A DNA stretch of 64,000 bases from contig CAWHUF010000011.1 in assembly GCA_963832495.1 (NCBI GenBank), positions 963,242 to 1,027,241 of the forward strand, written 5' to 3'. The position numbers and the translations under genes were made by a program. A model generated the notes under the pieces. That model had not been told where the DNA came from and searched no databases. It saw nothing but the letters and a program-made list of their open reading frames with translations. Shown here piece by piece: positions 1 through 64,000 of this stretch; position 1 is the first letter of the stretch; each line of letters opens with the position of its first letter. The stretch comes from an uncultured Acidobacteriota bacterium. GTDB taxonomy: Bacteria > Acidobacteriota > Thermoanaerobaculia > Multivoradales > UBA5704.

Positions 1-974
<974 letters not shown>

Positions 975-978
<4 letters not shown>

Positions 979-1685
979 CGCGCAGCCCCCGCGAGAGCGC
1001 CCACCGCGCTCGCCAGGATCGCGAGGCCGTCCGTGTTGCCCAGGATCGGCTCCGAGCAGCGCTCCGGGTGGGGCATCATGCCGAGCACGTTGCCGCCCGC
1101 GTTGACGATGCCCGCGATGCCCCGGGCCGCGCCGTTGGGGTTCCACTGCGGGTCGGAGTCGGCGCGGGCGCCGTCCGGCGTCACGTAGCGGAAGACCACC
1201 TGGCGGTTGGCCTCCAGGGCGTCCAGGCGCTCGGCCGAGTCCTCATAGTTCCCCTCGGCGTGTGCGATAGGGATGCGCAGGATCTGCCCCTCGGCCAGGT
1301 TGCGCGTGAACGGCAGGCCGGTCCGCTCGACCCTCAGATAGACGTCGCGGCAGAGGAACCGCAGGTTCTCGTTCCGCCGCATGGCGCCCGGCAGCAGCCC
1401 CGCCTCCAGGAGGATCTGGAAGCCGTTGCAGACTCCCAGGACCAGGCCCCCGGCCTCGGCGTGCCGCTTGACGGCGCCCATGACGGGCGAGAGCGAGGCG
1501 AGGGCCCCGGCCCGCAGGTAGTCGCCGTAGGAGAAGCCGCCGGGGAGGACCACCAGGTCGCATGCCTTGACCGTGTCGTCCTGGTGCCAGAGGAAGGTCG
1601 TGTCCTGCTCCAGCACGTGCTTCAGGACGTGGTAGACGTCGTGGTCGCAGTTGCTGCCGGGGAAGACGACGACGCCGCACTTCAT
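975..1685 (-). CDS. purQ: Phosphoribosylformylglycinamidine synthase subunit PurQ (glutamine amidotransferase)
   Basis: [16 protein letters not shown]...GVCNGFQIL...HPERC motifs. RBS GGAG upstream. Start overlaps the purS stop (ATGA). Confidence 0.9.
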
Positions 1686-1924
1686 GAAAGGATCTCCACC
1701 GAGTAGTCCTCGACCACGGTGTTGGCGAGGAGCTTCTCGCACATGTCGCGCAGCTCGCGGCCGGCAGCCTCGGGGTCGGACGAGCCGAGGGAGATCTCGA
1801 AGCTCTTGCCGGCCCGGACGTCCTCGACGCCGGGGAAGCCCACGCGGTTCAAGGCGTCGCGGATGGCCTTCCCCTGAGGGTCGAGGATCTCGCGGCGCGG
1901 ATAGACGGTCACTCTTGCTTTCAC
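1682..1924 (-). CDS. purS: Phosphoribosylformylglycinamidine synthase subunit PurS
   Basis: 80-aa [28 protein letters not shown]... is typical PurS and directly precedes purQ. Confidence 0.85.
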
Positions 1925-2866
1925 TCAGGTCACCTCCAGCCAGGGGGTTGGATGGTCCTGCTCGGTGATGGCCAGCTGTGCGGAGCAGCCCTCCCGGTCG
2001 AGCGCCTCGCCCACGGCGGCGGCGGCCAGGGCGGGCAGATTGTTCGTGCGGGAGAGGTGGTAGAGGGCCACCCAGCGCAGCCGGTCGCCGATCAGCTCGG
2101 GGAGGCCTTCGGCGGCCTCCCGGTTCGACAGGTGGCCGTGGCGGCCGGCCACCCGCTGCTTCAGGCTCCAAGGATACGGGCCGTTCCTCAGCATGTCGAG
2201 ATCGTGGTTGGTCTCCAGGATCAGGACGTCGAGGTCGCGCAGCCGCCCCCAGGCGAGGCTGGTGCGGCAGCCGATGTCGGCCACGAGCCCCACGCGCCGG
2301 CCGCAGGGGTCCTGGATCAGGAAGCCCACCGGCTCGGCCGCGTCGTGAGGGATGAGGAAGGGCTCGACGACGAAACCCGCGATCTCGCAAGGCTCGCCGG
2401 AACGGACCTCGACCGCCTTGGGCACGGCCGCGCCGCGCAGGCCCGCGCCGTCCAGGGTGCCGGCGGTGCCGTAGACCGGCAGCTTGAACCGGCGGGAGAA
2501 GCGCTGCGCCCCCTTGTAGTGGTCCTGGTGCTCGTGGGTGATCACCAGGCCGCCCAGGGTGGCGGGATCGAAATTCAGGCGCGCCATCCGCTTGACCAGC
2601 TCGCGGCAGGAGAACCCGGCATCGATCAGCAGCCGGTGCGGGCCGCTCTCGACGATGACGGAATTGCCGCCGCTGCCCGAGCCCAGGACGCCGATCCGCA
2701 GAGGCGGCCCCGACAGGCGGGGCGCCGGAGCAACACGCAACGGTGGCTCAGAATCGGGGGCCGGAGTCGCCGGCTCGGCGGTCAGGAAGTCGAAGACGCT
2801 CTGCTGGCCGGAGGTGTCCTCCTTCAATCGAGGATAGTGCCGGCGCTTGAAAAGTCGGTTCTGCAA
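1925..2866 (-). CDS. MBL-fold metallo-hydrolase (THEHQDH metal-binding motif); start codon uncertain
   Basis: ORF contains [11 protein letters not shown]...[11 protein letters not shown]... (beta-lactamase-fold HxHxDH). Stop abuts the purS start. Confidence 0.6.
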
Positions 2867-2925
2867 GGGGATCTACCGCCCAGGGGAAAAGGTACCACAT
2901 TTTGGGGAGGCTCGCCCCCCGATCG

Positions 2926-3687
2926 CTAGAACTTGTATTCCTTCCCCTGCTCCAGGAACTCCAGGTCCGGGTTGTGGAGCTGCCGGACCTCCTCCTGGAT
3001 GCGCCGGACGCAGGGGGGCTTCAGGTGGTGGATCAGGACGGGCACCTTCTTCTGCAGCTTGCGCAGCTCGGTCTCCAGGGTCCTCGGCGTCAGGTGGAGC
3101 GAGACGTCGGCCACCTGCTGGAGAGAGTTGTCGAAGCTCGTGTCGATGCACAGGGCCTTCAGGTTCGGCGTGCGGTTGGCGATCTCCCAGAAGCGCTGGG
3201 TCGGGCCGGTGTCGCTCGACCAGAGCACCGCGGCGCCGTTCGCCTCGATCAGGAAGCCGTGGGTGGGCACCAGGTGATCGACCGCGATGGGCGTGAACCG
3301 GACGCCGTCGATGACCACCGGCACCTCGCTCTCGAGCTCGTGAAAGCGCATGGCCGGCACCAGGTGGTTCGGCAGCCGGGTGAAGTCCGGCCAGGTGGCA
3401 TTGTTGAACAGATACTTGCGCAGGGCGTAGATGGTGGCCGAGGAGGCGTAGATGTCGATCGCCCCGTCGCTCTTGCCGTAGACGTTCTCGATGAAGAACG
3501 GCAGCGAGTTCGTATGGTCCATGTGGGAATGGGAGAGGAGGATCGAGCGCACTCCCACCTGCCGCTCGATGGGCAGCGCTTGCGACAGCGATCCCGCGTC
3601 GAGAGCGATCGAGCCGTTGACCAGCAGGCAGGTCATACGGCAATCCAGGCTTTCGCCCCCATAGCCCCCGAGGACTTGAATCAGCAT
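2926..3687 (-). CDS. MBL-fold hydrolase / class-II cyclic-nucleotide-phosphodiesterase-like protein
   Basis: MLIQVLGGYGGESLDCRMTCLLVNGS...LLSHSHMDHTNSLPFF. Internal ATG at 3685-3687 chosen as start; the longer Ser/Thr-rich N-extension is judged spurious. Confidence 0.55.
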   Translation of the reverse strand: MLIQVLGGYGGESLDCRMTCLLVNGSIALDAGSLSQALPIERQVGVRSILLSHSHMDHTNSLPFFIENVYGKSDGAIDIYASSATIYALRKYLFNNATWPDFTRLPNHLVPAMRFHELESEVPVVIDGVRFTPIAVDHLVPTHGFLIEANGAAVLWSSDTGPTQRFWEIANRTPNLKALCIDTSFDNSLQQVADVSLHLTPRTLETELRKLQKKVPVLIHHLKPPCVRRIQEEVRQLHNPDLEFLEQGKEYKF

Positions 3688-3728
3688 ATATAGAGAGGAT
3701 TGTATCCCCGCTTCGGCCTGGGGAACAA

Positions 3729-3757
3729 GAAAGGGCCTCGCGAAGAGGCCCTTTCTT
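3729..3757 (-). terminator. Hairpin terminator downstream of the large OMP gene
   Basis: GAAAGGGCCTC...GAGGCCCTTTC stem 10 nt after the stop at 3767, followed by a T-rich run on the minus strand. Confidence 0.5.
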
Positions 3758-3766
3758 TTCAAGACG

Positions 3767-6679
3767 TCAGAACCGGGTGCCGATCCAGAACTCCGTGCGG
3801 AAGCCTCCGTCCTCCAGCTCCACGGGGGGCTTGTAGAGCTTTGCGAAGTCCCAGTTGATATCGAGGCCGTAGATGTTGGCGGTGACGCCCCAGCCGTAGG
3901 AGGCGACGCCGTCTTTGAACCGCTTGGCATCCTGGTCGTAGAGGTCGAAATCCTCGAAATCGTCGTACCAGGCCCCGCCGAAGTCGAAGAAGACGACGCC
4001 GCGCACGCCCTGGAAAGCCACCAGCGGGGTGGCCACGAGGTCGATCAGCGGGAAGCGGAACTCGAGGTTGGCGTAGAACGCCCGGTCACCGGAGAGCGAA
4101 CGGAAGTCGACGCCGCGCACGGTGTCCAGGCCGCCGAAGTAGAACGGGTTCGCCGCGTTCCCTTCCGACGCGCCGCCGAAGACGCGGAACGCGAAGTTGC
4201 TCCGCTGGGTCACCTGGAAGTACTGCCGGAAGTCGAGCGAGGCCGACTCGACCACGGAGCCGCCATTGTCGATGTCCGGAGCATAGAAGAGGCTGAAGCG
4301 CCAGCGGCGGCCGGAGATCGCGCCGTAGTTGGCGAACAGCGAAGAGTCCCCGATCAGGGCGGCCCGGAATAGCGGGAAGTCGTCCGAGATCTCGAAGAAA
4401 TCGACGAATCCATCGTCCCTCAGGAACGGCAGGGCGACTACGCGGTAGAGGTAGCCGGCCCCGATCTCGGCCCGCTGGTAGAAGGTGAATGGCAGGACGA
4501 CCGAGCCGATGGCCCCGGTCTGCTGGTCCGCGAGCCGCCCGCGGTCGATCCGGTCCTGGATGGGATCGCCCGTTGAGTAGAACGTCCGGTCGTCGAACAG
4601 GTGGACCTGCCACTGCCAGCGCCGGGAGAAGTCGGCGTAGAGGAAGCTGAAGTTCGAGAAGCTGTCGACGGAGCTGACGTTGGCGAAGATCCGGCGGTCG
4701 CCCAGGTAGTCCGAGAAGGTGAGCAGGACCTGGCCGAGATAGCTCTGGTCGCTGTTGACGCCGATGATGGTGTCGGCGTTCTCCAGGAAGAACCGGCGGC
4801 CTTTGTACTTGTCCTTGTTGGCGTCGTCGATGTTCACCTGGATGTCGGGCTCGAAGGGCTTCAGCTCCTGGGCCGGCACGGCTCCGGCCGGCAGCTCGAC
4901 CGTCTCCGGATCGGCCACGAGCTCGTCGGTGTTGGCCACGTAGAGATCGAAGCTCCCCTTCCAGAAACCGTCGTAGACCACCCGCTCCGGCCCCTCGGTC
5001 GTCTCGCGCAGCACGGTGGGCCAGAAGGCGCCGGTCACCACGTTTGTGTACTGGCGGAGCTGTCCCGTCGCGAAGTCGATGCTGAAGATGTTCTCCGGAC
5101 CCTTGCGGTCGGAGGTGAAGTAGATCCGCGTGCCGTCGGGCGAGTAGACGGGGTCGTTCTCGTTGGACTCGCCGGTGGTCACCGCGTAGCGGCTGCCCGG
5201 AGTCCCAACGTCGAGGCGGAAGATCTTGGCGTGGCCCGTGCCCACGGACGAGATGAAGGCGATCGACCGGCCGTCCGGCGAGTAGGTGGGGGCGCCGTCA
5301 TAGAGCTGGTCGTTGGTCTGGTTGGTGATCGTGCGCGTCTCGATGTCCAGGAGGTAGATGTCGAACTGGCCGCCCCGCCAGGCGGAGAAGGCGATCGACC
5401 GGCCGTCCGGCGAGAAGGCCGGCCCGGACTGCTGCTCGAGATCCTCCATGTCGATGATCTCGCGCAGGCGGCTGTTCAGGACGTCGATCAGCAGCAGGCT
5501 CCGGCCCCTCTCGCGCTTGGCGAAGACGGCGATCGTATTGCCGTCCGGAGAGAAGGAGAGGTCGCGCCCCCACCGGCGGCCGAGCGCGAGCTCCTGGGCC
5601 ACCAGGTACTGGTACTCGTTCGAGAAGCCGCGGGTCAGGTTGCGGATCAGCTGCCGGTTCTTCGTGTCGTAGAGGACGATGTCGACGTCGCCCTTGTAGA
5701 CCGTGAGGGCCGCCACCAGGTCGCCCGACGGCGAGGCCACCGGCGAGGTCGACTGGCTGCCGGCGCGCTCGTTCTCGATGCGGAAGACCCGCCCGAAGTC
5801 CGAAGGCTCGCCGGTCTCGACGAGCTGCGGCAGGTACTTCCTGCGCAGCCACTTCCGGAACTCGAGGTCGAAGTCCTCGGGATCCAGCTTGAACGCCCGC
5901 GTGATCGCCCGGTCCACCCGCGCGCCGATCGTGTTGCGGACCTCGTAGATGAAGTCGAGGAAGCCCTCCTTGCCCCAGCGCTCCTCCATGAAGTCGAACA
6001 CCGCGTGGCCGAAGCGGTAGGCGAAGAAACCGCCGAACTGTGAGCGGGCGACCGACGGGATGCGGTCGTTGACTACCGCGTCGCGCAGGTACATCTTGTC
6101 GCGCTCGGTCTCGTCTTTCGCCATGTAGCTCGCCATGCCCTCCATGAACCAGGTGGGCGGCGAGGTGGAGATGGCCTTGGCGAGGCTGCCCTGGAACAGC
6201 ATCTGGTACTGGAAGATGTGGGTCAGCTCGTGGAGGAGGAGCTGCATCAGCTCCGCGTCCGGCAGGTCGATCGGCAGCACCATCCGGAAGCGCGCCGGGC
6301 TCGCGAAGGCGCCGACCCCTTCGGGGATGAAGTTCAGGATGATGTTGTTCTGCTCGAACGCCGAGTGGGTGGCGTAGAAGAGCAGGGGGACGGGGTCCTT
6401 GATCTGGAAGTTGAACTCCCGCGAGAGCTGGTCATAGCCGCTCTCGGCGAAGGAGACCACCTTCTGGAGCTGCGCCTCCTCGTCCTTGTAGTAATAGACG
6501 TCGAAGTGAGGCGAGTGGTAGATCTGCCACTGGAAGTCCCGGTACTGGATCTTGTTCTTGCCGAACAGGTCGCCGGTGAGGGTGGTCCCGTACTGGGCAC
6601 CCGCGGGAGACAGGGCGAGCAGCAGCGAGCCCAAGGCCAACAGGCCCGCCAGGATCGGGCGATGCGATGAGCGGGTCAA
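3767..6679 (-). CDS. Large secreted/outer-membrane protein: N-terminal zincin-like domain (HELTH), TolB-like beta-propeller repeats (SPDG motifs), C-terminal Omp85/surface-antigen-like beta-barrel ending in Phe
   Basis: Signal peptide MTRSSHRPILAGLLALGSLLLALSPAGA. HELTHIFQ HExxH motif. Repeated SPDG(R/N)(S/T)IAF propeller-like segments. C-terminal ...FRTEFWIGTRF. Intact 970-aa ORF. Confidence 0.55.
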   Translation of the reverse strand: MTRSSHRPILAGLLALGSLLLALSPAGAQYGTTLTGDLFGKNKIQYRDFQWQIYHSPHFDVYYYKDEEAQLQKVVSFAESGYDQLSREFNFQIKDPVPLLFYATHSAFEQNNIILNFIPEGVGAFASPARFRMVLPIDLPDAELMQLLLHELTHIFQYQMLFQGSLAKAISTSPPTWFMEGMASYMAKDETERDKMYLRDAVVNDRIPSVARSQFGGFFAYRFGHAVFDFMEERWGKEGFLDFIYEVRNTIGARVDRAITRAFKLDPEDFDLEFRKWLRRKYLPQLVETGEPSDFGRVFRIENERAGSQSTSPVASPSGDLVAALTVYKGDVDIVLYDTKNRQLIRNLTRGFSNEYQYLVAQELALGRRWGRDLSFSPDGNTIAVFAKRERGRSLLLIDVLNSRLREIIDMEDLEQQSGPAFSPDGRSIAFSAWRGGQFDIYLLDIETRTITNQTNDQLYDGAPTYSPDGRSIAFISSVGTGHAKIFRLDVGTPGSRYAVTTGESNENDPVYSPDGTRIYFTSDRKGPENIFSIDFATGQLRQYTNVVTGAFWPTVLRETTEGPERVVYDGFWKGSFDLYVANTDELVADPETVELPAGAVPAQELKPFEPDIQVNIDDANKDKYKGRRFFLENADTIIGVNSDQSYLGQVLLTFSDYLGDRRIFANVSSVDSFSNFSFLYADFSRRWQWQVHLFDDRTFYSTGDPIQDRIDRGRLADQQTGAIGSVVLPFTFYQRAEIGAGYLYRVVALPFLRDDGFVDFFEISDDFPLFRAALIGDSSLFANYGAISGRRWRFSLFYAPDIDNGGSVVESASLDFRQYFQVTQRSNFAFRVFGGASEGNAANPFYFGGLDTVRGVDFRSLSGDRAFYANLEFRFPLIDLVATPLVAFQGVRGVVFFDFGGAWYDDFEDFDLYDQDAKRFKDGVASYGWGVTANIYGLDINWDFAKLYKPPVELEDGGFRTEFWIGTRF

Positions 6680-6694
6680 CGAGATCTCCTTTTC

Positions 6695-7390
6695 TTACTG
6701 CGTGAACAGGATACGGCTGGCCTCGACCTCTTTCTGCGTGAATACGTTGACGATGCGGTCCTCGAGCGAGAGCAGGTTCTCGAACATGCCCGCCAGAGGA
6801 TCGGTGTTCTCGCCCTCGAAGCTCTGGAAGTCCTTGAAATTGTCCTGGTAGAGAAGAGCGCCCGTCCTGCCGTCGTAGACCTGCATCAGGATGTCGTACT
6901 GGAAGCCGGTCTGCTCGACGAGCACCTGCCGGAGGTAGGTGCGGCCGTTGTAGGGGGAGACGTACTCTTCCGTGCGGTAGCCGGAGCGGTCCTGGATGTC
7001 GAAGTCGAGCCCCCCGGTCAGGATCAGGTCCGACTGGGTCCTCTCTCCCAGAGCGCTCCAGAAGTCGGCCTGCCGGGAGAGCTGGTCCAGATCGTAGGTG
7101 GGGTAGTCGACCGGTCCGGGCTCGATGACCTTGAGATCGGTCTCCCGCCGCAGGACCTTGAGCAGATAGCGGTTGAACTCCTTCTGCACGTCGATGTCGC
7201 GGCCCTTGATCTTCTCGGCCCCCTCCTGGCTCACCACCAGGAAAGACGCCACGGCGAGCGACTTGCGGCCCTGGAGGTCGAGCTTCGCGCGCTGGGGCAG
7301 CGTCAGCGTGACCTCGACCGTGCCCGCGAAGACCGGCAGCGCGGCGAACGTGAGGAGGATCGCGAGGACGAGCGTGCGGTTGCGGTTCAT
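6695..7390 (-). CDS. Hypothetical secreted/periplasmic protein (signal peptide)
   Basis: MNRNRTLVLAILLTFAALPVFAGT signal peptide. No recognisable domain. Same operon orientation as the OMP. Confidence 0.5.
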   Translation of the reverse strand: MNRNRTLVLAILLTFAALPVFAGTVEVTLTLPQRAKLDLQGRKSLAVASFLVVSQEGAEKIKGRDIDVQKEFNRYLLKVLRRETDLKVIEPGPVDYPTYDLDQLSRQADFWSALGERTQSDLILTGGLDFDIQDRSGYRTEEYVSPYNGRTYLRQVLVEQTGFQYDILMQVYDGRTGALLYQDNFKDFQSFEGENTDPLAGMFENLLSLEDRIVNVFTQKEVEASRILFTQ

Positions 7391-7432
7391 TTCCTTACCT
7401 CCTTCAAATCGGCCCGTCCGGCTCTGGCGGGC

Positions 7433-7969
7433 TCAACGCGGGGGACGGTTGTCCGCCGGGGGCGGCGGTACGTCCCCGGGTGGGGGCGGCACGTCCTCAG
7501 GCGTGGACGGTTCTTCTGGTGGCTCTGGCTGCGGCACTGTGGGCTCCGGCGGCGTCACGCGAAGCCCCGGCTCGGGAGTGGGGGGAGGGGCGTTCGAGTC
7601 TTCCACCTTGGGCGTCTTCTCTCCCTTGAAGCCCTGGTAGAACTCGACGAACCGCCCGTAGTTGGCCCGGATCTCCCGGTCGTTGGGGGCGAGCCGGAGG
7701 GCCTTCTGGTAGGCCTCGAGCGCCTTCTCGAACTGGCCTCCGGCTTCGTAGGCGACCCCCATGTTGCTCTGGATGCGCGCGTTCTGGGGATCGAGCCTCT
7801 CCGCCTGCTGGAAGCGGAAGAGGGCCTCGTTCCACAGCCCCCGGCGGGCCATGTCGACCCCGAAAGTGAGCTGCTCGGCAGCCTGGTTGGGCTGCGCGTT
7901 GCTGCTGCTGCAGGCGGCGAGAGGGAAAAGGACGGCGGCAAGACAGACGGCAGCGGCGCTCGAACGCAT
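7433..7969 (-). CDS. TPR-repeat lipoprotein with proline-rich C-terminal tail
   Basis: Start chosen at MRSSAAAVCLAAVLFPLAACSS (lipobox LAAC) with GAGG RBS. TPR-like NMGVAYEAGGQFEKALEAYQKALRLAPN. Tail PEPTVPQPEPPEEPSTPEDVPPPPGDVPPPP. Confidence 0.6.
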   Translation of the reverse strand: MRSSAAAVCLAAVLFPLAACSSSNAQPNQAAEQLTFGVDMARRGLWNEALFRFQQAERLDPQNARIQSNMGVAYEAGGQFEKALEAYQKALRLAPNDREIRANYGRFVEFYQGFKGEKTPKVEDSNAPPPTPEPGLRVTPPEPTVPQPEPPEEPSTPEDVPPPPGDVPPPPADNRPPR

Positions 7970-8210
7970 CGAGAGGGACCTCAGCGTAGATCTCCGGTCC
8001 TCTGCGAACCGGGTTTGGGATGATGGAGTGGGCGTCATCACCTGAAAATCCGCGGGGGCAAGTATACACAACGCATGCCCGGGGGTTGGAAGGCCGGCCC
8101 CCTCTCGCCCGCCCTGCCGGCGAAAGCCTGGTTCCCGAAAAAAGTTGAGCGATCGAAGACGGTTTTCCCGTCTTAGAGGAGATGAACCGAAAAAGGAGAC
8201 CCGGACGCCC

Positions 8211-9338
8211 ATGCCCACCCCATCCCGACGCGAGCTGCTGATCGCCCTGAACGCCTCCACCGAGATCTCCCGCCCGGCCGTCTACCGGCTGGCCCAGGAG
8301 TTGGACCGCTGGCTCGTCGAGGGAGCCTCGCCCGAAGTCCTCGCCGCCGCGGCCGGAGTGCCCCGGCGCCAGATGCAGCGGGCCCTCGCCGCTGCCGATG
8401 CCGCCGGCACCGCCGTTGACGCCGCCGCCCGCGAGACCGCCGAAGCGGAGCGCCTGGGCGGCAGGATCGTGACCCTGGAGGACGAGGACTACCCGCCCGG
8501 CCTGCGCCAGCTCGCGCCGCCGCCGCCCGTGCTCTACCTGCAGGGCGAGGTGCCGCCCGGCCCCGCCGTGGCCATCGTCGGCTCCCGCAAGCCGGACTCC
8601 TATGGCGAGGAGGCGGCCGACCTTTTCTCCCGCGCCCTGGCCACGGCCGGGGTCACGGTAGTCTCCGGGTTCGCGCGCGGGATCGACGCCGTGGCTCACC
8701 GGGCCGCCCTGGCCGCCCCGAACGGCCGCACGGTCGCCGTGCTCGGCTGCGGCCTCGGGGTGGACTATCCCCGCGGACACCGCCGCCTGGCCGGAGAGGT
8801 CGCCACCCACGGCGCCCTGCTCTCCGAGTTCCCCTGCTCCATGATCCCCCGGGCCTGGCACTTTCCCCTGCGCAACCGCTCGATCGCGGCGCTCGCCGCC
8901 GGCACCCTCGTCGTGCAGGCGACCCTGCGCTCGGGCTCGCTGATCACGGCCCGCCACGCCCTCGACCTGGGCCGGGACGTGTGGGCGGTGCCGGGGCGGA
9001 TCTTCGACGAATGCTCGCTCGGCGCCAATTCCCTGATCCGCGAAGGCGCGCAGCTCGCCCAGCACCCGGCCGACCTGCTGGAGATGCTCCTCCCGCGCGG
9101 TACCACGCCCCAGATCTCCCTTCCCCTCTCCTCCCTGCCGACAGCCGCCGCCGGACCGGAGCCGCCCTCTGGCCTCGCCGGCCAGATCCTCTCGGAGCTC
9201 CCTCCGGGAGGCTCCCGGGTCGCGGAGGAGATCGCCGTCCGCCTGGACATCTCCGTGGATCAGATCCTGGCGGCGCTCCTGGTGCTGGAGATCGAAGGGT
9301 GGGTCAAGCGGCTGCCCGGGTCGGCGTACGGGCGGTAA
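8211..9338 (+). CDS. dprA: DNA processing protein DprA (Smf)
   Basis: ATG at 8211 preceded by AGGAG. ...VSGFARGIDAVAHRAALAA...LGCGLGVDYPRGH...ARHALDLGRDVWAVPG (DprA Rossmann-like domain). Confidence 0.85.
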   Translation: MPTPSRRELLIALNASTEISRPAVYRLAQELDRWLVEGASPEVLAAAAGVPRRQMQRALAAADAAGTAVDAAARETAEAERLGGRIVTLEDEDYPPGLRQLAPPPPVLYLQGEVPPGPAVAIVGSRKPDSYGEEAADLFSRALATAGVTVVSGFARGIDAVAHRAALAAPNGRTVAVLGCGLGVDYPRGHRRLAGEVATHGALLSEFPCSMIPRAWHFPLRNRSIAALAAGTLVVQATLRSGSLITARHALDLGRDVWAVPGRIFDECSLGANSLIREGAQLAQHPADLLEMLLPRGTTPQISLPLSSLPTAAAGPEPPSGLAGQILSELPPGGSRVAEEIAVRLDISVDQILAALLVLEIEGWVKRLPGSAYGR

Positions 9339-9368
9339 ACGCAGCATCAACAAAAAGGAGCTCAACGG

Positions 9369-10829
9369 ATGAGCCAGGACGACCTCGTTCAGTTGCTGCT
9401 ACGCCTTGCGGGCCTGCCCTACGAGACGGAGTGGGTCGAATTCAAAAGGGACAACGCCGACCCGGTGGAGATCGGAGAGTACCTGTCGGCGATCTCCAAT
9501 TCCGCGGCGCTCCACGCCAAGGAAGCCGGATTCATCGCCTGGGGGATCGCCGATGGAACCCATGAGATGGTAGGCACCCGCTTCCAGCCCAGAAGCAACC
9601 GGGTCGGCAACGAAGAGCTGGAAAACTGGCTTTCCTGCCTGCTCACCCCGAGGATCAACTTCAGGATCCACGAGCTCGAATGGGACAGACGCTCCTTCGT
9701 CCTGTTTGAGGTTCCGGCCGCTGCGCACACGCCGGTCCGCTTCAAGGATGCAGAGTTCATCAGGGTTGGCAGCTACAAGAAGAAGCTCAGGGACTACCCG
9801 GAAAAAGAGCGGGCTCTCTGGGCCACTTTCTCCAGACGGCCGGTCTTTGAGAAGGAGATCGCCAAGAGCTCCGTGGCACCGGATGAGGTTCTCTCGCTTC
9901 TCGATTACCCGGCGTATTTCGATCTGACCGGACAGCGTCTTCCGGAGGATCGCGATGGGATTCTAGACAAGCTTGTGCAGGAAAAACTCGTCCTCGCCAC
10001 CGAAGACGGCTGCTATGACCTCATGAACCTTGGGGCGGTCCTCCTGGCAAAGGATCTCCAGGCCTTCGAGGGCCTCCAGCGCAAAGCCATCCGGGTCGTC
10101 CTCTACAAGGGCATCAACCGGGTCGAGACGGTCCGGGAGCAGGCCGGCAGGAAAGGGTACGCTCCCGGATTCGCAGGCCTGATCAGCTTCATCAATGACT
10201 CCGTACCTCAAAACGAAGTCATCGGCCAGGCGCTCCGGGCCGAGGTCCGCATGTACCCGGAGGTTGCCATCCGCGAGTTGGTGGCCAACGCCCTCATCCA
10301 CCAGGACTTCACGGCCGCTGGCACCGGCCCCATGGTGGAGATCTTCAGTGACCGGATCGAAATCACGAATCCGGGCTTGCCCCTCATCGATACTCAGCGC
10401 TTCCTGGACGCGCCGCCGCAGTCCCGCAACGACCTGCTCGCCTCGTTCATGCGCCGCATCCGCATTTGCGAAGAGCGGGGCAGCGGCATCGACAAGGTCA
10501 TTGACTCCGCCGAGGTCTTTCAACTACCGGCTCCGGATTTCTCCGTCACCCACCAGCACACCCGGGCGGTCCTGTTTGCCTACAAGGGACTCAACGATAT
10601 GAGCCGGTCCGACCGTATCCGGGCCTGCTATCAGCACGCCGGGCTCCAGCACGTCTCGAACAAGCAGATGACCAACGCCAGCTTACGGAGGAGATTCGCC
10701 ATCAAAGACGAAAACTACTCCATCGCCTCCAGAATCATCGCGGAGACTCTGGAAGCCGGGCTGATCAAGCCGCACGATCCGGAGAATCGCTCCCGGAAGC
10801 ACGCCCGGTACATCCCCTTCTGGGCTTAG
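9369..10829 (+). CDS. AlbA_2 / HATPase_c_4 (Schlafen-like, divergent-AAA type) putative DNA-binding ATP-binding protein
   Basis: N-terminal EWVEFKRDNADP...SAISNSAA (AlbA_2-like) and C-terminal ELVANALIHQDF...ITNPG (HATPase_c_4-like). Lower GC at the 3' end. Inserted between dprA and topA. Confidence 0.55.
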   Translation: MSQDDLVQLLLRLAGLPYETEWVEFKRDNADPVEIGEYLSAISNSAALHAKEAGFIAWGIADGTHEMVGTRFQPRSNRVGNEELENWLSCLLTPRINFRIHELEWDRRSFVLFEVPAAAHTPVRFKDAEFIRVGSYKKKLRDYPEKERALWATFSRRPVFEKEIAKSSVAPDEVLSLLDYPAYFDLTGQRLPEDRDGILDKLVQEKLVLATEDGCYDLMNLGAVLLAKDLQAFEGLQRKAIRVVLYKGINRVETVREQAGRKGYAPGFAGLISFINDSVPQNEVIGQALRAEVRMYPEVAIRELVANALIHQDFTAAGTGPMVEIFSDRIEITNPGLPLIDTQRFLDAPPQSRNDLLASFMRRIRICEERGSGIDKVIDSAEVFQLPAPDFSVTHQHTRAVLFAYKGLNDMSRSDRIRACYQHAGLQHVSNKQMTNASLRRRFAIKDENYSIASRIIAETLEAGLIKPHDPENRSRKHARYIPFWA

Positions 10830-10839
10830 GTCTTATGTG

Positions 10840-10925
10840 ACGGTCATGTGATGAAAACGGCTGAATCGAGGGGGAAATTTCCTCCAAACTACTAAAATTA
10901 AAGGACTTGTTCATGTGATGGTCAT
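10840..10925. promoter_or_regulatory. AT-rich intergenic segment with repeated TCATGTGATG / GGTCATGT motifs upstream of topA (candidate promoter/operator)
   Basis: tatgtgacggtcatgtgatgaaaacgg ... gttcatgtgatggtcatgtcatat. GC drops sharply relative to flanks. Followed by a GC-rich structured 5' leader (10940-11060). Confidence 0.3.
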
Positions 10926-11100
10926 GTCATATCGCCGGAGCTCAAACCCGCGGCCTGCCGCCCCCGCCGGGCCACACACAATGTGGGGCACCAGAGCCCG
11001 GACCTTGCGGCCCGGGCGGACCCGGTGGTACTGTCCCCGCCCTGTCCCGGACGGCCCCTAGAAATATTGTCGACGCCTCCGGGCGTTTCAGAGACGCGCT

Positions 11101-13422
11101 ATGGCTAAGAATCTGCTGATCGTCGAAAGTCCCGCCAAAACCCGGACCTTGAAGAAGTTCCTTGGGCGGCAGTACGCCGTCGAGGCTTCCGTCGGGCACA
11201 TCCGCGACCTCGTCAAGAAGGACATGGGGATCGGTCCCGACTACGAGCCCCGCTACGAGGTGCTGGCCGCCAAGAAGGACGTGGTCAAGAAGCTGCGCGA
11301 AGCGGCCAAGCAGGCGGAGACCGTCTACCTCGCCCCCGATCCGGACCGCGAGGGAGAGGCCATCGCCTGGCACATCGCCGAGATCCTGAAGGACGCCAAG
11401 GACGTTCGGCGGGTGACCTTCAACGAGATCACCAAGCGGGCCGTGCTCAAGGCCCTGGAGAACCCGGGCACCATCGACCTCAAGAAGGTGGACGCCCAGC
11501 AGGCCCGGCGCGTCCTGGACCGCATGATGGGCTTTCGCCTCTCTCCCCTGCTCTGGGAGAAGGTCAAGCAGGGCCTCTCCGCCGGCCGCGTCCAGTCCGT
11601 GGCCCTGAAGATGGTCTGCGACCGCCAGGCCGAGATCGAGGCCTTCACGCCTGAGGAGTACTGGAACCTGGGCGCGGACCTCAAGGGCAGCGTGCCGCCG
11701 CCCTTCCATGCCCGTCTCCACCGCGTCGACGGCAAGAAGGCCGAGGTGGGCAACGGCGAGCAGGCGGCGCGCATCGTCCGCGACCTCGAGAGCGGCAAGT
11801 TCGTGGTCGGCAAGGTCGAACGCAAGGAGTCGCGCCAGAAACCGGCAGCGCCGTTCATCACCAGCCGGCTCCAGCAGGAGGCGGCCCGGCGCTACGGCTT
11901 CTCGGTGAAGCGCACCATGGCCCTGGCCCAGGGTCTCTATGAGGGGCGCGACGTCGGCGACCGCGGCTCGACCGGTCTCATCACCTACATGCGTACCGAC
12001 TCGACCCGCGTGGCCGAGGAGGCGCTCGAGGGCGGGCGCGAATTCATCGGCGCCACCTACGGCGCGGACGCCCTGCCCGAGAAGCCCAACGTCTATTCCT
12101 CGAAGGCCGGCGCCCAGGACGCTCACGAGGCGATCCGCCCCACGAGTTTTGATTTGCCTCCGGACGCGGTGAAGGACTTCCTCAAGGATGACGAGTGGAA
12201 GCTCTACAAGCTGATCTGGGACCGCTTCATCGCCTCCCAGATGGAGCCCGCCGTGTTCGACGTGACCCAGGTGGACATCGAGAACGGCCGCCACGTGCTG
12301 CGCGCTTCCGGCAAGGTGCTGAGGCGCCCGGGCTTCCTCGCGGTCTACCGCGAGACTCCCGATGAGGACGCCCCTTCGCGAGACACTGCCGAGGACGCCG
12401 AGGGCGTGCTGCCGGTTCTCAACGAGGGCGAGACGCTGGAGAAGGTCCGCGTCCTCTCCGAGCAGAAGTTCACCCAGCCGCCGGCCCAGTACAGCGAGGC
12501 CACACTCGTGAAGGCGCTGGAAGAGAACGGCATCGGCCGGCCCTCGACCTACGCCACCATCCTCTCGGTGCTGACCGACCGCGACTACGTCGAGCGCCTC
12601 GAAGGGCGCTTCCGCCCCACGGCGCTCGGCCGGCTGGTCAACGGTATGCTCCAGAAGGGGTTCCACGACATCCTGAACGAGGGTTACACGGCCGCCCTGG
12701 AGGGTCAGCTCGACGAGATCGAGGAGGGCCGGCTCGAATGGAAGCAGGCCGTCTCCGACTTCGACCTGAAGTTCTCCAAGGACCTGGAGACGGCGGGCGA
12801 GCAGATGCCCAACGTCAAGCGTGACGGCGTGCCGCTCGACGAGACGTGCCCCGAGGACGGCTCGCCGCTCATCATGCGCTTCGGCCGCTACGGTCCGTTC
12901 ATCGCGTGCAGCAACTACCCGGACTGCAAGTACACGCGGAACCTGGAGGAGCCGGCGGCCTCGACGTCCCCGGAGGCCGGCGCGAACGGCGCCGCCACCG
13001 AGGAGGAGATCGCGCCCTGCGAGATCTGCGGCAAGCCCATGGCCCTGAAGCGCAGCCGCTTCGGCACCTTCTACGGCTGCACCGGCTACCCGGAGTGCAA
13101 GGGCATCCGCAAGATCGGCCCCAAGGCGGTGCCGCCAAAGCCCACGGGCGTCCCCTGCCCGGAATGCGGCAAGGGCGAGATCGTGGAGAAGCGCTCGCAC
13201 CGCGGCAAGACCTTCTGGTCCTGCAACCGCTATCCGGACTGCAAGTTCTCCCTGTGGAAGAAGCCCGTCATCCGCGAGTGCCCCGACTGCGGCGCCAGCT
13301 TCCTCCTGGAGAAGGTCACCAAGAAGGCCGGGACCCAGTACGTCTGCAACACCGAGGGCTGCAAGTACGTCGAAGACGCCGAGGACGCACCGAGCCCGGC
13401 GGAGGTTGAAGCCCTGGCCTGA
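11101..13422 (+). CDS. topA: DNA topoisomerase I
   Basis: Intact 773-aa ORF. Toprim/Topo-IA motifs. Multiple C-terminal C4 zinc ribbons (CPECG..., CEICG..., CPDCG...). Confidence 0.95.
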   Translation: MAKNLLIVESPAKTRTLKKFLGRQYAVEASVGHIRDLVKKDMGIGPDYEPRYEVLAAKKDVVKKLREAAKQAETVYLAPDPDREGEAIAWHIAEILKDAKDVRRVTFNEITKRAVLKALENPGTIDLKKVDAQQARRVLDRMMGFRLSPLLWEKVKQGLSAGRVQSVALKMVCDRQAEIEAFTPEEYWNLGADLKGSVPPPFHARLHRVDGKKAEVGNGEQAARIVRDLESGKFVVGKVERKESRQKPAAPFITSRLQQEAARRYGFSVKRTMALAQGLYEGRDVGDRGSTGLITYMRTDSTRVAEEALEGGREFIGATYGADALPEKPNVYSSKAGAQDAHEAIRPTSFDLPPDAVKDFLKDDEWKLYKLIWDRFIASQMEPAVFDVTQVDIENGRHVLRASGKVLRRPGFLAVYRETPDEDAPSRDTAEDAEGVLPVLNEGETLEKVRVLSEQKFTQPPAQYSEATLVKALEENGIGRPSTYATILSVLTDRDYVERLEGRFRPTALGRLVNGMLQKGFHDILNEGYTAALEGQLDEIEEGRLEWKQAVSDFDLKFSKDLETAGEQMPNVKRDGVPLDETCPEDGSPLIMRFGRYGPFIACSNYPDCKYTRNLEEPAASTSPEAGANGAATEEEIAPCEICGKPMALKRSRFGTFYGCTGYPECKGIRKIGPKAVPPKPTGVPCPECGKGEIVEKRSHRGKTFWSCNRYPDCKFSLWKKPVIRECPDCGASFLLEKVTKKAGTQYVCNTEGCKYVEDAEDAPSPAEVEALA

Positions 13423-13456
13423 CAGAGGCCGTCTTTAAAAAGGAGATAATCCCGGC

Positions 13457-14596
13457 ATGAGACCCTCCCGTCTGGTCCTTGCCGGGATCGCCCTCCTCTT
13501 CTTCTCCTCCTGCTTCGATCCACCCGTGCGCGAGGAGCTGCGCCTGCGGTTCCTCCCCAACGGCGCCGTGGTGGCCACCAGCACCGTCCACATCGCCGAT
13601 CCGGACGGCAGCAGCAATCCGGCGCTCGCCCGGCGGCTGGCCGAGACGCGGCAGGCGATCCTCGACGGGACGGACGCCTGGGGCACGCGGATCGCCGCGG
13701 CGGACCCGGCCGCGGAGAAGTTCTCCTGGGAGAAGCGGCTGGGCGCGGTCCGCTCGGCGTCGCGCTCCGCCGTCTTCGCGGAGCCCAAGGGTCTGGAAAC
13801 GTTCTTCCGTGACACCTCGCTCTCCGTCAGCTACTCGATCGACCCCGAGCGCGGCGTGGCCGAACTCACCATCGTGCCCGGCACCTCCGCCCGTGCCACC
13901 CGCAAGCAGCGGGAGGAGACGGAAAAGACGCTCGGCGCCTGGACGGCCGCGGTCGCCGAGTACCTGAAGGCCGGCCAGACCCTCTACGCCTACCTCGAAG
14001 AGCAGCCGGACCGCGCCTACGCCTGCCTGGGTACCCTGTTCGGCGAACGCCTGAACGAGGAGGAGGCGAAGGACCTGGACGAGCTGACTCCCGAGGAGCG
14101 GCGCCAGGTCGACCGCCTGGACGAAGCCATGGGCAAGGTGCTGGAGGTGCTCGCCGTGCCGGATGGGGGCGCCTATTCGCCGGACGAGGTCTCGCAGCTC
14201 GTCTACGATCCCTTCCCCGCGCGGCTCACCCTGAAGCTGCCGGGAGCGCCCCTGGAGGTGGAGGGATTTCTGCGGGGGGTGCCGGGTGAGGACGGCGCCC
14301 TCGCCGTGCGGGGCCATGGTTTCTGGGAAGCGCTCCACGGGCTCGAAGGGCGCTGGCTCTCGCCGGACCCCGTCCTCTTCTACATCGAGAACGCCCGCCA
14401 GGAAGAGGCGAGCGAGATCGGTTTCCATGCCTTCCTGGAGAGGCCACGCCAGGCCGCTCCGAAGCACCTCCTTCCCTCGGCGCGGGAGGTGCGCTCGGCC
14501 ATCGAAGCGAGCCTGAAGCCGGCGCCACTCTACCGGGCGTTGTGGCGGGTGAACCTCAAGGACGAGACCGAGTCTCCGATGGGAGGAAGAGGCGCC
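13457..14596 (+). CDS. Hypothetical lipoprotein (reads in-frame into the following SMR gene without a stop in this sequence)
   Basis: MRPSRLVLAGIALLFFSSC lipoprotein signal. No domain recognised. The ORF continues to 14917 in the same frame. Confidence 0.45.
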
Positions 14597-14917
14597 GTGA
14601 GCTGGCTCTACCTGTTCGTCGCCGGAATCCTGGAGGTCGCCTGGGCGTCCACCCTCAAGCAGACGGAGGGCTTCACCCGGCTCGGCCCCAGCCTCCTCAC
14701 CCTCGGCCTGATGGGCGCGAGCTTCTACCTCCTGAGCCTCGGGATGCGGGATCTGCCGGCGAGCAGCAGCTACGCTGTCTGGGTGGGAATCGGCGCCGTG
14801 GGCACGGCCCTGGTGGGGATCTTCTTCCTCGGTGAGACCAGGAGCGTCCTGCGGCTGCTCTCGATCGCGCTGATCGTGCTCGGGGTGATCGGGCTGCGGC
14901 TGGCGGAGCCGGGGTAG
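14597..14917 (+). CDS. sugE: SMR-family small multidrug resistance / quaternary ammonium compound efflux protein (SugE-like)
   Basis: GTG at 14597 preceded by GGGAGGAAGAGG RBS. (M)SWLYLFVAGILEVAWASTLKQTEGFTRLGPSLLTL...YAVWVGIGAVGTALVGIFFLGE matches SugE/EmrE. Confidence 0.7.
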   Translation: MSWLYLFVAGILEVAWASTLKQTEGFTRLGPSLLTLGLMGASFYLLSLGMRDLPASSSYAVWVGIGAVGTALVGIFFLGETRSVLRLLSIALIVLGVIGLRLAEPG

Positions 14918-14951
14918 GGGAACTGAATCAAGGACCCCAAGGACGGGAGCC

Positions 14952-15710
14952 GTGGCGCTCGAAAGAGGGGTACCATCCGCTTCCGTGGCGGTTTTCGACG
15001 TCATCATCCCCGCGCGCGACGAGGCGCCGACCGTCGCGGGCGTGGTCGCGGCGGCCCAGGCCGCCCGGGGAGCGGGACGGGTGTTCGTCGTGGATGACGG
15101 CTCCTCCGACGGCACGGCGGCGGAAGCGGCGCGGGCCGGCGCCACCGTGCTCGCCAGATCCAGGGATGAGCCGGGGAGCAAGGCGCGGGCCCTCGCCCTG
15201 GGGGTCGAGGCCAGCGCGGCGCCCGTCCTGGTCTTCTTCGACGCCGACATCCTGGGTGTCCGCCCGGACCATTTCGAGGCTCTGGCCGTGCCGGTCCTGG
15301 CCGGGGAGTCCTGGCTCTCCTGCGGCATGATCCCCTACGGGTGGCTCCGCGATCCCCTCTTCCTCCGCCTGCCCCCCATCACCGGCCTGCGGGCGATCCG
15401 CCGCGAGGTCTTCGAGGCCATCCCGGACGCCCGGCGGAACGGCTTCCAGATCGAGATCATGATCAACGAGGTGATCGCCCGGCGCGGGCTGCCGAGCACC
15501 ATCCAGGTGCTCCCCGGGCTGCGGCACCGCTCCAAGGTCCAGAAAGTGGGCTGGCGGCAGGGGTTCCCCTCCCACCTTGTCGATGACCCGGGAGTTGCTC
15601 GCCTGCTTGCGGTTCGTCCCCCTGTGGACCTACCGTTCGTATCTGAAGAATTTGAAGGTCCTGCCGCCGGCGGGCTCATCCGCCTCGGCATTCTCTCGCG
15701 TAGAAGGGGC
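14952..15710 (+). CDS. Glycosyltransferase family 2 (C-terminal boundary unclear; reads in-frame into the next gene)
   Basis: VFDVIIPARDEAPTV...VVDDGSSDGT...VFFDADIL (GT2 DxD). The C-terminal 45 aa look like out-of-frame junk. Confidence 0.55.
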
Positions 15711-16496
15711 ATGAGCATGAAGAGGACGACTCTCACCCTGATCCTTCTCGGCCTGCTGATCGCCGTGGTCCCGGCCGGCGCCGCGACGCCTCCGGACTAC
15801 AAGGTCTGGGGAGACCTGCTCGCCAAGCACTACGACCCCGCCAAGGGGATGAACTACAAGGCCCTCAAGGCCCAGGACAAGGCCACGCTCGACAACCTGC
15901 GCCGCCAGATGGCCACGGTCGAGGTCCAGGCCCTCACCCGCCAAGACCAGCTCGCCTACTGGATCAACCTCTACAACATCTCCGTGGTGGGGATCGTGGT
16001 AGACAACTATCCGGTCGAGTCCATCAAGGACCTTTCGACCGACCCCCTCGTCCGCCTGAACATCTTCAAGAAGCCCCTGGTCGACACCAAGAGAGGCAAG
16101 GTCTCCCTGAACGACATCGAGAACGAGAAGATCCGCGAGGGGTTCAAGGACCCGCGGATCCACTTCGCCATCAACTGCGCCGCGAAGAGCTGCCCCCCGA
16201 TCCGCACCGAGCCTTACGTGGGGTCCAAGGTCAGCCAGCAGCTCGACGACCAGACGCGCAAGTTCCTCAACGGCCCCAACGGCATCCGCGTGGAGAAGAA
16301 GGGCGGGGGCGTGAATTTGTATACCACCAAGGTCATGGACTGGTTCGGCGAGGACTTCGCCAAGTGGGGCGGCGGCCAGAGGGAGTTCATCATCCGCTAT
16401 GCCGCCTCGGACAAGCGCAAGCAGATCGAGGACGCCGGCAACCAGGTGGACCTCAAGTACGGCGACTACAGTTGGGAGCTGAACGACGCCTCATAG
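15711..16496 (+). CDS. DUF547-family secreted protein
   Basis: ATG at 15711/15717 after a GAAGGGG RBS. Signal peptide MSMKRTTLTLILLGLLIAVVPAGAA. ...YWINLYNISVV...IHFAINCAAKSCPPI (DUF547 signature). Confidence 0.6.
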   Translation: MSMKRTTLTLILLGLLIAVVPAGAATPPDYKVWGDLLAKHYDPAKGMNYKALKAQDKATLDNLRRQMATVEVQALTRQDQLAYWINLYNISVVGIVVDNYPVESIKDLSTDPLVRLNIFKKPLVDTKRGKVSLNDIENEKIREGFKDPRIHFAINCAAKSCPPIRTEPYVGSKVSQQLDDQTRKFLNGPNGIRVEKKGGGVNLYTTKVMDWFGEDFAKWGGGQREFIIRYAASDKRKQIEDAGNQVDLKYGDYSWELNDAS

Positions 16497-16524
16497 TGTC
16501 CTCCTGAGGGGGGAAAGGAGCCGG

Positions 16525-17928
16525 ATGATCGGCCAGCCGAGATCCTTCAAGCGGGTGCTGGAGCTCTTCCGGAACCCGGCGACGGCCGAGAAGAGCAGGA
16601 TTCTGAAGGACCGCTGGGCGGGGCTCGATCCCGAGCCTCCGTCTCCCCGGGCAGGGGCTGGGCCGGAAGGCGACCGGGTGCGGCGCTACGGTCGGCATCC
16701 AGCCCCGCTGCGACTTCTCCTGCACCGGCTGCTACCTCGGCCGCGAGGCCAACCAGCATCCCCGCCCTGCCCACCGAGGCCATCCTGCGCCAGCTCGACG
16801 AGCTGCGCCGCTGGCTGGGTCCCAAGAGCAACGTCCAGATCACCGACGGCGAGGTGACGCTGCGCCCCGTGGAGGAGCTGACCGAGATCCTCCGCTACGC
16901 CCGGTCGATCGGCGTCATCCCCATGGTGATGACCCACGGCGACAGCTTCCGCCGCCAGCCGGGCCTGCTGGAACGGCTGATGACGGAGGGGGGGCTGACC
17001 GAGGTCTCGATCCACGTCGACATCACCCAGCGGGGGCGGGACGGCTACCGCGTGCCGAAGTCGGAGCTGGAGCTGATGCCGTTGCGCGACGAGTTCGCGG
17101 CCATGGTGCGCGAGGCGCGCCGGCGGACGGGCCGGCCTCTGCGGGCCGCCATGACGCTCACGGTCACCCGGGACAACCTCCCCCAGATCGCCGACGTCGT
17201 GCGCTGGCTGGTCCGGAACCGCGACGCCTTCAGCCTGGTCAGCTTCCAGCCGCTGGCCCAGGTGGGACGGACACGGAAGAGCCAGCAGGGCGTGACGGCG
17301 GCCGAGCTCTGGCGCGAGGTCGGCCGGGGCACGGCGGGTTTCGGGCTCCCCCTCGAGAGCACGGGTCCGCTCCACTTCGGCCACACGGAGTGCACGCGCT
17401 TCGTCCCCCTGCTGGCCCTGGAGCGGCCGGGCGAGGAGCCCCGGCTCTTCCAGGCCTTCCGGGACGAGCCCGAGGACGTGGCCGTCGTCCAGGAGTTCTT
17501 CGAGCACGGCCTGGGCGGAGCGGCCTTCCGGGACGATCGATCTCCTGGAGAAGGTGGCCCGTGCCCTGGGGATGATCCGCACGGCGCCGGGCTGGCTCCT
17601 GGGCCGCGGCCGGCGCTGGGCGGCCGAGCGGTTCCGCGACGAGGCCGGGATCTCGCTCGCGCGCCTCGTCCTCGACAGCCTCCGGGGGCGCCTGCGGGTG
17701 GACGGCCTGACCCTGACGAGCCACCACTTCATGAGCCCGGAGGAGCTGCGGACCCCGCTCGGCCAGGAGCGGCTGGCCGCCTGCGTCTTCCGCCTCCCCT
17801 ACAAGGGCGAGATGGTGCCGATGTGCAAGATGAACGCGGACGGCGTGCGCGAAAGGTTCTACGCGGAGATTATTGAGGGGACGATTGAGGGGGCGATTGA
17901 GGGGGGCGAGGGCGGAGCGGTCCACTGA
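16525..17928 (+). pseudogene. Radical SAM domain protein with at least three frame disruptions
   Basis: CDFSCTGCY (Cx3Cx2C) found in frame b at about 16700. The N-terminus is in frame a, the body in frame c (IPALPTEAILRQLDELRRWLG...VMTHGDSF...), and the C-terminus in a fourth-segment frame (IDLLEKVARALG...HHFMSPEELRTPLG...MCKMNADGVRERFYAEI). Shifts near 16610-16630, 16745-16755 and 17525-17535. Confidence 0.6.
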
Positions 17929-18292
17929 AAAGATTGGCGAATTTTCGCCAGATCGCCTCCGGATCGAGATCGCGGACGACCCGGACCGGCCTGCCGCCCC
18001 GGCCGAATTCCACCCAGAGATTGGCATGAAGGTACGCCGAGGTCTCCCCCACGGTCACCAGAGACGGGCCGATCAGGTACGCCGCCGCCGCAAGATCAAA
18101 AACCGGGAAGCGCCGCGCCCCCCGAAGAAGGAGCGAGCGGCGGGACCACCGGGCGGCGTGGCGGCGCAGGAATCCCCACAGCTCGCCCTGCCCTTCTCCG
18201 AGCTCCCGGGGACCGGTCCGCAGCCGGCGGGCGACGTCCAGGGGCACGATCGAGGCGAAGACGGCGACGTTATCGGTGTCCGATGAGGAGCA
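17870..18292 (-). pseudogene. Remnant of an inosine-uridine-preferring nucleoside hydrolase (C-terminal third only, one extra nucleotide near the start)
   Basis: MLLI(D)TDNVAVFASIVPLDVARR...FDLAAAAYLIGPSLVTVGETSAYLHANLWVEFGRGGRPVRVVRDLDPEAIWRKFANL resembles the IU-NH C-terminal region (HDPLAVAYLIDPSLF...VDVD..FW). The N-terminal DxDxxxDD region is absent. Confidence 0.4.
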
Positions 18293-18632
18293 TGGTCCGC
18301 GCGGGCATCAGCCCCTGATCCGCGAGAAGCTACGGCCCGTCCACGGGACTGCGCCGCCCGTGCGCGGGCTCCAGCCGCTGGCGCTCGCCCTCCAGCGGCA
18401 GAAACTCGGGGGCCTGCACGGGCCGCTCAGGGGCGCGCGCCAGAAACTCGACCCCGCGCACGGGCCGCGCGAGCTCGCGCGGCAGAAACTCGGGGGCGAG
18501 CGCGGGCGGCTGGAGCCCGCGCACGAGCGGCACGAGGGCGTGCGGCGGAAACTCGGGGGCAAGTTTTTGCCGCACACCCCCGCGCGGTCCGTGCCGGCCG
18601 GCGGCGTTGTCGGTGTCGATGAGGAGCATGGT
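18270..18632. repeat. Repeat-rich low-complexity block bounded by two copies of TCGGTGTC(C)GATGAGGAGCATGG and containing 3-4 copies of GCGGCAGAAACTCGGGGGC
   Basis: Direct copies at 18270-18293 and 18610-18632. Internal motif copies at about 18394, 18438 (variant), 18479 and 18542. Protein translations are low-complexity (APEFLP / QKLGG repeats). Confidence 0.6.
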
Positions 18633-18648
18633 TGTTTATACTCCCGGC

Positions 18649-19983
18649 ATGCCCTTACCCGTCCACATCATCGGCGGCGGACTCGCCGGCTCGGAGTGCG
18701 CCTGGCAACTCGCGGAGCGCGGTATCCCCGTCGTCCTCCACGAGATGCGGCCGGTCAAGGGGACCCCGGCGCACAAGTCGGGCGACCTGGCGGAGCTGGT
18801 CTGCAGCAACTCGCTGCGGAGCGACGATCCGCTGCACGCCGCGGGGCTCCTCAAGCGGGAGATGGAGACGTTCGGCTCGATCATCATCGGCATGGCCCGG
18901 CGGGCGTCCGTGCCGGCCGGGAGCGCCCTGGCCCTGGACCGCGACCGCTTCGCCGCCCTGGTGACGGAGGCGATCGCCGGCCATCCCCGGATCGAGCTGC
19001 GGCGGGAAGAGGTGACGGAGATCCCGGAGGGCGAGGTGGTGATCGCGACCGGCCCCCTGACCTCCGAGGCCATGTCGGCCCGGCTCCAGGGGCTCCTCGG
19101 CAGCGAGTACCTCTACTTCTACGACGCCATCGCGCCCATCGTGGAGGCCGAGAGCCTCGACCTCTCGAAGCTCTTCTGGCAGTCGCGCTACGGCAAGGGA
19201 GAGGGGGCGGACTATCTCAACGCCCCCATGGACAAGGAGGAGTACCTCGCCTTCCACCGCGCGGTCACAGAGGCCGAGGTCGTGGCCCCGCACGAGTTCG
19301 AGAAGGCGGTGTTCTTCGAGGGGTGCCTGCCCATCGAGGAGCTGGCCCGGCGCGGGGTGGACACCCTGCGCTACGGCCCCATGAAGCCCGTGGGCCTGAC
19401 CGCTCCGGACGGCCGGCGGCCGTGGGCGGTGGTGCAGCTCCGGCAGGAGAACCTCGCCAAGAGCCAGCTCAACCTCGTGGGGTTCCAGTCGCGCATGAAG
19501 TGGGGCGAGCAGCAGCGCGTGCTGACGATGATCCCGGGGCTCGAAAATGCAAAATTCGTCCGCTTCGGGCAGATCCATAGGAACACCTTCATCAACGCGC
19601 CCACTCATCTCGACAAGCACTACCGGCTGAAGACTGATCCCCGGGTGCGCCTCGCGGGACAGATCACGGGCGTCGAGGGATACCTGGAGTCAGCCGCTAC
19701 GGGCCTCGCGATCGGCCTTTTTATCGCCATGGAACGGGAAGGCCGCACGCCCGAGCCGTTCCCGGCGACCACGGCCCTGGGGGCTCTGGCCCGGCACCTG
19801 ACGGAGTCCGATCCCAGGCACTTCCAGCCGGCCAACATCAACTACGGTCTGTTCGAGGATCTCCCGGGCCGGATCAAGAAAGTCGAGAAGCGGGCCGCCT
19901 ACGTGGAGCGGGCGCAGGCGGATCTGGCCGCCTGGGCGGAGAGTTATCTCCCAAATAAGGTCGTTCTCGCATGCGTCGTCTGA
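18649..19983 (+). CDS. trmFO: Methylenetetrahydrofolate--tRNA-(uracil-5-)-methyltransferase TrmFO (Gid)
   Basis: MPLPVHIIGGGLAGSECAWQLAERG... FAD-binding N-terminus. Intact ORF to 19983. TATACT hexamer about 10 nt upstream of the ATG. Confidence 0.85.
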   Translation: MPLPVHIIGGGLAGSECAWQLAERGIPVVLHEMRPVKGTPAHKSGDLAELVCSNSLRSDDPLHAAGLLKREMETFGSIIIGMARRASVPAGSALALDRDRFAALVTEAIAGHPRIELRREEVTEIPEGEVVIATGPLTSEAMSARLQGLLGSEYLYFYDAIAPIVEAESLDLSKLFWQSRYGKGEGADYLNAPMDKEEYLAFHRAVTEAEVVAPHEFEKAVFFEGCLPIEELARRGVDTLRYGPMKPVGLTAPDGRRPWAVVQLRQENLAKSQLNLVGFQSRMKWGEQQRVLTMIPGLENAKFVRFGQIHRNTFINAPTHLDKHYRLKTDPRVRLAGQITGVEGYLESAATGLAIGLFIAMEREGRTPEPFPATTALGALARHLTESDPRHFQPANINYGLFEDLPGRIKKVEKRAAYVERAQADLAAWAESYLPNKVVLACVV

Positions 19984-20889
19984 TCCACCGCTTCCTGGAG
20001 CACATCCAAGGGGAGCGGCAGCTCTCGCCACAGACGCTCCGTGCCTACGAGCACGACCTCGTCACCTTCCACGAGCTTCCTGGCCGAATACCTGGGTAAG
20101 GCTCCGGAGGACGTGCGGCCCCAGGATGTGGACGCCCTCGCCGTGCGCTCCTTCCTGGCGGCGCTGACCCGGCGGGGCCTGGGCAAACGGAGCCAGGGGC
20201 GGGCGCTCTCGGCCGTGCGGAGCCTCTTCCGCTTCGCCTGCCTGGAGGGCGTGATGCCGGCCAACCCGGCCCAGGGGGTGAAGACGCCCAAGGTGCCCAA
20301 GACCCTCCCCCGCCACCTGCGGCCCGGCGAGGTGGAGAACCTGATCGAGGCGCCCGCGGGGGACGAGCCGCTGCAGCGGCGGGACCGGGCCATCCTGGAG
20401 CTCCTCTACGCCTCGGGCCTGCGCGTCTCAGAGCTGGTGGGGCTGGACTGGAAGGACATCGACCTCTCCGCGCGGGTGCTGAGGGTGATGGGCAAGGGGA
20501 GCAAGGAGAGGATGGTGCCCTTCGGACGGCCGGCGGCGGACGCCCTGCGCCGGTGGCTGGAGGTCTGGGAGGGCGTGCGCGATCTCATGCAGGATGGGGA
20601 TCCGGTCTTCCTGAACCACGTGGGCGGCCGGCTCACGGACCGCTCCGTGCGGCGGGTGATCGACCGCTGGGTGGACGCGGCGGCCGTGGCCCGGGGGGTC
20701 CACCCCCACACGCTGCGCCACACGTTCGCCACCCACCTGCTGGAGAACGGGGCGGACCTGCGGGCCATCCAGGAGCTGCTGGGGCACAGCTCGCTGTCGA
20801 CCACCCAGAAGTACACGCACCTGGAGGTGGACCGGCTGCTCTCCGTCTACCGCGACGCCCACCCGCGGGCCCGGCGGGAACCAGAATGA
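19971..20889 (+). CDS. xerC: Tyrosine recombinase XerC/XerD family (one apparent frame disruption near 20070-20080)
   Basis: ATG at 19971 overlaps the trmFO end. MRRLIHRFLEHIQGERQLSPQTLRAYEHDLVTFHE then a shift to (F)LAEYLGKAPEDV... RDRAILELLYASGLRVSELVGL ... HTLRHTFATHLLENGADLRAIQELLGHSSLSTTQKYTHL (catalytic RHRY region). Confidence 0.8.
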
Positions 20890-21449
20890 CGGCGACTATG
20901 ACGGGGACTATGACGGGGACAATCGAGCGCCAGTTCCCCTGCACGCCAGGAGGATCGATCCTCCGGGGCCGCAAAAGGCTGCGGAATCTCCTGCTGGGGC
21001 TGACGCTGCTGATGCTGGTGGTGGGCGGGCTGACTCTAACGGCCGGCCGGATCAGCCCCGGCCTCATCGCGCTCGCCGTAGCCATGATCCCGTGGACGGC
21101 CTGGCGGATGAGCGGCGACCTCGACCCGTTCTGGCTGGAGGTGGCGGGCGGCAAGCTGACGGTGCAGATGCGGCGGCGCCGCGAGAGCTTCGCCGCCGCC
21201 GGAGCGGAGGGGAGACGCCTGGTGGCAGACGAAATCGCCCATCTGGAGACCCTGACGACCACGGGCGGAGTCTCCGCCGGCACCGGCGGCTTCGAATCCC
21301 ATCGTCTGGGAGAGTTCGATCTCTATGCGAGCGACCTCGGCCATGCCGTGCTGGTGGACCTGGGGGAGACGCGGCTGATCGTCACTCCGGACGACCCGGG
21401 GGCTTTCCTGGAAGCCCTTTCCGTCCCCCTGATATACAATCGCCAGCCC
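20886..21449 (+). CDS. Hypothetical small membrane protein (open in-frame into hslV in this sequence)
   Basis: ATG overlaps the xerC stop (ATGA). Hydrophobic LLLGLTLLMLVVGGLTLTAGRISPGLIALAVAMIPW. No stop before the hslV start codon. Confidence 0.35.
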
Positions 21450-21992
<543 letters not shown>

Positions 21993-22001
21993 GAAAACGC
22001 C

Positions 22002-23373
<1,372 letters not shown>

Positions 23374-23384
<11 letters not shown>

Positions 23385-24459
23385 ACCAAAGACAGGGCGG
23401 CCACGCGGGGCCGCCCCTACATTCCTCGCCATTGCCATGCTCCTCGGCGCCGTGGGTTGCGGCAAGCAGGGGCCGCCTCAGCCGCCCTTGCGGGACGTCC
23501 CGGCCACCACGCAGGACCTCGCGGTGGTCCAGCAGGGTCCCAGGCTCCTCCTGAGCTTCGGCTATCCCCAGGTGACGCCGGCCGGTACGGCTCTCGAGGG
23601 GATCACGGCCGTGGAGATCTACCAGGCCACGCGGCAGGCGGCGGATGGCAAGGCCACTCCGATGGATCCGCGGCAGCTCGGCGCCGCGGCCAAGCTCCTC
23701 CAGCGGCTGGAGGGGGCCGACCTGACGGCGGCCACGGAGGGGCAGCGCCTCAGCGTCCTGCTGCCTTTGGCAGAAACCCCGGCGGGCCAGCCTCCACCGG
23801 CTCAGTACTTCGCCGTGCGCACTTTCGGCAAGGCGGGTGACCCGTCCGACTTCTCCAACGTGGCCGCCGTGGTGCCCAAGGCGCCGCCCGTGGCCCCGGA
23901 GCGGGTGAACGTCACGGCCCGCGCCGACGGGGTGCTCGTGGAGTGGTCGCCCGTGGAAGGGGCGACGGCGGGGTACAACATCTACCGCCGGGGAGCGCAG
24001 GAACGCGCCTATGGCCGGCCCGTGCACACGGCGGGTGCCCAGGAGCGGAGCTGGCTCGACAACACGGCCCGCTTCGGCCAGAGCTACATCTACACGGTGA
24101 CGGCCCTGGCGGGACCGGATCCGGCCGTCGAGAGCGGCATCGCCAGCGACCACGAGGTGATCTACCAGGACCGCTTCCCGCCGCAGCCCCCGGGCGAGCT
24201 CGTGGCCCTGGCGGAGACGGGGCGGGTGCGCCTCGTCTGGCAGGCGAGCGAGGCCGAGGACATCGCGGGCTATCTCGTCTACCGCCGGGCGGGCGAAGGC
24301 GGCACGTTCGAGCGGATCACGGCCCAGCCGGTCCAGAGCGCCGAGCACGTGGACACCACCGTGCGCTCCGGGCAGGCTTACATGTATCGCGTGACGGCGG
24401 TCGACCAGTCCGGCAACGAGAGCGCGCCTGGAAGCGAGGTCCGGGCGGCGGTGCCTTGA
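23374..24459 (+). CDS. Lipoprotein with fibronectin type-III-like domains
   Basis: [10 protein letters not shown]...[12 protein letters not shown] lipobox. Repeated ...[18 protein letters not shown]... and ...[19 protein letters not shown]... Fn3-like modules. Confidence 0.55.
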
Positions 24460-24460
24460 G

Positions 24461-25318
24461 ATGACCCACTTCTATAAGGTCTCCGGCAGCGGCAACGACT
24501 TCCTCGCCCTGGCGGAGCCCTTCCAGGTCCCACCTCCCGAGACGATCCGCGCCTGGTGCCGGCGCGGCGTCTCGCTCGGGGCGGATGGCCTGTTCGTGCT
24601 GCGGCGGGCGGGAGGCGGCTCCACCATGGACTACTTCAACGCCGACGGCCTGCCCGCGGACCTGTGCCTGAACGGCACCCGCTGCGCCGCCCAGCTCGCC
24701 TTCCACCTCGGCTGGGCCGAGGAGAGGGTGACGGTGCGGACGGCGGCAGGCGAGATCCCGGCCCGGCGGATCGACGAGTCGCGAGTGGCGCTCGAGCTGT
24801 CCGTTCCGGCCGAGCCGCCGCGGAGCCTGACGGTCGAGGCCGGGGGAAAGTCCTGGGTGGGGTACCGCCTCATGGTCGGCGTGCCTCACTTCGTCCTGCT
24901 CTGGCCCGAAGGGCTGGAGCACGCGCCCGTGCGCGAGCTGGGAGCCGGGATCCGCCGACACGAAGCCTTTGGTCCTCCGGGGACGAACGTCAATTTCGTC
25001 CGCTTTCCCGCGCCGGACCGCATGGAGATCCGCACGTTCGAGCGCGGCGTAGAGGACGAGACGCTCTCCTGCGGCTCGGGCGTGATGGCGAGCGCCGCCG
25101 TGGGGCTGGAGACGGGACGGGCCACCCTGCCGCTCCACGTGGCCACATGGGGAGGTTTCGAGCTGGAGGTCGATGGGGAGCTGGCCGAGGGACGGTGGTC
25201 CTTGGCCGGAGACGCCCGCGTGGTCGCCGAAGGGGACCTGCTTCCGGGAGCCTTGGCAATGACCTCCGGGGGCGGGCCGCATTCTTGCACGCCGGTTGCA
25301 GTGGGAGGGCTGAAATGA
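24461..25318 (+). CDS. dapF: Diaminopimelate epimerase
   Basis: YKVSGSGNDFL...LCLNGTRCAA...SCGSGVMASA motifs. Confidence 0.85.
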   Translation: MTHFYKVSGSGNDFLALAEPFQVPPPETIRAWCRRGVSLGADGLFVLRRAGGGSTMDYFNADGLPADLCLNGTRCAAQLAFHLGWAEERVTVRTAAGEIPARRIDESRVALELSVPAEPPRSLTVEAGGKSWVGYRLMVGVPHFVLLWPEGLEHAPVRELGAGIRRHEAFGPPGTNVNFVRFPAPDRMEIRTFERGVEDETLSCGSGVMASAAVGLETGRATLPLHVATWGGFELEVDGELAEGRWSLAGDARVVAEGDLLPGALAMTSGGGPHSCTPVAVGGLK

Positions 25319-26064
25319 GGAGAGCCTCGGCAGAAGCGTCTCGCGTCGCAGCCATCGTGCCGGCGTACAACGAGGAGGCCACGCTGACCGAGGTGCTCTC
25401 GGTGCTCCAGGCCACCCCGGACATCGACGAGATCCTGGTCGTCTCGGACGGCTCGACCGACCGGACCGTCGACATCGCCCGCTCGATGGGCCTGCGCACC
25501 ATCCACCTGCGGCAGAACCAGGGCAAGGGCCGGGCCATGTCCATCGGCGTGGCCCACACGGACGCGGAGATCCTGCTCTTCGTGGACGGCGACATCCTGA
25601 ACCTCACGGGCGACCTCCTGGCCCGGCTGATCGAGCCGGTCCTCTCGGGCCAGTCCGACATGAACGTGGGCATCCGCCACCGCGGGCGGCCGCTCAACGC
25701 CATCCAGGAGAGGACGGGGCCGCTGCTGTCGGGTATCCGCTGCCTGCGGCGGGAGATCTTCGAGGCGGTCCCCGAGAGCCACCGCGAGGGCTTCGCCATC
25801 GAGACCGCCCTCAACTGGGCGTGCGAGCAGCTCGGGTACCGCATCACCACGATCCTGATGTATAACCTGAAGCACCTCGTCAAAGAGAAGAAGCGCGGCC
25901 TGGTCCAGGGCTTCCGCGCCCGCTTCAAGATGTTCGCGGCCGTCTTCGGCGCGTACATGAACCTGCAGCTCACACAGCCGGCGCTATTGACTGGAGAGAG
26001 GCGGGCCGGGGAGATCCCGGCGCGCCACGTCCTCAAACCCGAGCTCGAATACATCAACTTCTAA
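25315..26064 (+). CDS. Glycosyltransferase family 2
   Basis: ATGA overlap with the dapF stop. AAIVPAYNEEATL...VVSDGSTDRT...LFVDGDIL (DxD). Confidence 0.7.
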   Translation: MRRASAEASRVAAIVPAYNEEATLTEVLSVLQATPDIDEILVVSDGSTDRTVDIARSMGLRTIHLRQNQGKGRAMSIGVAHTDAEILLFVDGDILNLTGDLLARLIEPVLSGQSDMNVGIRHRGRPLNAIQERTGPLLSGIRCLRREIFEAVPESHREGFAIETALNWACEQLGYRITTILMYNLKHLVKEKKRGLVQGFRARFKMFAAVFGAYMNLQLTQPALLTGERRAGEIPARHVLKPELEYINF

Positions 26065-27294
26065 ATGGCCCGACAAGAGTTTCCTCCCGTCGACGAGCAG
26101 ATGGAGCTGCTCCAGCGCGGGGCCGTGGATCTGGTGGACCCGGTCCAGCTCCGCGCCAAGCTGGAGAGGTCACGGCAGACCGGCCAGCCGCTCGTGGTCA
26201 AGACCGGCTTCGACCCCTCCTCTCCGGACCTCCACATCGGCCATACGGTGCTGCTGCGCAAGATGCGCCACTTCCAGCAGCTCGGCCACCGCGTGATCTT
26301 CCTGATCGGCGGCTTCACCGCCCGCATCGGCGACCCCACGGGCAAGAAGGCCACCCGGCCGCAGCTCACCTCCGAGGAGGTCCAGGCCAACTCCCTCACC
26401 TACCAGCGCCAGGTATTCCACGTGCTCGACAAGGACGAGACCGTGATCGACGACAACGACCGCTGGCTGGGCTCCCTGGGCTCCCAGGGGATGATCCGTC
26501 TCGCCGGCCGCTACACCCTGGCCCGCATGATGGAGCGCGAGGACTTCAAGGTCCGCTTCCAGGAGGGCCGGCCCATCCACCTCCACGAGCTCCTCTACCC
26601 GCTCGCCCAGGCCTATGACTCGGTCTTCCTCAAGGCCGACGTGGAGCTGGGCGGGCACGACCAGATCTTCAACCTGCTCGTGGGGCGCGACCTCATGAAG
26701 GAGGAGGGGCTGGAGCCCCAGGTGGTGCTCACCGTGCCCCTGCTCGTGGGCCTGGACGGCCACGAGAAGATGTCCAAGAGCCTCGGCAATGCCATCGCGG
26801 TGGAAGATCCGCCGCGCGAGATCTACGGCAAGACCATGTCCATCCCCGACTCGCTGATGTGGGACTGGTACCTGCTCCTGACCGACCTCCCGAAGGCCGA
26901 GATCGCGGACCGGCGCGCCCGGGCGGAAGCGGGCGGCCTCCATCCCAAGGGGGTCAAGCAGGAGCTCGCCCGGCATCTCGTGGCCCAGTTCCACAGCGAG
27001 GAGGCCGCGCGGGAGGCCGAGGCGGAGTTCGAAGCCGTGTTCGCCGGGGGCGGAGTGCCCGAGGACGTGCCCGAGAAGGAGCTCGCCGGCGCCTGGACCC
27101 TGACCAAGCTCCTCACCGCCGCCGACCTCGCTCCGAGCAACGGCGAGGCGCGCCGGCTGATCCAGCAGGGAGCCGTCTCGATCGACGGTGAGCGGGCGGA
27201 CGATCCCTTCCTGGAGCTCTCTCCCCGGCCCGAGCCCTACCTCTTCAAGGTCGGCAAACGGCGCTTCGCGCGCGTGCGCCTGACCGCTGCCTGA
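26065..27294 (+). CDS. tyrS: Tyrosine--tRNA ligase
   Basis: TGFDPSSPDLHIGHTV (HIGH), KMSKSLGNAI (KMSKS), C-terminal S4-like domain. Confidence 0.9.
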   Translation: MARQEFPPVDEQMELLQRGAVDLVDPVQLRAKLERSRQTGQPLVVKTGFDPSSPDLHIGHTVLLRKMRHFQQLGHRVIFLIGGFTARIGDPTGKKATRPQLTSEEVQANSLTYQRQVFHVLDKDETVIDDNDRWLGSLGSQGMIRLAGRYTLARMMEREDFKVRFQEGRPIHLHELLYPLAQAYDSVFLKADVELGGHDQIFNLLVGRDLMKEEGLEPQVVLTVPLLVGLDGHEKMSKSLGNAIAVEDPPREIYGKTMSIPDSLMWDWYLLLTDLPKAEIADRRARAEAGGLHPKGVKQELARHLVAQFHSEEAAREAEAEFEAVFAGGGVPEDVPEKELAGAWTLTKLLTAADLAPSNGEARRLIQQGAVSIDGERADDPFLELSPRPEPYLFKVGKRRFARVRLTAA

Positions 27295-27330
27295 TCCCCA
27301 ACGTCTGATCCCCAGAATAAAAAGAGGGAG

Positions 27331-27358
27331 CGCCTGAGCCGTAGGACCGTCTCAGGCG
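27331..27358 (+). terminator. Hairpin downstream of tyrS (weak terminator candidate)
   Basis: CGCCTGAG-ccgtaggaccgt-CTCAGGCG with only a short TT tail. Confidence 0.3.
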
Positions 27359-27430
27359 TTCCCGAGGGGATTGAGGAGTTTCGTTTTGGTTTCTTTCATA
27401 TTGTGACAGCCGTGTTACACAGATGTCAAT

Positions 27431-27445
27431 AGTGGTGCTACCACT
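27431..27445. promoter_or_regulatory. Perfect palindrome AGTGGTGCTACCACT in an AT-rich leader upstream of the TetR-family gene (candidate operator)
   Basis: 15-bp palindrome 40 nt upstream of the tetR start. Nearby second dyad TGTGACAgccgTGTTACACA and AAGCTTcctAAGCTT. Confidence 0.4.
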
Positions 27446-27486
27446 GTTGCGCCCTCCGAGGCGTCCAAGATAAGCTTCCTAAGCTT

Positions 27487-28138
27487 ATGAGGAAGAATCA
27501 ATCTGTCGTGGAACGAGAAAGTGAAGGCTCCGGCGAGCTGTCGTCGCACGACCGGATCCTGCAGGCGGGCCGCGAGCTGTTCTCCGGAGACGGCTACGAG
27601 AACACCACGACCTCGGCCATCGCCCGCAAGGCCGGGACGAGCGAGTCTCAGCTCATCAAGCACTTCGGCAGCAAGGAGGGCCTGCTCGAGGCGATCTACG
27701 ACGAGGCCTGGCAGCGGATGGCCATGGGCCTGCGCAGGATCCAGGAAGCCTACAGCTCTCCCACTCGACCGGCTGCGGGCCCTGACGGAGCTGATGATCG
27801 GCGCGCTCGAACGCGACAAGGAGATCAGCACCCTCATGCTCCTGGAGGGACGGCGCATCCGCAAGCACGGCCACCAGGTGCTCCTCACCCGCGGCTTCCA
27901 GCAGGTGCTGGGGGTGATCGACGGAGTGCTGCGGGAGATGCGCGACGCGGGGCTGCTCCGGCAGGACCTCCACCCGGAGGCGGTCCGTTCCGCCCTGATC
28001 GGCGCCTTCGAGGGGCTCCTGCGCGACCAGCTCCTGGCCGAGCGGGGGGGCTTCCCGGCCCACTACGACGGGACCGAGCTGCGGGCGGCCTTCAAGGCCG
28101 TGCTTCGAGTGCTTCCTCGGTCGCGCCAGGACGGCTAG
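27487..28138 (+). CDS. TetR/AcrR-family transcriptional regulator (one apparent frame disruption near 27755-27765)
   Basis: HTH ILQAGRELFSGDGYENTTTSAIARKAGTSESQLIKHFGSKEGLL in frame 1. C-terminal ligand domain (LDRLRALTELMIGALERDK...LRDQLLAERGG...) in frame 2. Confidence 0.7.
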
Positions 28139-28168
28139 CGCGCCGAGTTGCGGCTATCATCTCCTGCA

Positions 28169-29090
28169 TGCTGTCTCTGCTGCTCGCGCTTTTCCTCGCG
28201 GCGCCGCCCGCCGCGGTCTCCGCCGCTCCTCTCCGCATCGCCAGGCCTTCGGCAGCCCGGTCGAGATCGAGGTCCGGGACCTGCCCCAGGAAAACGCGCA
28301 GGAGGCCATCCAGAAGGCCCTGGCTGAAATCGCGGAGGTCGAGAGGCTGGCCAGCGGCGGCCTCTGCGGCTCTGAACGCGGCGGCGGGCAAGGGTCCCCA
28401 GCCCGTGGACCCGCGCCTCCTCACGGTGCTCACCCGCGCCCGCGACTTCTGCGTGTGGTCGGAGGGGCCCATGGACCTCTGGGCCGGGATCTCTACCGCG
28501 TTGTGGGACCTGCGACACCCCCTTCCGAGCCCCCCTCGCCGGAGCAGGCCGGGCAGGCGGTGGGCGTCGCGGGATGCGACCGCCTGACCCTCGATCCGAA
28601 AAACGGCACCGTGACCCTGGCTGAAGGGAGCGGGCTGGACCTGCGGGGATTCGCGGAAGGATTCGCCGTGGACCGCGCCGTCGAGGTCCTCAAGAAGGAG
28701 GGCGCGGCCAACGTCTTCGTCCGGATCGGACCCGTCCAGAGGGGATCGGCAGCAGGCCCCGAGCGGCAAGGGCTGGCCCGTGGAGCTCCCCTCCCCTGGA
28801 CCGCATCATCTACCTGCGCGACCGCGCGCTGGCGGTCGATCTCTGAAAACGTGTACGTCAACCAGCGGACGGGCCGCCGGGCTCAGGGTGTGCTGGCCAT
28901 CGCGGCGGTGACGGACCTGGCGATGGACGCCCAGGGACTCGCGACCTCGCTGTTCATCCTCGGTCCTCGCGAGGGGCAGCTCCGCCTCGGGTCGCTGCGG
29001 CCGCGGCCTTCGGCGCGCTGGTTTCTGGGCAGCGGATCGGGCGAGCCTCTCCGGGTGGATTATCGCTGGTCCGAGGTGACCCGGAAGTAA
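28169..29090 (+). pseudogene. apbE: FAD:protein FMN transferase (ApbE family lipoprotein) with several frame disruptions
   Basis: Signal MLSLLLALFLAAPPAAVSA. Segments in different frames: FGSPVEIEVRDLPQENAQEAIQKALAEIAEVERLA; LTLDPKNGTVTLAEGSGLDLRGFAEGFAVDRAVEVLKKEGAANVFV; VNQRTGRRAQGVLAIAAVTDLAMDAQGLATSLFILGPREG (ApbE hallmarks). Confidence 0.5.
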
Positions 29091-29102
29091 TCTGGCAACG
29101 CC

Positions 29103-29469
29103 TCAAGCCGCCGCCTCCGCGCAGCAGGACTCGCCGGGGGGGATGGGCCGGCCGTGCGGGCAGACCTCGGGATGGTCGAGGAAGGCGCAGACCTGGTCCT
29201 CGAAGCCGGCGGCGACCGGCGTCTCCCGGCCGCACTCCGAGCCGCGGCCGAGGGTCCGGGCGAGCAGCACCTCGGCGAGGCGCACCCGCCGGACCACGGC
29301 CTGGGCCTGGGCCCGGCCGCGATCGGTGAAGGCGATCTTGCCGTCCGCACCGTCCGCGAAACTGAGGAGGCCGTCCGCCAGCAGCTCCGCCACGCCGCGG
29401 CGGGCCACCGAGACGCCGGCCCGGTCCTCCTCCAGGAGCTGCCAGAGCTCGGCGAGCACGCCCTGGAGC
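29103..29469 (-). CDS. DtxR/MntR-family metal-dependent regulator-like domain (no own ATG; in-frame with the upstream ABC ATPase in this sequence)
   Basis: ...[54 protein letters not shown] resembles the DtxR dimerisation/metal-binding region (VVRRHRLAERLL...HPETCPHGHPIP). Confidence 0.45.
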
Positions 29470-30144
29470 TCGAAGCCGCCGGGCTGCTCCACGTGAGCCA
29501 GGCGGCCGTGCTCCAGCCGGACCTCGCGGCTGGCGCGGGCCGCGATCGCCGGGGCGTGCGTGACCAGGACCAGCGTGTGCCCGCGCTGGTGGAGGTCGGC
29601 GAGGAGCGACATCACGACCGCCTCGTTGACGGCGTCGAGGTTGCCCGTGGGCTCGTCGGCCAGGATCAGCGGCGGCTGGTTGATGAGCGCGCGGGCGATG
29701 CACACCCGCTGCTGCTCGCCGCCCGAGAGCTGGCTCGGCAGGTGGGACAGGCGCTCGCCCAGGCCCACCCGGCTGCAGGGCCTCCTCGGCCTCGCCCCGG
29801 TCGGTCATGCTGTGGACGTACTGGGCCAGCATGACGTTCTCGAGCGCCGTGAGATAGGGGATCAGGTGGAACTGCTGGAAGACGAGGCCCACCGTGCGCT
29901 GCCGGTAGCGCGCCAGCTCGCGGGCGGAAAGCCCGGAGAGATCGACGCCGCCGACCTCGACCCGGCCCGAGGTCGGCCGGTCGAGGCCCGAGAGGATGTT
30001 GAGCAGCGTGGTCTTGCCCGAGCCCGAGGGGCCGGTCACCGCCACCCACTCGCCCTCGCTGATCGAGAGGTCGAGATCGTCCAGGGCGCGGAGCGCTCCG
30101 AAACGGCGGCTCAGGGCCTCGGCTTCGACGAACGGCTCGGCCAT
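29470..30144 (-). CDS. ABC transporter ATP-binding protein (MacB/LolD-type ATPase; internal frame disruption near 29760)
   Basis: [16 protein letters not shown]...[17 protein letters not shown] (Walker A) ... [15 protein letters not shown] (signature) ... [11 protein letters not shown] (Walker B). Confidence 0.7.
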
Positions 30145-30147
30145 CGG

Positions 30148-32227
30148 CTACTCGCCCCGCAGCACCCGCGCGGCGTCCAGCCGCTCGACCCGCCGCAGCG
30201 CCATCACCATCGAAGCGCCCACCACCAGGAGCGCCGCCAGCGCCGCGGCAGCGAAGCCGCTCCAGGTGAGACCCCCGCCGTCAGCCCCTCCGACCCCGCT
30301 GACACCGCCCAGCATGCGTTGCGCGAGACCGCCCGCCGCCAGCTCCCCCAGGACCTCCCCCAGGATCCCCGCCAGCACCGCGGCCGCCAGCAGCTCGGCG
30401 GCCAGGAACACGCCGACCCGCCGGCCGGTGTAGCCGAGGGCCAGGAGCAGCCCGATCTCCACCCGCCTCTCGCCCACCAGCGCCGTGGTCGCGGCCCCTA
30501 CGGAGAGGAGGGCCAGCAGCAGGGAGATGGCGCTCACGGCGGCCAGCACCAGCGTCAGGCGCCGGGTCAGGCGGGCGTCCGACTCGCTGACCCGCAGCAG
30601 CGGGACCGCCTCGACGCCCTCGACCCGGGCTTCGATGTCGCGCGCGATCTCCGCGAGGCGGGCGGAATCGGCGCGCACCTCGATCCGCTCCAGCCCCAGG
30701 TCAGCCTGCGCCGAGGCTCGCCGGCATGGCGGGTGTCACGCCGGTGGCGGTCTGCACTCCGGGGATCTCTCGCACCCGGGCGAGGGCATCCGGATGGATG
30801 GCCGCCGGCCCGCCCACCTGCGGGCGCACGGTGAGGTTGTGCCCGAAGGCGGCGAGGCTCGTCCCCATCTGCTTTTCCGCGCGGCTGGAAAAGCCCGCCA
30901 GGGTCGCCACGGTGGCCACGGCCACGGTGACCGCGGCGAGGATCAGCGCGAGCTGGCGGAAGCGGCGGCGAAGGCTCGCCAGGACCATGCGGAAGACCAT
31001 CAGGCGGTCGCCCTCTTCAGGATGTCGGCCGGATAGCGCTCCAGCGCCCGGGCCACGGGAGCCGCGCTCGCCAGCACGGCGACCGTCACGCCGAGCAGGA
31101 CGGCGAACGGCAGCAGCACCGGCATCCACGGCACGGCGACGCCCAGGATACCGCTCCCCAGGAGCCGCCCGGCCACGAGCCCGGCCGCTCCGCCGGCCAG
31201 GCCGCCGAGCCCGCCCAGCAGCGCCGCCTCGCTCAGGAAGAACAGCACCACCCGGCTCCGCGGCGCGCCGATGGCCACCATCAGCCCGGCCTCCAGCCGG
31301 CGCTCCAGCACCGTGGCCGTCATGGCCGCCGTCACGCCCACGGCGGCCCCGGCGAGCGCCACGGCGGCCAGGGCGGCCAACACCCACCGCAGGCGGCCGA
31401 GCACGTCCGCCGTGGCCTGGGTGACGCCGTAGTCCACGCTCGTCCGCGCCCGCGGCAGGGCCTGGTTGATCTGGAAGGCGATCGAGGAGGGGAAGGCCGT
31501 GCAGTACCAGGCCTCGTACTCCTCGGCGCTCATGCGCGTCGGATCGGGACGGGTATTGCGGCTCTCGGGTGAGGTCAGGGCGAAGATCTCGGCGCGGGTG
31601 AAGCGGCCCGGCTGGCCGGCCAGCCGCTGCACGGCCGCGATCGGCGCGAAGGCCTGATCGTCCTCCTCGCCGCCGCTGGTCAAGACGCCGACGACGTGGA
31701 AGGTCTCCTCGCGCGAGCCAAGGACGGTCCTGAGATCGCTCCCTGAAGAGAGGCCGAGCCGCTCGGCCAGCCGGCGCCCCAGGACCACCTCCGTCAGCAC
31801 CGTCGGCGGGCCAGCGGCCTTCCACCTGGAGAGTGGGCCGGGTGCGGGGCAGGCCTGTTTTCCAATTCGGTTCCAGCGCGTGCTCGAACCAGGTGCCGAC
31901 GAGCGGCGCCACTATCTGCGGGGTCCCAGCCGGCTCCATGCGTACCCGCGGAGCCAGGAACGGGGCGATGGCGACGATGTTGTTGCGCCAGAAAATCTTG
32001 CGCACCGTGGGCAGATCGGAGACGGGGAGGGTCTCGCCCTCGCGCGCGGGCACCATCACGAGGTTCGCGCCGTAGGAGCCCAATTCCGCGGCCAGCCGGT
32101 CGCCCGAGGCCAGCACCACCTCGGCCAGCGCCGTGGCGCCCAGGGTGCCCAGGGCCACGGCGGTCACCGCCAGCAGCTTCCTCCGGGTCCCCCGGCGCAA
32201 CGACTCGACCAGCAGGCGCGCGTACAT
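30148..32227 (-). CDS. ABC transporter permease, FtsX family with two MacB_PCD/FtsX modules (YbbP-like); at least two frame disruptions
   Basis: N-terminal MYARLLVESLRRGTRRKLLAVTAVALG...; middle ORF 31000-31800 and C-terminal 30148-30678 each carry FtsX-type 4-TM segments (…LLALGYTGRRV…). Confidence 0.65.
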
Positions 32228-32239
32228 CCGAGTCTCCGT

Positions 32240-33541
32240 CTACCCCGCGTGCCCCATGTGCCCGGCGTGGTCACCGGTCCCCTGCGTACCTCCGGAAAGG
32301 TCCGCGACCGTGAGCACGAGGTCACTCCCCTCGACGCGGGAGGCCAGGGGGATGGGGTTGCACCCGCCCGCCTGGCCGATGCTGGGCGGATAGACCGCCG
32401 AGCCGCAGTGCAGGCAGGTGATGTTGGGGCCGTCCTGGTAGTACCCCTTCGGGCCGCAGATCAGGCAGGCGTCGAAGGCCGTGGCGATCTCCCCGCCCTT
32501 CTCCACGGGCTCGATGGGGACGGCGATGAAACGCACGGGCCGGCCCTCGACCGTCACCTGGAAACGTTGCAGGGCAGTGCCCCGGAAGGTCGAGAGCGGG
32601 ATGCGCACCGTGCCGTCCGCCCCCGCCTCGACAGGTGTGGCCGGCGAAAGAGACGGTGGCTTGGCGTAGACGAAGCCGAGACCCAGGGCCGCCAGGATGA
32701 TGGCGCCCAGAGCACCTCCGAGGACCCGGGCGCGCGCCTGCCGGCGGCTCCCCGCCTTCTCCAGCCGCGCCGCGGCTCCCGGCGTGTCCGCCGCCAGGGC
32801 CGCCTCGCGCTGCCGCCCCGGGATCACCAGCATCAGCAGGGGCAGGAGGAGCACGGCCGCGATGAAGAAGAACTCGTTCTTCACCAGCGGCCCCACCGTC
32901 GCCATGGTGGTCTCGTTGGCCGGCAGCCACCCGGCCTCCGACAGCTCGTGGTACCCGTTGATCAGGAGCTGGAGGACGAAGATGCCGAGCGCGATGCCGG
33001 TGATCTTGAAGAAGCGCCCGAGGTCGATCCGCAGGCTGCCGCGCACGAAGAGCACGCCGAAGGTGATGGCCAGGGCCAGCCCGATCAGCACGCCCAGGAT
33101 GGCCAGGAGGCCGCTCGTGGAGAGCGACAAGGCGGAAAGGAAGAGCACCGTCTCCACCCCCTCGCGGAAGACCATGAGGAAGGTGAAGAGGAAGAGCCCC
33201 AGGGCCACCGACCCCGCCCGCTCGCGGGAGAGGATGCGCGAGAGCGATCCCTTCATCTCGCCCGACAGGCTGTGGGAGTGCCGCCACATCCACACCATCA
33301 TCGAGCCCACGATCAACGCCGAGCCCAGGTACAGGAGCCCCTCGAAGGCCTCCTCGTTGACCGCCCAGCGATAGAGCATGTAAGCGCCGGCGAGGCTCGC
33401 CACGGCCGCCGCCGCGATTCCACCCCACACGGCGCCCAGGTGGCGCTCGTAGCCCTCGCGGCGCAGGAAGACCACGATGATCCCCACGACCAGCGCGGCT
33501 TCCACGCCTTCGCGCAGCGTCACGATCAACGCTTCAAACAT
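32240..33541 (-). CDS. FTR1-family high-affinity iron permease (EfeU-like) with extra C-terminal Cys-rich domain
   Basis: Two REGVE motifs (LREGVEAAL, FREGVETVL). C-terminal ...CLICGPKGYYQDGPNITCLHCGSAVYPP.... Confidence 0.8.
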   Translation of the reverse strand: MFEALIVTLREGVEAALVVGIIVVFLRREGYERHLGAVWGGIAAAAVASLAGAYMLYRWAVNEEAFEGLLYLGSALIVGSMMVWMWRHSHSLSGEMKGSLSRILSRERAGSVALGLFLFTFLMVFREGVETVLFLSALSLSTSGLLAILGVLIGLALAITFGVLFVRGSLRIDLGRFFKITGIALGIFVLQLLINGYHELSEAGWLPANETTMATVGPLVKNEFFFIAAVLLLPLLMLVIPGRQREAALAADTPGAAARLEKAGSRRQARARVLGGALGAIILAALGLGFVYAKPPSLSPATPVEAGADGTVRIPLSTFRGTALQRFQVTVEGRPVRFIAVPIEPVEKGGEIATAFDACLICGPKGYYQDGPNITCLHCGSAVYPPSIGQAGGCNPIPLASRVEGSDLVLTVADLSGGTQGTGDHAGHMGHAG

Positions 33542-34029
33542 GGAGCCGCCCTCCCTGTGACGGCAGACAGCGGTGCTGGCGCCGGAACCTGCGCGCAGAC
33601 GTTACAGAGGCCCGTGATCTGCAGCGTGTGGCGGGTCGGCACGAAGCCGTGGGCACGGCAGATCTCCGCCTGGAGCGCCGCGATGCCCGGGCTCACGAAC
33701 TCGACCACCCGCCCGCAGCCCGTGCACACGAGGTGGTCGTGCTGCTGCCCGGGATGGACGTGCTCGTATAGGAAGCCCCGGCTCCCCAGCCGCTGCTTGC
33801 GGGCGAGGCCGCACTCCACCAGGAGGTCCAGGTTGCGGTATACCGTGGCCCGCGAGATCTTGAGGCCCCGCGCCTTCATGGCGCCAAGCAGCTCTTCGGC
33901 GTCAATATGGCCGTGCTGGGAGAAGATCTCGTCGAACAGCGCCAGCCGCTCGCCGGTCACCCGTTGTCCGCGGCCGCGCAGAAACTGGAGGAATTGCTCT
34001 TTCTCGCGATCATTGCGGGCGTTCGCCAT
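33526..34029 (-). CDS. fur: Fur-family transcriptional regulator
   Basis: ...RATVYRNLDLLVECGL...HDHLVCTGCGRVVEF... Confidence 0.8.
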   Translation of the reverse strand: MANARNDREKEQFLQFLRGRGQRVTGERLALFDEIFSQHGHIDAEELLGAMKARGLKISRATVYRNLDLLVECGLARKQRLGSRGFLYEHVHPGQQHDHLVCTGCGRVVEFVSPGIAALQAEICRAHGFVPTRHTLQITGLCNVCAQVPAPAPLSAVTGRAAPCLKR

Positions 34030-34052
34030 AGCCTGTCTTCCGCGGACTCTTA

Positions 34053-34544
34053 ATGAGATTTCGTCTCAAGTTCCGGAAGTATTCTGGACCGCTCTGGTCC
34101 TGTTTGTCAACTCAATGCGGACGGGTACAGAATCTGCACAGCCTGGAGGACATGCTGGAATTGAAGAGCTACGAATTTCCTCCTGAAGTCGAAGGCGCCG
34201 AGCCCCCAGACGACGACTCCGCGCGCCCTGAGGCATTGCGGGAGCCTCTGCCGCTCGAGATCCGGGTCGAGCCCCGCCCTCCCCTGTCGCTGGGCATCCG
34301 GATCGGGATCTTCATCACCGGTTGGCTGCTGATCCTGGTCGGAGTGGCCGGCCTGGTGCTTCCGGGCATCCAGGGGATCGCCACCATCCTGGTCGGCGCC
34401 GCCCTGCTCTCGCTCGACAATGAATTCGTCTACCGCGCCCTGCGCCGCCTGCTCGCCCGCTGGCCCGGCGCCTGGCGCAAGATCGAGCACTTCCGCGAGA
34501 AGTCCCACGACTGGCTTCACCGCACATTCCACCGGAAAGGCTGA
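34053..34544 (+). CDS. PGPGW-family small membrane protein (start uncertain, possibly ATG 34152)
   Basis: WLLILVGVAGLVLPGIQGIATILVGAALLS (PGPGW-like motif). Confidence 0.5.
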   Translation: MRFRLKFRKYSGPLWSCLSTQCGRVQNLHSLEDMLELKSYEFPPEVEGAEPPDDDSARPEALREPLPLEIRVEPRPPLSLGIRIGIFITGWLLILVGVAGLVLPGIQGIATILVGAALLSLDNEFVYRALRRLLARWPGAWRKIEHFREKSHDWLHRTFHRKG

Positions 34545-34560
34545 CCTCACCCCCAACCCC

Positions 34561-35911
34561 CATGGGCGTTAACCTAAAATCCAGCTCTTGAGAAGCTCAG
34601 CCAAGCTCTCAATCTGCGGGCGTCGCCTCTTCCGTCGAGAGTCCGCAAGGGTCAACTTTCCCTCTGAAGTAGCTTGAAGAAGAGCAGAAAGAGGAGGCAG
34701 GGGACACAAAGCCTGACGGAGGGCTGCGACCATCAGTCGAGTCCAGCGCCAGAGATGAGGCCGCTCAGGCGGGGAGCCCATGGAGCCGGTATCCCCAGGG
34801 GGAAAGTGTCAGCGCGTTTCGGTACAGTGTTTCCAATAAGAGCGCGACCACCATCTTGGCCGAGATCCAGGATTGGGCCACCAAGCGATCCTTGTGGGGC
34901 AGTTGTCCGAGTTGGAGGATCTGCTTGAGTCGTTTGAAGGCTAGCTCGATCTGCCAGCGGAAGCGATAGAGCTCCAGAATCTCAGGGGCCTCCAGCCGCT
35001 CGACTGGCAAGGTTGTGAACAGCAAAACGTAGTGGGCTGCCAAGCGGGTCTTGTCGCTGACCTGCTGGCCCTTTTTCATCGCTCGGCGGATCGCCTTTTC
35101 CTCGGCCTTCTGGGCCAAAGGCGCCGGGAGCTTCAAAATCACCAAGCGCCCGGGCAGATCCTTGCCCTTCGGATCGCTCAGCCAAACTGGCCAGTCCCCT
35201 GCCTCTCCAATCTGCAAGGTCACCGCTCGATCCAAAGCGTAGATTTTTCGTCCCTGCTGATCCTTGAGAACCGGATGAACCCAGCGCATCCGGACGAGAA
35301 CATGGCCTTGAGCTTGAACAATGGCGCGCACTCCCTTGGGTCGCAGGAAGTTGCGGTCCGCCAAGATCACATCCCCTGCCTCCACGGCCGCCCGCTCCAG
35401 CAACTCGCTGCCCTGCGCGTCGGTCAACTCCAGCCAGTCGCACGCTAAACTGCTCAAGTCCAAGGTGTAGTGAAGCCGCCACTCGGTACCTTGGCTGCCC
35501 GGACCTTGAACCGTTGTACTGTCTACGATCCGGGCTCTAAGCCCTTCCGGCACTCGCACTTGCTCCCGCATCTGGCGCGACAACTCACTGGCAATCCAAT
35601 TGAGCCAAGCCCCAGAAGAGCGCAGTCGCTTGAACAGAGCCACGGAGGAGAGGCTCGCCAATCCAGCCAGACGGGCCTGAGCCACCGTCTGCCGCAAACC
35701 ACCGTCATGAACGGCATGGAACAACAGGAGCCGCAGCAGGTCTCCAGGGGTCTGGGTATAGCGGACTCGCCGGAATGCTCCCTTCTGCCGGGCCTGCTCC
35801 TCCCATCCAGATGGAAGAAGGCTCTCGATGATCTTCCACTCGGCTTGGCTCGCTCCAGTATCCATGCCTTAAGGGTACCATGAAAGGCCCATTTTTAGGT
35901 TAACGCCTATG
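34561..35911 (-). mobile_element. IS4-family insertion sequence with about 20-bp imperfect terminal inverted repeats and 11-bp target-site duplication CCCCCAACCCC
   Basis: IR-L CATGGGCGTTAACCTAAAAT (34561-34580). IR-R ATTTTTAGGTTAACGCCTATG (35891-35911). Direct repeats cccccaacccc at 34550-34560 and 35912-35922. GC is lower than the flanks. Confidence 0.7.
34765..35865 (-). CDS. IS4-family DDE transposase
   Basis: 366-aa ORF with ...YRFRWQIELAFKRLK... C-terminal signature of IS4-type transposases. Confidence 0.8.
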   Translation of the reverse strand: MDTGASQAEWKIIESLLPSGWEEQARQKGAFRRVRYTQTPGDLLRLLLFHAVHDGGLRQTVAQARLAGLASLSSVALFKRLRSSGAWLNWIASELSRQMREQVRVPEGLRARIVDSTTVQGPGSQGTEWRLHYTLDLSSLACDWLELTDAQGSELLERAAVEAGDVILADRNFLRPKGVRAIVQAQGHVLVRMRWVHPVLKDQQGRKIYALDRAVTLQIGEAGDWPVWLSDPKGKDLPGRLVILKLPAPLAQKAEEKAIRRAMKKGQQVSDKTRLAAHYVLLFTTLPVERLEAPEILELYRFRWQIELAFKRLKQILQLGQLPHKDRLVAQSWISAKMVVALLLETLYRNALTLSPWGYRLHGLPA

Positions 35912-35950
35912 CCCCCAACCCCTCTCCTTCAGGAGAGGGCCGGGGTGGGG

Positions 35951-37282
<1,332 letters not shown>

Positions 37283-37388
37283 CTCCCCTTCTCAAAGGTG
37301 CTGCAAGAAAGTGCTCCATGGCTCCGTAGGAGGAAGGGAGCACCCCGGCGATTCTATCGCCCGCCTTCTCGCGCACGCAAGGAACGTG

Positions 37389-39725
37389 CTAGAGCTCCCG
37401 CAGGGCCGTGGCCACCGGCAGGCGCGCCGCGCGGATGGCGGGGAAAAGGCCGCCGATCAACCCCATCAGCAGCGAGCAGACGATGCCCAGCACGATGAGC
37501 GGCGGCGTGACGGCGAACGCGAACGACAGCTGGCTGAACGTGCTCCAGTTCAGGGTCGAGGTCTGGAACCCGTCGAAGGCCAGCCAGGCCACGCCCGCCC
37601 CGATCAGGCCGCCCACGAGCGCCAGCAGCAGCGCCTCCGACAGCACGGAGATCACCACGGGCCCGGCGCGGAACCCGAGGGCCCGCAGCGTCGCGATCTC
37701 CCGCGTCCGCGAGGCCACCGCCGCGTACATGGTGTTGAGCGCCGCGAACACGGCTCCCGCCCCCATGGTGACGGTGATGAAGATCCCGATGATCTTGATC
37801 ATCAGGGTCAGCGCCTGCGATTGGGAAGCGTAGTACTCCTCCTCGCGGATCACCTTGGTGTCGAGCTGGGGATTGCTGGTCAGGGCGTCCTTGAAGGCCG
37901 TGAACGCCGCCGGGGAATCGAGCTTGACGTAGACCGACTGGAACGAGCTGCCTCGCCGGTAGGCGGGCTGGAGCACCCCGACGTCGCACCAGATCTCCGA
38001 CTCGGGAACGCCGCCATCGGCCTCGAAGATCCCCACCACGCTCCACTCGTTCTCGCCCCAGCGCAGGCGGTTGCCCAGGTCCAGGCCCGCGAACTGCGAC
38101 GCCGCGGCCCGGCCCACCACGATCTCGTTGCGGCCGGGCTCGAACTTCCTCCCCTCGACGATCCGCACCTTGTCGCGCACCTCGAAGGCGGCCGGCTGCA
38201 CGCCCCGCAGGGGCACGTTGGCGTCGGTTCCCGTGGAACGCTTCGGCAGGTCGACGATCACGTAGAGCTCGGCCGAGGCGGCCCGCGCTCCCGGCGCCTC
38301 CGCGATGAGGCGCGTGGCCTCACGCTCCAGGCCGCTCATCATCTCGCTGTCGCTGCCGGACCGCAGCACCACGGCCGTGTCCGACGAGGCGCTCGCGGTC
38401 AGGGCGTCACGCACGCCTTCCCCGATGGAGAACACGGCGATGGAGACGATCACCACCCCGGCCACGCCGATGATGATCGCCAGCGAGGAGCCGGCGCGCT
38501 GCGGGATCGTCCGCAGGTTGACCGCCGTCACCGCCAGCGACTTGAGAGAGCCAGTTCATGGTTCATACCCTCCGCAGCGCATCGACGATGCGCAGCCGCA
38601 TGGCCTGGGCCGCCGGCAGCAGCCCGGCGAGGATCCCGAAGAACAGCACCAGCGCTGCTCCGGTCAGGAGAGCGTTGGCCGGCAGGAAGAAGACCGGCAG
38701 GAAGGACTTCAGCGCCTGGCCCAGCCCGGGAATGATCACTGCCACGGCCAGGAGCAGGCCCAGCCCGCCGCCGAGCACGGCGATGGCCACCGACTCGGCG
38801 AGCACCAGCGCCAGCACCCGCCCGCGCGAAAAGCCCAGCGTCTTCAGCACGGCCAGCTCATTGGTGCGCTCCCGCACCGCCTGCGCCATGGTGTTGCCCG
38901 TCACCACCAGCATGATGAGGAAGACCGCCGTCAGCACCCAGCGGACGATCGCCGCGATGTTGCCCACCTGGTTGGCGAAGCACTGGGCGAAGGCCTTCTC
39001 GGTGTTGGTCTTGGTCTCGGCCGGCGAGTTGGCGAACAGGCCGTCGATGCGGCTCGAGAGGCTCGGCGGCCTGCGCCGGATCGGCGATCCTCACCGTGTA
39101 CCAGCCCACGAAGCCGAGCCGCCCGCCCATGCCCTCGTTCAGGTAGTCGTAGCGGAAGTACATGCCGCTGGTGTCGGTCCCCTTCTCCTTCCCCTCGTAG
39201 ATGCCGGAGACGTTGAATTCCCACAGGCTCGACGCCACCCGGCTTGCGGTAGATCGTGGCCTGGATGGGGATGCGGTCGCCGACCTTGAAGCCGAACCGG
39301 TCGGCAAGCTGCCGGCCGACGATCGCTCCCGTGCGGTCGGAGAGCCAGGCCTTCTTCTGCTCCGGGGTCAGGACGTACTCGGGGTAGAGGTCCAGGAAGG
39401 TCTCGTGGTCGACCGCCATCTGGCCGAAGAAGTTCTTGGGGTCCTGATAGATGCCGCCGAACCAGTTGGCGAAGGTGACGGCCTCGACGCCCGGCACCGC
39501 CTTGATCCGCGGCCCGTAGGTGGCCGGCAGCGGCTGGATGAGCGCGACCTTGTGGATCGTCAGCAGGCGGTCCGCCCCCGCCAGCTCCACGCCGCCGGTG
39601 AAGGCGTTGTCGATGGCCAGCAGGGCCCCGAACAGCACGAAGCTGACGAAGACCGACAGCACCGTGAAGATCGTCCGGGCCTTCTTCCGCTTCAGGTTGC
39701 TCCAGACCAGGGGTAGGAATTTCAT
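37389..39725 (-). CDS. MacB-like ABC efflux permease (two MacB_PCD + FtsX modules); 2-3 frame disruptions
   Basis: Pieces in three frames: 38931-39725 ([25 protein letters not shown]...), 38563-38967 (FtsX TM segment ...LGFSRGRVLALVLAES...), 37389-38531 (second periplasmic domain + FtsX ...LRALGFRAGPVVISVL...). Confidence 0.65.
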
Positions 39726-40417
39726 GCCGCCGCCTCCAGCACGAGGCTGCCCTTCTCCAGGTGCACGGTGCGCCGGGCCCGCGCCGCGGCGTGGGGGTCG
39801 TGAGTGACCATGATGATGGTCTTGCCGTGCTCGCGGTTGAGCGCCTGCAGCAGGTCCAGGATCTCGTCGCCCGACTTGCGGTCCAGATCGCCCGTGGGCT
39901 CGTCGCAGAGCAGCAGCGTCGGGTCGGTGACGATGGCTCGGGCGATGCCCACCCGCTGCTCCTGGCCGCCCGAGAGCTGCCGCGGGTAGTGCCTGGCGCG
40001 GTCGGCGAGGCCGACCATGGCGAGCGCCGCCGCCACGTGCTTCTTGCGCTGCGCCGCCGACAGGTGGGTCAGCAGCAGCGGCAGCTCCACGTTGCGCTCG
40101 GCCGTGAGCACCGGCAGCAGGTTGTAGAACTGGAAGACGAAGCCGACGTGGCGCGCCCGCCAGTTGGCGAGCTGCCCTTCGGAGAGCCGGTGAATGGACT
40201 CGCCCGCCACCTCCACGGAGCCGGACGTCGGCCGGTCGAGCCCGCCGATCAGGTTGAGCAGCGTCGTCTTGCCGGACCCCGAGGGTCCCATCAGCGCCAG
40301 GAAATCTCCCGGGGGGATCTCGAGGTCGATTCCCTGCAGGATCTCGATCTTCTCATCGCCGCGCCGGTAGGTCTTGTGGACGTCCTGGACGCGGACCAGC
40401 GTACCGTTCTGCTCCAT
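39722..40417 (-). CDS. ABC transporter ATP-binding protein (MacB/LolD-type)
   Basis: Start [13 protein letters not shown] after a [54 protein letters not shown]. Confidence 0.85.
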
Positions 40418-40449
40418 TCGATCCTCCTCGTTTCTCATTACTGAGCGGA

Positions 40450-41703
40450 TTACTGAGCGGAGACCTGGACGGAGACCAGGGCCCCGTCCTTCAAGTCCGC
40501 GGGACCTTCCGTGACCACCCTCTCGCCCGCGGCGAGGCCGGAGGTCACCACCGCTTCCTCGCCCTGGCTCGCCGCGAGCCCCACCGCCCGCCGCTCCACG
40601 CGGTCACCCTGGACCACGAAGACGACGTTCTTGTCGCCCTCCTGGCGCACGGCGGCGCGGGGGACCACCACCGCGGCTTTTCCCCCGCTGTTACCCACCG
40701 GCTCTCCCGGCTTTTCGTCCCCCAGGAAAGCCACCTTGACGCCCATGTCCGGCAGGATCCGCGGGTCGAGCTGGTCGAAAGACAACCGCACCCTCACCGT
40801 GGCCTTCTGCCGGTCGGCCGTGGGCACGGGCATGATGACCCGGGACGGGATCTGCCAGTCGGGGTAGGCGTCGAGCGTGGCGAACGCCTTCTGGCCGGGC
40901 TTCACCCGCTGGATGTAGCTCTCGTTGACGTCCACCTCGACCTCGAGCGAGCTCATGTCCACCAGCGTGCAGATGCCCGTGCGGGTGAAGCCGCCGCCGG
41001 CCGACACGGGCGAGATCATCTCGCCGGGCTGGGCGTCCTTGCTCACGGCCACGCCGGAGAAGGGGGCGCGGATCACCGTGTCGTCCACGTCCTGGCGCCG
41101 CAGGGCCACCTCGCGCTCGGCCACGGTCACCTCCTGGCGGCCGACTTCGAGCCGCGCCGCGAGCGAGTCCACCTCGGCGTCGGCCGTGTCCCCCTGGGCC
41201 TGGGTCGAGACCCCCTGTTCCAGCAGGCGCCGCATGCGCTGCTGGTTGAGCTTGGCCTCGCGCAGCCGCACCTCGGTCTCGGCGAGACTCCGGCGCTGCG
41301 AGCCGAGACGGGCCTCGGCCAGGGCGAGCTGCTTTCTCGGCGTGGCGTCGTCGAGACGGGCGAGCACCTGCCCCTCGCGCACCTCCATCCCCTCCTCCAC
41401 CAGCACGTCCACCACCTTGCCCGTGACCTTGGAGGAGACAGTCGCCTGGCGGCGGGCCGTCACGTAGCCCGAGGCGTTGAGCACCGCGCCCGCCGCGGCC
41501 GAGCCGCCGGCGCGGGTCTCCGCGGGTTCCGCAGCGATGGCCTTCACCTGCACCGGCCGCGGCCGGGTGAACCACCACCATCCCGCCGCGGCCACCAGGG
41601 CCACGGCCAGCAAAACAATCCACAGACGCCCGCGGCCGCCGCTCTCTTCCACCCCCGAGCGGTCGATGCGCAGGGCGTCCAGCGAAGGTCTTTCCGAAGC
41701 CAT
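40450..41703 (-). CDS. Efflux transporter periplasmic adaptor (membrane fusion protein, MacA/HlyD family)
   Basis: N-terminal TM (LWIVLLAVALVAAAGWWWF). Coiled-coil region (LAEARLGSQRRSLAETEVRLREAKLNQQRMRRLLEQG). Beta-barrel/MPD C-terminal region. Confidence 0.8.
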   Translation of the reverse strand: MASERPSLDALRIDRSGVEESGGRGRLWIVLLAVALVAAAGWWWFTRPRPVQVKAIAAEPAETRAGGSAAAGAVLNASGYVTARRQATVSSKVTGKVVDVLVEEGMEVREGQVLARLDDATPRKQLALAEARLGSQRRSLAETEVRLREAKLNQQRMRRLLEQGVSTQAQGDTADAEVDSLAARLEVGRQEVTVAEREVALRRQDVDDTVIRAPFSGVAVSKDAQPGEMISPVSAGGGFTRTGICTLVDMSSLEVEVDVNESYIQRVKPGQKAFATLDAYPDWQIPSRVIMPVPTADRQKATVRVRLSFDQLDPRILPDMGVKVAFLGDEKPGEPVGNSGGKAAVVVPRAAVRQEGDKNVVFVVQGDRVERRAVGLAASQGEEAVVTSGLAAGERVVTEGPADLKDGALVSVQVSAQ

Positions 41704-41795
41704 CCCTTCTCCTCCCCTGTTCCAAGTGTGCTGATACGGATGGGGACTGACTGAAGTTGCCGGAGGGATTCTACCCGAAGGCGCAATCGAAGCGG

Positions 41796-41940
41796 AAGAT
41801 CAGGCCTCGCAAAAAGATCAGGCCTCGCAAAAAGATCAGGCCTCGCAAAAAGATCAGGCCTCGCAAAAAGATCAGGCCTCTCAAAAGGTCAGGCCTCGCA
41901 AAAAGATCAGGCCTCTCAAAAGGTCAGGCCTCGTAGATGG
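41796..41940. repeat. Tandem repeat: about 8 copies of an 18-bp unit AAGATCAGGCCTCGCAAA
   Basis: Copies at about 41796, 41814, 41832, 41850, 41868 (variant), 41886, 41904 and 41922. The last copy contains the queD stop codon. Confidence 0.8.
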
Positions 41941-42316
41941 CGCAGGAGGTCTCGGTCTCCCACACCTCGACCCGGGTCACCCGCACCCGGTCCTGCTCCG
42001 CCCCCTCCAGTAATCGCCGCTCGACCTCCTCGAAGACGTACTGGCTGAACAGCTCCGCCGTGGTGTTCCGTTGGTCGAACGGCGGGATCTCGTTGATCAC
42101 CTGATGGTCGAAGGGTCCCAGGATCTCCTGCATCATGGCCTTCAGGTCGGCGAAGTCGAGGACCATCCCCAGCCCGTCCAGCCGCTCGGCCTCGAGGTGC
42201 ACCCTCACCCGGTAGTTGTGGCCGTGCAGGTTCTGGCACCCGCGGGTGTGGCCCCGGATGGCATGGGCGGCGGCGAAGTGGAAGTCCTTGAAGATCGTGT
42301 GCATGGCCGCCCTCAT
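41924..42316 (-). CDS. queD: 6-carboxy-5,6,7,8-tetrahydropterin synthase QueD (PTPS family)
   Basis: MRAAMHTIFKDFHFAAAHAI...CQNLHGHNYRVRVHLEAERLDGLGMVLDFADLK...EVWETETSCAIYEA. Confidence 0.75.
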   Translation of the reverse strand: MRAAMHTIFKDFHFAAAHAIRGHTRGCQNLHGHNYRVRVHLEAERLDGLGMVLDFADLKAMMQEILGPFDHQVINEIPPFDQRNTTAELFSQYVFEEVERRLLEGAEQDRVRVTRVEVWETETSCAIYEA

Positions 42317-42691
42317 CGTGTCGCCCGGAGCCCGGAGAGTCAAGAGGTCCACAACAGAGGACGCAGCCGGCTCCGGAAGAGGACGATTAGAAACCTTTTT
42401 CGGATTCAAAGTTTCGGATCACGACGGTTTTCCGTTTTCCCTTCCCGGTCCGGACGAAACGCCCCTGTTCAGGGACGAAACGCCGGATTTCCGGGACGGC
42501 GGTGGCACGGTCCTCTCCGCCCCGGATACCTGTCGCGTTTTTTACGATCCATCCCGTTGAATCCGGCTTTCCGATCAGAATTCAATTTCTCCCGTGGAAT
42601 CAATGATTTAGCGGGGCGGCACAGCCGTTGCTCTAGCGTCCGGCGTTGGTGATTCAAACATAGGGGGGCAACAACAGGAGGTTTTGTTCTC

Positions 42692-45672
42692 ATGAATTTT
42701 CTTCTATTCTCAAAGCGCGCCATTTCCCTCGCCGTTCTGCTGCTCGTCCTCGCCATGCCGGCGATGGCGCAGCTCCAGAGCGGCAACCTGCACGGCATCG
42801 CCGCGGGGGTGGAAGGCACGCCGATGCCCGGGGTCACCGTGACCCTGACGGGCGTCGGCGCTCCGCAGACCACGACCACGGACGAGCAGGGACGGTTCCG
42901 GTTCCTCGGTCTGTCGCCCGGCCTCTACACCGTCGAGAGCGCGCTCCAGGGCTTCGCGTCCGACCGGCGCGACAACGTCGAGATCAACGTCGGCCGCAAC
43001 ACCGAGGTCACGCTGACCGTGCGGGTCACGGACGTGATCGAGGTCCGCGGTGAACGGGCCGATGCTCCGTTGCTCGACACACGCCGCGTCGCCCAGAGCC
43101 AGACGGTCACGCTCACGGAGCTGGAGAGCATCCCCACGGCCCGCGATCCCTGGGCCGTCCTCAGCTCCATGCCGGGCGTGCTGACCGACCGCATCAACGT
43201 CGGCGGCAACGAGAGCGGCCAGCAGTCGCACGTTCGTCGGTCCCGGCTCCGGCGGCGACCAGGCCGTCTGGTCGCTCGACGGCATGGTGATCACCGACAT
43301 GTCGGCCATCGGCTCCTCGCCCGGCTACTACGACTTCGAGTCGTTCGAGGAGATGCAGGTGACGACCGGCGGCAGCGACGCCTCGATCGCCACCGGCGGC
43401 GTGGTGCTCAACATGGTCACCCGGCGCGGCGACAACGCAGTGGCGCGGCTCCGGCCGCTACGTGGTCTCGGACGACAGCATGCAGTCCGACCTCGAGTTC
43501 GACCGCGAGCGACCTCGGCCAGGCCGGCCCCTGGAACAACGGCAACGCCCAGACCGCCTTCAAGCAGGGCAACCGGATCGTCGAGAACGTCGGACTGACG
43601 GCGCCGAGCTCGGCGGCCCCGTCGTCAAGGACCGCCTGTGGGTCTGGGGCTCGTACGCCAAGCCGGAGATCCACCTGCTGACGATCGACGACTTCAGCGA
43701 CAAGACCACCCTCGAGGAGCTGGAACGCTCAAGCTGAACGCCCAGATCACGCCGAGCAACTCGGCGACCGCCTTCGCCTGGCAGAGCGACAAGGTCAAGA
43801 TCGGCCGCAACGCCAGCCCCACTGCGGCCCCAGGAGACCACCTGGAACCAGTCGAAATTCGGGCCCGATCCCGACGGCCTGGAAGGTGGAGGACACCCAG
43901 ATCTTCGGCACCAGCTTCTTCATCACCGGCATGTACTCGGTGGTCAACGGCGGCTTCCAGCTCGTGCCCCAGGGCGGCGACGGTGATCGCCTTACCGCGA
44001 TCGCCGGGCTGAAGTGGCACAACAGCTTCCTGCTCAACCAGATCGAGCGCCCCAGGAGCAGATCAAGGCCGACGCCTCCAACTTCTTCAACACCGGCGAC
44101 CTCTCCCACGAGCTCAAGTACGGCGCCGGCTACCGCACGGCCGAGCAGTCGTCGCTCTTCACGCTGGCCGGGCGGCGGCGTCGAGATCGTCCTGGGCAAC
44201 GGCAACTACCTGCTGGGCCTCGCCCGCGACGGCGGTGCCCGAGGTCGAAGACCGAGTACACCAACGCTCTACGTGCAGGACACGCTGGTCAAGGGCAACC
44301 TCACCGCCAACGTCGGCCTGCGCTACGACCGCCAGGGCGGCGAGAACCTGGCCTCCACCGTGCCGGCCAACCCGGTCTTCCCCGAGCTGCTGCCCGCCGG
44401 CCACTACGAGGGCGGCGACAGCCGGCTTCGAGTGGACGACGATCACTCCCCGCCTCGGCCTGACCTACGCCCTGGGCGCCCAGCGCAAGACCCTGCTGCG
44501 CGCCAGCTACTCGCGCTTCGCCGACCAGCTCGGCACCGGCGTCGCCGGCTTCCTCAACCCGCTCGGCGGGCTGCAGGCTACCGGCTACTTCTACACCACC
44601 AACAACGGCGGCCCCACCCTGGAGCCGGGCGAGCTCGGCCCCGAGTCCTCGGGCTCAGCGGCAACATCAATCCGATCACCTTCGAGCCGCTGCAGTCGAA
44701 CGCCGTGGATCCGAACCTCGACGCGCCGATCACCGACGAGCTCCTGCTCGGCATCGAGCACGCCCTGCGGCCGGAGCTTCGCTGGTGGGCCTGAACCTCA
44801 ACTACCGGCAGCTCCACCGGCATCCTCGAAGCCGAGCGCCTGGTCTTCGACGCGACGATCCGTTCTCCGACGAGAACCTCGGCACCGTCGGCCGCGTCCA
44901 CCGGCGGGACGACTACGTGCCGAGCGCACCTCAGATCCTTTCGTGGCCCCCGACGGCCGCACCTACACCGTGCACTACTGGGACCTGCGCGACGGCGTCA
45001 CCACCCGCAACGGCTTCCGGCTCGAGAACGGCGACCGCGAGCAGGAGTTCCTGGGCGCTTCGCTGACCTTCAACAAGCGGCTCGCCAACCGCTGGATGAT
45101 GCGCGGCAACGTCTCCTGGCAGGACTGGACGTGGAACATCCCCGACAGCGAGAACGAGGATCCGACCGACACCATCGGCCGGCGGCATGGTGGACGGCAC
45201 CGACGTGCTCCAGGGCTCGGGCACTCGTCTCCGGCGCCAAGGGCAACGTGTTCATCAACAGCACGTGGTCCTACAGCCTGAACGGCCTCTACCAGATCGC
45301 GCCCGACCGCCCCTGGGGCTTCAACGTCGCCGCGAACCTGAACGGCCGCCAGGGCTACCCGCTCCGCTACGTCGCGGCGCGTCAACCGTGCGGCGATCAG
45401 TGACAACGCCGGCAGTCGGCATCGACATCCCGATCGACTCCTCTCCGGACGCCTTCCGCTACCCCGACGTCCACGTGGTCGACCTGCGGGCCGAGAAGGA
45501 GTTCACCTTCAGCGACTTCGGCTTGACGTTGGGGATCGACCTGTTCAACGCCTTCAACGAGTCCTACGTGCTCCAGCGCCAGGGCGTCCTCGGGTTCAAC
45601 TCCTCCAACAGGGTGGTGGAGGTCCTGAGCCCGCGCGTCCTCCAGCTTGGAGCCCGTGTGAGCTTCCGTTAG
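42692..45672 (+). pseudogene. Oar-like TonB-dependent-receptor-like outer-membrane protein (CarboxypepD_reg N-terminal domain + plug-like + beta-barrel) with about 20 frame disruptions
   Basis: Signal MNFLLFSKRAISLAVLLLVLAMPAMAQ. GVTVTLTGVGAPQTTTTDEQGRFRFLGLSPGLYTV. ELESIPTARDPWAVLSSMPGV. Remaining pieces in alternating frames, homologous throughout to the minus-strand paralog 56853-59241. Ends ...LQLGARVSFR. Confidence 0.6.
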
Positions 45673-45744
45673 TCAGTGCCTCTCCGATGCCTGCCGCCGG
45701 GGGCGACCCCGGCGGCCCTTTTTTCTCGACTGGGAGGTCCTGAG

Positions 45745-46221
45745 ATGATGAACCTGAGAAGCGTGACTCTCGAAGACGATTTCCGCGACGCTGTACGAGA
45801 ACGCCGCCTGGCCGAGCTCCTGGCCGCCGCGGCCACGCTGCAACGCCAGCTCGCCGTCCTGCTCGGCCCGCCGCAACCCGAAGTCCCCACCTTCCGGCGG
45901 CTCGCCGTGCGCAACAACGGCAACGTGCTCTTCCTGGCGCCGGAAGAGATCGAATGGATCGAAGCGGCCGGCAACTACGTCCGCCTGAACGCCCTGGGCC
46001 AGTCGCACCTGCTGCGCGAGACGATGTCCGGAGTGGAGGCCAAGCTCCCTCGCGACCGCTTCCTGCGCATCCACCGCTCGGCCATCGTCAACCTCGAAAC
46101 CGTGCGCGAGCTGGAGCCCAGCCCCCACGGCGATTTCGTGGTGGTCTTGAAGAGCGGCAAAAGGCTGCCGCTGTCGCGGGGGTGCAGGGACCGGCTGGAA
46201 GAGGCGCTGGGGACGGGGTAA
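45745..46221 (+). CDS. Stand-alone LytTR-family DNA-binding protein
   Basis: RBS GGGAGG 7 nt before the ATG. IEWIEAAGNYVRLNALGQSHLLRETMSGVEAKLPRDRFLRIHRSAIVNLETVRELE (LytTR domain). Confidence 0.7.
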   Translation: MMNLRSVTLEDDFRDAVRERRLAELLAAAATLQRQLAVLLGPPQPEVPTFRRLAVRNNGNVLFLAPEEIEWIEAAGNYVRLNALGQSHLLRETMSGVEAKLPRDRFLRIHRSAIVNLETVRELEPSPHGDFVVVLKSGKRLPLSRGCRDRLEEALGTG

Positions 46222-46368
46222 GCTAACCTCATTCTTAATTTCTCCTGACTTCGGTGTCACGCATCTAAGGATTGAAGACACCTTATGCTTTGCCAAGCGA
46301 GCTCCGCCCCCCAGTCCGGGGACGGGCTCATGACAAACGTCTCGTTCTCAAACCAGTCAGGAGGCCCC

Positions 46369-46989
46369 ATGAACGAACGCGCGTTCCGATGTCCATCCAC
46401 TTCCACCCTCGTCTTCGCTGTCTTCGCGCTGCTGCTGATCGCCCTGCCGAGTCTGGCGGGGGCAGGTGAAGACCCCCGCATCACCCCACGGGAGAGGGAG
46501 GCTTTCGAAGCGGTGGCACCGGACCAGGCGAAGGACTGCCAGCGCTGCGCCCTCGCCCACAAGAGATGCTCCACGACCTGCTTCAACCTCGCCGAGAAGG
46601 GTGGGATGGGGGAGTGTCTGACGGCGTGCGACAACGCTGTGGCTGCCTGCACCTGTGACCAGTCGGTCAATCTGCGCAGCGAGGATCTCGCCGCCTGGAA
46701 GGGGCTGGACACGACCACCAAAGCCGCCGCCTGCCACGGGACCGTGAGCTGCCAGCCGAATTATCCGTCCTGCGCCAGTTGGTCCAGCTACACTGACTGC
46801 GGTGACCTCACTTGCGGCTTTGGTCCGAAGTGCGGGGAGTGCACGTGTGATGAGTGGGGAATTTGTTTCTGCGGCCCGGGCCCGGCCTGGCGGCAGCCTC
46901 GGGAGCGCTTCCGGGTGTGCTTCGACTCCCTGGGCAATTCGTGCACGGAGTGGCAGACGCTCACGTCCATCAGTTGCGGTTGCGAGTAA
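46369..46989 (+). CDS. Cysteine-rich (26 Cys) small secreted protein, no recognisable family
   Basis: CAGGAGG RBS. Signal peptide MNERAFRCPSTSTLVFAVFALLLIALPSLAGAG. Mature part with CxxC/CxC clusters (CQRCALAHKRCSTTCF..., CGECTCDEWGICFCGPGP...). Confidence 0.55.
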   Translation: MNERAFRCPSTSTLVFAVFALLLIALPSLAGAGEDPRITPREREAFEAVAPDQAKDCQRCALAHKRCSTTCFNLAEKGGMGECLTACDNAVAACTCDQSVNLRSEDLAAWKGLDTTTKAAACHGTVSCQPNYPSCASWSSYTDCGDLTCGFGPKCGECTCDEWGICFCGPGPAWRQPRERFRVCFDSLGNSCTEWQTLTSISCGCE

Positions 46990-47006
46990 ATCCACCTTGT
47001 CAGATC

Positions 47007-47034
47007 GGGACCGGCGGAGGGTTTCGCCGGTCCC
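47007..47034. terminator. Bidirectional hairpin between convergent genes
   Basis: GGGACCGGCG-gagggttt-CGCCGGTCCC, perfect 10-bp stem. Confidence 0.5.
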
Positions 47035-47122
47035 TCCCTCCCAAGGCTCCTACTCCCGAAGCACCCGGTGTCAGGACAGCGCTGGACTTTCCCTTGTGCA
47101 GGCTTAATGGCTCTCTGAGGGC

Positions 47123-47323
47123 CTACTGCGCCCGCTCCACCCGCACGTCCGGATCCCCGTCCCGGTCCCGCGTGATCGTCACCGACCACGGGTTGCAGCA
47201 CACCTCGCAGTCCTGCACCAGCGTGCCATAGACGTCCGGCTCCACCGAGATCTCCACCCGCTCGCCGCAGTAGGGGCACTGGACCTCGATGGTATCCGCC
47301 CAGTAGCCGTCGTGCTCCCTCAT
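47123..47323 (-). CDS. CPXCG-type zinc-finger small protein
   Basis: 66 aa with CPYCGE...CEVCC. ATGA-coupled to the upstream EVE gene. Confidence 0.55.
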   Translation of the reverse strand: MREHDGYWADTIEVQCPYCGERVEISVEPDVYGTLVQDCEVCCNPWSVTITRDRDGDPDVRVERAQ

Positions 47324-47805
47324 GACGTCCAGCCTCCTTTCCGGCCGAGCTTGACCACGATGTCGAGCTCCTTCTTCGTGACCGGCTGCACGGAAAGGCG
47401 CGAGCCCTTCTGCGTCACCATCATGTCCTTGAGCCCCGGCGTCTCCTTGAGCACCGCGAGGGGGACGATGTCCGGGAACGTCTCGACGAAGCGGACGTCC
47501 ACCATCATCCAGGTGGGATTGTCCGGATCGCTCTTGGGATCGAAATACTTGTGCCCGTCCTGGAAGGCGTACGGGTCGGGATAGCCGCCGCGGGCGATCT
47601 CGGCCAGGCCGGTCACCCCCGAGGGCTCCGCGTTCGAGGCGTAGAACAGGACGCCGTCGCCCGGCTTCATGTCGTCCCGCATGTAGTTACGCGCCTGGAA
47701 GTTGCGCACGCCTTCCCAGGTCGTGGTGCCGTCGCGCTCCAGATCCTGGATGGTGTACGCCTCGGGTTCGCACTTCAGCAGCCAGTATTTTTTTGTCCGT
47801 GCCAT
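47320..47805 (-). CDS. EVE (PUA-like) domain protein
   Basis: MARTKKYWLLKCEPEAYTIQDL...GVRNFQARNYMRDDMKPGDGVLFYAS... typical EVE-domain N-terminus. Confidence 0.7.
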   Translation of the reverse strand: MARTKKYWLLKCEPEAYTIQDLERDGTTTWEGVRNFQARNYMRDDMKPGDGVLFYASNAEPSGVTGLAEIARGGYPDPYAFQDGHKYFDPKSDPDNPTWMMVDVRFVETFPDIVPLAVLKETPGLKDMMVTQKGSRLSVQPVTKKELDIVVKLGRKGGWTS

Positions 47806-47885
47806 GCCGTCCCTCCCGGGAGGAGTTTATCCGATGCATCTCTGGGTCTTCATGAAGACGAGGAGGATCGGCCCGATCTGCCCTT

Positions 47886-49562
47886 CGAAGAGACGCCCCG
47901 GCGTTGGTGGACCCGGTGAGGGCGTGGTAGAGGACTGGGGCGTCTCTACGGAACGGTGGTGCCCGTTGCGGACGTTGAGGTTACGGGGATGTCGAGGAAG
48001 CGCCCCCGTAACCTCAACGTTGGCCTCGGCACGACGGGTCCGTAGAGATGGGATGAGAAGGCCACCCTCCCTGGTGCGCAGTGCCATAGAATGGCCTGCA
48101 AACTGGGTACAAAGCGCTGGTAGGCGCAAGGAAGGGAGAGTGGCCGTGGGGAATGTTATCAGAGTGGAGGTGGAGACGGTGGTGGGCGTGGATCTCGGGG
48201 ACCGTTCGAGTCAAATCTGTTGCCTGAACCGAGAAACGGGAGCGATCCTGGAAGAGAAGCGTCTGTCGACGACCACGGCGAGCTTTCAGCGCTACTTCGA
48301 GGGCAGGAGGTCGTGTCTGGTGGTGGTGGAGACCGGGACGCACACGCCGTGGGTGCGACGGTTGCTGGTATCGACGGGACATCAGGTGATCGTCGCCAAT
48401 GCCAGCAAGGTGCGGGCGATCTCGGCGAGCGTGCGCAAGACGGACGAACGGGATGCCCGCTGGCTGGCGCAGTTGGGCCGGGTGGATCCGGAGTTGCTGA
48501 GTCCTGTCCATTCTCGCAGTGAGGAGGCGCAGCAAGCGCTGGCCGTGGTGCGCGCTCGGGAAGGCTTCGTCAAGACGCGGACGATGCTGATCAATCAGGT
48601 GCGCGGGATGGTGAAGTCGTTCGGTGCCCGGCTGCCGTCGTGCTCGGCGAAGGGCTTCGCCCACAGAGCGTCGACGGCCTTGCCGCAGGGACTGAAGGCG
48701 GCTCTGGAGCCGCTGCTGGAGGTGATCGCGGATCTGAGTGATCGAATCCGGAGTTTCGACCGGGATATCGAAGCCTGGGCGAAGCGTTTTCCGGTCACCG
48801 AGCGGCTGCGCCAGATCAAGGGGGTGGGCGCGCTGACGGCGCTGGTGTTCGTGCTGACGCTGGACGATCCTTCTCGCTTCGCTCGCTCCCGCTCGGTGGG
48901 CGCCTACCTCGGGCTGGTGCCGGCGAGTCGAAGCTCGGGCAACTCGACGCCGCAATTGCCGATCACCAAGCACGGCGACGGCCTGCTGCGCCGCTTGCTG
49001 GTGCAGGCGGCGCACTACATCCTCGGTCCGTTCGGACAGGACAGCGACCTGCGCCGCTTCGGGCAGGAACTGGCCCGGCGCGGCGGCAAGAGCGGTAAGA
49101 AACGAGCGGTGGTGGCGGTGGCCCGGAAACTGGCGGTGTTGCTGCACCGGCTGTGGATCAGCGGCGAAGACTACGAGCCGCATCGCCGGGCGGCGTTGAC
49201 TTCGGCAGCGGCATAAAAGCTCAGGTAGGGAAAACTCAGGAGGAAGAAACGAGGATGTAGGGCACAATCTGGTCGATCGGAGCTCGAGTCGAAACCCCCG
49301 TTGTCGGCGACTGCGCTGGGCGTCTTGGCCTTCGAGGCCGCCGTAGAGATCGCAGCGCCGCTTCGGTGGCACCCCATCATGCACCGAGCCCAACGAGAGG
49401 CTCCTTGAGAGTGCGGATAGAAGACTCGGGGACAGACCGCTGCTCCGAAAGGCCAGATAAGGATGGCCGCCAAGGCGGCCTTGACATTTGGGGCCTTCTC
49501 ATAGAAGACGCCCCAGTCCTCTACCGGGCACTTTCCGGGTCCTCAAACGTCGGGGCGTCTCC
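47886..49562 (+). mobile_element. IS110-family (IS1111-like) element lying between REP-like palindromes AGACGCCCC...GGGGCGTCT; boundaries approximate
   Basis: Left: nested dyads 47886-47947 and a long imperfect inverted repeat 47940-48045 (arms share ACGTTGAGGTTACGGGG). Right: related palindrome 49503-49562. Confidence 0.45.
48146..49216 (+). CDS. IS110-family transposase (DEDD type)
   Basis: GTG start after an AAGGAAGGGA RBS. ...VVGVDLGDRSSQICCL... N-terminal and ...IKGVGALTALVFVLTLDDPSRFARSRSVGAYLGLVPASRSSGN... C-terminal (Transposase_20). Confidence 0.8.
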   Translation: MGNVIRVEVETVVGVDLGDRSSQICCLNRETGAILEEKRLSTTTASFQRYFEGRRSCLVVVETGTHTPWVRRLLVSTGHQVIVANASKVRAISASVRKTDERDARWLAQLGRVDPELLSPVHSRSEEAQQALAVVRAREGFVKTRTMLINQVRGMVKSFGARLPSCSAKGFAHRASTALPQGLKAALEPLLEVIADLSDRIRSFDRDIEAWAKRFPVTERLRQIKGVGALTALVFVLTLDDPSRFARSRSVGAYLGLVPASRSSGNSTPQLPITKHGDGLLRRLLVQAAHYILGPFGQDSDLRRFGQELARRGGKSGKKRAVVAVARKLAVLLHRLWISGEDYEPHRRAALTSAAA

Positions 49563-49616
49563 TCGGAGGGTACACCTCAACAATCCAAGCCAACCGATTG
49601 GACCTCCCAGCCCGGC

Positions 49617-52562
49617 TCACACTTCCTGCCGCAGCATGTCGAGCAGCTCGTCACGGGAGAAGACCTTGGCCAGCTCCGGCGAGTCCTCCTGGACGACGCT
49701 TGCCATGACCTTGCGCTTCTTCTCGATGATGGCCGCGATCTTCTCTTCGAGGGTGCCCTCGGTGACCAGCTTGAAGACCTGCACGGCCCGCTTCTGGCCG
49801 AAGCGGTAGACGCGGTCGGTCGCCTGGTCCTCCCGCGCCGCGTTCCACCAGCGGTCGTAATGGATCACGGCCGAGCCGGCCACGAGGTCGATCCCCGCGC
49901 CGCCGGCCTTCAGGCTGCCGAGAAAAACCTTGCAATCCGGATCGTGATTGAAACGGTCCACGATCCCGCCGCGATTCACGCTCGCTCCCGTCAGCTTGAC
50001 GTAGCCGATGCCGAGCCCTTCGAGGTGGCGCTCCATCAGATCGATCATCCCCAGGAACTGGGTGAAGACGACCACCTTCTGGCCGCTGTCCAGGCACTCG
50101 CGGAGGATCTCCTGGTAGAGGTCCCACTTGCCCGAGGTGAGGTCCGCGGCCCGGCCGAGATCGCCCATGGCGAGGGCGGGATGGTCGCAGATCTTCTTGA
50201 GCAGGCTGAGCAGGGCGAAAACGTGGATGTAGGGCAGGTGCCCGTCCGCCGCGGCCTCGATCTGCCGCGCCAGCTCCGCCCCGCGCCCGGAGACGGCCTC
50301 GCGGTACAGCTTCACCTGATCGTCCGACAGCGAGCAGGTGCGCACGTCCTCGAACTTCGCCGGCAGCTCGTTCAGCACCGAGGACTTCAGGCGCCGCAGC
50401 ATGAAGGGCGAGATGACCCGCCGCAGCTCGGCCAGGCGGTCCTCGTCTTCGTCCTCATCCTTCACATACCGGGCCTCGAAACCCGCGTCGCTGCCGAGAT
50501 AGCCAGGCAGGATCAGATCGAACAGCGCCTTCAGCTCGACCAGGGAGTTCTCGACCGGCGTGCCCGTCAGCCCGAACTTGACGTCGGCCACGAGATGGTC
50601 GGCCGCCTCGTACGACTGCGTCCCCCGGTTCTTGAGGTTCTGGGCTTCGTCGAACACGGCCAGAGAAAAGGGGATCGCGGAGAGCGCCTCCGCATCCCGG
50701 CGCAGCACGCCGTAGGAGGTCAGCAGGACGTCGCCCGGCCCAAGCGTTTGTCCCCGTTTTTGGGGCAGCCGCCGCTGCCCGCCGTGATGAACGATCGGCC
50801 GCAGGGCCGACGGGGCGTGGCGCTCGATCTGGCTCTTCCAGTGGGGGAGGACGCTCGTGGGACAGACCACGAGGAACGGCTCGCCCGCCTTCCCCCGCTC
50901 CAGCAGGGTCACCATGAGCGTGATGGTCTGCAACGTCTTGCCGAGGCCCATGTCGTCGCAGAGCAGGCCGGCCAAGCGGTTCTCGTACAGGAACAGCAGC
51001 CAGTTCACGCCGATCAGCTGGTACGTCCGCAATGGTGTCGCGATACCCGGAGTCTCGATCAGAGGCTCGGCCGGTCTCAGCTCCAGGAGGCGGCCAAGGA
51101 GATCCGCGCCCTCTCCTGAAACAGCGACCGCCGTACCCGCCTCGGCCTGGAGCCGCAGCACCTCCGCGACCGGCATGCGCACGCGGTTGCTATCTATGGC
51201 TTCCCCGCCCAGACGCTCCAGGAGGCCATCCAGCGCCCGGAACGCGTTCAGGTCGACCCAGCCCCCCGCCGTCTCCAGATAGGGCAGACCGTCCTTGCGG
51301 GCGCGCAGGATCTCGGCGAGCGAGACGACATCGCTGCCGAACCCGTACTCGATGGCGAGCCAGTACCAGCTCCGCTCCAGGGCCGCCTCGAGATCGGCTT
51401 CGGAGATCGCGATCCGGTCCGCCTGGCGGAAGACCCGCCGGTCGCGCAGAGGCTCGTCGAGCACCAGCAGGCCTTCTCCCAAAGCGTCCGCATGCTCGGC
51501 CAGGAAGCTCGGCACCTGGCTCCGCTGGAGCTTCATGCTCACGGGCGCCTTGAATTTGCGCTCCTTGCCCTCGCGCTCCAACTCGGCCAGGACTCCCAGA
51601 TCCTTGATGTAGATCAGGCTGCCGTAGCGGAACTTCTCGACATCGCGCCGCTCCAGGAAGCGCTCCTCGCCGTTCGCCTGGAGGGCGAGGATGACGGGCC
51701 GCACCTCCAGGTCCAGCTCCGTCTCCTGGGTGACGCGGAAGATGGACTTCAGGGGGATGGGCCGGACGGCCAGGTCCGCCTGCTCCGGATACTCGGCGGC
51801 CAGCAGTTGGAGCGCCGCCCGCACGCGGTCCCGCGGCATGGTGAAGCGCACCACCTCGCCGCCTTCCGGCCCGCGGTAGGTGAAGGTGAACCGGCCGCTC
51901 GCCTCATCCACTGCCGGGTGGAACGTGCCGTGCGCTTCCTCCTCCATCTCGCGCACGCAGTGATAGGCGAGCCGGTACCAGAAGCTCTCCTCCCACGTCT
52001 GCCGCTGGGTCTTCATGCCGGCCTTGTGGAAGAGGCGCTCCTGCTCCGTGGCCTGGAACAGGGCGAGCCGTTCGAGCAGGCTGGCGCGGTCGAAGATGCC
52101 GTCGCCGTCGAGCGCGGCCTTGCCCGTCCGTTCCAGGAACCGCACCCGGGCCGGCGAGGTGTCGAGGTAGTCCGCCAGCTCGCCGCCCCTGGGCGAAGTG
52201 ACGCGGATCAGGGTGCCGCCGGCGTCCTGGGGGGCACGGGACACCCGCAGCACCCGAACTTTCGCCGATGCTTGGGGATCGCCCTCGAACAGCAGGCGCG
52301 CCAGCCGGTACCAGACGGAGGACTCGAACGCCGCCTCCCACCGGCTGACCCAGCGGGCCTTCTCGATCTCGGCGACGGCCTGGGACAGATCCTTCAGGTG
52401 GTCGCACGTCTTCTTCTTGCTCGCCTCGCAGGTGCAGGACCGCAAGGCCTTGTCGCTGCCGGGGACCCGGGCGACGTAGATGGCCGTGTGCCGCTCGCCG
52501 GGGCGGCCGGGCACGAGGCCGATACCCGTCCGATGGAACTCGAGGTGCGTAAATGCAGGCAT
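49617..52562 (-). CDS. SNF2-family helicase with N-terminal SWIM-type zinc finger
   Basis: CTCEASKKKTCDHLKDL (SWIM CxCxnCxH). SNF2_N (LCDDMGLGKTLQTI, DEAQNLKN) and helicase C (…GGAGIDLVAGSAVIHYDRWWN…). Intact 981 aa. Confidence 0.85.
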   Translation of the reverse strand: MPAFTHLEFHRTGIGLVPGRPGERHTAIYVARVPGSDKALRSCTCEASKKKTCDHLKDLSQAVAEIEKARWVSRWEAAFESSVWYRLARLLFEGDPQASAKVRVLRVSRAPQDAGGTLIRVTSPRGGELADYLDTSPARVRFLERTGKAALDGDGIFDRASLLERLALFQATEQERLFHKAGMKTQRQTWEESFWYRLAYHCVREMEEEAHGTFHPAVDEASGRFTFTYRGPEGGEVVRFTMPRDRVRAALQLLAAEYPEQADLAVRPIPLKSIFRVTQETELDLEVRPVILALQANGEERFLERRDVEKFRYGSLIYIKDLGVLAELEREGKERKFKAPVSMKLQRSQVPSFLAEHADALGEGLLVLDEPLRDRRVFRQADRIAISEADLEAALERSWYWLAIEYGFGSDVVSLAEILRARKDGLPYLETAGGWVDLNAFRALDGLLERLGGEAIDSNRVRMPVAEVLRLQAEAGTAVAVSGEGADLLGRLLELRPAEPLIETPGIATPLRTYQLIGVNWLLFLYENRLAGLLCDDMGLGKTLQTITLMVTLLERGKAGEPFLVVCPTSVLPHWKSQIERHAPSALRPIVHHGGQRRLPQKRGQTLGPGDVLLTSYGVLRRDAEALSAIPFSLAVFDEAQNLKNRGTQSYEAADHLVADVKFGLTGTPVENSLVELKALFDLILPGYLGSDAGFEARYVKDEDEDEDRLAELRRVISPFMLRRLKSSVLNELPAKFEDVRTCSLSDDQVKLYREAVSGRGAELARQIEAAADGHLPYIHVFALLSLLKKICDHPALAMGDLGRAADLTSGKWDLYQEILRECLDSGQKVVVFTQFLGMIDLMERHLEGLGIGYVKLTGASVNRGGIVDRFNHDPDCKVFLGSLKAGGAGIDLVAGSAVIHYDRWWNAAREDQATDRVYRFGQKRAVQVFKLVTEGTLEEKIAAIIEKKRKVMASVVQEDSPELAKVFSRDELLDMLRQEV

Positions 52563-52724
52563 GATGGTGTAGATAGGCTACTCGAATCCGTGGCGTCTTG
52601 CGAGCGGCGGATTCTAGCCCAGGATCGCGGCTCAGGGGGAGCCGCGTCACGCCAGCCGCTCCACGAGCACTGTTCTCTTTGGGGACCTATCGGATTTTTC
52701 CGAGCCCATGCTCAAGGAGGTGCG

Positions 52725-53956
52725 CTGTGCGAGGCAGAAACCTTGCGGTAGCTTGCGTCGTCTGTTTAACAATGTCTTCAATTCCCATTCAACTGGCGTC
52801 CGCCGATCAGGAGAAATCTTTCCGTTGTCCGGCGAGCGGTGATCCCGCCGAGGTCGTCAAGTGTTACGACAACATGGGGAAGCTCAAGCCCGGCTTTCCC
52901 AAAAGGAATCCCAAGCCCTTCAACGACGGCGAGGACGTCAACAACGACGGCAAGAAGGACCGCCTCGGCAGCTCGATGAAAGACTCCAAGGGCAACGCCA
53001 TCGAGTGCTGGTGCCTGCAGAAGAGCGACAAGACCCCCCAGCAGTTCGCCTACGCCTTCGTGCCCGCGGACGGAACGGGACGGAAGTGGTTCGGCGGCTG
53101 CTATTTCCCCTGGGGCCTCAACTCCATCAAGTGCGAGGGCGAGGTCATCAAGGAAGGCCCGATGAAGGGCATGATCAAGGAGTACACCAAGGTCACGCAG
53201 GTCAACACCGACCGCGGGAGCGCCCCCCCCATGCCGCCGACCGGGACCATGGACAAACATTTCTGCTACTTCAACTCCGGGCCGAACAAGGGGAAGACGC
53301 AGAAGATCCTGACCGAGGGGATGTGGAAGCTGGGGGCAGGAGGCAAATATCAGTACATGACCACGAAGAGCACTCCCTGCCCGATCCAGGACCCGCCGAA
53401 GAACCCTCAGGATCTGTTGGCCAGCGTCTTCTCGATCGATCCCAACGATGCCGACGCCATTGCGGCGCTCGGTGACTTCGGCGGCTTCGACCAGCCCTCC
53501 GCCGTGCTGATCGCGGACGCGACGAAACGGCCGCAGCTCGAATACCGGCTGATGGTGCCGCCGACGATCTCGTTCTCTGACGACGACACACTGACCGGGA
53601 CGCTGGAAGCCCAGGAGGTGGCGATCCATGTGGGAGACCAGCTCACCATCACCGGCTCCGGCGTCGAGGGGGCCTTCGTAGCGGGCGACGCGGCCGCTCT
53701 GGACCGCGGCGGCTGGGTGCTGGTGGAGACGGGGCCCCAGCACGCGACGTTCCGGGCCACCACCACCGTCCGGCTCGAGCCGGGCGTGCCGTTCGGCCCC
53801 TTCGTCGTCCTGAGCGAAGCGCTCCCCGGACCGGTGACGTGGACGTATATGGGCCGGGACATCGCGATGTCCGCCAGCACGGGGATGCCCGAGACTGGTG
53901 TCAAACCCAGCCCGAACCCCGTTCCCGTACCGAGGATGGAGAGCAGCCGGCAGTAG
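52725..53956 (+). CDS. Secreted Lys-rich, Cys-containing hypothetical protein (GTG start; lower GC than surroundings)
   Basis: AAGGAGG RBS. Signal (M)RGRNLAVACVVCLTMSSIPIQLASA. N-terminal half Lys/Asp-rich with 8 Cys. No family recognised. Confidence 0.5.
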
Positions 53957-54002
53957 GAAGAGCCGCCGCCCGGCCGGAACATCTCCGGCCGGGCAGGCGT
54001 CC

Positions 54003-54803
54003 TCACCAACCCATCGCCTGCCGTAGCGTCTCCGCCAGATTCCGGTTGCAGGAGAACGCCGCGTCCTGCCAGCCGGTCACCAGGGGCTCGCCATTGCGGG
54101 TGAGGAGGACGCCTCCCGCCTCTTCCAGGATCGGCTTCAGGGCAGCCACGTCGTGGAGGGAGACGCGGCCTTCGAGCATGGCGTCGCAGCGCCCCTCGGC
54201 GACCAGGATGTGCCCCCACCAGTCTCCGAAGCCGCGGGTGCGGTTCGCGCGGGCCACGAGGCCGGAGAAGGCCGGCCAGAAGCCATGGAGTTGGAGCTGC
54301 TTCAGGCCTCCGTGGACGATGAAGGCCTGCTCGATCTCCGAGACCCCGGTCACCTGGAGGCGGCGCTGGCGGCAGGCCTCCAGGTCCGTGCCAGTCCCAC
54401 CCCAGGCGCCTTCGCCCCGCGCCGCCCACCAGGTCTCGCCCAGGGCGGCCGCGTGGACGACGCCGAGGACGAGCTCGCCGTCCAGCTCCAGGCCGATCAA
54501 GGTGGCGAAGTACGGCAGGCCGGCCACGAAGTTCTTGGTGGCGTCGATGGGGTCGATGATCCAGCGGTCGCGCTCGCTCCCCTCCTGGCCGAATTCTTCG
54601 CCGAGGAGTCCCAAATCGGGCGTGGCGCGACGAAGAATCTCGCGAATGGCCTCTTCGGAGCCGCGGTCCGCCGCGGTTACGGGCGAGGCGTCCTTTTTCA
54701 GCTCTACGTGGAGGTGAATCGAGCGGAAATGCTCTCGGTGGATCTCGCCCGCCTTTTTACAGGCGGAAAGCGCGGCTTCGAGGTAACGCACGGCGTCTTT
54801 CAT
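54003..54803 (-). CDS. Inositol-monophosphatase family protein (SuhB/HisN-like)
   Basis: WIIDPIDATKNFVAGLPYFATLIGL ... metal-binding motifs of the IMPase fold. Confidence 0.75.
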   Translation of the reverse strand: MKDAVRYLEAALSACKKAGEIHREHFRSIHLHVELKKDASPVTAADRGSEEAIREILRRATPDLGLLGEEFGQEGSERDRWIIDPIDATKNFVAGLPYFATLIGLELDGELVLGVVHAAALGETWWAARGEGAWGGTGTDLEACRQRRLQVTGVSEIEQAFIVHGGLKQLQLHGFWPAFSGLVARANRTRGFGDWWGHILVAEGRCDAMLEGRVSLHDVAALKPILEEAGGVLLTRNGEPLVTGWQDAAFSCNRNLAETLRQAMGW

Positions 54804-54859
54804 GGCAACGGGAAGTCTAGACGAAGATCCGCGCCTGCGCCCCCCGGAAAAGTCGCGAA

Positions 54860-55030
54860 CCCATTGTATTTAAGCCGAGAAACATAGTTTTTCGCCGTTG
54901 AAACTATGTTTTTGGGGCGTTCCACATAGTATTCCGGCTTAAATACATAGTATCAACCGCGAGAAACTATGTGGAACGAGTTAAAAACATAGTTTCTCGG
55001 CCTCAACACAATAGGTCAAGACCGAGAAAC
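54860..55030. repeat. AT-rich island with about 8 short AACATAGTT / AACTATGTT palindromic-motif copies
   Basis: gccgagaaacatagttttt ... gaaactatgtttttgg ... acatagtattcc ... acatagtatcaa ... gagaaactatgtggaac ... aaaacatagtttctcggc. GC about 45% versus about 70% flanks. Confidence 0.4.
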
Positions 55031-55055
55031 AATGGGTTGTCGAGCTGATCCTGCT

Positions 55056-56832
55056 TCAGCGCCGGAGATACCGGTCCGCTTCGGCGAGCACCTCCTTCGG
55101 TGGCTCGGTGCAGCCTTTCTCACGGAGCAGCAGGGCCAGGTAGCCGCGCAGCAGGCCGGCGGCGTCCGCTTCCCGGAGGAGCTTCTCCAGAGACGGCGCG
55201 GCGGCGAGGGCCTGCTCCAGGGTGATCTTCGTCCAGCCAGCCCGCTGGATCTCGGCACAGAGGCTCTTCGCTTCGGCATCGGAGAGTGCCAAAGCCACCA
55301 TGTCGGTGATCACGACGCCGTCCACAGACCAGACAGCCTCGTCCCCTGGAGCGCCGGGACCCACATACATCGAGGACTGGCCGCTCTCGTTGCCCCCTAC
55401 ATTGATCCTGTCCCTGAGCACCCCAGGCGTGCTTTCGAGCACAGCCCAGGGATCCCGTGCCGTGGGGATCTTCTTCGAGCTCGGTCTGCGAGACGGTGGC
55501 ACTCGTGGTGATCCGGCGCGCGTCGAGCAGAGGCGACTCGGCGGTGACGGTGATGATGTCTTCTACAGGTGCATTGACCGGCAGCACGTGGCGTACGGGC
55601 TGGAGGCCGGACGGCGCGGTCTCCTCCGGGTCCACGGCCATGAGGCTGGTGTGGTCCGTGACCAGGTGGTGGCGCAGGCCGAGCGCGGTGATGCCGCGGC
55701 GCACCTCCACCGGGTCTCCGCCGTCGGCCAGGCTGTCCGACAGCCCCTGGATCTTCCGGCGCGCCCAGAGCTTGTCGATGCCGGCGCCCTTGAACTCTCC
55801 GGCCACCGCGAAGGAGTCCTGCCAGGCCGCGCCGCCCCGGAGCCCGGAGACGGTCACCGCCCCGTCGCCCTCCTCGAGACGGGCGGTGACCACCAGAGGA
55901 TCGCCCAGGTAGAGGTCGGGGACCCGCGAGGGCCACGCTTCCGCCGAAAGATCGCTCCACTGCACCTCGATCTGCCGGAGCATCGGCGATTCGAGCTGCG
56001 AGAACAGCGCGCCCATGGCCGCCTGGACGTTCCGGACGTCGGTGATCGCGGTGAACGATCCGCTTCCCAGATCCCCCAGCCGGCGCAGGAGCGGAACGTT
56101 GGGCGCCGCGCCGATCGCCACCGGGAAGAGCCGGCGGTTGCCCAGGTTCGACTTGAGGAACTGAACGACTTTCTCCTCGTCACCGAGTTGGCCGTCCGTG
56201 GCGAAGATCACCTGCGGCACCAGGCCGGCCGGCGCCGGTTTGCGGAAGGCGATCTGGAGCGCCGGGAGCATCATCGTGCCACCATCGGCATTGAGCCCGG
56301 TGATGAAGCGGCGAGCCTTTTCCAAGGCGTCCGGAGTCGCCGGCACGCTCTCTGGAAAGACGGAGGTGGCCGTCGAATCGAACTCGACGACGTTGAACCA
56401 GTCGCCCGCCTGGAGCTTGCCCAGACCGAACAGAAGCGCCTCCCGGGCCTGCGGCATCGAAGGTCCCTCCATCGAGCCCGAGGTGTCGATGATGAAGATG
56501 GTTTCCCGTGGCAGCCGGGACACCACGGCTCCCGGCGCGTCGGGCGGCATGACCATGAGCAGCGCGTACTTCTCACCGTCCACCTCTTCCGAATAGAACA
56601 CGGCCCGCGGCTCGCGGCCGATGTCCGGCGCCCAGTCTGAGGATGGGTTCTGAAAGATCTGCGTGACCTTCGTCCGGGCGATGATCCCGGTCACCCGCAC
56701 CTCGACGGTGGCGCCAAGGACGGGCGCCTCCGTTTCTCCGAAATACAAGCCCTGCTCAGCCCAGACAAAGTCGTTCGCAACGATCACCAGAAATAAAGAC
56801 AGCGCTAGCCTTTGAATCAGATTCGATCGCAT
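55056..56832 (-). pseudogene. Truncated tandem duplicate of the VIT-vWA-Oar fusion gene: vWA with internal VIT deletion + first about 60 aa of the receptor domain, then joined to an unrelated 80-aa C-terminal segment
   Basis: MRSNLIQRLALSLFLVIVA (GGAGG RBS; homologous to the start of the 59045-61156 copy). vWA DxSxS FIIDTSGSME. ...IITVTAESPLLDARRITTSATVSQTELEE / KKIPTARDPWAVLESTPGV... then VALALSDAEAKSLCAEIQRAGW.... Confidence 0.5.
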
Positions 56833-56852
56833 TTCAAACCTCCCAGTTGGAT

Positions 56853-59800
56853 TCATCGCCAGGAAACTCTCAGGCCGAGCCGGCAGGTGCGCGGCGCGAC
56901 CTCATCATTCGCGAGGCCGGCCCGGCTCGTGCCGAGATCGGCCTCGCGCCAGAGGGTGGCGTCCTCGTTCAGCAGATTGAAGACGTCCAGGCCGAACGTC
57001 AGGTTGAAGTCACTGAGGGTGATCTCCTTCTCCAGCCGTGCGTCCACGGTGATGACGTCGTCCCCCCGCGAAGAGCCGATCTCCACGACGGGGACCCGTG
57101 CGAGCCCGGCCCGCTCGCGGACGACCTGCCGGTACCAGGCCGCCGGGTATCCCTCGCGGCCATTGACCGCGAGCCCGGCGTTGAACCCGGTGCTGAGGTG
57201 GGGGAAGAACTGGTAGAGGCCGTCCCAGTGGAACGACCAGCCGCCCAGGATGAAGCGGTCGGCCGCGTAGGGGCGGTCGAGCGCCGAGGCGGGCACGGCC
57301 ACGGGGTCGCCGTCACGGTCGCCGCCGCCCAGGGCGCGGGTGGGATCGTCGTAGCGCTCGAAGCCGGGGCCGACACGCCACGTCCAGTCGCTCCAGGTGA
57401 CGTGGCCGCGGGACATCCAGCGGTTCGAGAGCCGCTTGTTCAAGAGCAGGGAGAAGCCGAGGTAGTCCTGTTCCCGGTCGCCGTTCGTGAGGAGGGTGCC
57501 CCCGGTCCACGTGAGGCCCGGGCGCAGGTCAAAAACCGTTTCCGTCAAGGAGATCCAGTCGGCGGCCGTGGCGGCGAAAACCTTTCCATTTTCATCGCGC
57601 ACCAGGAGCCGCTCTTCGAGCACGTCCTGCGTCCGCCTCCAGGTACCCTGGAAACCGATCATGAGCTCATAGGAGAAGCTGTGCTCGACGCTGACCGCAA
57701 GCTCGTCCGTGATCTCCGGAGCCAGGTCCGAAGCGACGGCGTTGGGGTTGACGCCCAGGAGAGGATCGCGGTTGGCGCTGTACCAGGGCTGGTCTCCCTC
57801 GACCGTTGAGAAGAAGTACGACGTTGCGGAGACATTGGGATCGAGCCGGAACGCCGGCGCCGTGCCGAGCCGCGAAGCGAACCGGGAGAGCGACGTCCTC
57901 AGCAAGGTGCTCCTCTCGGGTCCGAGCGCCCAGTTCAGCCCGAGCCGGGGTGACAGGGTCTGGGGCCTGATGTCTCCAGAAGGTTGGCCGGGGATCCCCA
58001 GGTCCTGCTCGTCGAAGCGGAGCCCCAGGGTGAACGTCGCATTGCCCAGGGTGGCGATGTCCTGCACCCAGGCGCTCGCCGTTTCCGTCTCCGTCCTCAC
58101 TTCCCCGCTGCTCCAGACCTCCACCACCCTGGCGTTGCCGGGCTCCAGGGTCTCCTCCGCGATCTCGATCCGGCCCGGAGCCGTGAGGAGGGTCCGGCTG
58201 TCCTGTCCGCGCCACGAAAGCCCCGCCTTCAGCTCATGGGAAAGCTCGCCGGTGTTGAAGAAGTGGCTCCCCGTGAGCCTCGGCGATCTCCGTCCGGTGG
58301 TCCTCGGCAAAACCGAACCACGTCCCCTGGGCAACGCCCGCGGGATCGATCCGCGCCTCTCCCGCCAATCCCCCCAGCGGGACGTCGCTCTGGGTTTGAT
58401 CGATGCTCCCCCACTGGCCGCTCACATAAAAGTTGGCGGTGAAGATGTGCGTGTCCTCGATCTTCCAGATTTCATCCCGGACATCCCGGTCCCAGGTGGT
58501 CTCCGGTGCGCGGGCCGGAGAGGCCCCCAGTCCCAGGATCGAGGCGTCTCCCCGCTTCCAGAACAGGGTGGCCGAGTTGTGCTCGCCGGGTTGGCTGTTC
58601 AGCTTGAACGATCCATTTTCGAGGAGGGTTTCCTGCCGCTGGCCACCCAGGACGTTGCTGTCGGTCTCGTCGCGCTGGAGCGATCCCCACGCCCAGAGCC
58701 GGTCCCGGCGGAGCGGCCCTCCCAATTCGGCGCTGCCGCTGTCGAGCTTTTCGATCCCGTTGTCCCTGGCTTCCTGAAGAGCGTCTCCGCCCCAGAGGAA
58801 CTGGCCCGAGCCGCGCCACTCGTTGGTGCCTCGCTTGGTGACCATATTGACGTGCACGCCAGGGGTCTCCAGAACCGCGTCCGCGCCGCCGGTCGTGACG
58901 GTGACCTCCTCGTAGCTGTCGTAGTCGTAATACGCGGGAGAAGATCCCAGAGCGCTCATGTCCGTGACCGCGAAACCGTCGACCACCCAGGTGTTCTGAT
59001 CGCCCGCAGCTCCCTGCCCCACGGCAACCGTGGGCTGGCCGCTCTCATCGCCGCCCACGCTGACGCGGTCCGTGAGGACGCCCGGCGTCGACTGCAGCAC
59101 GGTCCAGGGATCGCGAGACGTGGGGATCTTCTTCGAGCTCGGTCTGCGAGACGGTACAGCTCTGGGTGATCCGGCGCTCGTCGAGCAGAGGGCTTTCGGC
59201 GGTGACGGTGATGCAGTCCTGCACTCCGTCGTCGTAGGCAAAGCCCCCGGAGCCCCGCGGCGGATTCACCGGCACGGTACGGATCGCCGGCAAGACGCCG
59301 TTCGGAGCCGAAGCCACCACGTCCACGGCGACCAGGCTGGTATAGCCCGTGACCAGGTGGTGGCGCAGGCCGAGCTCGACGATCGTGCGGCGGAGCTCAT
59401 CGGCCTCCGTGGCATTGATACCGTTTCCCAAATAGGCGCTGTCCAGAAGGGAATCGATCTTCTTCTTCGCCCACAGCTTGTGGATGCCCGCGGTGCCTGC
59501 GGTGCCTGCGCCATGGATCTCGGCCGCTTCGGGGAACGAGTCCTGCCAGAATTCGCCGCCGCGCCGGCCCGAGACCTCGACTGGCCCGGAAGAGGACCCG
59601 CGCCTTGCCACGACAGTCAGCGGCTCGCCCAGATAAAGGTCGGGAATCCGTGCGGGCCACATCTCGGCCGCCGGATCAGCCCAGCGGATTTCGAGGTCCC
59701 GGAGCATGGGCGCTTCGAGTTGGGCGAACAGGGCGCCCATGCGCTCGGCCACTTCCGAGACGCTGGAAACGTGAGTGAATGTGCCACGGCCGAGATCCGC

Positions 59801-61156
59801 TGATTTCCGCAGGAACGAGACGTTCGGGGCCGATCCGATCGCCACGGTGAACAGCCGCCGCTCGCCCAGGTGCTTGCCGAGGTATTGATAGACCTCCGCC
59901 TCGTTGCTGATCTGCCCGTCGGTCACGAACATGATCTGCCGCACGAGGCCTTCCGGGGGTGCCGGCCGCCTGAGGGGGACCACGGGCGCCTTCTCTTCGA
60001 GGGCCAGCGTCACTCCCGCGAGGATGTTGGTGCCGCCGTCCGCGCGGAGACTTTCGACGTACCGCCGGGCTGTCTCCAGGGTTCCTGGCTCCACCGGAAC
60101 GCTGTCGGGAAAGAGGACTGACGCGTCCGAGCTGAACTGGATGACGTTGAACCAGTCGCCCGGCTGGAGCCGGTCCAGAGCCAGCAGAAGGGCCTTTCGC
60201 GCCTGCCGCATGGACGCGCCTTCCATGGAGCCGGAGGTGTCGATGATGAACACCGCCTCACGCGGGAGCCGCGCCGCGACCGCTTCGGGAGCGTCCGGCG
60301 GCATCACCATGAGCAGGTCGTAGCGCTCGCCATCCAACTCTTCCGAATAGAAGACGGCCCGCGGCTCCCGGCCCACTTCCGGAGTCCACTCCAGGATGAA
60401 ATCGCTGTCCGCCATCGCCACGCTCCGGGCCAGGTCCACCGCGTAAATGTGATTCGCACCCTTTGCGACGGTGATTCCATGGGAGGGGCTCGCCACCCGG
60501 CCGAGCGGGAAGCCCGTTGCGAGATCCACGTGAAAGCCGAACGGGTTCGCGGGTGCCGATCCGGCCGGCAGCACCGGAGGATTCATGAGCGGCCCCTCGT
60601 GCGACTTGCTCGCGGCAACGCTGATCCACGGCGGGCTGTACCGGGGCGCGACGACCATGGGGAACCGCAGCCGGAACCGTCCCGCCTCCCAGCGCACGAT
60701 CTGCTGCATTTCGATCACGATTTCGACCGTTTCTCCCGGGCCGATGTTGGCCACGGAGGTCGTGAACACGTCGGTCCTCTGCTGTTCGATCAGAGACGCC
60801 TTGCGTCCTTCCTGCTTGGCCGTCTCATAGGTCCGCTTGGCCGCCGCCTTCTCCTGGATTTCGCCCACGACGAGGCGATCTCCGATCTTCATCTTCAACG
60901 TATCGACGGCCGCGTCCTCGGGCAATGGAAATATATAAATACCTTCCACCCAGTCCCGGGCCGGATTCCTGAAGATCTGTGTGACCTTGGCGCGGGCGAT
61001 GACGCCCGTGACCTTGACTTCCACCGTGGAACCGAGCACGGGAGCGGGCTCAGCCCCTTGTCCCTTGAAGAACAGGCCCTGCTCGGCCCGCGCCGCACCG
61101 GCTCCGATCAGGACGAGCAGGCAAAGCTCCGCCACTCGAATGAAGATCGATCTCAT
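56853..61156 (-). CDS. VIT-vWA domain N-terminal module fused to an Oar-like TonB-dependent-receptor-like beta-barrel (about 1430 aa; two apparent frame disruptions at about 59150 and about 58290)
   Basis: Signal MRSIFIRVAELCLLVLIGAGAARA. VIT-like region (VEVKVTGVIARAKVTQIF...RLRFPMVVAPRY). vWA (VFIIDTSGSMEG..., MFVTDGQISNE). Then ITVTAESPLLDERRITQSCTVSQTELEE-(K)IPTSRDPWTVLQSTPGVLTDRV... continuing through the barrel to ...CRLGLRVSWR. Confidence 0.55.
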
Positions 61157-61445
61157 CTCAAACCTCCCGGGCTTTTTTTCAGGGCTGTCCTCTTAAAAAG
61201 ACAGGGCCCTTGTGCCTTGCCTCCTTAAAGGGCAAGGCGGGTGCCAGCCAGGACCAGTCTTGACAAAGCCTTTACAGAAGCCGGTTTGAAGGAGGAACGA
61301 AAACGATCAATAACCGCCCGATCCAAGGATATGAACGAGCTTGATTCAATCGGTTGATCGAAGTGGAGCCGCAGTCTGAAAAATCGAACAATGTGTCCAA
61401 CGGAGGGGACGGGACGTTCCCCGGAGTCCGGAGGGGTGCTAGACT

Positions 61446-61673
61446 TTGGCCATGAAATCGGTGGCGGACGAGCTCCGGAAACGGGACCGGGAAGCGATTC
61501 TGCAGCTCACTGTCGAGGAGCGCATGGAGCTCGCCTTCAGGCTGGGCGAGGAGGACCTTGCCCTGTTCTGCCAGCACCAGGGCGTCGACCGGAGGACCGG
61601 GATCAGGCTCCTCCAGAGACGGCGCCAGGCCGGACGGCGGCCGTCCAAGTGCATGAGCGACCTCATCGGATGA
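61446..61673 (+). CDS. Small hypothetical protein (possible antitoxin-like partner)
   Basis: 75-aa ORF. Stop overlaps the next ATG (ATGA). Confidence 0.35.
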   Translation: MAMKSVADELRKRDREAILQLTVEERMELAFRLGEEDLALFCQHQGVDRRTGIRLLQRRRQAGRRPSKCMSDLIG

Positions 61674-62203
61674 GCCTGCTCGATCCAATCGTCGCAGTTC
61701 TCAGGAGTCACGGGATCTCCTTCGCCCTGGTCGGAGCTTCGGCGCTGGCGGCCCACGGCGTGGTGCGATCGACGGTCGACCAGGATCTCTTCGTAATGGA
61801 TTCCGTCTGCATGGAGCCCTCGCTTTGGAAGGCTCTCCGGGACGAAGGCGTTACGGTCGAGATCCGAAGGGGAGATCTCTTCGACCCCCTCGCGGGCGTG
61901 GTCCGATTCGAGAGAACAGGCGAGCGCCCTCTGGATCTCGTCGTGGGCAAGTACACGTGGCAGAGGGAGATTCTCGAGAGGGCCCAGGTGACTCCAGGCG
62001 CGCCGGATACGGCGATCCCGCTGGTCCGAGCAGCAGACCTGATCCTCCTGAAGCTCTATGCCGGAAGCTCACAGGACGCCTGGGATATCGAACAGCTCCT
62101 TGCAGGTGAGGACCGCGAGGCCCTGATCTCCGAAGTCAACCGGGAGCTTCCGCGGCTCACTGCTGAAAGCGCCGTCCTCTGGAAGAAGATCCTGACAGGA
62201 TAG
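61670..62203 (+). CDS. Nucleotidyltransferase-fold protein (AbiEii/MNT-like)
   Basis: MSLLDPIVAVLRSHGISFALVGASALAAHGVVRSTVDQDLFVMD (GS...D.D NTase motif). Confidence 0.5.
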   Translation: MSLLDPIVAVLRSHGISFALVGASALAAHGVVRSTVDQDLFVMDSVCMEPSLWKALRDEGVTVEIRRGDLFDPLAGVVRFERTGERPLDLVVGKYTWQREILERAQVTPGAPDTAIPLVRAADLILLKLYAGSSQDAWDIEQLLAGEDREALISEVNRELPRLTAESAVLWKKILTG

Positions 62204-62211
62204 ACGCTCTC

Positions 62212-63512
62212 TTATCCCTGCGCCGCCCGGATCATCTCCTCCAGCCGGTCCAGTCCCCTGCGCGACCTCTTCCAGCGACGGGCCGAAGGAGAGGCGGACG
62301 TGCTGGTGGAAGCGGGAGAGGCGCTGGGCGCGGCGGCGGCCGGGGTTGACGTCGAAGAAGACGCCCGGGCACGCAGATGACCTTGTGCTCCAGAGCGGCG
62401 CGGAAGAAAGCCATGCCGTCCGAGATCGGCTCGGGCAGGTCGCGCACGGAGACGAAGACGTAGAAGGTCCCGGCAGGGTCGGGGTAGACGCGCATGCCCA
62501 TCTCGTGGGCGCGGCGCAGCATCAGCTCCCGCTTGGGCAGGAAGGCGTCGCGGATGGCCCGGGTCTCGGCCAGCACCAGGTCCGGGCTCCATCAGATCGA
62601 CCGCCGCCCGCTGCTGCGGGCGCGAGCCGCCGCCGTCCAGGAAGGAGCCGGCGCTCTCGACGGCCTCGATGACCTGGCGCGGCCCCACCGTCCAGGTGAC
62701 CCGCCAGCCAGGATAGCGCCAGTTCTTGGTCAGGCCGTCCACGATCACCACCGGGTCGCGGTCCACGTCCTCGACGTAGCGGGCGGCGCTCACCATCGGG
62801 CCCGGGCTCGCCTTCGCCGAAGTTCCAGACGTAGTGGGAGTAGAACTCGTCGATCAGCAGCGTGCAGTCGAGCTCGCGGCCGACGGCGATCCAGTCCGCG
62901 AGCTCGCCGCCCGAGACCAGCTTGCCCATGGGGTTGCAGGGGTTCGAGAACAGCAGCACCGAGAGGCCGCGGCCGAGCACCTCGCGCCGCAGATCCTCGA
63001 CGCCGAAGCTGTAGCCCTGCTCGCGGCGCAGCAGGATGGGGATCGGCGTGACCAGCCGGAAGATGTCGAGCAGCTCTTCGTAGGCCGTGTAGTCGGGCAG
63101 GAAATGGCCGAGGTTGACCTGGTCGAGCGAGGCCACGGCCCGCGTCAGGGCCGCCCGGCCGCCGCCCGAGATCGCCACGTTCTCGGCCGTGTACTGCGAC
63201 GCGCATGCCCCGCCGGAAGAGCTGGTTGTAGAGCGCGGCCACGGCCTCCCGCAGCTCCCAGACGCCCGCGACCGGCGCGTAGTAGTGGTCGGCGGGATCG
63301 ATCGCCAGGGCCTCGACCCGCGGCGGCGCTCCCGGCAGCGGTCCGGTCTCCGGCTGCCCCTGGCCGAGGTTGGACCACGCGGGATCGCCCGTCTTGTAGC
63401 CCCGGGCCGTGGCCTCCTTGGTGACGTAGACCACGCCCGTCCGCGGGACGGAGCGGAAGGCCTGGAGGGTGGAGGGTGGGGGCTGGGTCGCCATGGGGGC
63501 GAAGGGTAGCAT
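62212..63512 (-). CDS. PLP-dependent aminotransferase class I/II (about 4 frame disruptions)
   Basis: Pieces: YAPVAGVWELREAVAALYNQLFRRGM; SNPCNPMGKLVSGGELADWIAVGRELDCTLLIDEFYSHYVW; VDGLTKNWRYPGWRVTW; GTFYVFVSVRDLP...AFFRAALEHKVICVPG; end ...LDRLEEMIRAAQG. Confidence 0.6.
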
Positions 63513-63552
63513 GGCCCGGCAAGCTGCGCGCGGACTCCTCTATAATGATTCC

Positions 63553-63852
63553 ATGGAAGAAAGACCCGTCGATCGTTACCGCCGTACGTTACGCCAGCAC
63601 CTGCCAGAGCTTGCGGAGAAGTACCACGTGAGCACCTTGGAGGTCTTCGGCTCCTATGTGCGCGACGAACAGACCCCGGAGAGCGACCTCGACGTGCTGG
63701 TGACGTTCGACGAGACGCCGGACCTGTTCCAGTACATGGAGCTTGAGGATCACCTCGGTGAGCTCCTTGGGGTCAAGGTCGATCTCGTGATGAAAAGCGC
63801 GCTCAAGCCCCGGTTGGAGCAACGGATCCTTCACGAAGCTATCCCGGTATGA
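63553..63852 (+). CDS. Minimal nucleotidyltransferase (MNT) antitoxin-like protein
   Basis: LEVFGSYVRDEQTPESDLDVLVTFDE. TATAAT hexamer 7 nt upstream of the ATG. Confidence 0.75.
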   Translation: MEERPVDRYRRTLRQHLPELAEKYHVSTLEVFGSYVRDEQTPESDLDVLVTFDETPDLFQYMELEDHLGELLGVKVDLVMKSALKPRLEQRILHEAIPV

Positions 63853-64000
63853 GCGAGCCACGGACAGAGGCCGCCTTCATTCAAGACATCCTCGATTTTT
63901 CAAGGGAAGCCCTTGCATTCGTTGAGGGGATGACCTTTGAAGAATTCAAAGCAGATAAGAGAACGGTTTACGCGGTTATCCGGGCTATGGAGGTCATCGG
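63849..64000 (+). CDS. HEPN/DUF86 toxin-like protein (5' part; runs off the window end)
   Basis: ATGA overlap with the MNT stop. MSEPRTEAAFIQDILDFSREALAFVEGMTFEEFKADKRTVYAVIRAMEVI typical DUF86 N-terminus. GC about 50%. Confidence 0.6.
   Translation, partial: MSEPRTEAAFIQDILDFSREALAFVEGMTFEEFKADKRTVYAVIRAMEVI

Follow-up and report, generated by a model that had tools for sequence, protein, structure and literature searches.

MIRUs are tandem units of 40-100 nt, with a length that is a multiple of 3, which are dispersed in intergenic regions near gene starts or ends. Quasipalindrome-templated mutations and template-switch rearrangements, for their part, have been described in E. coli and phage T4. 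Here we compare such systems with a locus in a 64-kb stretch of DNA from an uncultured high-GC soil bacterium (the window, by which we mean the whole stretch that was analysed), in which a GC-rich repeat element stands between two copies of the start of a hydrolase gene that has lost its catalytic part. Like MIRU/VNTR loci, the element belongs to period-42 arrays found at unrelated loci (here L021 and L022) with varying copy number and unit order, but the resemblance does not go beyond kind: no similarity in sequence links it to mycobacterial MIRUs, the host is not a mycobacterium but the soil bacterium just mentioned, the arrays terminate with a conserved hairpin module, and the array in the window lies inside a disrupted gene, flanked by a duplication of 34-36 nt. 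With REP/BIME/REPIN (RAYT) sequences the element shares GC-richness, hairpin formation and units in direct and inverted orientation; unlike them, its units have no GTAG-type conserved head, and its strong palindrome is not kept at L021 or L022. No RAYT gene was noticed, and a single copy in 64 kb gives no sign of the tens to hundreds of copies typical of REP/BIME, bearing in mind that a scan with an exact 19-mer is insensitive to variants. A length of about 300 nt, probable lack of coding capacity, short terminal inverted repeats and a flanking direct target duplication are reminiscent of MITEs, yet the interior consists of a tandem array between weak inverted termini, and a duplication of 34-36 nt, absent at L021 and L022, does not fit the 2-10 nt of MITEs. 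Nor is it a CRISPR array, in which identical repeats alternate with unique spacers of similar length: the segments between motif copies are 65-78% similar to one another, and a period of 42 nt denotes a tandem repeat.

The features of the locus, in order of position, are:
16525-17928, plus strand: radical-SAM gene, broken, convergent with the hydrolase gene (tblastn)
17870-18261, minus strand: C-terminal third of an IU-nucleoside-hydrolase-family gene (nhmmer profile, PF01156, homologues)
18262-18296, minus strand: X2, proximal copy of the gene start, ACC plus ATG plus about 10 codons (MLLI, then 1 extra nt, then DTDNVA; repeats and nhmmer)
18297-18598, no strand: GC-rich repeat element of 302 nt, member of a dispersed family (repeats, homology to L022 and L021)
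18297-18360: left spacer of the element
18353-18531, no strand: window-specific palindrome with arms 18353-18395 and 18489-18531
18361-18582: core of the element, colinear with L022
18395, 18437, 18479 and 18542: starts of 42-nt tandem units with the GCGGCAGAAACTCGGGGG motif
18521-18553 and 18562-18594: arms of the terminal hairpin of the element
18597-18632, minus strand: X1, distal copy of the gene start (ACC ATG ... MLLIDTDNAAG; gene positions 1-33 at 18629-18597 by nhmmer)
18649-19983, plus strand: trmFO, 444 aa, intact (PF01134 GIDA, E = 1e-92)

The window and its relatives have DUF547, radical SAM, hydrolase and trmFO in the same order. As had been stated from the letters alone, the repeat block adjoins trmFO; the gene is divergent from the hydrolase start and begins at 18649, with 19 nt between it and the ATG of X1. 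The promoter of trmFO must now be sought within X1 and the element; no sigma-70 promoter or terminator was found inside the element.

What the gene once looked like can be seen in the closest relative, L012, where an intact IU-nucleoside-hydrolase gene of 278 aa begins 19-20 nt from trmFO, just as X1 does. Its protein is a full-length member of PF01156 (90.9 bits, positions 2-296), the family of RihA, RihB and IunH, and matches solved IU-nucleoside hydrolases at E = 1.8e-9, although members of this clade are short, with 242-278 aa as against about 310. The alignment to an intact homologue that the original prediction had proposed leaves orthology supported by both synteny and sequence: the window and L012 are 83% identical in nucleotides over 16791-18252 (radical-SAM gene and hydrolase C-terminal third), the flank of L012 is 89% identical to the window, and the intact orthologue adjoins trmFO in both L012 and L015. 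The C-terminal hydrolase remnant had been recognised correctly, as a DNA profile match joins 18265-17920 to gene positions 433-793 (E = 2e-72). The remnant runs from ...AVFAS-IVPLDVARR... to a stop at 17870-17872, lacks about 15 nt (the DLPLT codons) present in intact orthologues, and is 73-81% identical to its homologues, with 81% amino-acid identity to the C-terminal third of L012. On its own, the reconstructed 140-aa remnant scores 18.1 bits against PF01156 (E = 0.0023, profile positions 182-296 only), below the gathering cut-off of 34.2 bits, and its GC3 is 0.75 against 0.91-0.94 in neighbouring genes.

The catalytic part of the hydrolase is indeed gone, but what is missing is not the N-terminal two-thirds, as first thought: it is a central stretch of about codons 12-145 of 278 (gene nt 34-432), some two-fifths of the gene, while the first 11 codons are present twice. 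An nhmmer search of both strands of all 64 kb at maximum sensitivity, with a DNA profile built from 11 orthologous genes, matched only nt 1-33 (X1), nt 1-37 (X2, weakly) and nt 433-793, and gene nt 34-432 was absent throughout. Within that absent segment, in whose place the element now lies, falls the N-terminal DxDxxxDD motif (DTDNAAGSPRGDVDDAFA in intact relatives), the calcium/ribose-binding Asp cluster of IU-nucleoside hydrolases; only DTDN is left of it, in X1 and in X2. With this cluster and the central sheet lost, the product, judged from its sequence, could not be an active hydrolase.

Two copies of the gene start do bracket the repeat segment, as had been seen in the sequence. They had been described as a pair of 23-mers, and here the duplication stands while its limits change: the 23-mers lie at 18273-18295 and 18610-18631, the first of them about 3 nt from where it had been placed, and the duplicated tract is 34-36 nt long, not 23. 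A 22-mer of the duplicated start is unique in 64 kb, with 0 chance matches expected. MLLIDTDN is a genuine N-terminus and no coincidence, since intact homologues begin MLLIDTDNAAGSPRGDVDD; X1, with the trmFO-spacer-ATG arrangement also found in L012 and L015, is the authentic ancestral hydrolase start in its native position, and it retains the native GGGAG, with no obvious ribosome-binding site before X2. X1 and X2 are imperfect copies that differ by two substitutions and one extra base, the latter being the extra minus-strand G already reported for the proximal copy (CC at 18280-18281 on the plus strand), which may reflect recent decay or a local assembly error. X2 is joined to the C-terminal third through a GCCG microhomology. 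The alignment showed no duplication beyond 34-36 nt on either side; a duplication longer than 35 nt that reaches the 5' end of trmFO was considered and ruled out, with alignment scores equal to those of shuffled sequence. Flanking duplications were looked for at the L021 and L022 elements and none was found, so that the duplication is specific to the window locus and not a property of the family.

The element itself is 77% GC with a period of 21/42 nt. Tandem Repeats Finder reports period 42 over 18395-18522 with 3.0 copies, where about 5 can be counted by eye, and the unit consensus reads GCGGCAGAAACTCGGGGG(T/C)GCGCACGGGCCGCAC... The copies of a 19-mer that had first drawn attention are real (GCGGCAGAAACTCGGGGGC at 18395 and 18479, at 18542 with 1 mismatch, and in degenerate form at 18437; 3 matches in the window against 0.07 expected by chance), but their spacing is not irregular, as 42, 42 and 63 are all multiples of 21. 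Short terminal inverted repeats (CCGCGCGGG at 18297-18305, CCCGCGCGG at 18579-18587) measure 9-16 nt and are weak for DNA of 77% GC. In the palindrome, the left arm (18353-18395) agrees at 88% with the reverse complement of the right arm (18489-18531), but at only 65% with the homologous position in L022. Folding of the palindrome gives z of about -5.5 (range -4.7 to -6.6) in the window, against -0.05 for L022 and about 0 for L021, both no better than shuffled sequence; the strong palindrome is thus confined to the window, and it appears to have arisen by templated, inverted copying of one arm. No Rfam 15 family matched 17000-19500 at E <= 1 or reached its gathering score in the window, and none of relevance matched L021 or L022. 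A conserved RNA structure was also considered: RNAalifold on the window and L022 gave 62 pairs, 11 of them compensatory, but we do not rely on this result, because these two sequences had themselves supplied the structure, because slid controls pair 31-51% of cells in such GC-rich DNA, and because L022 and L021 fold no better than shuffles.

The element is a member of a small, undescribed dispersed family. Its core is 74% identical to L022 positions 4990-5211, colinear over 222 nt without indels (E = 5e-47), and both elements share the terminal hairpin GCGGCGGAAACTCGGGGGC(A/G)AG(T/A)TTTTGC; the L022 copy is intergenic, between unrelated genes. The 42-nt unit recurs at L021, where the array has a polysaccharide-deacetylase gene on one side and a Uma2 gene on the other and holds 4.9 copies of period 42 with an 84-nt super-period, compared with about 4 copies in L022, and further arrays are known as the translations P0019-P0021. 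Members of the family have so far always been found just upstream of gene starts, and in the window, L021, L022 and the P0021 contig the element has the same orientation, just upstream of a minus-strand gene start. No further copies were found in the 64-kb window or at the other loci examined besides L021 and L022, and mobility is for this reason inferred only from three unrelated locations. Searches of the rest of the window, plasmids, phages and viral contigs revealed no source for the element, and the core motif did not occur in the searched literature. The middle of the hydrolase gene was a further candidate source, and is excluded, as the element has no homology to nt 34-432 by nhmmer. 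The original prediction would have fallen had the 19-mer been a common genome-wide REP with no link to the truncation. It does belong to a dispersed family at unrelated loci, but it is not a common REP in any GTDB representative genome: the exact 19-mer has single matches in 6 unrelated genomes of that set, in a scan insensitive to unit variants, which by a rough estimate is about chance level for a collection of this size. As the element sits exactly at the missing gene segment, its link to the truncation stands.

Taken together, the locus is probably one of gene decay, where a repeat-element insertion and a microhomology deletion have struck a decaying gene pair. That the hydrolase lost its catalytic part in association with an insertion or duplication, as first proposed, is thereby retained, with corrections as to which segment is missing and what the block is. 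We infer both the order of events and template switching as their mechanism. The ancestor would have been a 278-aa IU-nucleoside-hydrolase-family gene whose start lay 19-20 nt from the divergent trmFO start. An element of about 300 nt, made of GC-rich 42-nt (2 x 21) units and the conserved hairpin, would then have lodged at its 5' end, coming from a small dispersed family otherwise intergenic just upstream of gene starts. The opening 34-36 nt of the target (ACC ATG to codon 11) would have come to stand at either end of it, X1 beside trmFO and X2 heading the remainder of the gene. A deletion of about 400 nt may next have joined X2, at the GCCG microhomology, to the C-terminal third, removing the DxDxxxDD cluster and the central sheet, with the 1-nt insertion in X2 and the deletion of about 15 nt presumably following. 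An array of this kind would be prone to slippage and hairpins, and template switching during replication could have produced the palindrome, the flanking duplication and the deletion. The window agrees with described cases in having a palindrome arm converted towards perfect complementarity, and a microhomology deletion and a short direct duplication beside hairpin-prone sequence, but differs from them in being read from the end product only. Against this course of events stand the duplication of 34-36 nt, found here and not in the family at large, which far exceeds the usual transposition footprints, the recovery of the complete arrangement from a single assembly, and a C-terminal remnant that does not look neutral.

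A different view is that the gene was remodelled rather than lost, the element acting as a portable promoter or 5' leader and the X2 ORF, whose 128-140 aa comprise 10-12 N-terminal residues and the C-terminal third, being a selected and expressed mini-protein. The relative L001, a Logan contig of SRR25722061, makes this worth considering: there the same hydrolase gene has lost a different internal segment in frame, leaving an intact 128-aa ORF that is called as a gene, so that two different junctions are both in frame (ignoring the extra G of the window). Comparison of the C-terminal remnant in the window with that in L001 gives a dN/dS of 0.24 (dS 0.38), the same as in intact pairs, and the remnant accordingly does not look neutral, with 14 synonymous and 7 non-synonymous changes on the L001 branch; the constant orientation of the element upstream of gene starts is also in keeping with a leader. 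We nevertheless regard remodelling as unlikely. Low dN/dS is equally expected from recent, independent deletions, on the window branch 9 non-synonymous changes stand against 6 synonymous ones, the window copy holds the frameshifting extra base, X2 has no obvious counterpart to the GGGAG of X1, the GC3 of the remnant departs from that of its neighbours, and we know of no stand-alone function for a third of an alpha/beta fold without the metal-binding Asp cluster. More speculative, and somewhat less probable again, is a general form of the same idea, by which the 42-nt-unit arrays would be undescribed mobile 5' promoter/leader cassettes of uncultured high-GC soil bacteria that insert by start codons with target duplications of about 35 nt, here re-heading the hydrolase into a selected mini-protein of 128-140 aa. 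Whether L001 shares the insertion with the window is only suggested: its contig ends 47 nt upstream of the ATG, and the 16 nt before the ATG match the end of the window element at 14/16 by eye when anchored on the ATG, but in free local alignment the match is not significant, with 92/1000 shuffles scoring as well.

The complete X1-element-X2 arrangement comes from one assembly only, and within 1.8 kb (16630-18281) four single-base insertions relative to relatives are seen, among them the extra G of X2. Both points would be expected if strain variants or a mis-joined repeat had been concatenated into a duplicated start with the element between, but such an artefact seems to us very improbable. 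Long ORFs elsewhere in the window run without interruption (976, 787 and 987 aa), which means that the assembly is not generally indel-rich; X1 and X2 differ at 3 positions, unexpected for a concatenated bubble; the element is a bona fide sequence family in independent data sets; and in L001, itself from an independent data set, the gene is likewise internally deleted and preceded by something other than the native trmFO spacer. There is a slightly smaller chance that the element encodes a repeat protein, through a gene fusion or de novo gene, either as the 99-aa ORF from the ATG of X1 with its APEFLP repeats or as the opposite-strand ORF with RQKLGG repeats. Both frames are open across the element with gene-like GC by codon position (0.92/0.54/0.88 and 0.87/0.53/0.92), P0017-P0021 are called as ORFs in the RQKL frame, and P0018, P0019 and P0020 share similar ...GLS(G/H) ends. 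Open frames are, however, the rule in DNA of 77% GC, and a single 42-nt unit is, in effect, the whole sample behind the 3-periodicity. Of the mismatches to L022, 30/57 affect the second codon position in precisely these two frames (p = 0.008), leaving both at 48-52% amino-acid identity for 74% nucleotide identity. There is no Pfam match, and a profile found only 5 proteins at E <= 0.01 (8000 candidates scored from 5.8 billion protein clusters), while the 99-aa ORF matches only itself among those clusters. The APEFLP repeats noted earlier are thus most likely no protein, and the element is probably non-coding and, as we read it, without a function of its own. Least probable of all is that the element was made here de novo, by iterative template switching or slippage in break repair. 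Its internal direct and inverted repeats, the templated palindrome arm and the microhomology at the deletion junction would suit such an origin, but the colinear 74% homology, which includes the terminal hairpin, at an unrelated locus in another organism largely refutes it, and the window holds no sequence from which it could have been made.

Read as gene decay, the locus offers a well-resolved case of how a dispensable gene comes apart through repeat insertion, microhomology deletion and frameshifts, and the conversion of one palindrome arm in the window only would be a clean natural example of templated mutation. The repeat family, with its 42-nt units and conserved terminal hairpin and its absence from Rfam, is a modest new ingredient; should it turn out to be abundant in these uncultured soil genomes, it could help in typing or in marking assembly breakpoints, and might be considered for a regulatory or recombinogenic role. 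Sister lineages display intact, frameshifted and alternatively deleted states of the hydrolase gene, the second being L010, with a frameshift and a stop, and the third L001. The radical-SAM neighbour in the window is in a similar condition: it is 91-93% identical in amino acids to an intact 450-aa orthologue across three frames (tblastn), and is broken by three frameshifts, 1-nt insertions at about 16630, 16755 and 17537.

What happened beside trmFO is overall an ordinary event, namely the lodging of repeat DNA in a decaying IU-nucleoside-hydrolase gene together with a microhomology deletion. Between trmFO and the remnant, which is the C-terminal third of that gene, lie a block of repeat DNA and two copies of the gene start, X1 on the trmFO side and X2 on the remnant side:

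X1, 18632-18597, minus strand: 34-36-nt copy with ACC, ATG and the codons for MLLIDTDNAAG
Repeat block, 18297-18598, between X2 and X1: 302 nt, 77% G+C
X2, 18296-18262, minus strand: second copy of the 34-36-nt segment, with ACC, ATG and the MLLIDTDNAAG codons
Radical-SAM gene, 16525-17928, plus strand: split over three frames by 1-nt insertions at ~16630, ~16755 and ~17537

The original prediction that duplicated MLLIDTDN-coding segments bracket the block is thereby borne out, with each copy 34-36 nt long, as is the extra G of the proximal copy: two substitutions and one extra base (CC at 18280-18281, plus strand) set X2 apart from X1. The similarity of the copies ends abruptly on both sides, the adjoining 100-120 nt aligning at the score level of shuffled sequence, and the 22-mer core of the duplication has no other occurrence in the window (chance expectation 0).

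The remnant alone scores 18.1 bits against PF01156 (profile positions 182-296), under the 34.2 cut-off, and is 58-81% identical to a clade of short hydrolase-like proteins of 242-278 aa. These begin with MLLID(S/T)DNA.GS..GDVDD, so that MLLIDTDN was correctly recognised as a hydrolase start. The closest relative with both flanks, L012 (JGI Ga0126313), has an intact 278-aa gene whose product matches PF01156 over its full length (90.9 bits) as well as solved IU-nucleoside hydrolases. Its ATG, placed like that of X1, is separated from the start of the divergent trmFO by 19-20 nt with the spacer sequence GGGAGTATAAAC, and an identical spacer precedes X1; since a second relative, L015, has the same adjacency, X1 is, on this comparative evidence, the authentic ancestral gene start. 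A full-sensitivity search of the entire window with a DNA profile built from 11 orthologous genes recovered gene nt 433-793 at 18265-17920 (E = 2e-72), nt 1-33 at X1 and, weakly, nt 1-37 at X2, with nothing for nt 34-432. The catalytic part is thus lost as predicted, but not the entire N-terminal two-thirds, nt 1-33 being kept in X1. The missing ~400 nt code for the aspartate cluster and for the middle of the fold; going by established knowledge of the family, the predicted product cannot be an active hydrolase without them. At the junction, X2 runs from ...AACGTCGCCG directly into TCTTCGCC..., a joint that could have arisen by deletion from one GCCG motif to another.

An origin of the block in the hydrolase's own sequence is ruled out by the hydrolase DNA-profile search of the window; no source was found elsewhere in the window, and there were no matches to Rfam families, plasmids or viral contigs. 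Its opposite-strand translation, with RQKLGG repeats, gave three weak matches among 1.84 billion cluster representatives, and a profile search added two further proteins. Two of these five matches led to unrelated DNA loci, L021 and L022. The former, from the same Logan sample as the relative L001 (SRR25722061), is a 42-nt tandem array of ~5-7 units flanked by genes for a polysaccharide deacetylase and a Uma2 protein, and has the motif GCGGCAGAAACTC(A/G)GGGG in common with the block. The latter, intergenic in an unrelated region, is colinear with 18361-18582 at 74% identity without indels (E = 5e-47) and shares the terminal module GCGGCGGAAACTCGGGGGC(A/G)AG(T/A)TTTTGC(C/G)GCAC. Given these matches at unrelated sites, the block belongs, judged by sequence, to a small family of tandem-repeat elements scattered over several loci. 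In four cases (the window, L021, L022 and the contig of P0021, a translated array ORF) the element stands immediately 5' of a minus-strand gene start, always oriented alike, which with so few cases is only suggestive.

Within the block, the 19-mer of the original prediction starts at 18395, 18479 and 18542 (3 matches in the window against 0.07 expected), with a degenerate copy at 18437. The predicted 3-4 copies are therefore present, but their spacing is regular rather than irregular, in steps of 42, 42 and 63 nt that are each divisible by 21; for 18395-18522, Tandem Repeats Finder detects a period of 42. A genome-wide check of the 19-mer, also proposed there, gave only single occurrences in six unrelated GTDB genomes, about what chance would yield in so large a collection by our own rough estimate. 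The result speaks against any abundant REP family already known, although exact matching is insensitive because units vary. Scanning the window and the 22 collected loci with a unit HMM turned up no additional copies. The element lacks the defining features of MITEs and CRISPR arrays and the conserved palindromic unit of REP/BIME elements (as to copy number, the window has one), and is closer in kind to MIRU/VNTR-type interspersed bacterial minisatellites. The family appears undescribed: nothing in Rfam matches it, and its core motif is absent from the literature searched.

The block is probably non-coding, contrary to the idea that the distal copy continues as coding sequence into APEFLP repeats. 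Among 5.8 billion protein clusters, the 99-aa ORF that begins at the X1 ATG and crosses the block had no match but itself. Both long frames are open with gene-like GC periodicity, which carries little weight because it is inherited from a single 42-nt unit. Against L022, 30 of 57 substitutions fall at the second codon position of both frames (p = 0.008, with repeat units non-independent), and the translations are 48-52% identical where the nucleotides are 74% identical. The trmFO frame (18319-19983) is likewise open for 110 codons 5' of its ATG, spanning the whole block; its GC by codon position in this upstream part (0.53/0.92/0.87) is not gene-like, and we take the open frame as a chance effect of high GC.

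The block folds strongly (z-scores -4.7 to -6.6) through palindrome arms at 18353-18395 and 18489-18531 that are 88% complementary. The left arm resembles the reverse complement of its partner arm (88% identity) and that of the L022 right arm (74%) more than it resembles the L022 sequence at the homologous position (65%). The strong palindrome is window-specific, and this pattern is the trace that an inverted templated copy (quasipalindrome correction or fold-back template switch) would be expected to leave. An RNAalifold consensus built from the window and L022 retains all 62 pairs, and 11 of these show compensatory changes. We do not count this as support for a conserved RNA structure, since the consensus was drawn from those two sequences themselves, 31-51% of cells are already paired in slid controls, and neither L022 nor L021 folds better than shuffled sequence (z = -0.05, 0.06 and -0.14).

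L001, whose radical-SAM gene is 92% identical to that of the window, carries a different in-frame internal deletion in its hydrolase (MILIDTDNAAGS joined to RLRIGPREL; 128-aa ORF). The 47 nt 5' of its ATG are not the native trmFO spacer; the 16 nt adjoining the ATG match the window element end at 14 of 16 positions when read by eye and anchored at the ATG, whereas free local alignment is non-significant (92 of 1000 shuffles score as well). A shared insertion is thereby suggested. The L001 start copy is one codon longer (…AAGS) than X2 and agrees there with the intact gene, suggesting that a complete gene once began with X2 and that X1 is the extra copy. No flanking direct repeats were found at the L021 and L022 elements, so the 34-36-nt duplication is not a family footprint.

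The predicted link between an insertion or duplication and the truncation is upheld, the element lying between gene-start copies and nt 34-432 being lost. The element and duplicated target would have landed ahead of a still intact gene or inside its first 36 nt, with the internal deletion following later. As a common cause we favour replication template switching, or staggered-break repair, at a hairpin-prone array, which could have produced duplication, palindrome and deletion together; we infer this mechanism from the end product. That the truncated hydrolase is instead a remodelled, still functional mini-gene seems unlikely to us. Over 98 codons, the remnant has dN/dS = 0.24 against L001 (dS = 0.38), no different from that between intact genes (0.14-0.36), with 6 synonymous and 9 non-synonymous changes specific to the window and 14 and 7 to L001. 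If truncation predates the split of the two, the mini-ORF would be under purifying selection; the different junctions, however, allow independent and recent deletions, which would make the ratio uninformative.

Decay of the hydrolase gene is not confined to this lineage: another lineage (L010/L013, 5535-6370) has a full-length orthologue with one frameshift (between ...LALGP and LTNL...) and an in-frame stop (HRNL*LEFG), and there too the gene is decaying. The trmFO/hydrolase boundary is a synteny breakpoint, with 19 nt to >4 kb of unrelated genes among relatives:

L012, L015: 19-20 nt
L016: ~1 kb, unknown ORFs
L018: ~2.6 kb, MMPL transporter gene
L010, L014: >4 kb (PD40 beta-propeller gene in L014)

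Each radical-SAM frame in the window is 91-93% identical to the intact 450-aa L001 orthologue. Because long ORFs elsewhere in the window are unbroken, the four 1-nt insertions in 16630-18281 reflect either a local fault in the assembly or very recent decay of both genes. The overlapping 3' ends of the radical-SAM gene (plus) and the remnant (minus) contain a 12-nt tandem repeat, ATTGAGGGGGCG (2.8 copies, 17872-17905), which extends one product by IEG repeats and the other by PPQS repeats; L001 lacks it. Between hydrolase remnant and radical-SAM gene, L001 has an extra 316-aa ORF (468-1418) with no Pfam match, not present in the window. Other repeats in the window include a near-perfect 18-nt tandem repeat, AAAAGATCAGGCCTCGCA (~8 copies, 41794-41939), unrelated to the block, and a ~1.3-kb diverged direct duplication (55289-56561 and 58947-60315, 71-75% identity), presumably of paralogous genes, with related inverted matches at 43125-43306.

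Follow-up and report, generated by a model that had tools for sequence, protein, structure and literature searches.

A lineage-specific and probably near-neutral minisatellite between queD and a MacAB-like efflux operon in a member of the Thermoanaerobaculia

Between queD and a MacAB-like efflux operon lie eight head-to-tail units of 17–18 bp, and this array, which is real, is probably a young, lineage-specific and near-neutral minisatellite (VNTR) produced by slippage at a permissive site. It was found in a 64-kb stretch of DNA from an uncultured acidobacterium, the whole of which is called the window here. Judged by comparison with related loci, the unit is composed of the final nine bases of queD and the nine ancestral bases downstream of them, at which the predicted promoter block of the efflux operon begins. 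The orthologous junction of queD stop and promoter carries one, two or eight copies of this unit, eight being present in the window only. The coordinates of the features are collected in Table 1.

Table 1. Features of the queD–efflux operon locus and related repeats (positions refer to the window unless a related locus is named)
Feature	Position	Strand	Description
Array	41791–41932	minus	8 head-to-tail units of 17–18 bp; TRF, pattern search, direct-repeat family D1, unit parse on gene strand
U1	41916–41932	minus	17 nt, GAGGCCTGACCTTTTGA
U2	41898–41915	minus	18 nt, GAGGCCTGATCTTTTTGC
U3	41881–41897	minus	17 nt, identical to U1 (GAGGCCTGACCTTTTGA)
U4–U7	41809–41880	minus	4 x 18 nt, each identical to U2 (GAGGCCTGATCTTTTTGC)
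U8, ancestral type	41791–41808	minus	18 nt, GAGGCCTGATCTTCCGCT; identical to the single-copy sequence of relative L085
queD	41924–42304	minus	6-carboxytetrahydropterin synthase, 126 aa; Pfam PF01242, E=1.5e-40
HlyD/MacA-like membrane-fusion protein gene	40450–41703	minus	first gene of efflux operon; Pfam HlyD_D23, HlyD_3, Biotin_lipoyl_2
RBS of macA-like gene	41704–41717	minus	GGGGAGGAGAAGGG
Operon remainder	37389–40438	minus	Pfam ABC_tran, MacB_PCD, FtsX
ABC ATPase	39722–40438	minus	
FtsX/MacB-type permease 1	38563–39725	minus	split across frames
FtsX/MacB-type permease 2	37389–38531	minus	
Conserved block	41768–41798	minus	CTTCCGC-TTCG-ATTGCGC-CTTCGGG-TAGAAT; two 7-bp direct repeats 11 bp apart
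-10-like TAGAAT	41768–41773	minus	7 bp after second direct repeat
ECF-sigma-type promoter candidate	41733–41761	minus	GGCAAC (-35)-17 nt-CGTATC (-10); 29 nt before start codon
MacA-stop/ATPase-start junction duplications	window 40437–40472; L085 about 4405–4430; L004 about 4680–4710; L091 about 2550–2580		
21- or 42-bp-period arrays	window 42452–42498; L040 4–242; L041 2281–2437; L053 279–668; L036 3729–4040; L026 169–229		

Tandem Repeats Finder (TRF) returned as the top-scoring repeat of the window a stretch at 41796–41933 with a period of 18, 7.8 copies, 91% matches and a score of 234, an alternative description of the array having a period of 35–36 and 97% matches. The parse into units on the minus strand, on which both flanking genes are encoded, agrees with the roughly eight tandem 18-bp units proposed in the initial annotation. 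That annotation had located them at 41796–41940; the array itself is confirmed but both ends shift, 41940 being 8 bp too far into queD and the promoter-side end lying at 41791. In its structure, with eight units of 91–97% matches, the array conforms to a minisatellite (units of ~10–100 bp with high identity). A search of the 64-kb window with the unit GATCAGGCCTCGCAAAAA, allowing at most three mismatches, gave seven matches against 0.03 expected from dinucleotide-preserving shuffles, and all seven fell inside the array. Five of the units (U2 and U4–U7) are identical 18-mers and two (U1 and U3) are identical 17-mers, so that U1 and U2 form a 35-bp higher-order unit which is repeated as U3 and U4.

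Outside queD the array covers 133 of the 220 bp separating this gene from the macA-like start, in keeping with the earlier description of an array filling most of the gap. Its GC content is 52%, against 68% for the window, and its units contain T5 tracts. There are five of them, out of a total of 21 A5 tracts on the plus strand of the 64-kb window, and the nearest one lies ~50 bp upstream of the putative transcription start. Six GATC sites occur in the array because the unit contains TGA followed by TC, and clustering of Dam-type sites was rejected on this ground. In the window as a whole GATC is ~3-fold over-represented, with 576 sites observed and ~192 expected from base composition.

The QueD protein of the window is 80–92% identical to QueD proteins of Thermoanaerobaculia, the best matches being at 88–92%, and these homologues place the window in this class of the Acidobacteriota. 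The macA-like product is 86–91% identical to the product of the gene following queD in two related loci, L004 and L085. The 3' end of queD reads TAC GAG GCC TGA, and the stop codon (41924–41926) lies inside the repeat, as first described, within U1. The first nine nucleotides of U1 (41924–41932) are the last two codons of queD and its TGA stop; since U1 always provides GAG GCC TGA, the QueD protein is the same at any copy number.

The 3' flanks of queD were gathered from 88 related loci, in 56 of which the same MacA-like gene comes next. A MAFFT alignment of 13 junctions (the window and 12 relatives) presents the array as an insertion specific to the window, with one extra unit common to L084 and L001 only. 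In the closest group, the junction of L085 reads ...TAC GAGGCCTGATCTTCCGCT CGGATTGCGCCATCGGATAGAAT, in which the 18-mer of U8 is present exactly once. A single copy is also present in L004, L007, L009, L016, L022, L031, L038, L086–L089 and L091, this state being found in at least 13 loci of related Thermoanaerobaculia. Two copies are present in L084 (GAGGCCTGATCTTCCAC GAGACCTGATCTTCCGCT) and in L001/L002 (GAGGCCTGATTTTCCTGC GAGACCTGGTCTTCCGCT). Since relatives hold the same 18-mer once or twice, the unit can be identified as the end of queD plus 9 bp of the promoter block. The array was thus seeded from the gene end, as the initial annotation had proposed, and has recently grown, only the window having eight units; the five identical units likewise indicate recent growth. 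In L001 the first unit (...TTTTCCTGC) has already drifted, and the interior units of the window (...TCTTTTTGC) are similar to it; U8 is of the ancestral type. Copy number at this orthologous locus therefore differs among related genomes in the manner of a VNTR (1, 2 and 8), the variation being between related species-level lineages and not between strains.

The locus lies on the chromosome, and its synteny extends over many genomes. Screening of metagenomes with the promoter block gave three loci, all with a single copy, and a scan with a 29-nt leader pattern gave no match. Exact protein matches to two queD start variants, the macA-like product and the ATPase were not found in the assembly collection, and viral contigs contained no exact match to 27 nt of the array, a length of one and a half units. 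With regard to iterons and replication origins, no rep-like gene was found among the neighbours in the annotated part of the window, and the relatives lack the array.

On its promoter side the array adjoins, and through U8 overlaps, a conserved block of the pattern CTTCCGC-N4-NTTSCGC-N7-TAGAAT. Block length and pattern are kept in L004, L007, L009, L016, L022, L031, L038, L084, L085, L086–L089 and L091. TAGAAT is found here in 43 of the 56 queD-macA loci, with TATAAT, TACAAT or TAGTAT in six more; many of the more distant loci carry the hexamer as CGATCGGATAGAATCC, which is conserved there in place of the direct-repeat block. We infer that TAGAAT is a -10 element and that the block from CTTCCGC to TAGAAT is a promoter, in which the paired 7-bp repeats would resemble a response-regulator site in place of a -35. 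The 3' half of U8, CTTCCGC, is the distal element of the block and stands at the -35 position (TTCCGC, 18-nt spacer). The array thus ends directly at the -35-position element, 18 bp before TAGAAT, and its assignment to the promoter region of the efflux operon holds. Between the queD stop and TAGAAT there are 0–49 nt in the relatives and 150 nt in the window.

A second candidate lies closer to the macA-like gene. Promoters of ECF sigma factors have AAC at -35, CGTA, CGTC or CGAC at -10 and a spacer of 14–17 bp, often with the sequence tGAAACnTTT (PMC5758882), and GGCAAC-N17-CGTATC of the window has the AAC, the CGT and a spacer in this range. At the same position (G/C)(A/C)AAC-N16/17-CGTA occurs in 31 of the 56 loci, the spacer sequence being free to vary, and GGAAAC-N14-CG(A/G)C in 10 more, giving 41 of 56; among the loci with an ECF-type motif here are L007, L009, L016, L020, L021, L024, L028 and L040. 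At first sight this conserved sequence resembled a leader RNA motif, and it is not in Rfam. Its interpretation as a riboswitch or palindromic operator was rejected in favour of an ECF-type promoter, AAC and CGT standing at a fixed 16–17 nt with a variable spacer. No gene for an ECF sigma factor was found among the annotated neighbours. The efflux operon therefore appears to have two conserved predicted promoters, both downstream of the array, with start sites expected ~7 nt after TAGAAT (near 41760) and ~6–8 nt after CGTATC (near 41727). This arrangement, including an ECF-type promoter before a MacAB-like operon across the Thermoanaerobaculia, is useful for genome annotation.

Since U8 is ancestral and the conserved elements are all downstream of the array, gain or loss of units cannot alter the -35/-10 spacing of either promoter. 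The initial proposal that copy number can change promoter spacing is thus not supported. Phase-variable promoter repeats are situated between -35 and -10 or in a regulator site, whereas here the -35-position element, TAGAAT and the ECF-type promoter follow the array with the same spacing as in the relatives. Nor does each unit contain a promoter sequence, as in the repeats of M. tuberculosis: the unit is 18 bp long, TAGAAT is present once at the locus, and of the -35-position element the interior units have no more than a degenerate version (CTTTTTGC). A consensus scan found no sigma-70-like promoter inside the array. The array does alter the DNA upstream of about -40: in place of the GC-rich coding sequence of queD, this DNA consists of 52%-GC repeats with T5 tracts. 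UP-like elements act ~50 bp upstream of the transcription start. A modest UP-like effect of the AT-rich tracts at about -50 on the predicted promoter is therefore plausible.

The following history would account for these observations. In the ancestor the 18 bases GAG GCC TGA TCTTCCGCT would have joined the queD stop, with no gap, to the promoter block of the efflux operon. A single duplication of this 18-mer would have been the first step, and the two-copy state would survive in two relatives. In the lineage of the window the copy on the gene side, by then drifted to ...TCTTTTTGC, may have been amplified to eight units, including one duplication of the 35-bp double unit. We infer replication slippage or unequal exchange as the mechanism. 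Growth would be tolerated on both sides, because the first unit always supplies the queD codons and stop, leaving QueD unchanged, and the last unit is always ancestral, so that the promoter elements keep their sequence and spacing. The net result would be 124 bp of T-tract-rich 52%-GC DNA between queD and the promoter, close to neutral in effect. The background of slippage in this DNA is consistent with such an origin. In the window TRF found 10 arrays scoring at least 50, shuffled sequence giving 0.6 on average (an enrichment of about 15-fold), and 20 scoring at least 40, against 3.3; the largest score in a shuffle was 71, compared with 234 for the array. At the junction of the MacA stop and the ATPase start, tandem duplications of 12–15 bp have arisen independently in four lineages (Table 1). 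In the window this junction has a 12-mer three times (GTCTCCGTCCAG GTCTCCGCTCAG TAATCCGCTCAG TAATG), with the MacA stop codon in one of the copies. A high slippage background with tolerance at gene boundaries fits these data, and the array can be explained without a function because slippage is frequent and the survivors sit where no frame or core promoter is broken.

Five T5 tracts in a 68%-GC genome, the nearest ~50 bp upstream of the putative start, speak against the presumed neutrality. The array could tune expression of the efflux operon from upstream of the promoter in a contingency-like manner, through the number of T tracts at -50 and beyond or through the distance from queD DNA and traffic, slippage then yielding subpopulations that differ in expression of the operon. 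The abutment of the array on the -35-position element, the low GC content and T5 tracts of its units, and the readiness with which five identical 18-mers should slip are all in accord with this. So is a further repeat at the same slot: in L025 (3387–3422) a different 9-bp unit, CGACCGGAT, is present four times with 96% matches between the queD stop and TAGAAT, and by its sequence is an independent expansion. Sequence has thus been added at the queD-promoter slot in three lineages (the window, L001/L084 and L025), which could be a mark of selection. In M. tuberculosis the copy number of promoter repeats varies within the population, including upstream of the cysG-efpA efflux locus (PMC12817950). 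Tuning of this kind is nevertheless unlikely in our judgement: the core elements and their spacing are independent of copy number, most relatives function without any array, and the unit is too short for a whole promoter, unlike the 54–58-bp units of M. tuberculosis. The T5 tracts, moreover, do not sum to a planar bend because the 18-bp period is out of helix phase (18/10.5 = 1.7 turns). The fuller proposition that the array is a working contingency element of a free-living soil acidobacterium, generating efflux-pump subpopulations by slippage upstream of two promoters (an activator-type sigma-70 promoter and an ECF promoter), is considered improbable. If it were true, the recurrence of additions at the slot in other lineages would point to selection for tuning, and the pump would be an envelope-stress pump expressed at different levels among subpopulations. 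An action at the RNA level is very improbable. It would make the array a queD 3' UTR or read-through attenuator, in which adjacent units pair through their AGGCCU palindromes, with transcription from queD terminated or paused at the U-runs behind them. Each unit does have AGGCCU followed by GAUCUUUUU, 6-bp stems with 12-nt loops can be drawn, and the minimum-free-energy fold uses some of these stems. Against it, a terminator scan of the array revealed no terminator-like hairpin, and RNA folds of its two strands were no better than those of shuffles (z = +1.2 and +0.3); for the strand with z = +1.2, equal or better folds were given by 179 of the 200 shuffled sequences. The window contained no Rfam match at the gathering score, and the relaxed filters gave only matches at chance level (E=1.3 and E=3.9). 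In the relatives, moreover, TAGAAT follows the queD stop too closely for a terminator to fit in between, and the ancestor therefore probably had read-through from queD. The initial suggestion that copy number can affect read-through is accordingly graded as weak.

Near-neutral growth by slippage also has to be set against two readings which concern what the array encodes and whether it was assembled correctly. A coding role is next to negligible. It would fall either to a 59-aa plus-strand ORF at 41757–41936 with KIRPRK repeats or to a read-through extension of QueD; both frames are open, that of queD running through the array after the first TGA, and most units have a length divisible by 3. 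Open frames follow automatically, however, from a unit with a stop in one frame only together with two 17-nt units. The plus-strand ORF starts at TTG and has no Pfam match, and one or two units, as in the relatives, are too few to encode either product. Neither is conserved; both are absent from all relatives and are effectively refuted. As to assembly, a sequence with many single-base indels elsewhere underlies both the copy number and the exact unit lengths of 17 and 18 nt, and the repeat may have been mis-sized, collapsed, expanded or given indel errors. Compared with L001 the window has 37 single-base gaps, mostly insertions in the window, of which ~29 lie in the outer-membrane-protein (OMP) gene at 43229–45416. 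Together with the split genes for the FtsX permease, an ATPase and a second OMP, these are typical of imperfect polishing, and the contigs of L001 and L003 end 166–333 bp beyond queD. That the copy number and the 17/18-nt detail are products of assembly is still quite improbable. The internal variants are ordered, unlike noise, with the 35-bp double unit present twice, four identical units and an ancestral-type end. The 17-mers have one and the same sequence, which departs from the 18-mer at three positions and not in a homopolymer alone; long reads would easily span a 142-bp array. This ordered structure, and the two-copy states found at the same site in independent assemblies of relatives, argue that the array is real.

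Among known systems the array comes closest in form to the bacterial VNTRs or minisatellites used in MLVA typing. These too consist of head-to-tail units of 10–100 bp in an intergenic spacer with a presumed slippage origin, their copy number differs between related genomes, and their recent units are identical and the older ones diverged. The array differs in the precise derivation of its unit from a gene's stop codon and the first element of the neighbouring promoter, and in that its variation is known only between species-level lineages, not strains. In M. tuberculosis, promoter tandem repeats with copy-number variation are described at dop, lpdA-glpD2 and cysG-efpA (PMC12817950). Like the array, they lie just upstream of a promoter in a GC-rich bacterium and vary in copy number between lineages, and the cysG-efpA repeat also precedes an efflux-pump locus. 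Their units repeat the promoter itself and so change its dose, whereas the unit of the array lacks a -10 and leaves TAGAAT and the ECF-type promoter unrepeated; in addition, their variation has been shown within a population and that of the array between lineages only.

The simple-sequence repeats of phase-variable promoters in Haemophilus and Neisseria have units of 1–7 nt and change core spacing or a defined regulator site. The array has in common with them a slippage-prone repeat at a promoter and a potential for reversible length change, and differs in its 18-nt units and in lying wholly upstream of the conserved elements. MIRUs are 40–100 bp long, are dispersed at many loci and contain small ORFs that couple translation. 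Like the array, they stand in tandem between genes that share an orientation in an operon-like cluster, and the repeat includes the stop codon of the upstream gene. The 18-bp unit of the array, in contrast, is confined to one locus in the 64-kb window, all seven matches with at most three mismatches lying in the one array. Taken alone the array is of little weight, but it is a clean case in which single-, two- and eight-copy states of a minisatellite have all survived in related genomes. It also shows why arrays at gene boundaries persist: the stop codon of the upstream gene is preserved by the first unit and the downstream promoter by the last. Were copy number to tune the efflux operon, the range of promoter-repeat phase variation would grow beyond pathogens to include an uncultured lineage of the soil.

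In the OMP gene at 43229–45416 (CarboxypepD_reg/TonB-type), which is itself broken across frames, most of the ~29 insertions of single bases relative to L001 are outside homopolymers. Further genes split across frames are found at 38563–39725 (FtsX permease 1), 29499–30093 and 56856–59133, and include a second ABC ATPase and a second OMP. The split genes suggest either an imperfectly polished long-read assembly, with errors left in paralogous genes, or pseudogenes.

LytTR sites have a typical period of 21 bp. Binding of a LytTR regulator to the array, with its period of 18, was rejected, and relatives with the regulator gene have no array. Arrays with a period of 21 or 42 bp occur near queD in several relatives (Table 1), just upstream of queD in the case of L040; some of their units have short inverted repeats, and their sequences are mutually unrelated. 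The divergent spacer between queD and the OMP gene of the window itself contains GGACGAAACGCCCCAGTTCAG in 2.2 copies (42452–42498), and a LytTR regulator gene (45676–46221) is situated two genes away. Other high-scoring TRF arrays in ~500 kb of the relatives' loci have different consensus units. Elsewhere in the window, repeats well over the shuffle level are ATTGAGGGGGCG in 2.8 copies at 17872–17905, ATGACGGGGACT in 2.9 copies at 20886–20920 and a 42-bp unit in 3.0 copies at 18395–18522.

Follow-up and report, generated by a model that had tools for sequence, protein, structure and literature searches.

A VIT-vWA module in the place of the CarboxypepD_reg domain on an Oar-type TonB-dependent transporter core

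What is a VIT-vWA module doing at the head of a TonB-dependent transporter (TBDT)? The N-terminal extensions of these transporters are thought to be of a few small types, namely STN, CarboxypepD_reg and AMIN. The original prediction for the window, that is, the whole 64,000-nucleotide stretch of DNA analysed here, was that a gene at 56853-61156 encodes a signal peptide, a VIT domain and a vWA domain with a MIDAS motif, fused to an Oar-like TBDT core, in a product of about 1430 aa. Pfam and TIGR03788 bear out both the coordinates and the content of this gene A, and the product is 1433 aa once two surplus bases are taken out. The reading that we prefer, with a probability of about 0.6, is a joint one: gene A represents a family in which VIT-vWA stands in for CarboxypepD_reg, the head is a periplasmic appendage with a MIDAS site, and the insertions that break the frame are non-programmed.

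The order of parts in gene A is signal peptide, VIT, vWA with a full MIDAS, C-terminal beta/helical region, linker, TonB box, plug and barrel, as follows:

56853..61156, minus strand: gene A, VIT-vWA-headed TBDT, by in-frame full-length homologs and the syntenic orthologs L001 and L002
61085..61156, minus strand: Sec-type signal peptide MRSIFIRVAELCLLVLIGAGAARA/EQ, predicted, read straight from the sequence, lacking a lipobox cysteine
59249..61030, minus strand: whole head, residues 43-636, by TIGR03788 and an inter-alpha-inhibitor heavy-chain-like fold
60710..61027, minus strand: VIT domain, residues 44-149, Pfam PF08487, E 5.6e-34
59780..60256, minus strand: vWA domain, residues 301-459, Pfam VWA_3, E 1.5e-20
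59171..59218, minus strand: TonB box region DCITVTAESPLLDERR, residues 647-662, the motif being kept in long and short forms
58873..59176, minus strand: plug domain, residues 661-761, Pfam Plug PF07715, across frameshift site 1
56856..58872, minus strand: TBDT-type beta-barrel, residues 762-1433, by AF2 of homolog P0058 and Foldseek

Is this one gene? In the window sequence as given it is literally not one ORF: there are ORFs of 703, 335 and 493 aa, the frame pieces on the minus strand running 61156-~59131, ~59130-~58270 and ~58268-56853, and the VIT-vWA frame meets a TGA 27 codons past the junction. We take gene A as a single gene because the orthologs are in frame. L001 and L002, which are 76-79% identical to gene A, have A in a single ORF (1414-1417 aa), with B, inositol monophosphatase and SNF2 helicase next in order, and this speaks against two separate genes; an aminotransferase, B and the inositol monophosphatase surround gene A in the window and in both orthologs. 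Homologs read the head-to-receptor junction as ...TVSQTELEKIPTARDPW... in a single frame, as had been anticipated. The VIT-vWA-TBDT fusion occurs full-length, as one unbroken ORF, in at least 80 database clusters, most of them from Thermoanaerobaculia MAGs; they are 1390-1540 aa long and match gene A with a coverage of 97-100% and an identity of 39-79%. The architecture had been put forward as an unfamiliar one. It is not unique, given these clusters and their misleading names, though no description of a VIT-vWA module fused to a TBDT was found in the literature searched, and a survey of 34,893 transporters lists five N-terminal architectures, VIT-vWA not among them (PMC6434023). Gene A is thus a recurrent kind of outer-membrane TBDT that is so far undescribed.

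Where does the head come from? Against NCBIfam TIGR03788 residues 43-636 score 636.5 bits (cut-off 551.65), covering model positions 3-592 of 629 and leaving 593-629 unmatched. TIGR03788 proteins, of ~750 aa, align with the head from end to end through VIT, vWA and C-terminal region, and both stop at the same ...YTSLVAVD point; the differences are that gene A is not proteobacterial and that its C-terminal tether is a complete TBDT. Proteins of the head family can end in an LPXTG, GlyGly-CTERM or PEP-CTERM tail (PMC3237569); in a classical sortase-target locus (Shewanella) the protein has LPVATQ and a TM segment, and a sortase gene lies beside it. At least 78 genome loci match gene A over residues ~38-635 only, that is, over the head alone, and among the matches listed in a genome contig search with gene A there is one fused locus, the rest being mostly classical sortase-target loci. 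The fused homologs carry the automatic name 'marine proteobacterial sortase target protein'. This is a misnomer here, because gene A has no sorting signal (LPXTG, GlyGly or PEP), its sequence running on into TonB box and plug, and because no sortase (TIGR03784) adjoins gene A in the window, L001 or L002.

The MIDAS of gene A is complete (D306-x-S308-x-S310, T376, D413), and these five residues are invariant across 35 homologs (alignment A1). For the paralog family, the AF2 model finds a match in 6fpy, inter-alpha-inhibitor heavy chain 1, with a Foldseek E of 1.9e-33 over ~600 aligned columns at 18% identity; the whole head superposes and the MIDAS motif is common to both, although 6FPY is a eukaryotic secreted protein with other partners and chemistry. 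The head of gene A thus models as an ITIH1-like VIT-vWA unit.

Beyond the head, a flexible, Pro/Gly-rich linker (~residues 613-646) precedes the predicted TonB box ITVTAESPLLDERR (residues 649-662), which resembles the consensus xTxVVTA, is kept in 35 long and 30 short homologs, and lies in a region that is disordered in the AF2 prediction. Pfam finds VIT, VWA_3 and Plug in the expected order on the corrected product, the Plug match being marginal (27.3 bits; cut-off 23.9), and AF2 confidence in the plug region is low (pLDDT 40-72). PF25183 matches the barrel only weakly. Because a search of the barrel sequence against the PDB gave no significant matches, the assignment of the barrel depends on fold comparison. 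The barrel of homolog P0058 is predicted with a pLDDT of 80-95, and Foldseek against the PDB places FusA (4zgv) first, with an E of 2.4e-30, followed by PirA, YddB, PfeA and SusC; the matches other than FusA have TMt of 0.62-0.78. The barrel thus matches plugged TBDTs and not autotransporter barrels, and gene A has neither the 12-16-strand C-terminal barrel nor the threaded passenger of a type V autotransporter. We conclude that the C-terminal ~800 aa of the gene A family model as a plugged TBDT, the strand number being counted loosely.

How does gene A relate to the Oar-type transporters? The prototype of the subclass is Myxococcus xanthus Oar, known here from its published description, with a 22-strand barrel (PMC6434023). 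Members of the Oar subclass share with gene A a signal peptide, an extension before the TonB box, a plug and a large barrel; they differ in the extension, which is an ~80-residue Ig-like CarboxypepD_reg domain instead of a ~600-residue VIT-vWA-MIDAS module. Pfam finds no CarboxypepD_reg (PF13620/PF13715) in gene A, whose barrel is nonetheless homologous to those of CarboxypepD_reg-headed TBDTs, and the non-fused proteins closest to that barrel consist of CarboxypepD_reg, Plug and OMP_b-brl_4 / PF25183. The window has its own example of the reference architecture:

42692..45672, plus strand: CarboxypepD_reg-headed Oar-type paralog, with ~22 one-base insertions and ~2 deletions

The CarboxypepD_reg head that had been assigned to this paralog is there (E 4e-15); the two dozen or so frameshifts had gone unmentioned. 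They were counted by frameshift-aware protein-to-DNA alignment, since a search for a close ortholog that would allow a DNA-level count yielded only short fragments of <=72% identity. Measured against this CarboxypepD_reg paralog, the plug and barrel of the fused protein P0048 are 73% identical and those of the fused protein P0045 68%; the barrels of the two are only 41% identical to that of gene A. Near-identical barrels thus occur under either head, and therefore the VIT-vWA and CarboxypepD_reg heads are interchangeable. Sequence comparison supports the proposal that VIT-vWA replaces CarboxypepD_reg at exactly the same position on an Oar-type core, and recombination at the TonB-box/plug junction, which is highly conserved, is the probable means of exchange.

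Gene A has a tandem partner that lacks a barrel:

55056..56832, minus strand: gene B, directly downstream of gene A, with an ortholog family of 789-825 aa

Gene B encodes a signal peptide, a VIT domain that is mostly deleted, and vWA. A predicted TonB box (55513-55560) follows, with roughly two-thirds of a plug behind it, and at the C-terminus stands a helical domain of ~75 aa (55062-55283) in which Pfam finds no match. The TonB-box/plug segment of B is conserved in the ortholog family and disordered in the AF2 model. The VIT domain of the window's B has an in-frame deletion of ~520 nt. Apart from B, which accompanies A in close relatives, the loci examined showed no conserved partner gene; a copy that is 51% identical (L003) has no B beside it, and distant fused loci have no neighbours in common. 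Neither a sortase nor a sigma/anti-sigma pair was found as a conserved operon partner in the loci examined, and no ton genes are among the Pfam-assigned neighbours there, some neighbours carrying no assignment. An ECF sigma factor adjoins one distant member only.

What accounts for the broken frame of gene A? Two indels had been predicted, at about 59150 and about 58290; they are located at ~59131 and 58269, and are missing from the orthologs:

59128..59131, minus strand: frameshift site 1, one extra base, GAGCTCGAA[G]AAGATC, where orthologs have GAGCTCGA(A/G)AAGATC, reading ELEKIP
58269..58272, minus strand: frameshift site 2, extra G in a G4 run, CACGGGGAGCC, in the context CACGGG[G]AGCC (58269), with the corrected reading ...AEAHGSHFFNTGELSHELK

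Both changes are +1, one surplus base in the window. The same holds for every one of the eight events in A, B and the aminotransferase that are unambiguous. The aminotransferase, a conserved housekeeping gene, has five insertion frameshifts (63203, 62797-62806, 62586, 62369 and 62263), and its pieces are still 92-98% identical (aa) to those of orthologs, so that there is no decay alongside the shifts. Because the insertion-only pattern also strikes housekeeping genes, the two insertions in gene A are best explained as errors in the sequence or its assembly, with very recent inactivation as the second choice.

One might nevertheless take the frame changes as real, gene A being a pseudogene, or else a split gene that gives a soluble periplasmic VIT-vWA protein of 703 aa, ending just past the TonB box. 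We consider this unlikely, though it is the alternative to be taken most seriously. The VIT-vWA frame as given does stop 27 codons beyond the junction, and the frameshifts are unevenly spread, clustering in some genes and missing from several long ones, a distribution that fits real decay of selected genes too; the SNF2 helicase and the inositol monophosphatase of the window have none. The deletion in the VIT domain of B points the same way. Further, B has at 55473 the same one-base insertion as site 1 of gene A. A and B are 66% identical overall yet share an identical 37-nt block with the extra base, and in L001 the same block differs at about 7 positions; local homogenisation of A and B therefore seems to have occurred, and on this account gene conversion would have spread the insertion. 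Indeed, the presence of the same insertion in A and B within the 37-nt block requires either gene conversion or a context-specific artefact. Natural decay, however, is not typically made up of +1 events alone, without deletions, or of the ~22 insertions in 24 events of the plus-strand paralog, nor would one expect it to leave the aminotransferase pieces as similar to their orthologs as they are. The pieces of gene A, moreover, are intact apart from the shifts, each 70-84% identical to the ortholog.

On the reading that we prefer, with gene A as one transporter, which side of the outer membrane does the head face? The TonB box touches the periplasmic C-terminal domain of TonB, and must itself be periplasmic to meet it. 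The head precedes this box, in the slot of the Oar-type extension, and canonical topology would therefore put it in the periplasm. The surface-exposed adhesion or ligand-capture module of the original prediction is weakened by this order, the head being N-terminal to a conserved TonB box; display on the surface would call for an export step of a new kind. The Oar extension likewise precedes the TonB box, and FecA-type extensions share the position (PMC6434023). Transporters of the FecA/FpvA type with an STN domain also resemble gene A in having a folded extension before the TonB box, which faces the periplasm and binds a partner, as the head of gene A might by analogy; they differ in the fold of the extension, which is unrelated to that of the head, and the head is also some ten times as large. 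Going by canonical topology, the transporter most likely carries the head as an appendage on its periplasmic side. The MIDAS site of the head would hold a periplasmic protein partner, much as other N-terminal extensions couple transporters to partners, and would not make the head a surface adhesin; the partner might be a cargo, a regulator, or B, which lacks a barrel and is encoded alongside. Elsewhere the VIT-vWA module is attached through C-terminal sorting signals that can stand in for one another; in gene A a whole transporter takes their place.

Might the head instead be delivered outward? To our knowledge, Oar-type transporters are the only TBDTs implicated in protein export. Two facts sit awkwardly with a periplasmic head: its relatives carry sorting signals tied to cell-surface retention in other systems, and Oar itself mediates TonB-dependent protein export, so that outward delivery is conceivable. 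One can imagine that the TonB-energised barrel threads its own VIT-vWA head outward, where the MIDAS would serve as an adhesin or ligand trap, and possibly also moves B by way of B's TonB box and plug segment. We find self-export of this kind improbable. Oar is needed for the TonB-dependent secretion of the 50-kDa protease PopC (PMC6434023; PMC11658791), but its CarboxypepD_reg domain, which was not localised in that work, is dispensable for that secretion (PMC6434023), and therefore the N-terminal extension is not required in the one known export case. The LPXTG, GlyGly-CTERM or PEP-CTERM tails of the head family are typical of envelope and surface proteins, the protein-transporting FusA and YddB are among the barrel's top structural neighbours, and the disordered TonB-box/plug segment of B recalls, by analogy, the TonB-box translocation regions of bacteriocins. 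Against this, the head is covalently upstream of the TonB box, so that its export would pull the TonB box beyond TonB; a folded vWA unit of ~65 kDa would face a lumen of 35-40 Angstrom; no known TBDT displays its own N-terminus; and type V-like passengers or linkers are absent from the sequence. The broader proposal, in which TonB powers the Oar-type barrel to export VIT-vWA modules, displaying its own head, translocating B, or both, also strikes us as a long shot. If it were true, such export would be a new energy-coupled route of surface display in diderm bacteria, and would add a fourth way of tethering to the three (sortase, rhombosortase and exosortase) that serve this module elsewhere.

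Hardly credible at all is programmed +1 ribosomal frameshifting at CUC-GAA-G-AAG that yields both a soluble 703-aa head and the full fusion. In its favour, the site and the conserved 37 nt around it recur in two paralogs that are 66% identical for the rest. Against it, the frame is unbroken at the site in the 76-79% identical orthologs, which read ELEKIP, and in over 80 further homologs; a second, unrelated shift, in a G4 run, lies 860 nt further downstream; a nearby housekeeping gene has five similar insertions; no slippery or stimulatory element is evident; and the shifted 21-mer has one unrelated chance match in metagenome contigs and none in homologs.

What does the finding mean for TBDTs? 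A complete 65-kDa integrin-like MIDAS module can fill the N-terminal extension slot of a TBDT, and VIT-vWA swaps with CarboxypepD_reg on near-identical barrels. Dozens of Acidobacteriota entries named 'marine proteobacterial sortase target protein' are mis-described outer-membrane transporters. Two poorly understood systems, the Oar-type transporters and the orphan VIT-vWA 'sortase target' family, are thereby linked, and the role of the N-terminal extension can be approached concretely, through the ligand of the MIDAS, through A and B as a pair, and through the place of the head in the cell.

Gene A, on the minus strand at 61156-56853, is spread over three successive open frames. The first, a 703-aa ORF (61156-59045), encodes a signal peptide, VIT and vWA domains and then ...ITVTAESPLLDERRITQSCTVSQTELEE, after which 27 more codons lead to TGA. 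The second runs from ~59130 to ~58270, resuming with IPTSRDPWTVLQSTPGV..., and the third continues from ...GSHFFNTGELSHELK through ...LGLRVSWR*, ending at 56853. Both frame changes are +1, with one surplus base each in the window, the first at ~59131 (GAGCTCGAA[G]AAGATC) and the second at 58269, in a G4 run (CACGGG[G]AGCC). Deleting the two bases yields a product of 1433 aa, and therefore the coordinates, junction and length given in the original prediction were correct. The Pfam domains of this product are as follows.

Pfam domains of the corrected gene A product
Residues 44-149, VIT domain, E 5.6e-34
Residues 301-459, vWA domain, E 1.5e-20
Residues 661-761, Plug domain, 27.3 bits (cut-off 23.9)

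The barrel is a weak Pfam match to the Oar-type barrel family PF25183. In NCBIfam, residues 43-636 score 636.5 bits, over the curated cut-off, against TIGR03788, the "marine proteobacterial sortase target protein", and cover only positions 3-592 of the 629 in the profile, the sorting-signal end being absent. Across 35 aligned full-length homologs, the MIDAS residues D306, S308, S310, T376 and D413 never vary. A Pro/Gly-rich linker joins head to plug and is followed by (E/D)x(I/L/V)(T/V)VT(A/S)ESPLLDERR, a TonB-box form kept across the whole A family. In the AlphaFold2 model of the fused homolog P0058, which spans the vWA domain to the C-terminal end, the barrel is confident (pLDDT 80-95), the plug is of low confidence, and both linker and TonB box are disordered; a Foldseek search of the PDB with it returns TonB-dependent transporters only (FusA at E 2.4e-30, then PirA, YddB, PfeA, FpvA and SusC). 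From its N-terminus, A has a Sec-type leader and a VIT-vWA head bearing a MIDAS site, then a flexible linker and a TonB-box motif, and finally the plug and transporter barrel.

Is this architecture peculiar to the window? The original prediction held it to be unfamiliar, and as a claim of uniqueness this was wrong, because the fusion is a sizeable database family: in a search of 5.8 billion proteins, at least 80 clusters of 1390-1540 aa, all single ORFs, match corrected A at 97-100% coverage and 39-79% identity. It is a recurrent family, neither a one-off nor a chimera. Those clusters that bear names come mostly from Thermoanaerobaculia (Acidobacteriota) MAGs, and are labelled "marine proteobacterial sortase target protein", "VIT domain-containing protein" or "Ca-activated chloride channel family protein". 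Synteny with the window is seen in two contigs, L001 and L002: both have pseudouridine synthase, aminotransferase, A, B (the paralog of A), inositol monophosphatase and SNF2 helicase in this order, with A as one ORF of 1414-1417 aa. The window also holds an IS110-family transposase and a DDE_Tnp_1 transposase, at 47702-49216 (+) and 34765-35865 (-); the IS110 copy has the EVE/Zn-ribbon genes on one side and the SNF2 helicase on the other, an interval occupied in L001 by a PIN/MazE toxin-antitoxin pair instead.

Among the matches listed for reference genomes, 78 of 80 loci match residues ~38-635 of A only, and these are sortase-target proteins of the classical kind, from Proteobacteria, Nitrospira and others; the one in Shewanella colwelliana ends in ...LPVATQ plus a TM helix, and a sortase gene follows it. 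Haft and Varghese described this bacterial VIT/vWA family as one with interchangeable C-terminal tails, namely LPXTG with a dedicated sortase, GlyGly-CTERM and PEP-CTERM (PMC3237569), whereas the A family has an entire transporter in place of the sorting tail. A literature search found no published description of VIT-vWA fused to a TonB-dependent transporter. A survey published in 2019, covering 34,893 transporters, recognized five N-terminal architectures; these are composed of CarboxypepD_reg, STN and AMIN domains, and none includes VIT or vWA (PMC6434023). The A family is undescribed, and mis-named in databases.

How might such a head have been acquired? The Oar-type paralog in the window bears an N-terminal CarboxypepD_reg domain.

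42692-45672, plus strand, Oar-type transporter with CarboxypepD_reg domain

Among 1.84 billion representatives, the nearest non-fused relatives of the A barrel are proteins of ~950-1010 aa with CarboxypepD_reg, Plug and PF25183. Two fused homologs, P0048 and P0045, match the frameshift-corrected paralog over plug and barrel at 73% and 68% identity, against only 41% for the barrel of A itself; near-identical barrels therefore carry either head. These comparisons bear out the architectural reading of the original prediction, that the VIT-vWA head occupies the usual place of CarboxypepD_reg on an Oar-type barrel. The TonB-box/plug junction is the best-conserved stretch across A, the fused homologs and the CarboxypepD_reg relatives, and is probably the recombination point for head exchange. 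Immediately upstream of the broken paralog lies a MacB-type ABC exporter set (FtsX/MacB_PCD permease, ABC ATPase and HlyD-family adaptor; 37389-41703, minus strand).

The gene next to A represents a second family, also conserved, with members of 789-825 aa.

56832-55056, minus strand, gene B, paralog immediately downstream of A

B encodes a signal peptide, VIT, vWA, A's TonB box, about two thirds of the plug and, where A has the barrel, a ~75-aa five-helix domain. The first ~600 residues of the paralog-family model form one unit that superposes on inter-alpha-inhibitor heavy chain 1 (6FPY, E 1.9e-33, ~600 columns). In the AlphaFold2 model of the B family the helical tail is confident, and the TonB-box/plug segment is disordered (pLDDT <35) yet highly conserved. 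A adjoins B in both L001 and L002 and probably also in one other MAG contig; at a further locus, L003, B is not next to the A copy. Relative to its orthologs B1 and B2, the window's B has a ~520-nt in-frame deletion at ~56640-56660 (-), which removes residues ~72-247, most of VIT, with breakpoints ...SDW|VEG... and ...LEW|TPD.... One might speculate that B serves as a decoy for TonB, acts as a plug in trans or is itself cargo for A.

What accounts for the broken frames? At the first site of A, orthologs read GAGCTCGA(A/G)AAGATCCCC, or ELEKIP, in frame, and the window is one base longer. B has exactly the same surplus base, at 55473, within a 37-nt block that is identical in A (~59103-59139) and B (~55445-55481), although overall identity of the two is only 66% and the corresponding blocks of L001 differ at ~7 positions. 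This identity is suggestive of gene conversion, or else of cross-talk during assembly, at the TonB-box/plug junction. Nor is A alone.

63512-62215, minus strand, aminotransferase (Aminotran_1_2), 92% nucleotide identity to L001

The aminotransferase has five single-base insertions, 0/5 in homopolymer and 4/5 G on the coding strand, and the CarboxypepD_reg paralog has ~22 one-base insertions and 2 deletions; frameshift-aware alignment of two controls, the SNF2 helicase and inositol monophosphatase, found no events. The frameshifts point to a sequence-quality artefact, because their spectrum consists of insertions only and amino-acid identity stays high in each frame piece. Genuine inactivation, very recent and propagated through gene conversion, is a less likely reading, for which the uneven distribution of the frameshifts and the insertion common to A and B leave room. 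A programmed +1 frameshift is disfavoured by at least 80 homologs in frame, by A's second shift in a G run, by the insertions in the aminotransferase and the CarboxypepD_reg paralog, and by the shifted 21-mer, of which metagenome contigs contain a single occurrence, in unrelated sequence. Elsewhere in the window, GC3-based segmentation suggests further same-strand frame switches within genes, at 28954-30144 (-) and other places, one example being an ABC_tran domain cut at profile position 89 of 137; several long housekeeping genes, namely topoisomerase I, TyrRS, citrate synthase and the SNF2 helicase, are intact.

Where would the head reside? The original prediction envisaged a surface-exposed adhesion or ligand-capture module. 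As a surface adhesin, A would need a barrel that exports its own N-terminus; Oar does export PopC, and relatives of the A head bear surface-sorting tails, but topology lends no support, as the head is covalently placed upstream of the TonB box, and we consider surface display improbable. TonB meets the TonB box through its periplasmic C-terminal domain, N-terminal extensions precede the box, and the CarboxypepD_reg extension of Oar is dispensable for PopC secretion (PMC6434023). At locus L085 (7319-7900), and there only, genes for an ECF sigma factor and for a Ser/Thr kinase that has an FGE-sulfatase domain are located upstream of a VIT-vWA transporter gene (distant member P0086) and divergent from it, an arrangement that recalls FecI/FecR-type signalling pairs. 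The most likely working model for A is that its head would be suspended in the periplasm from the transporter, where its MIDAS site may bind a protein partner, the head serving as a large alternative to the CarboxypepD_reg extension.
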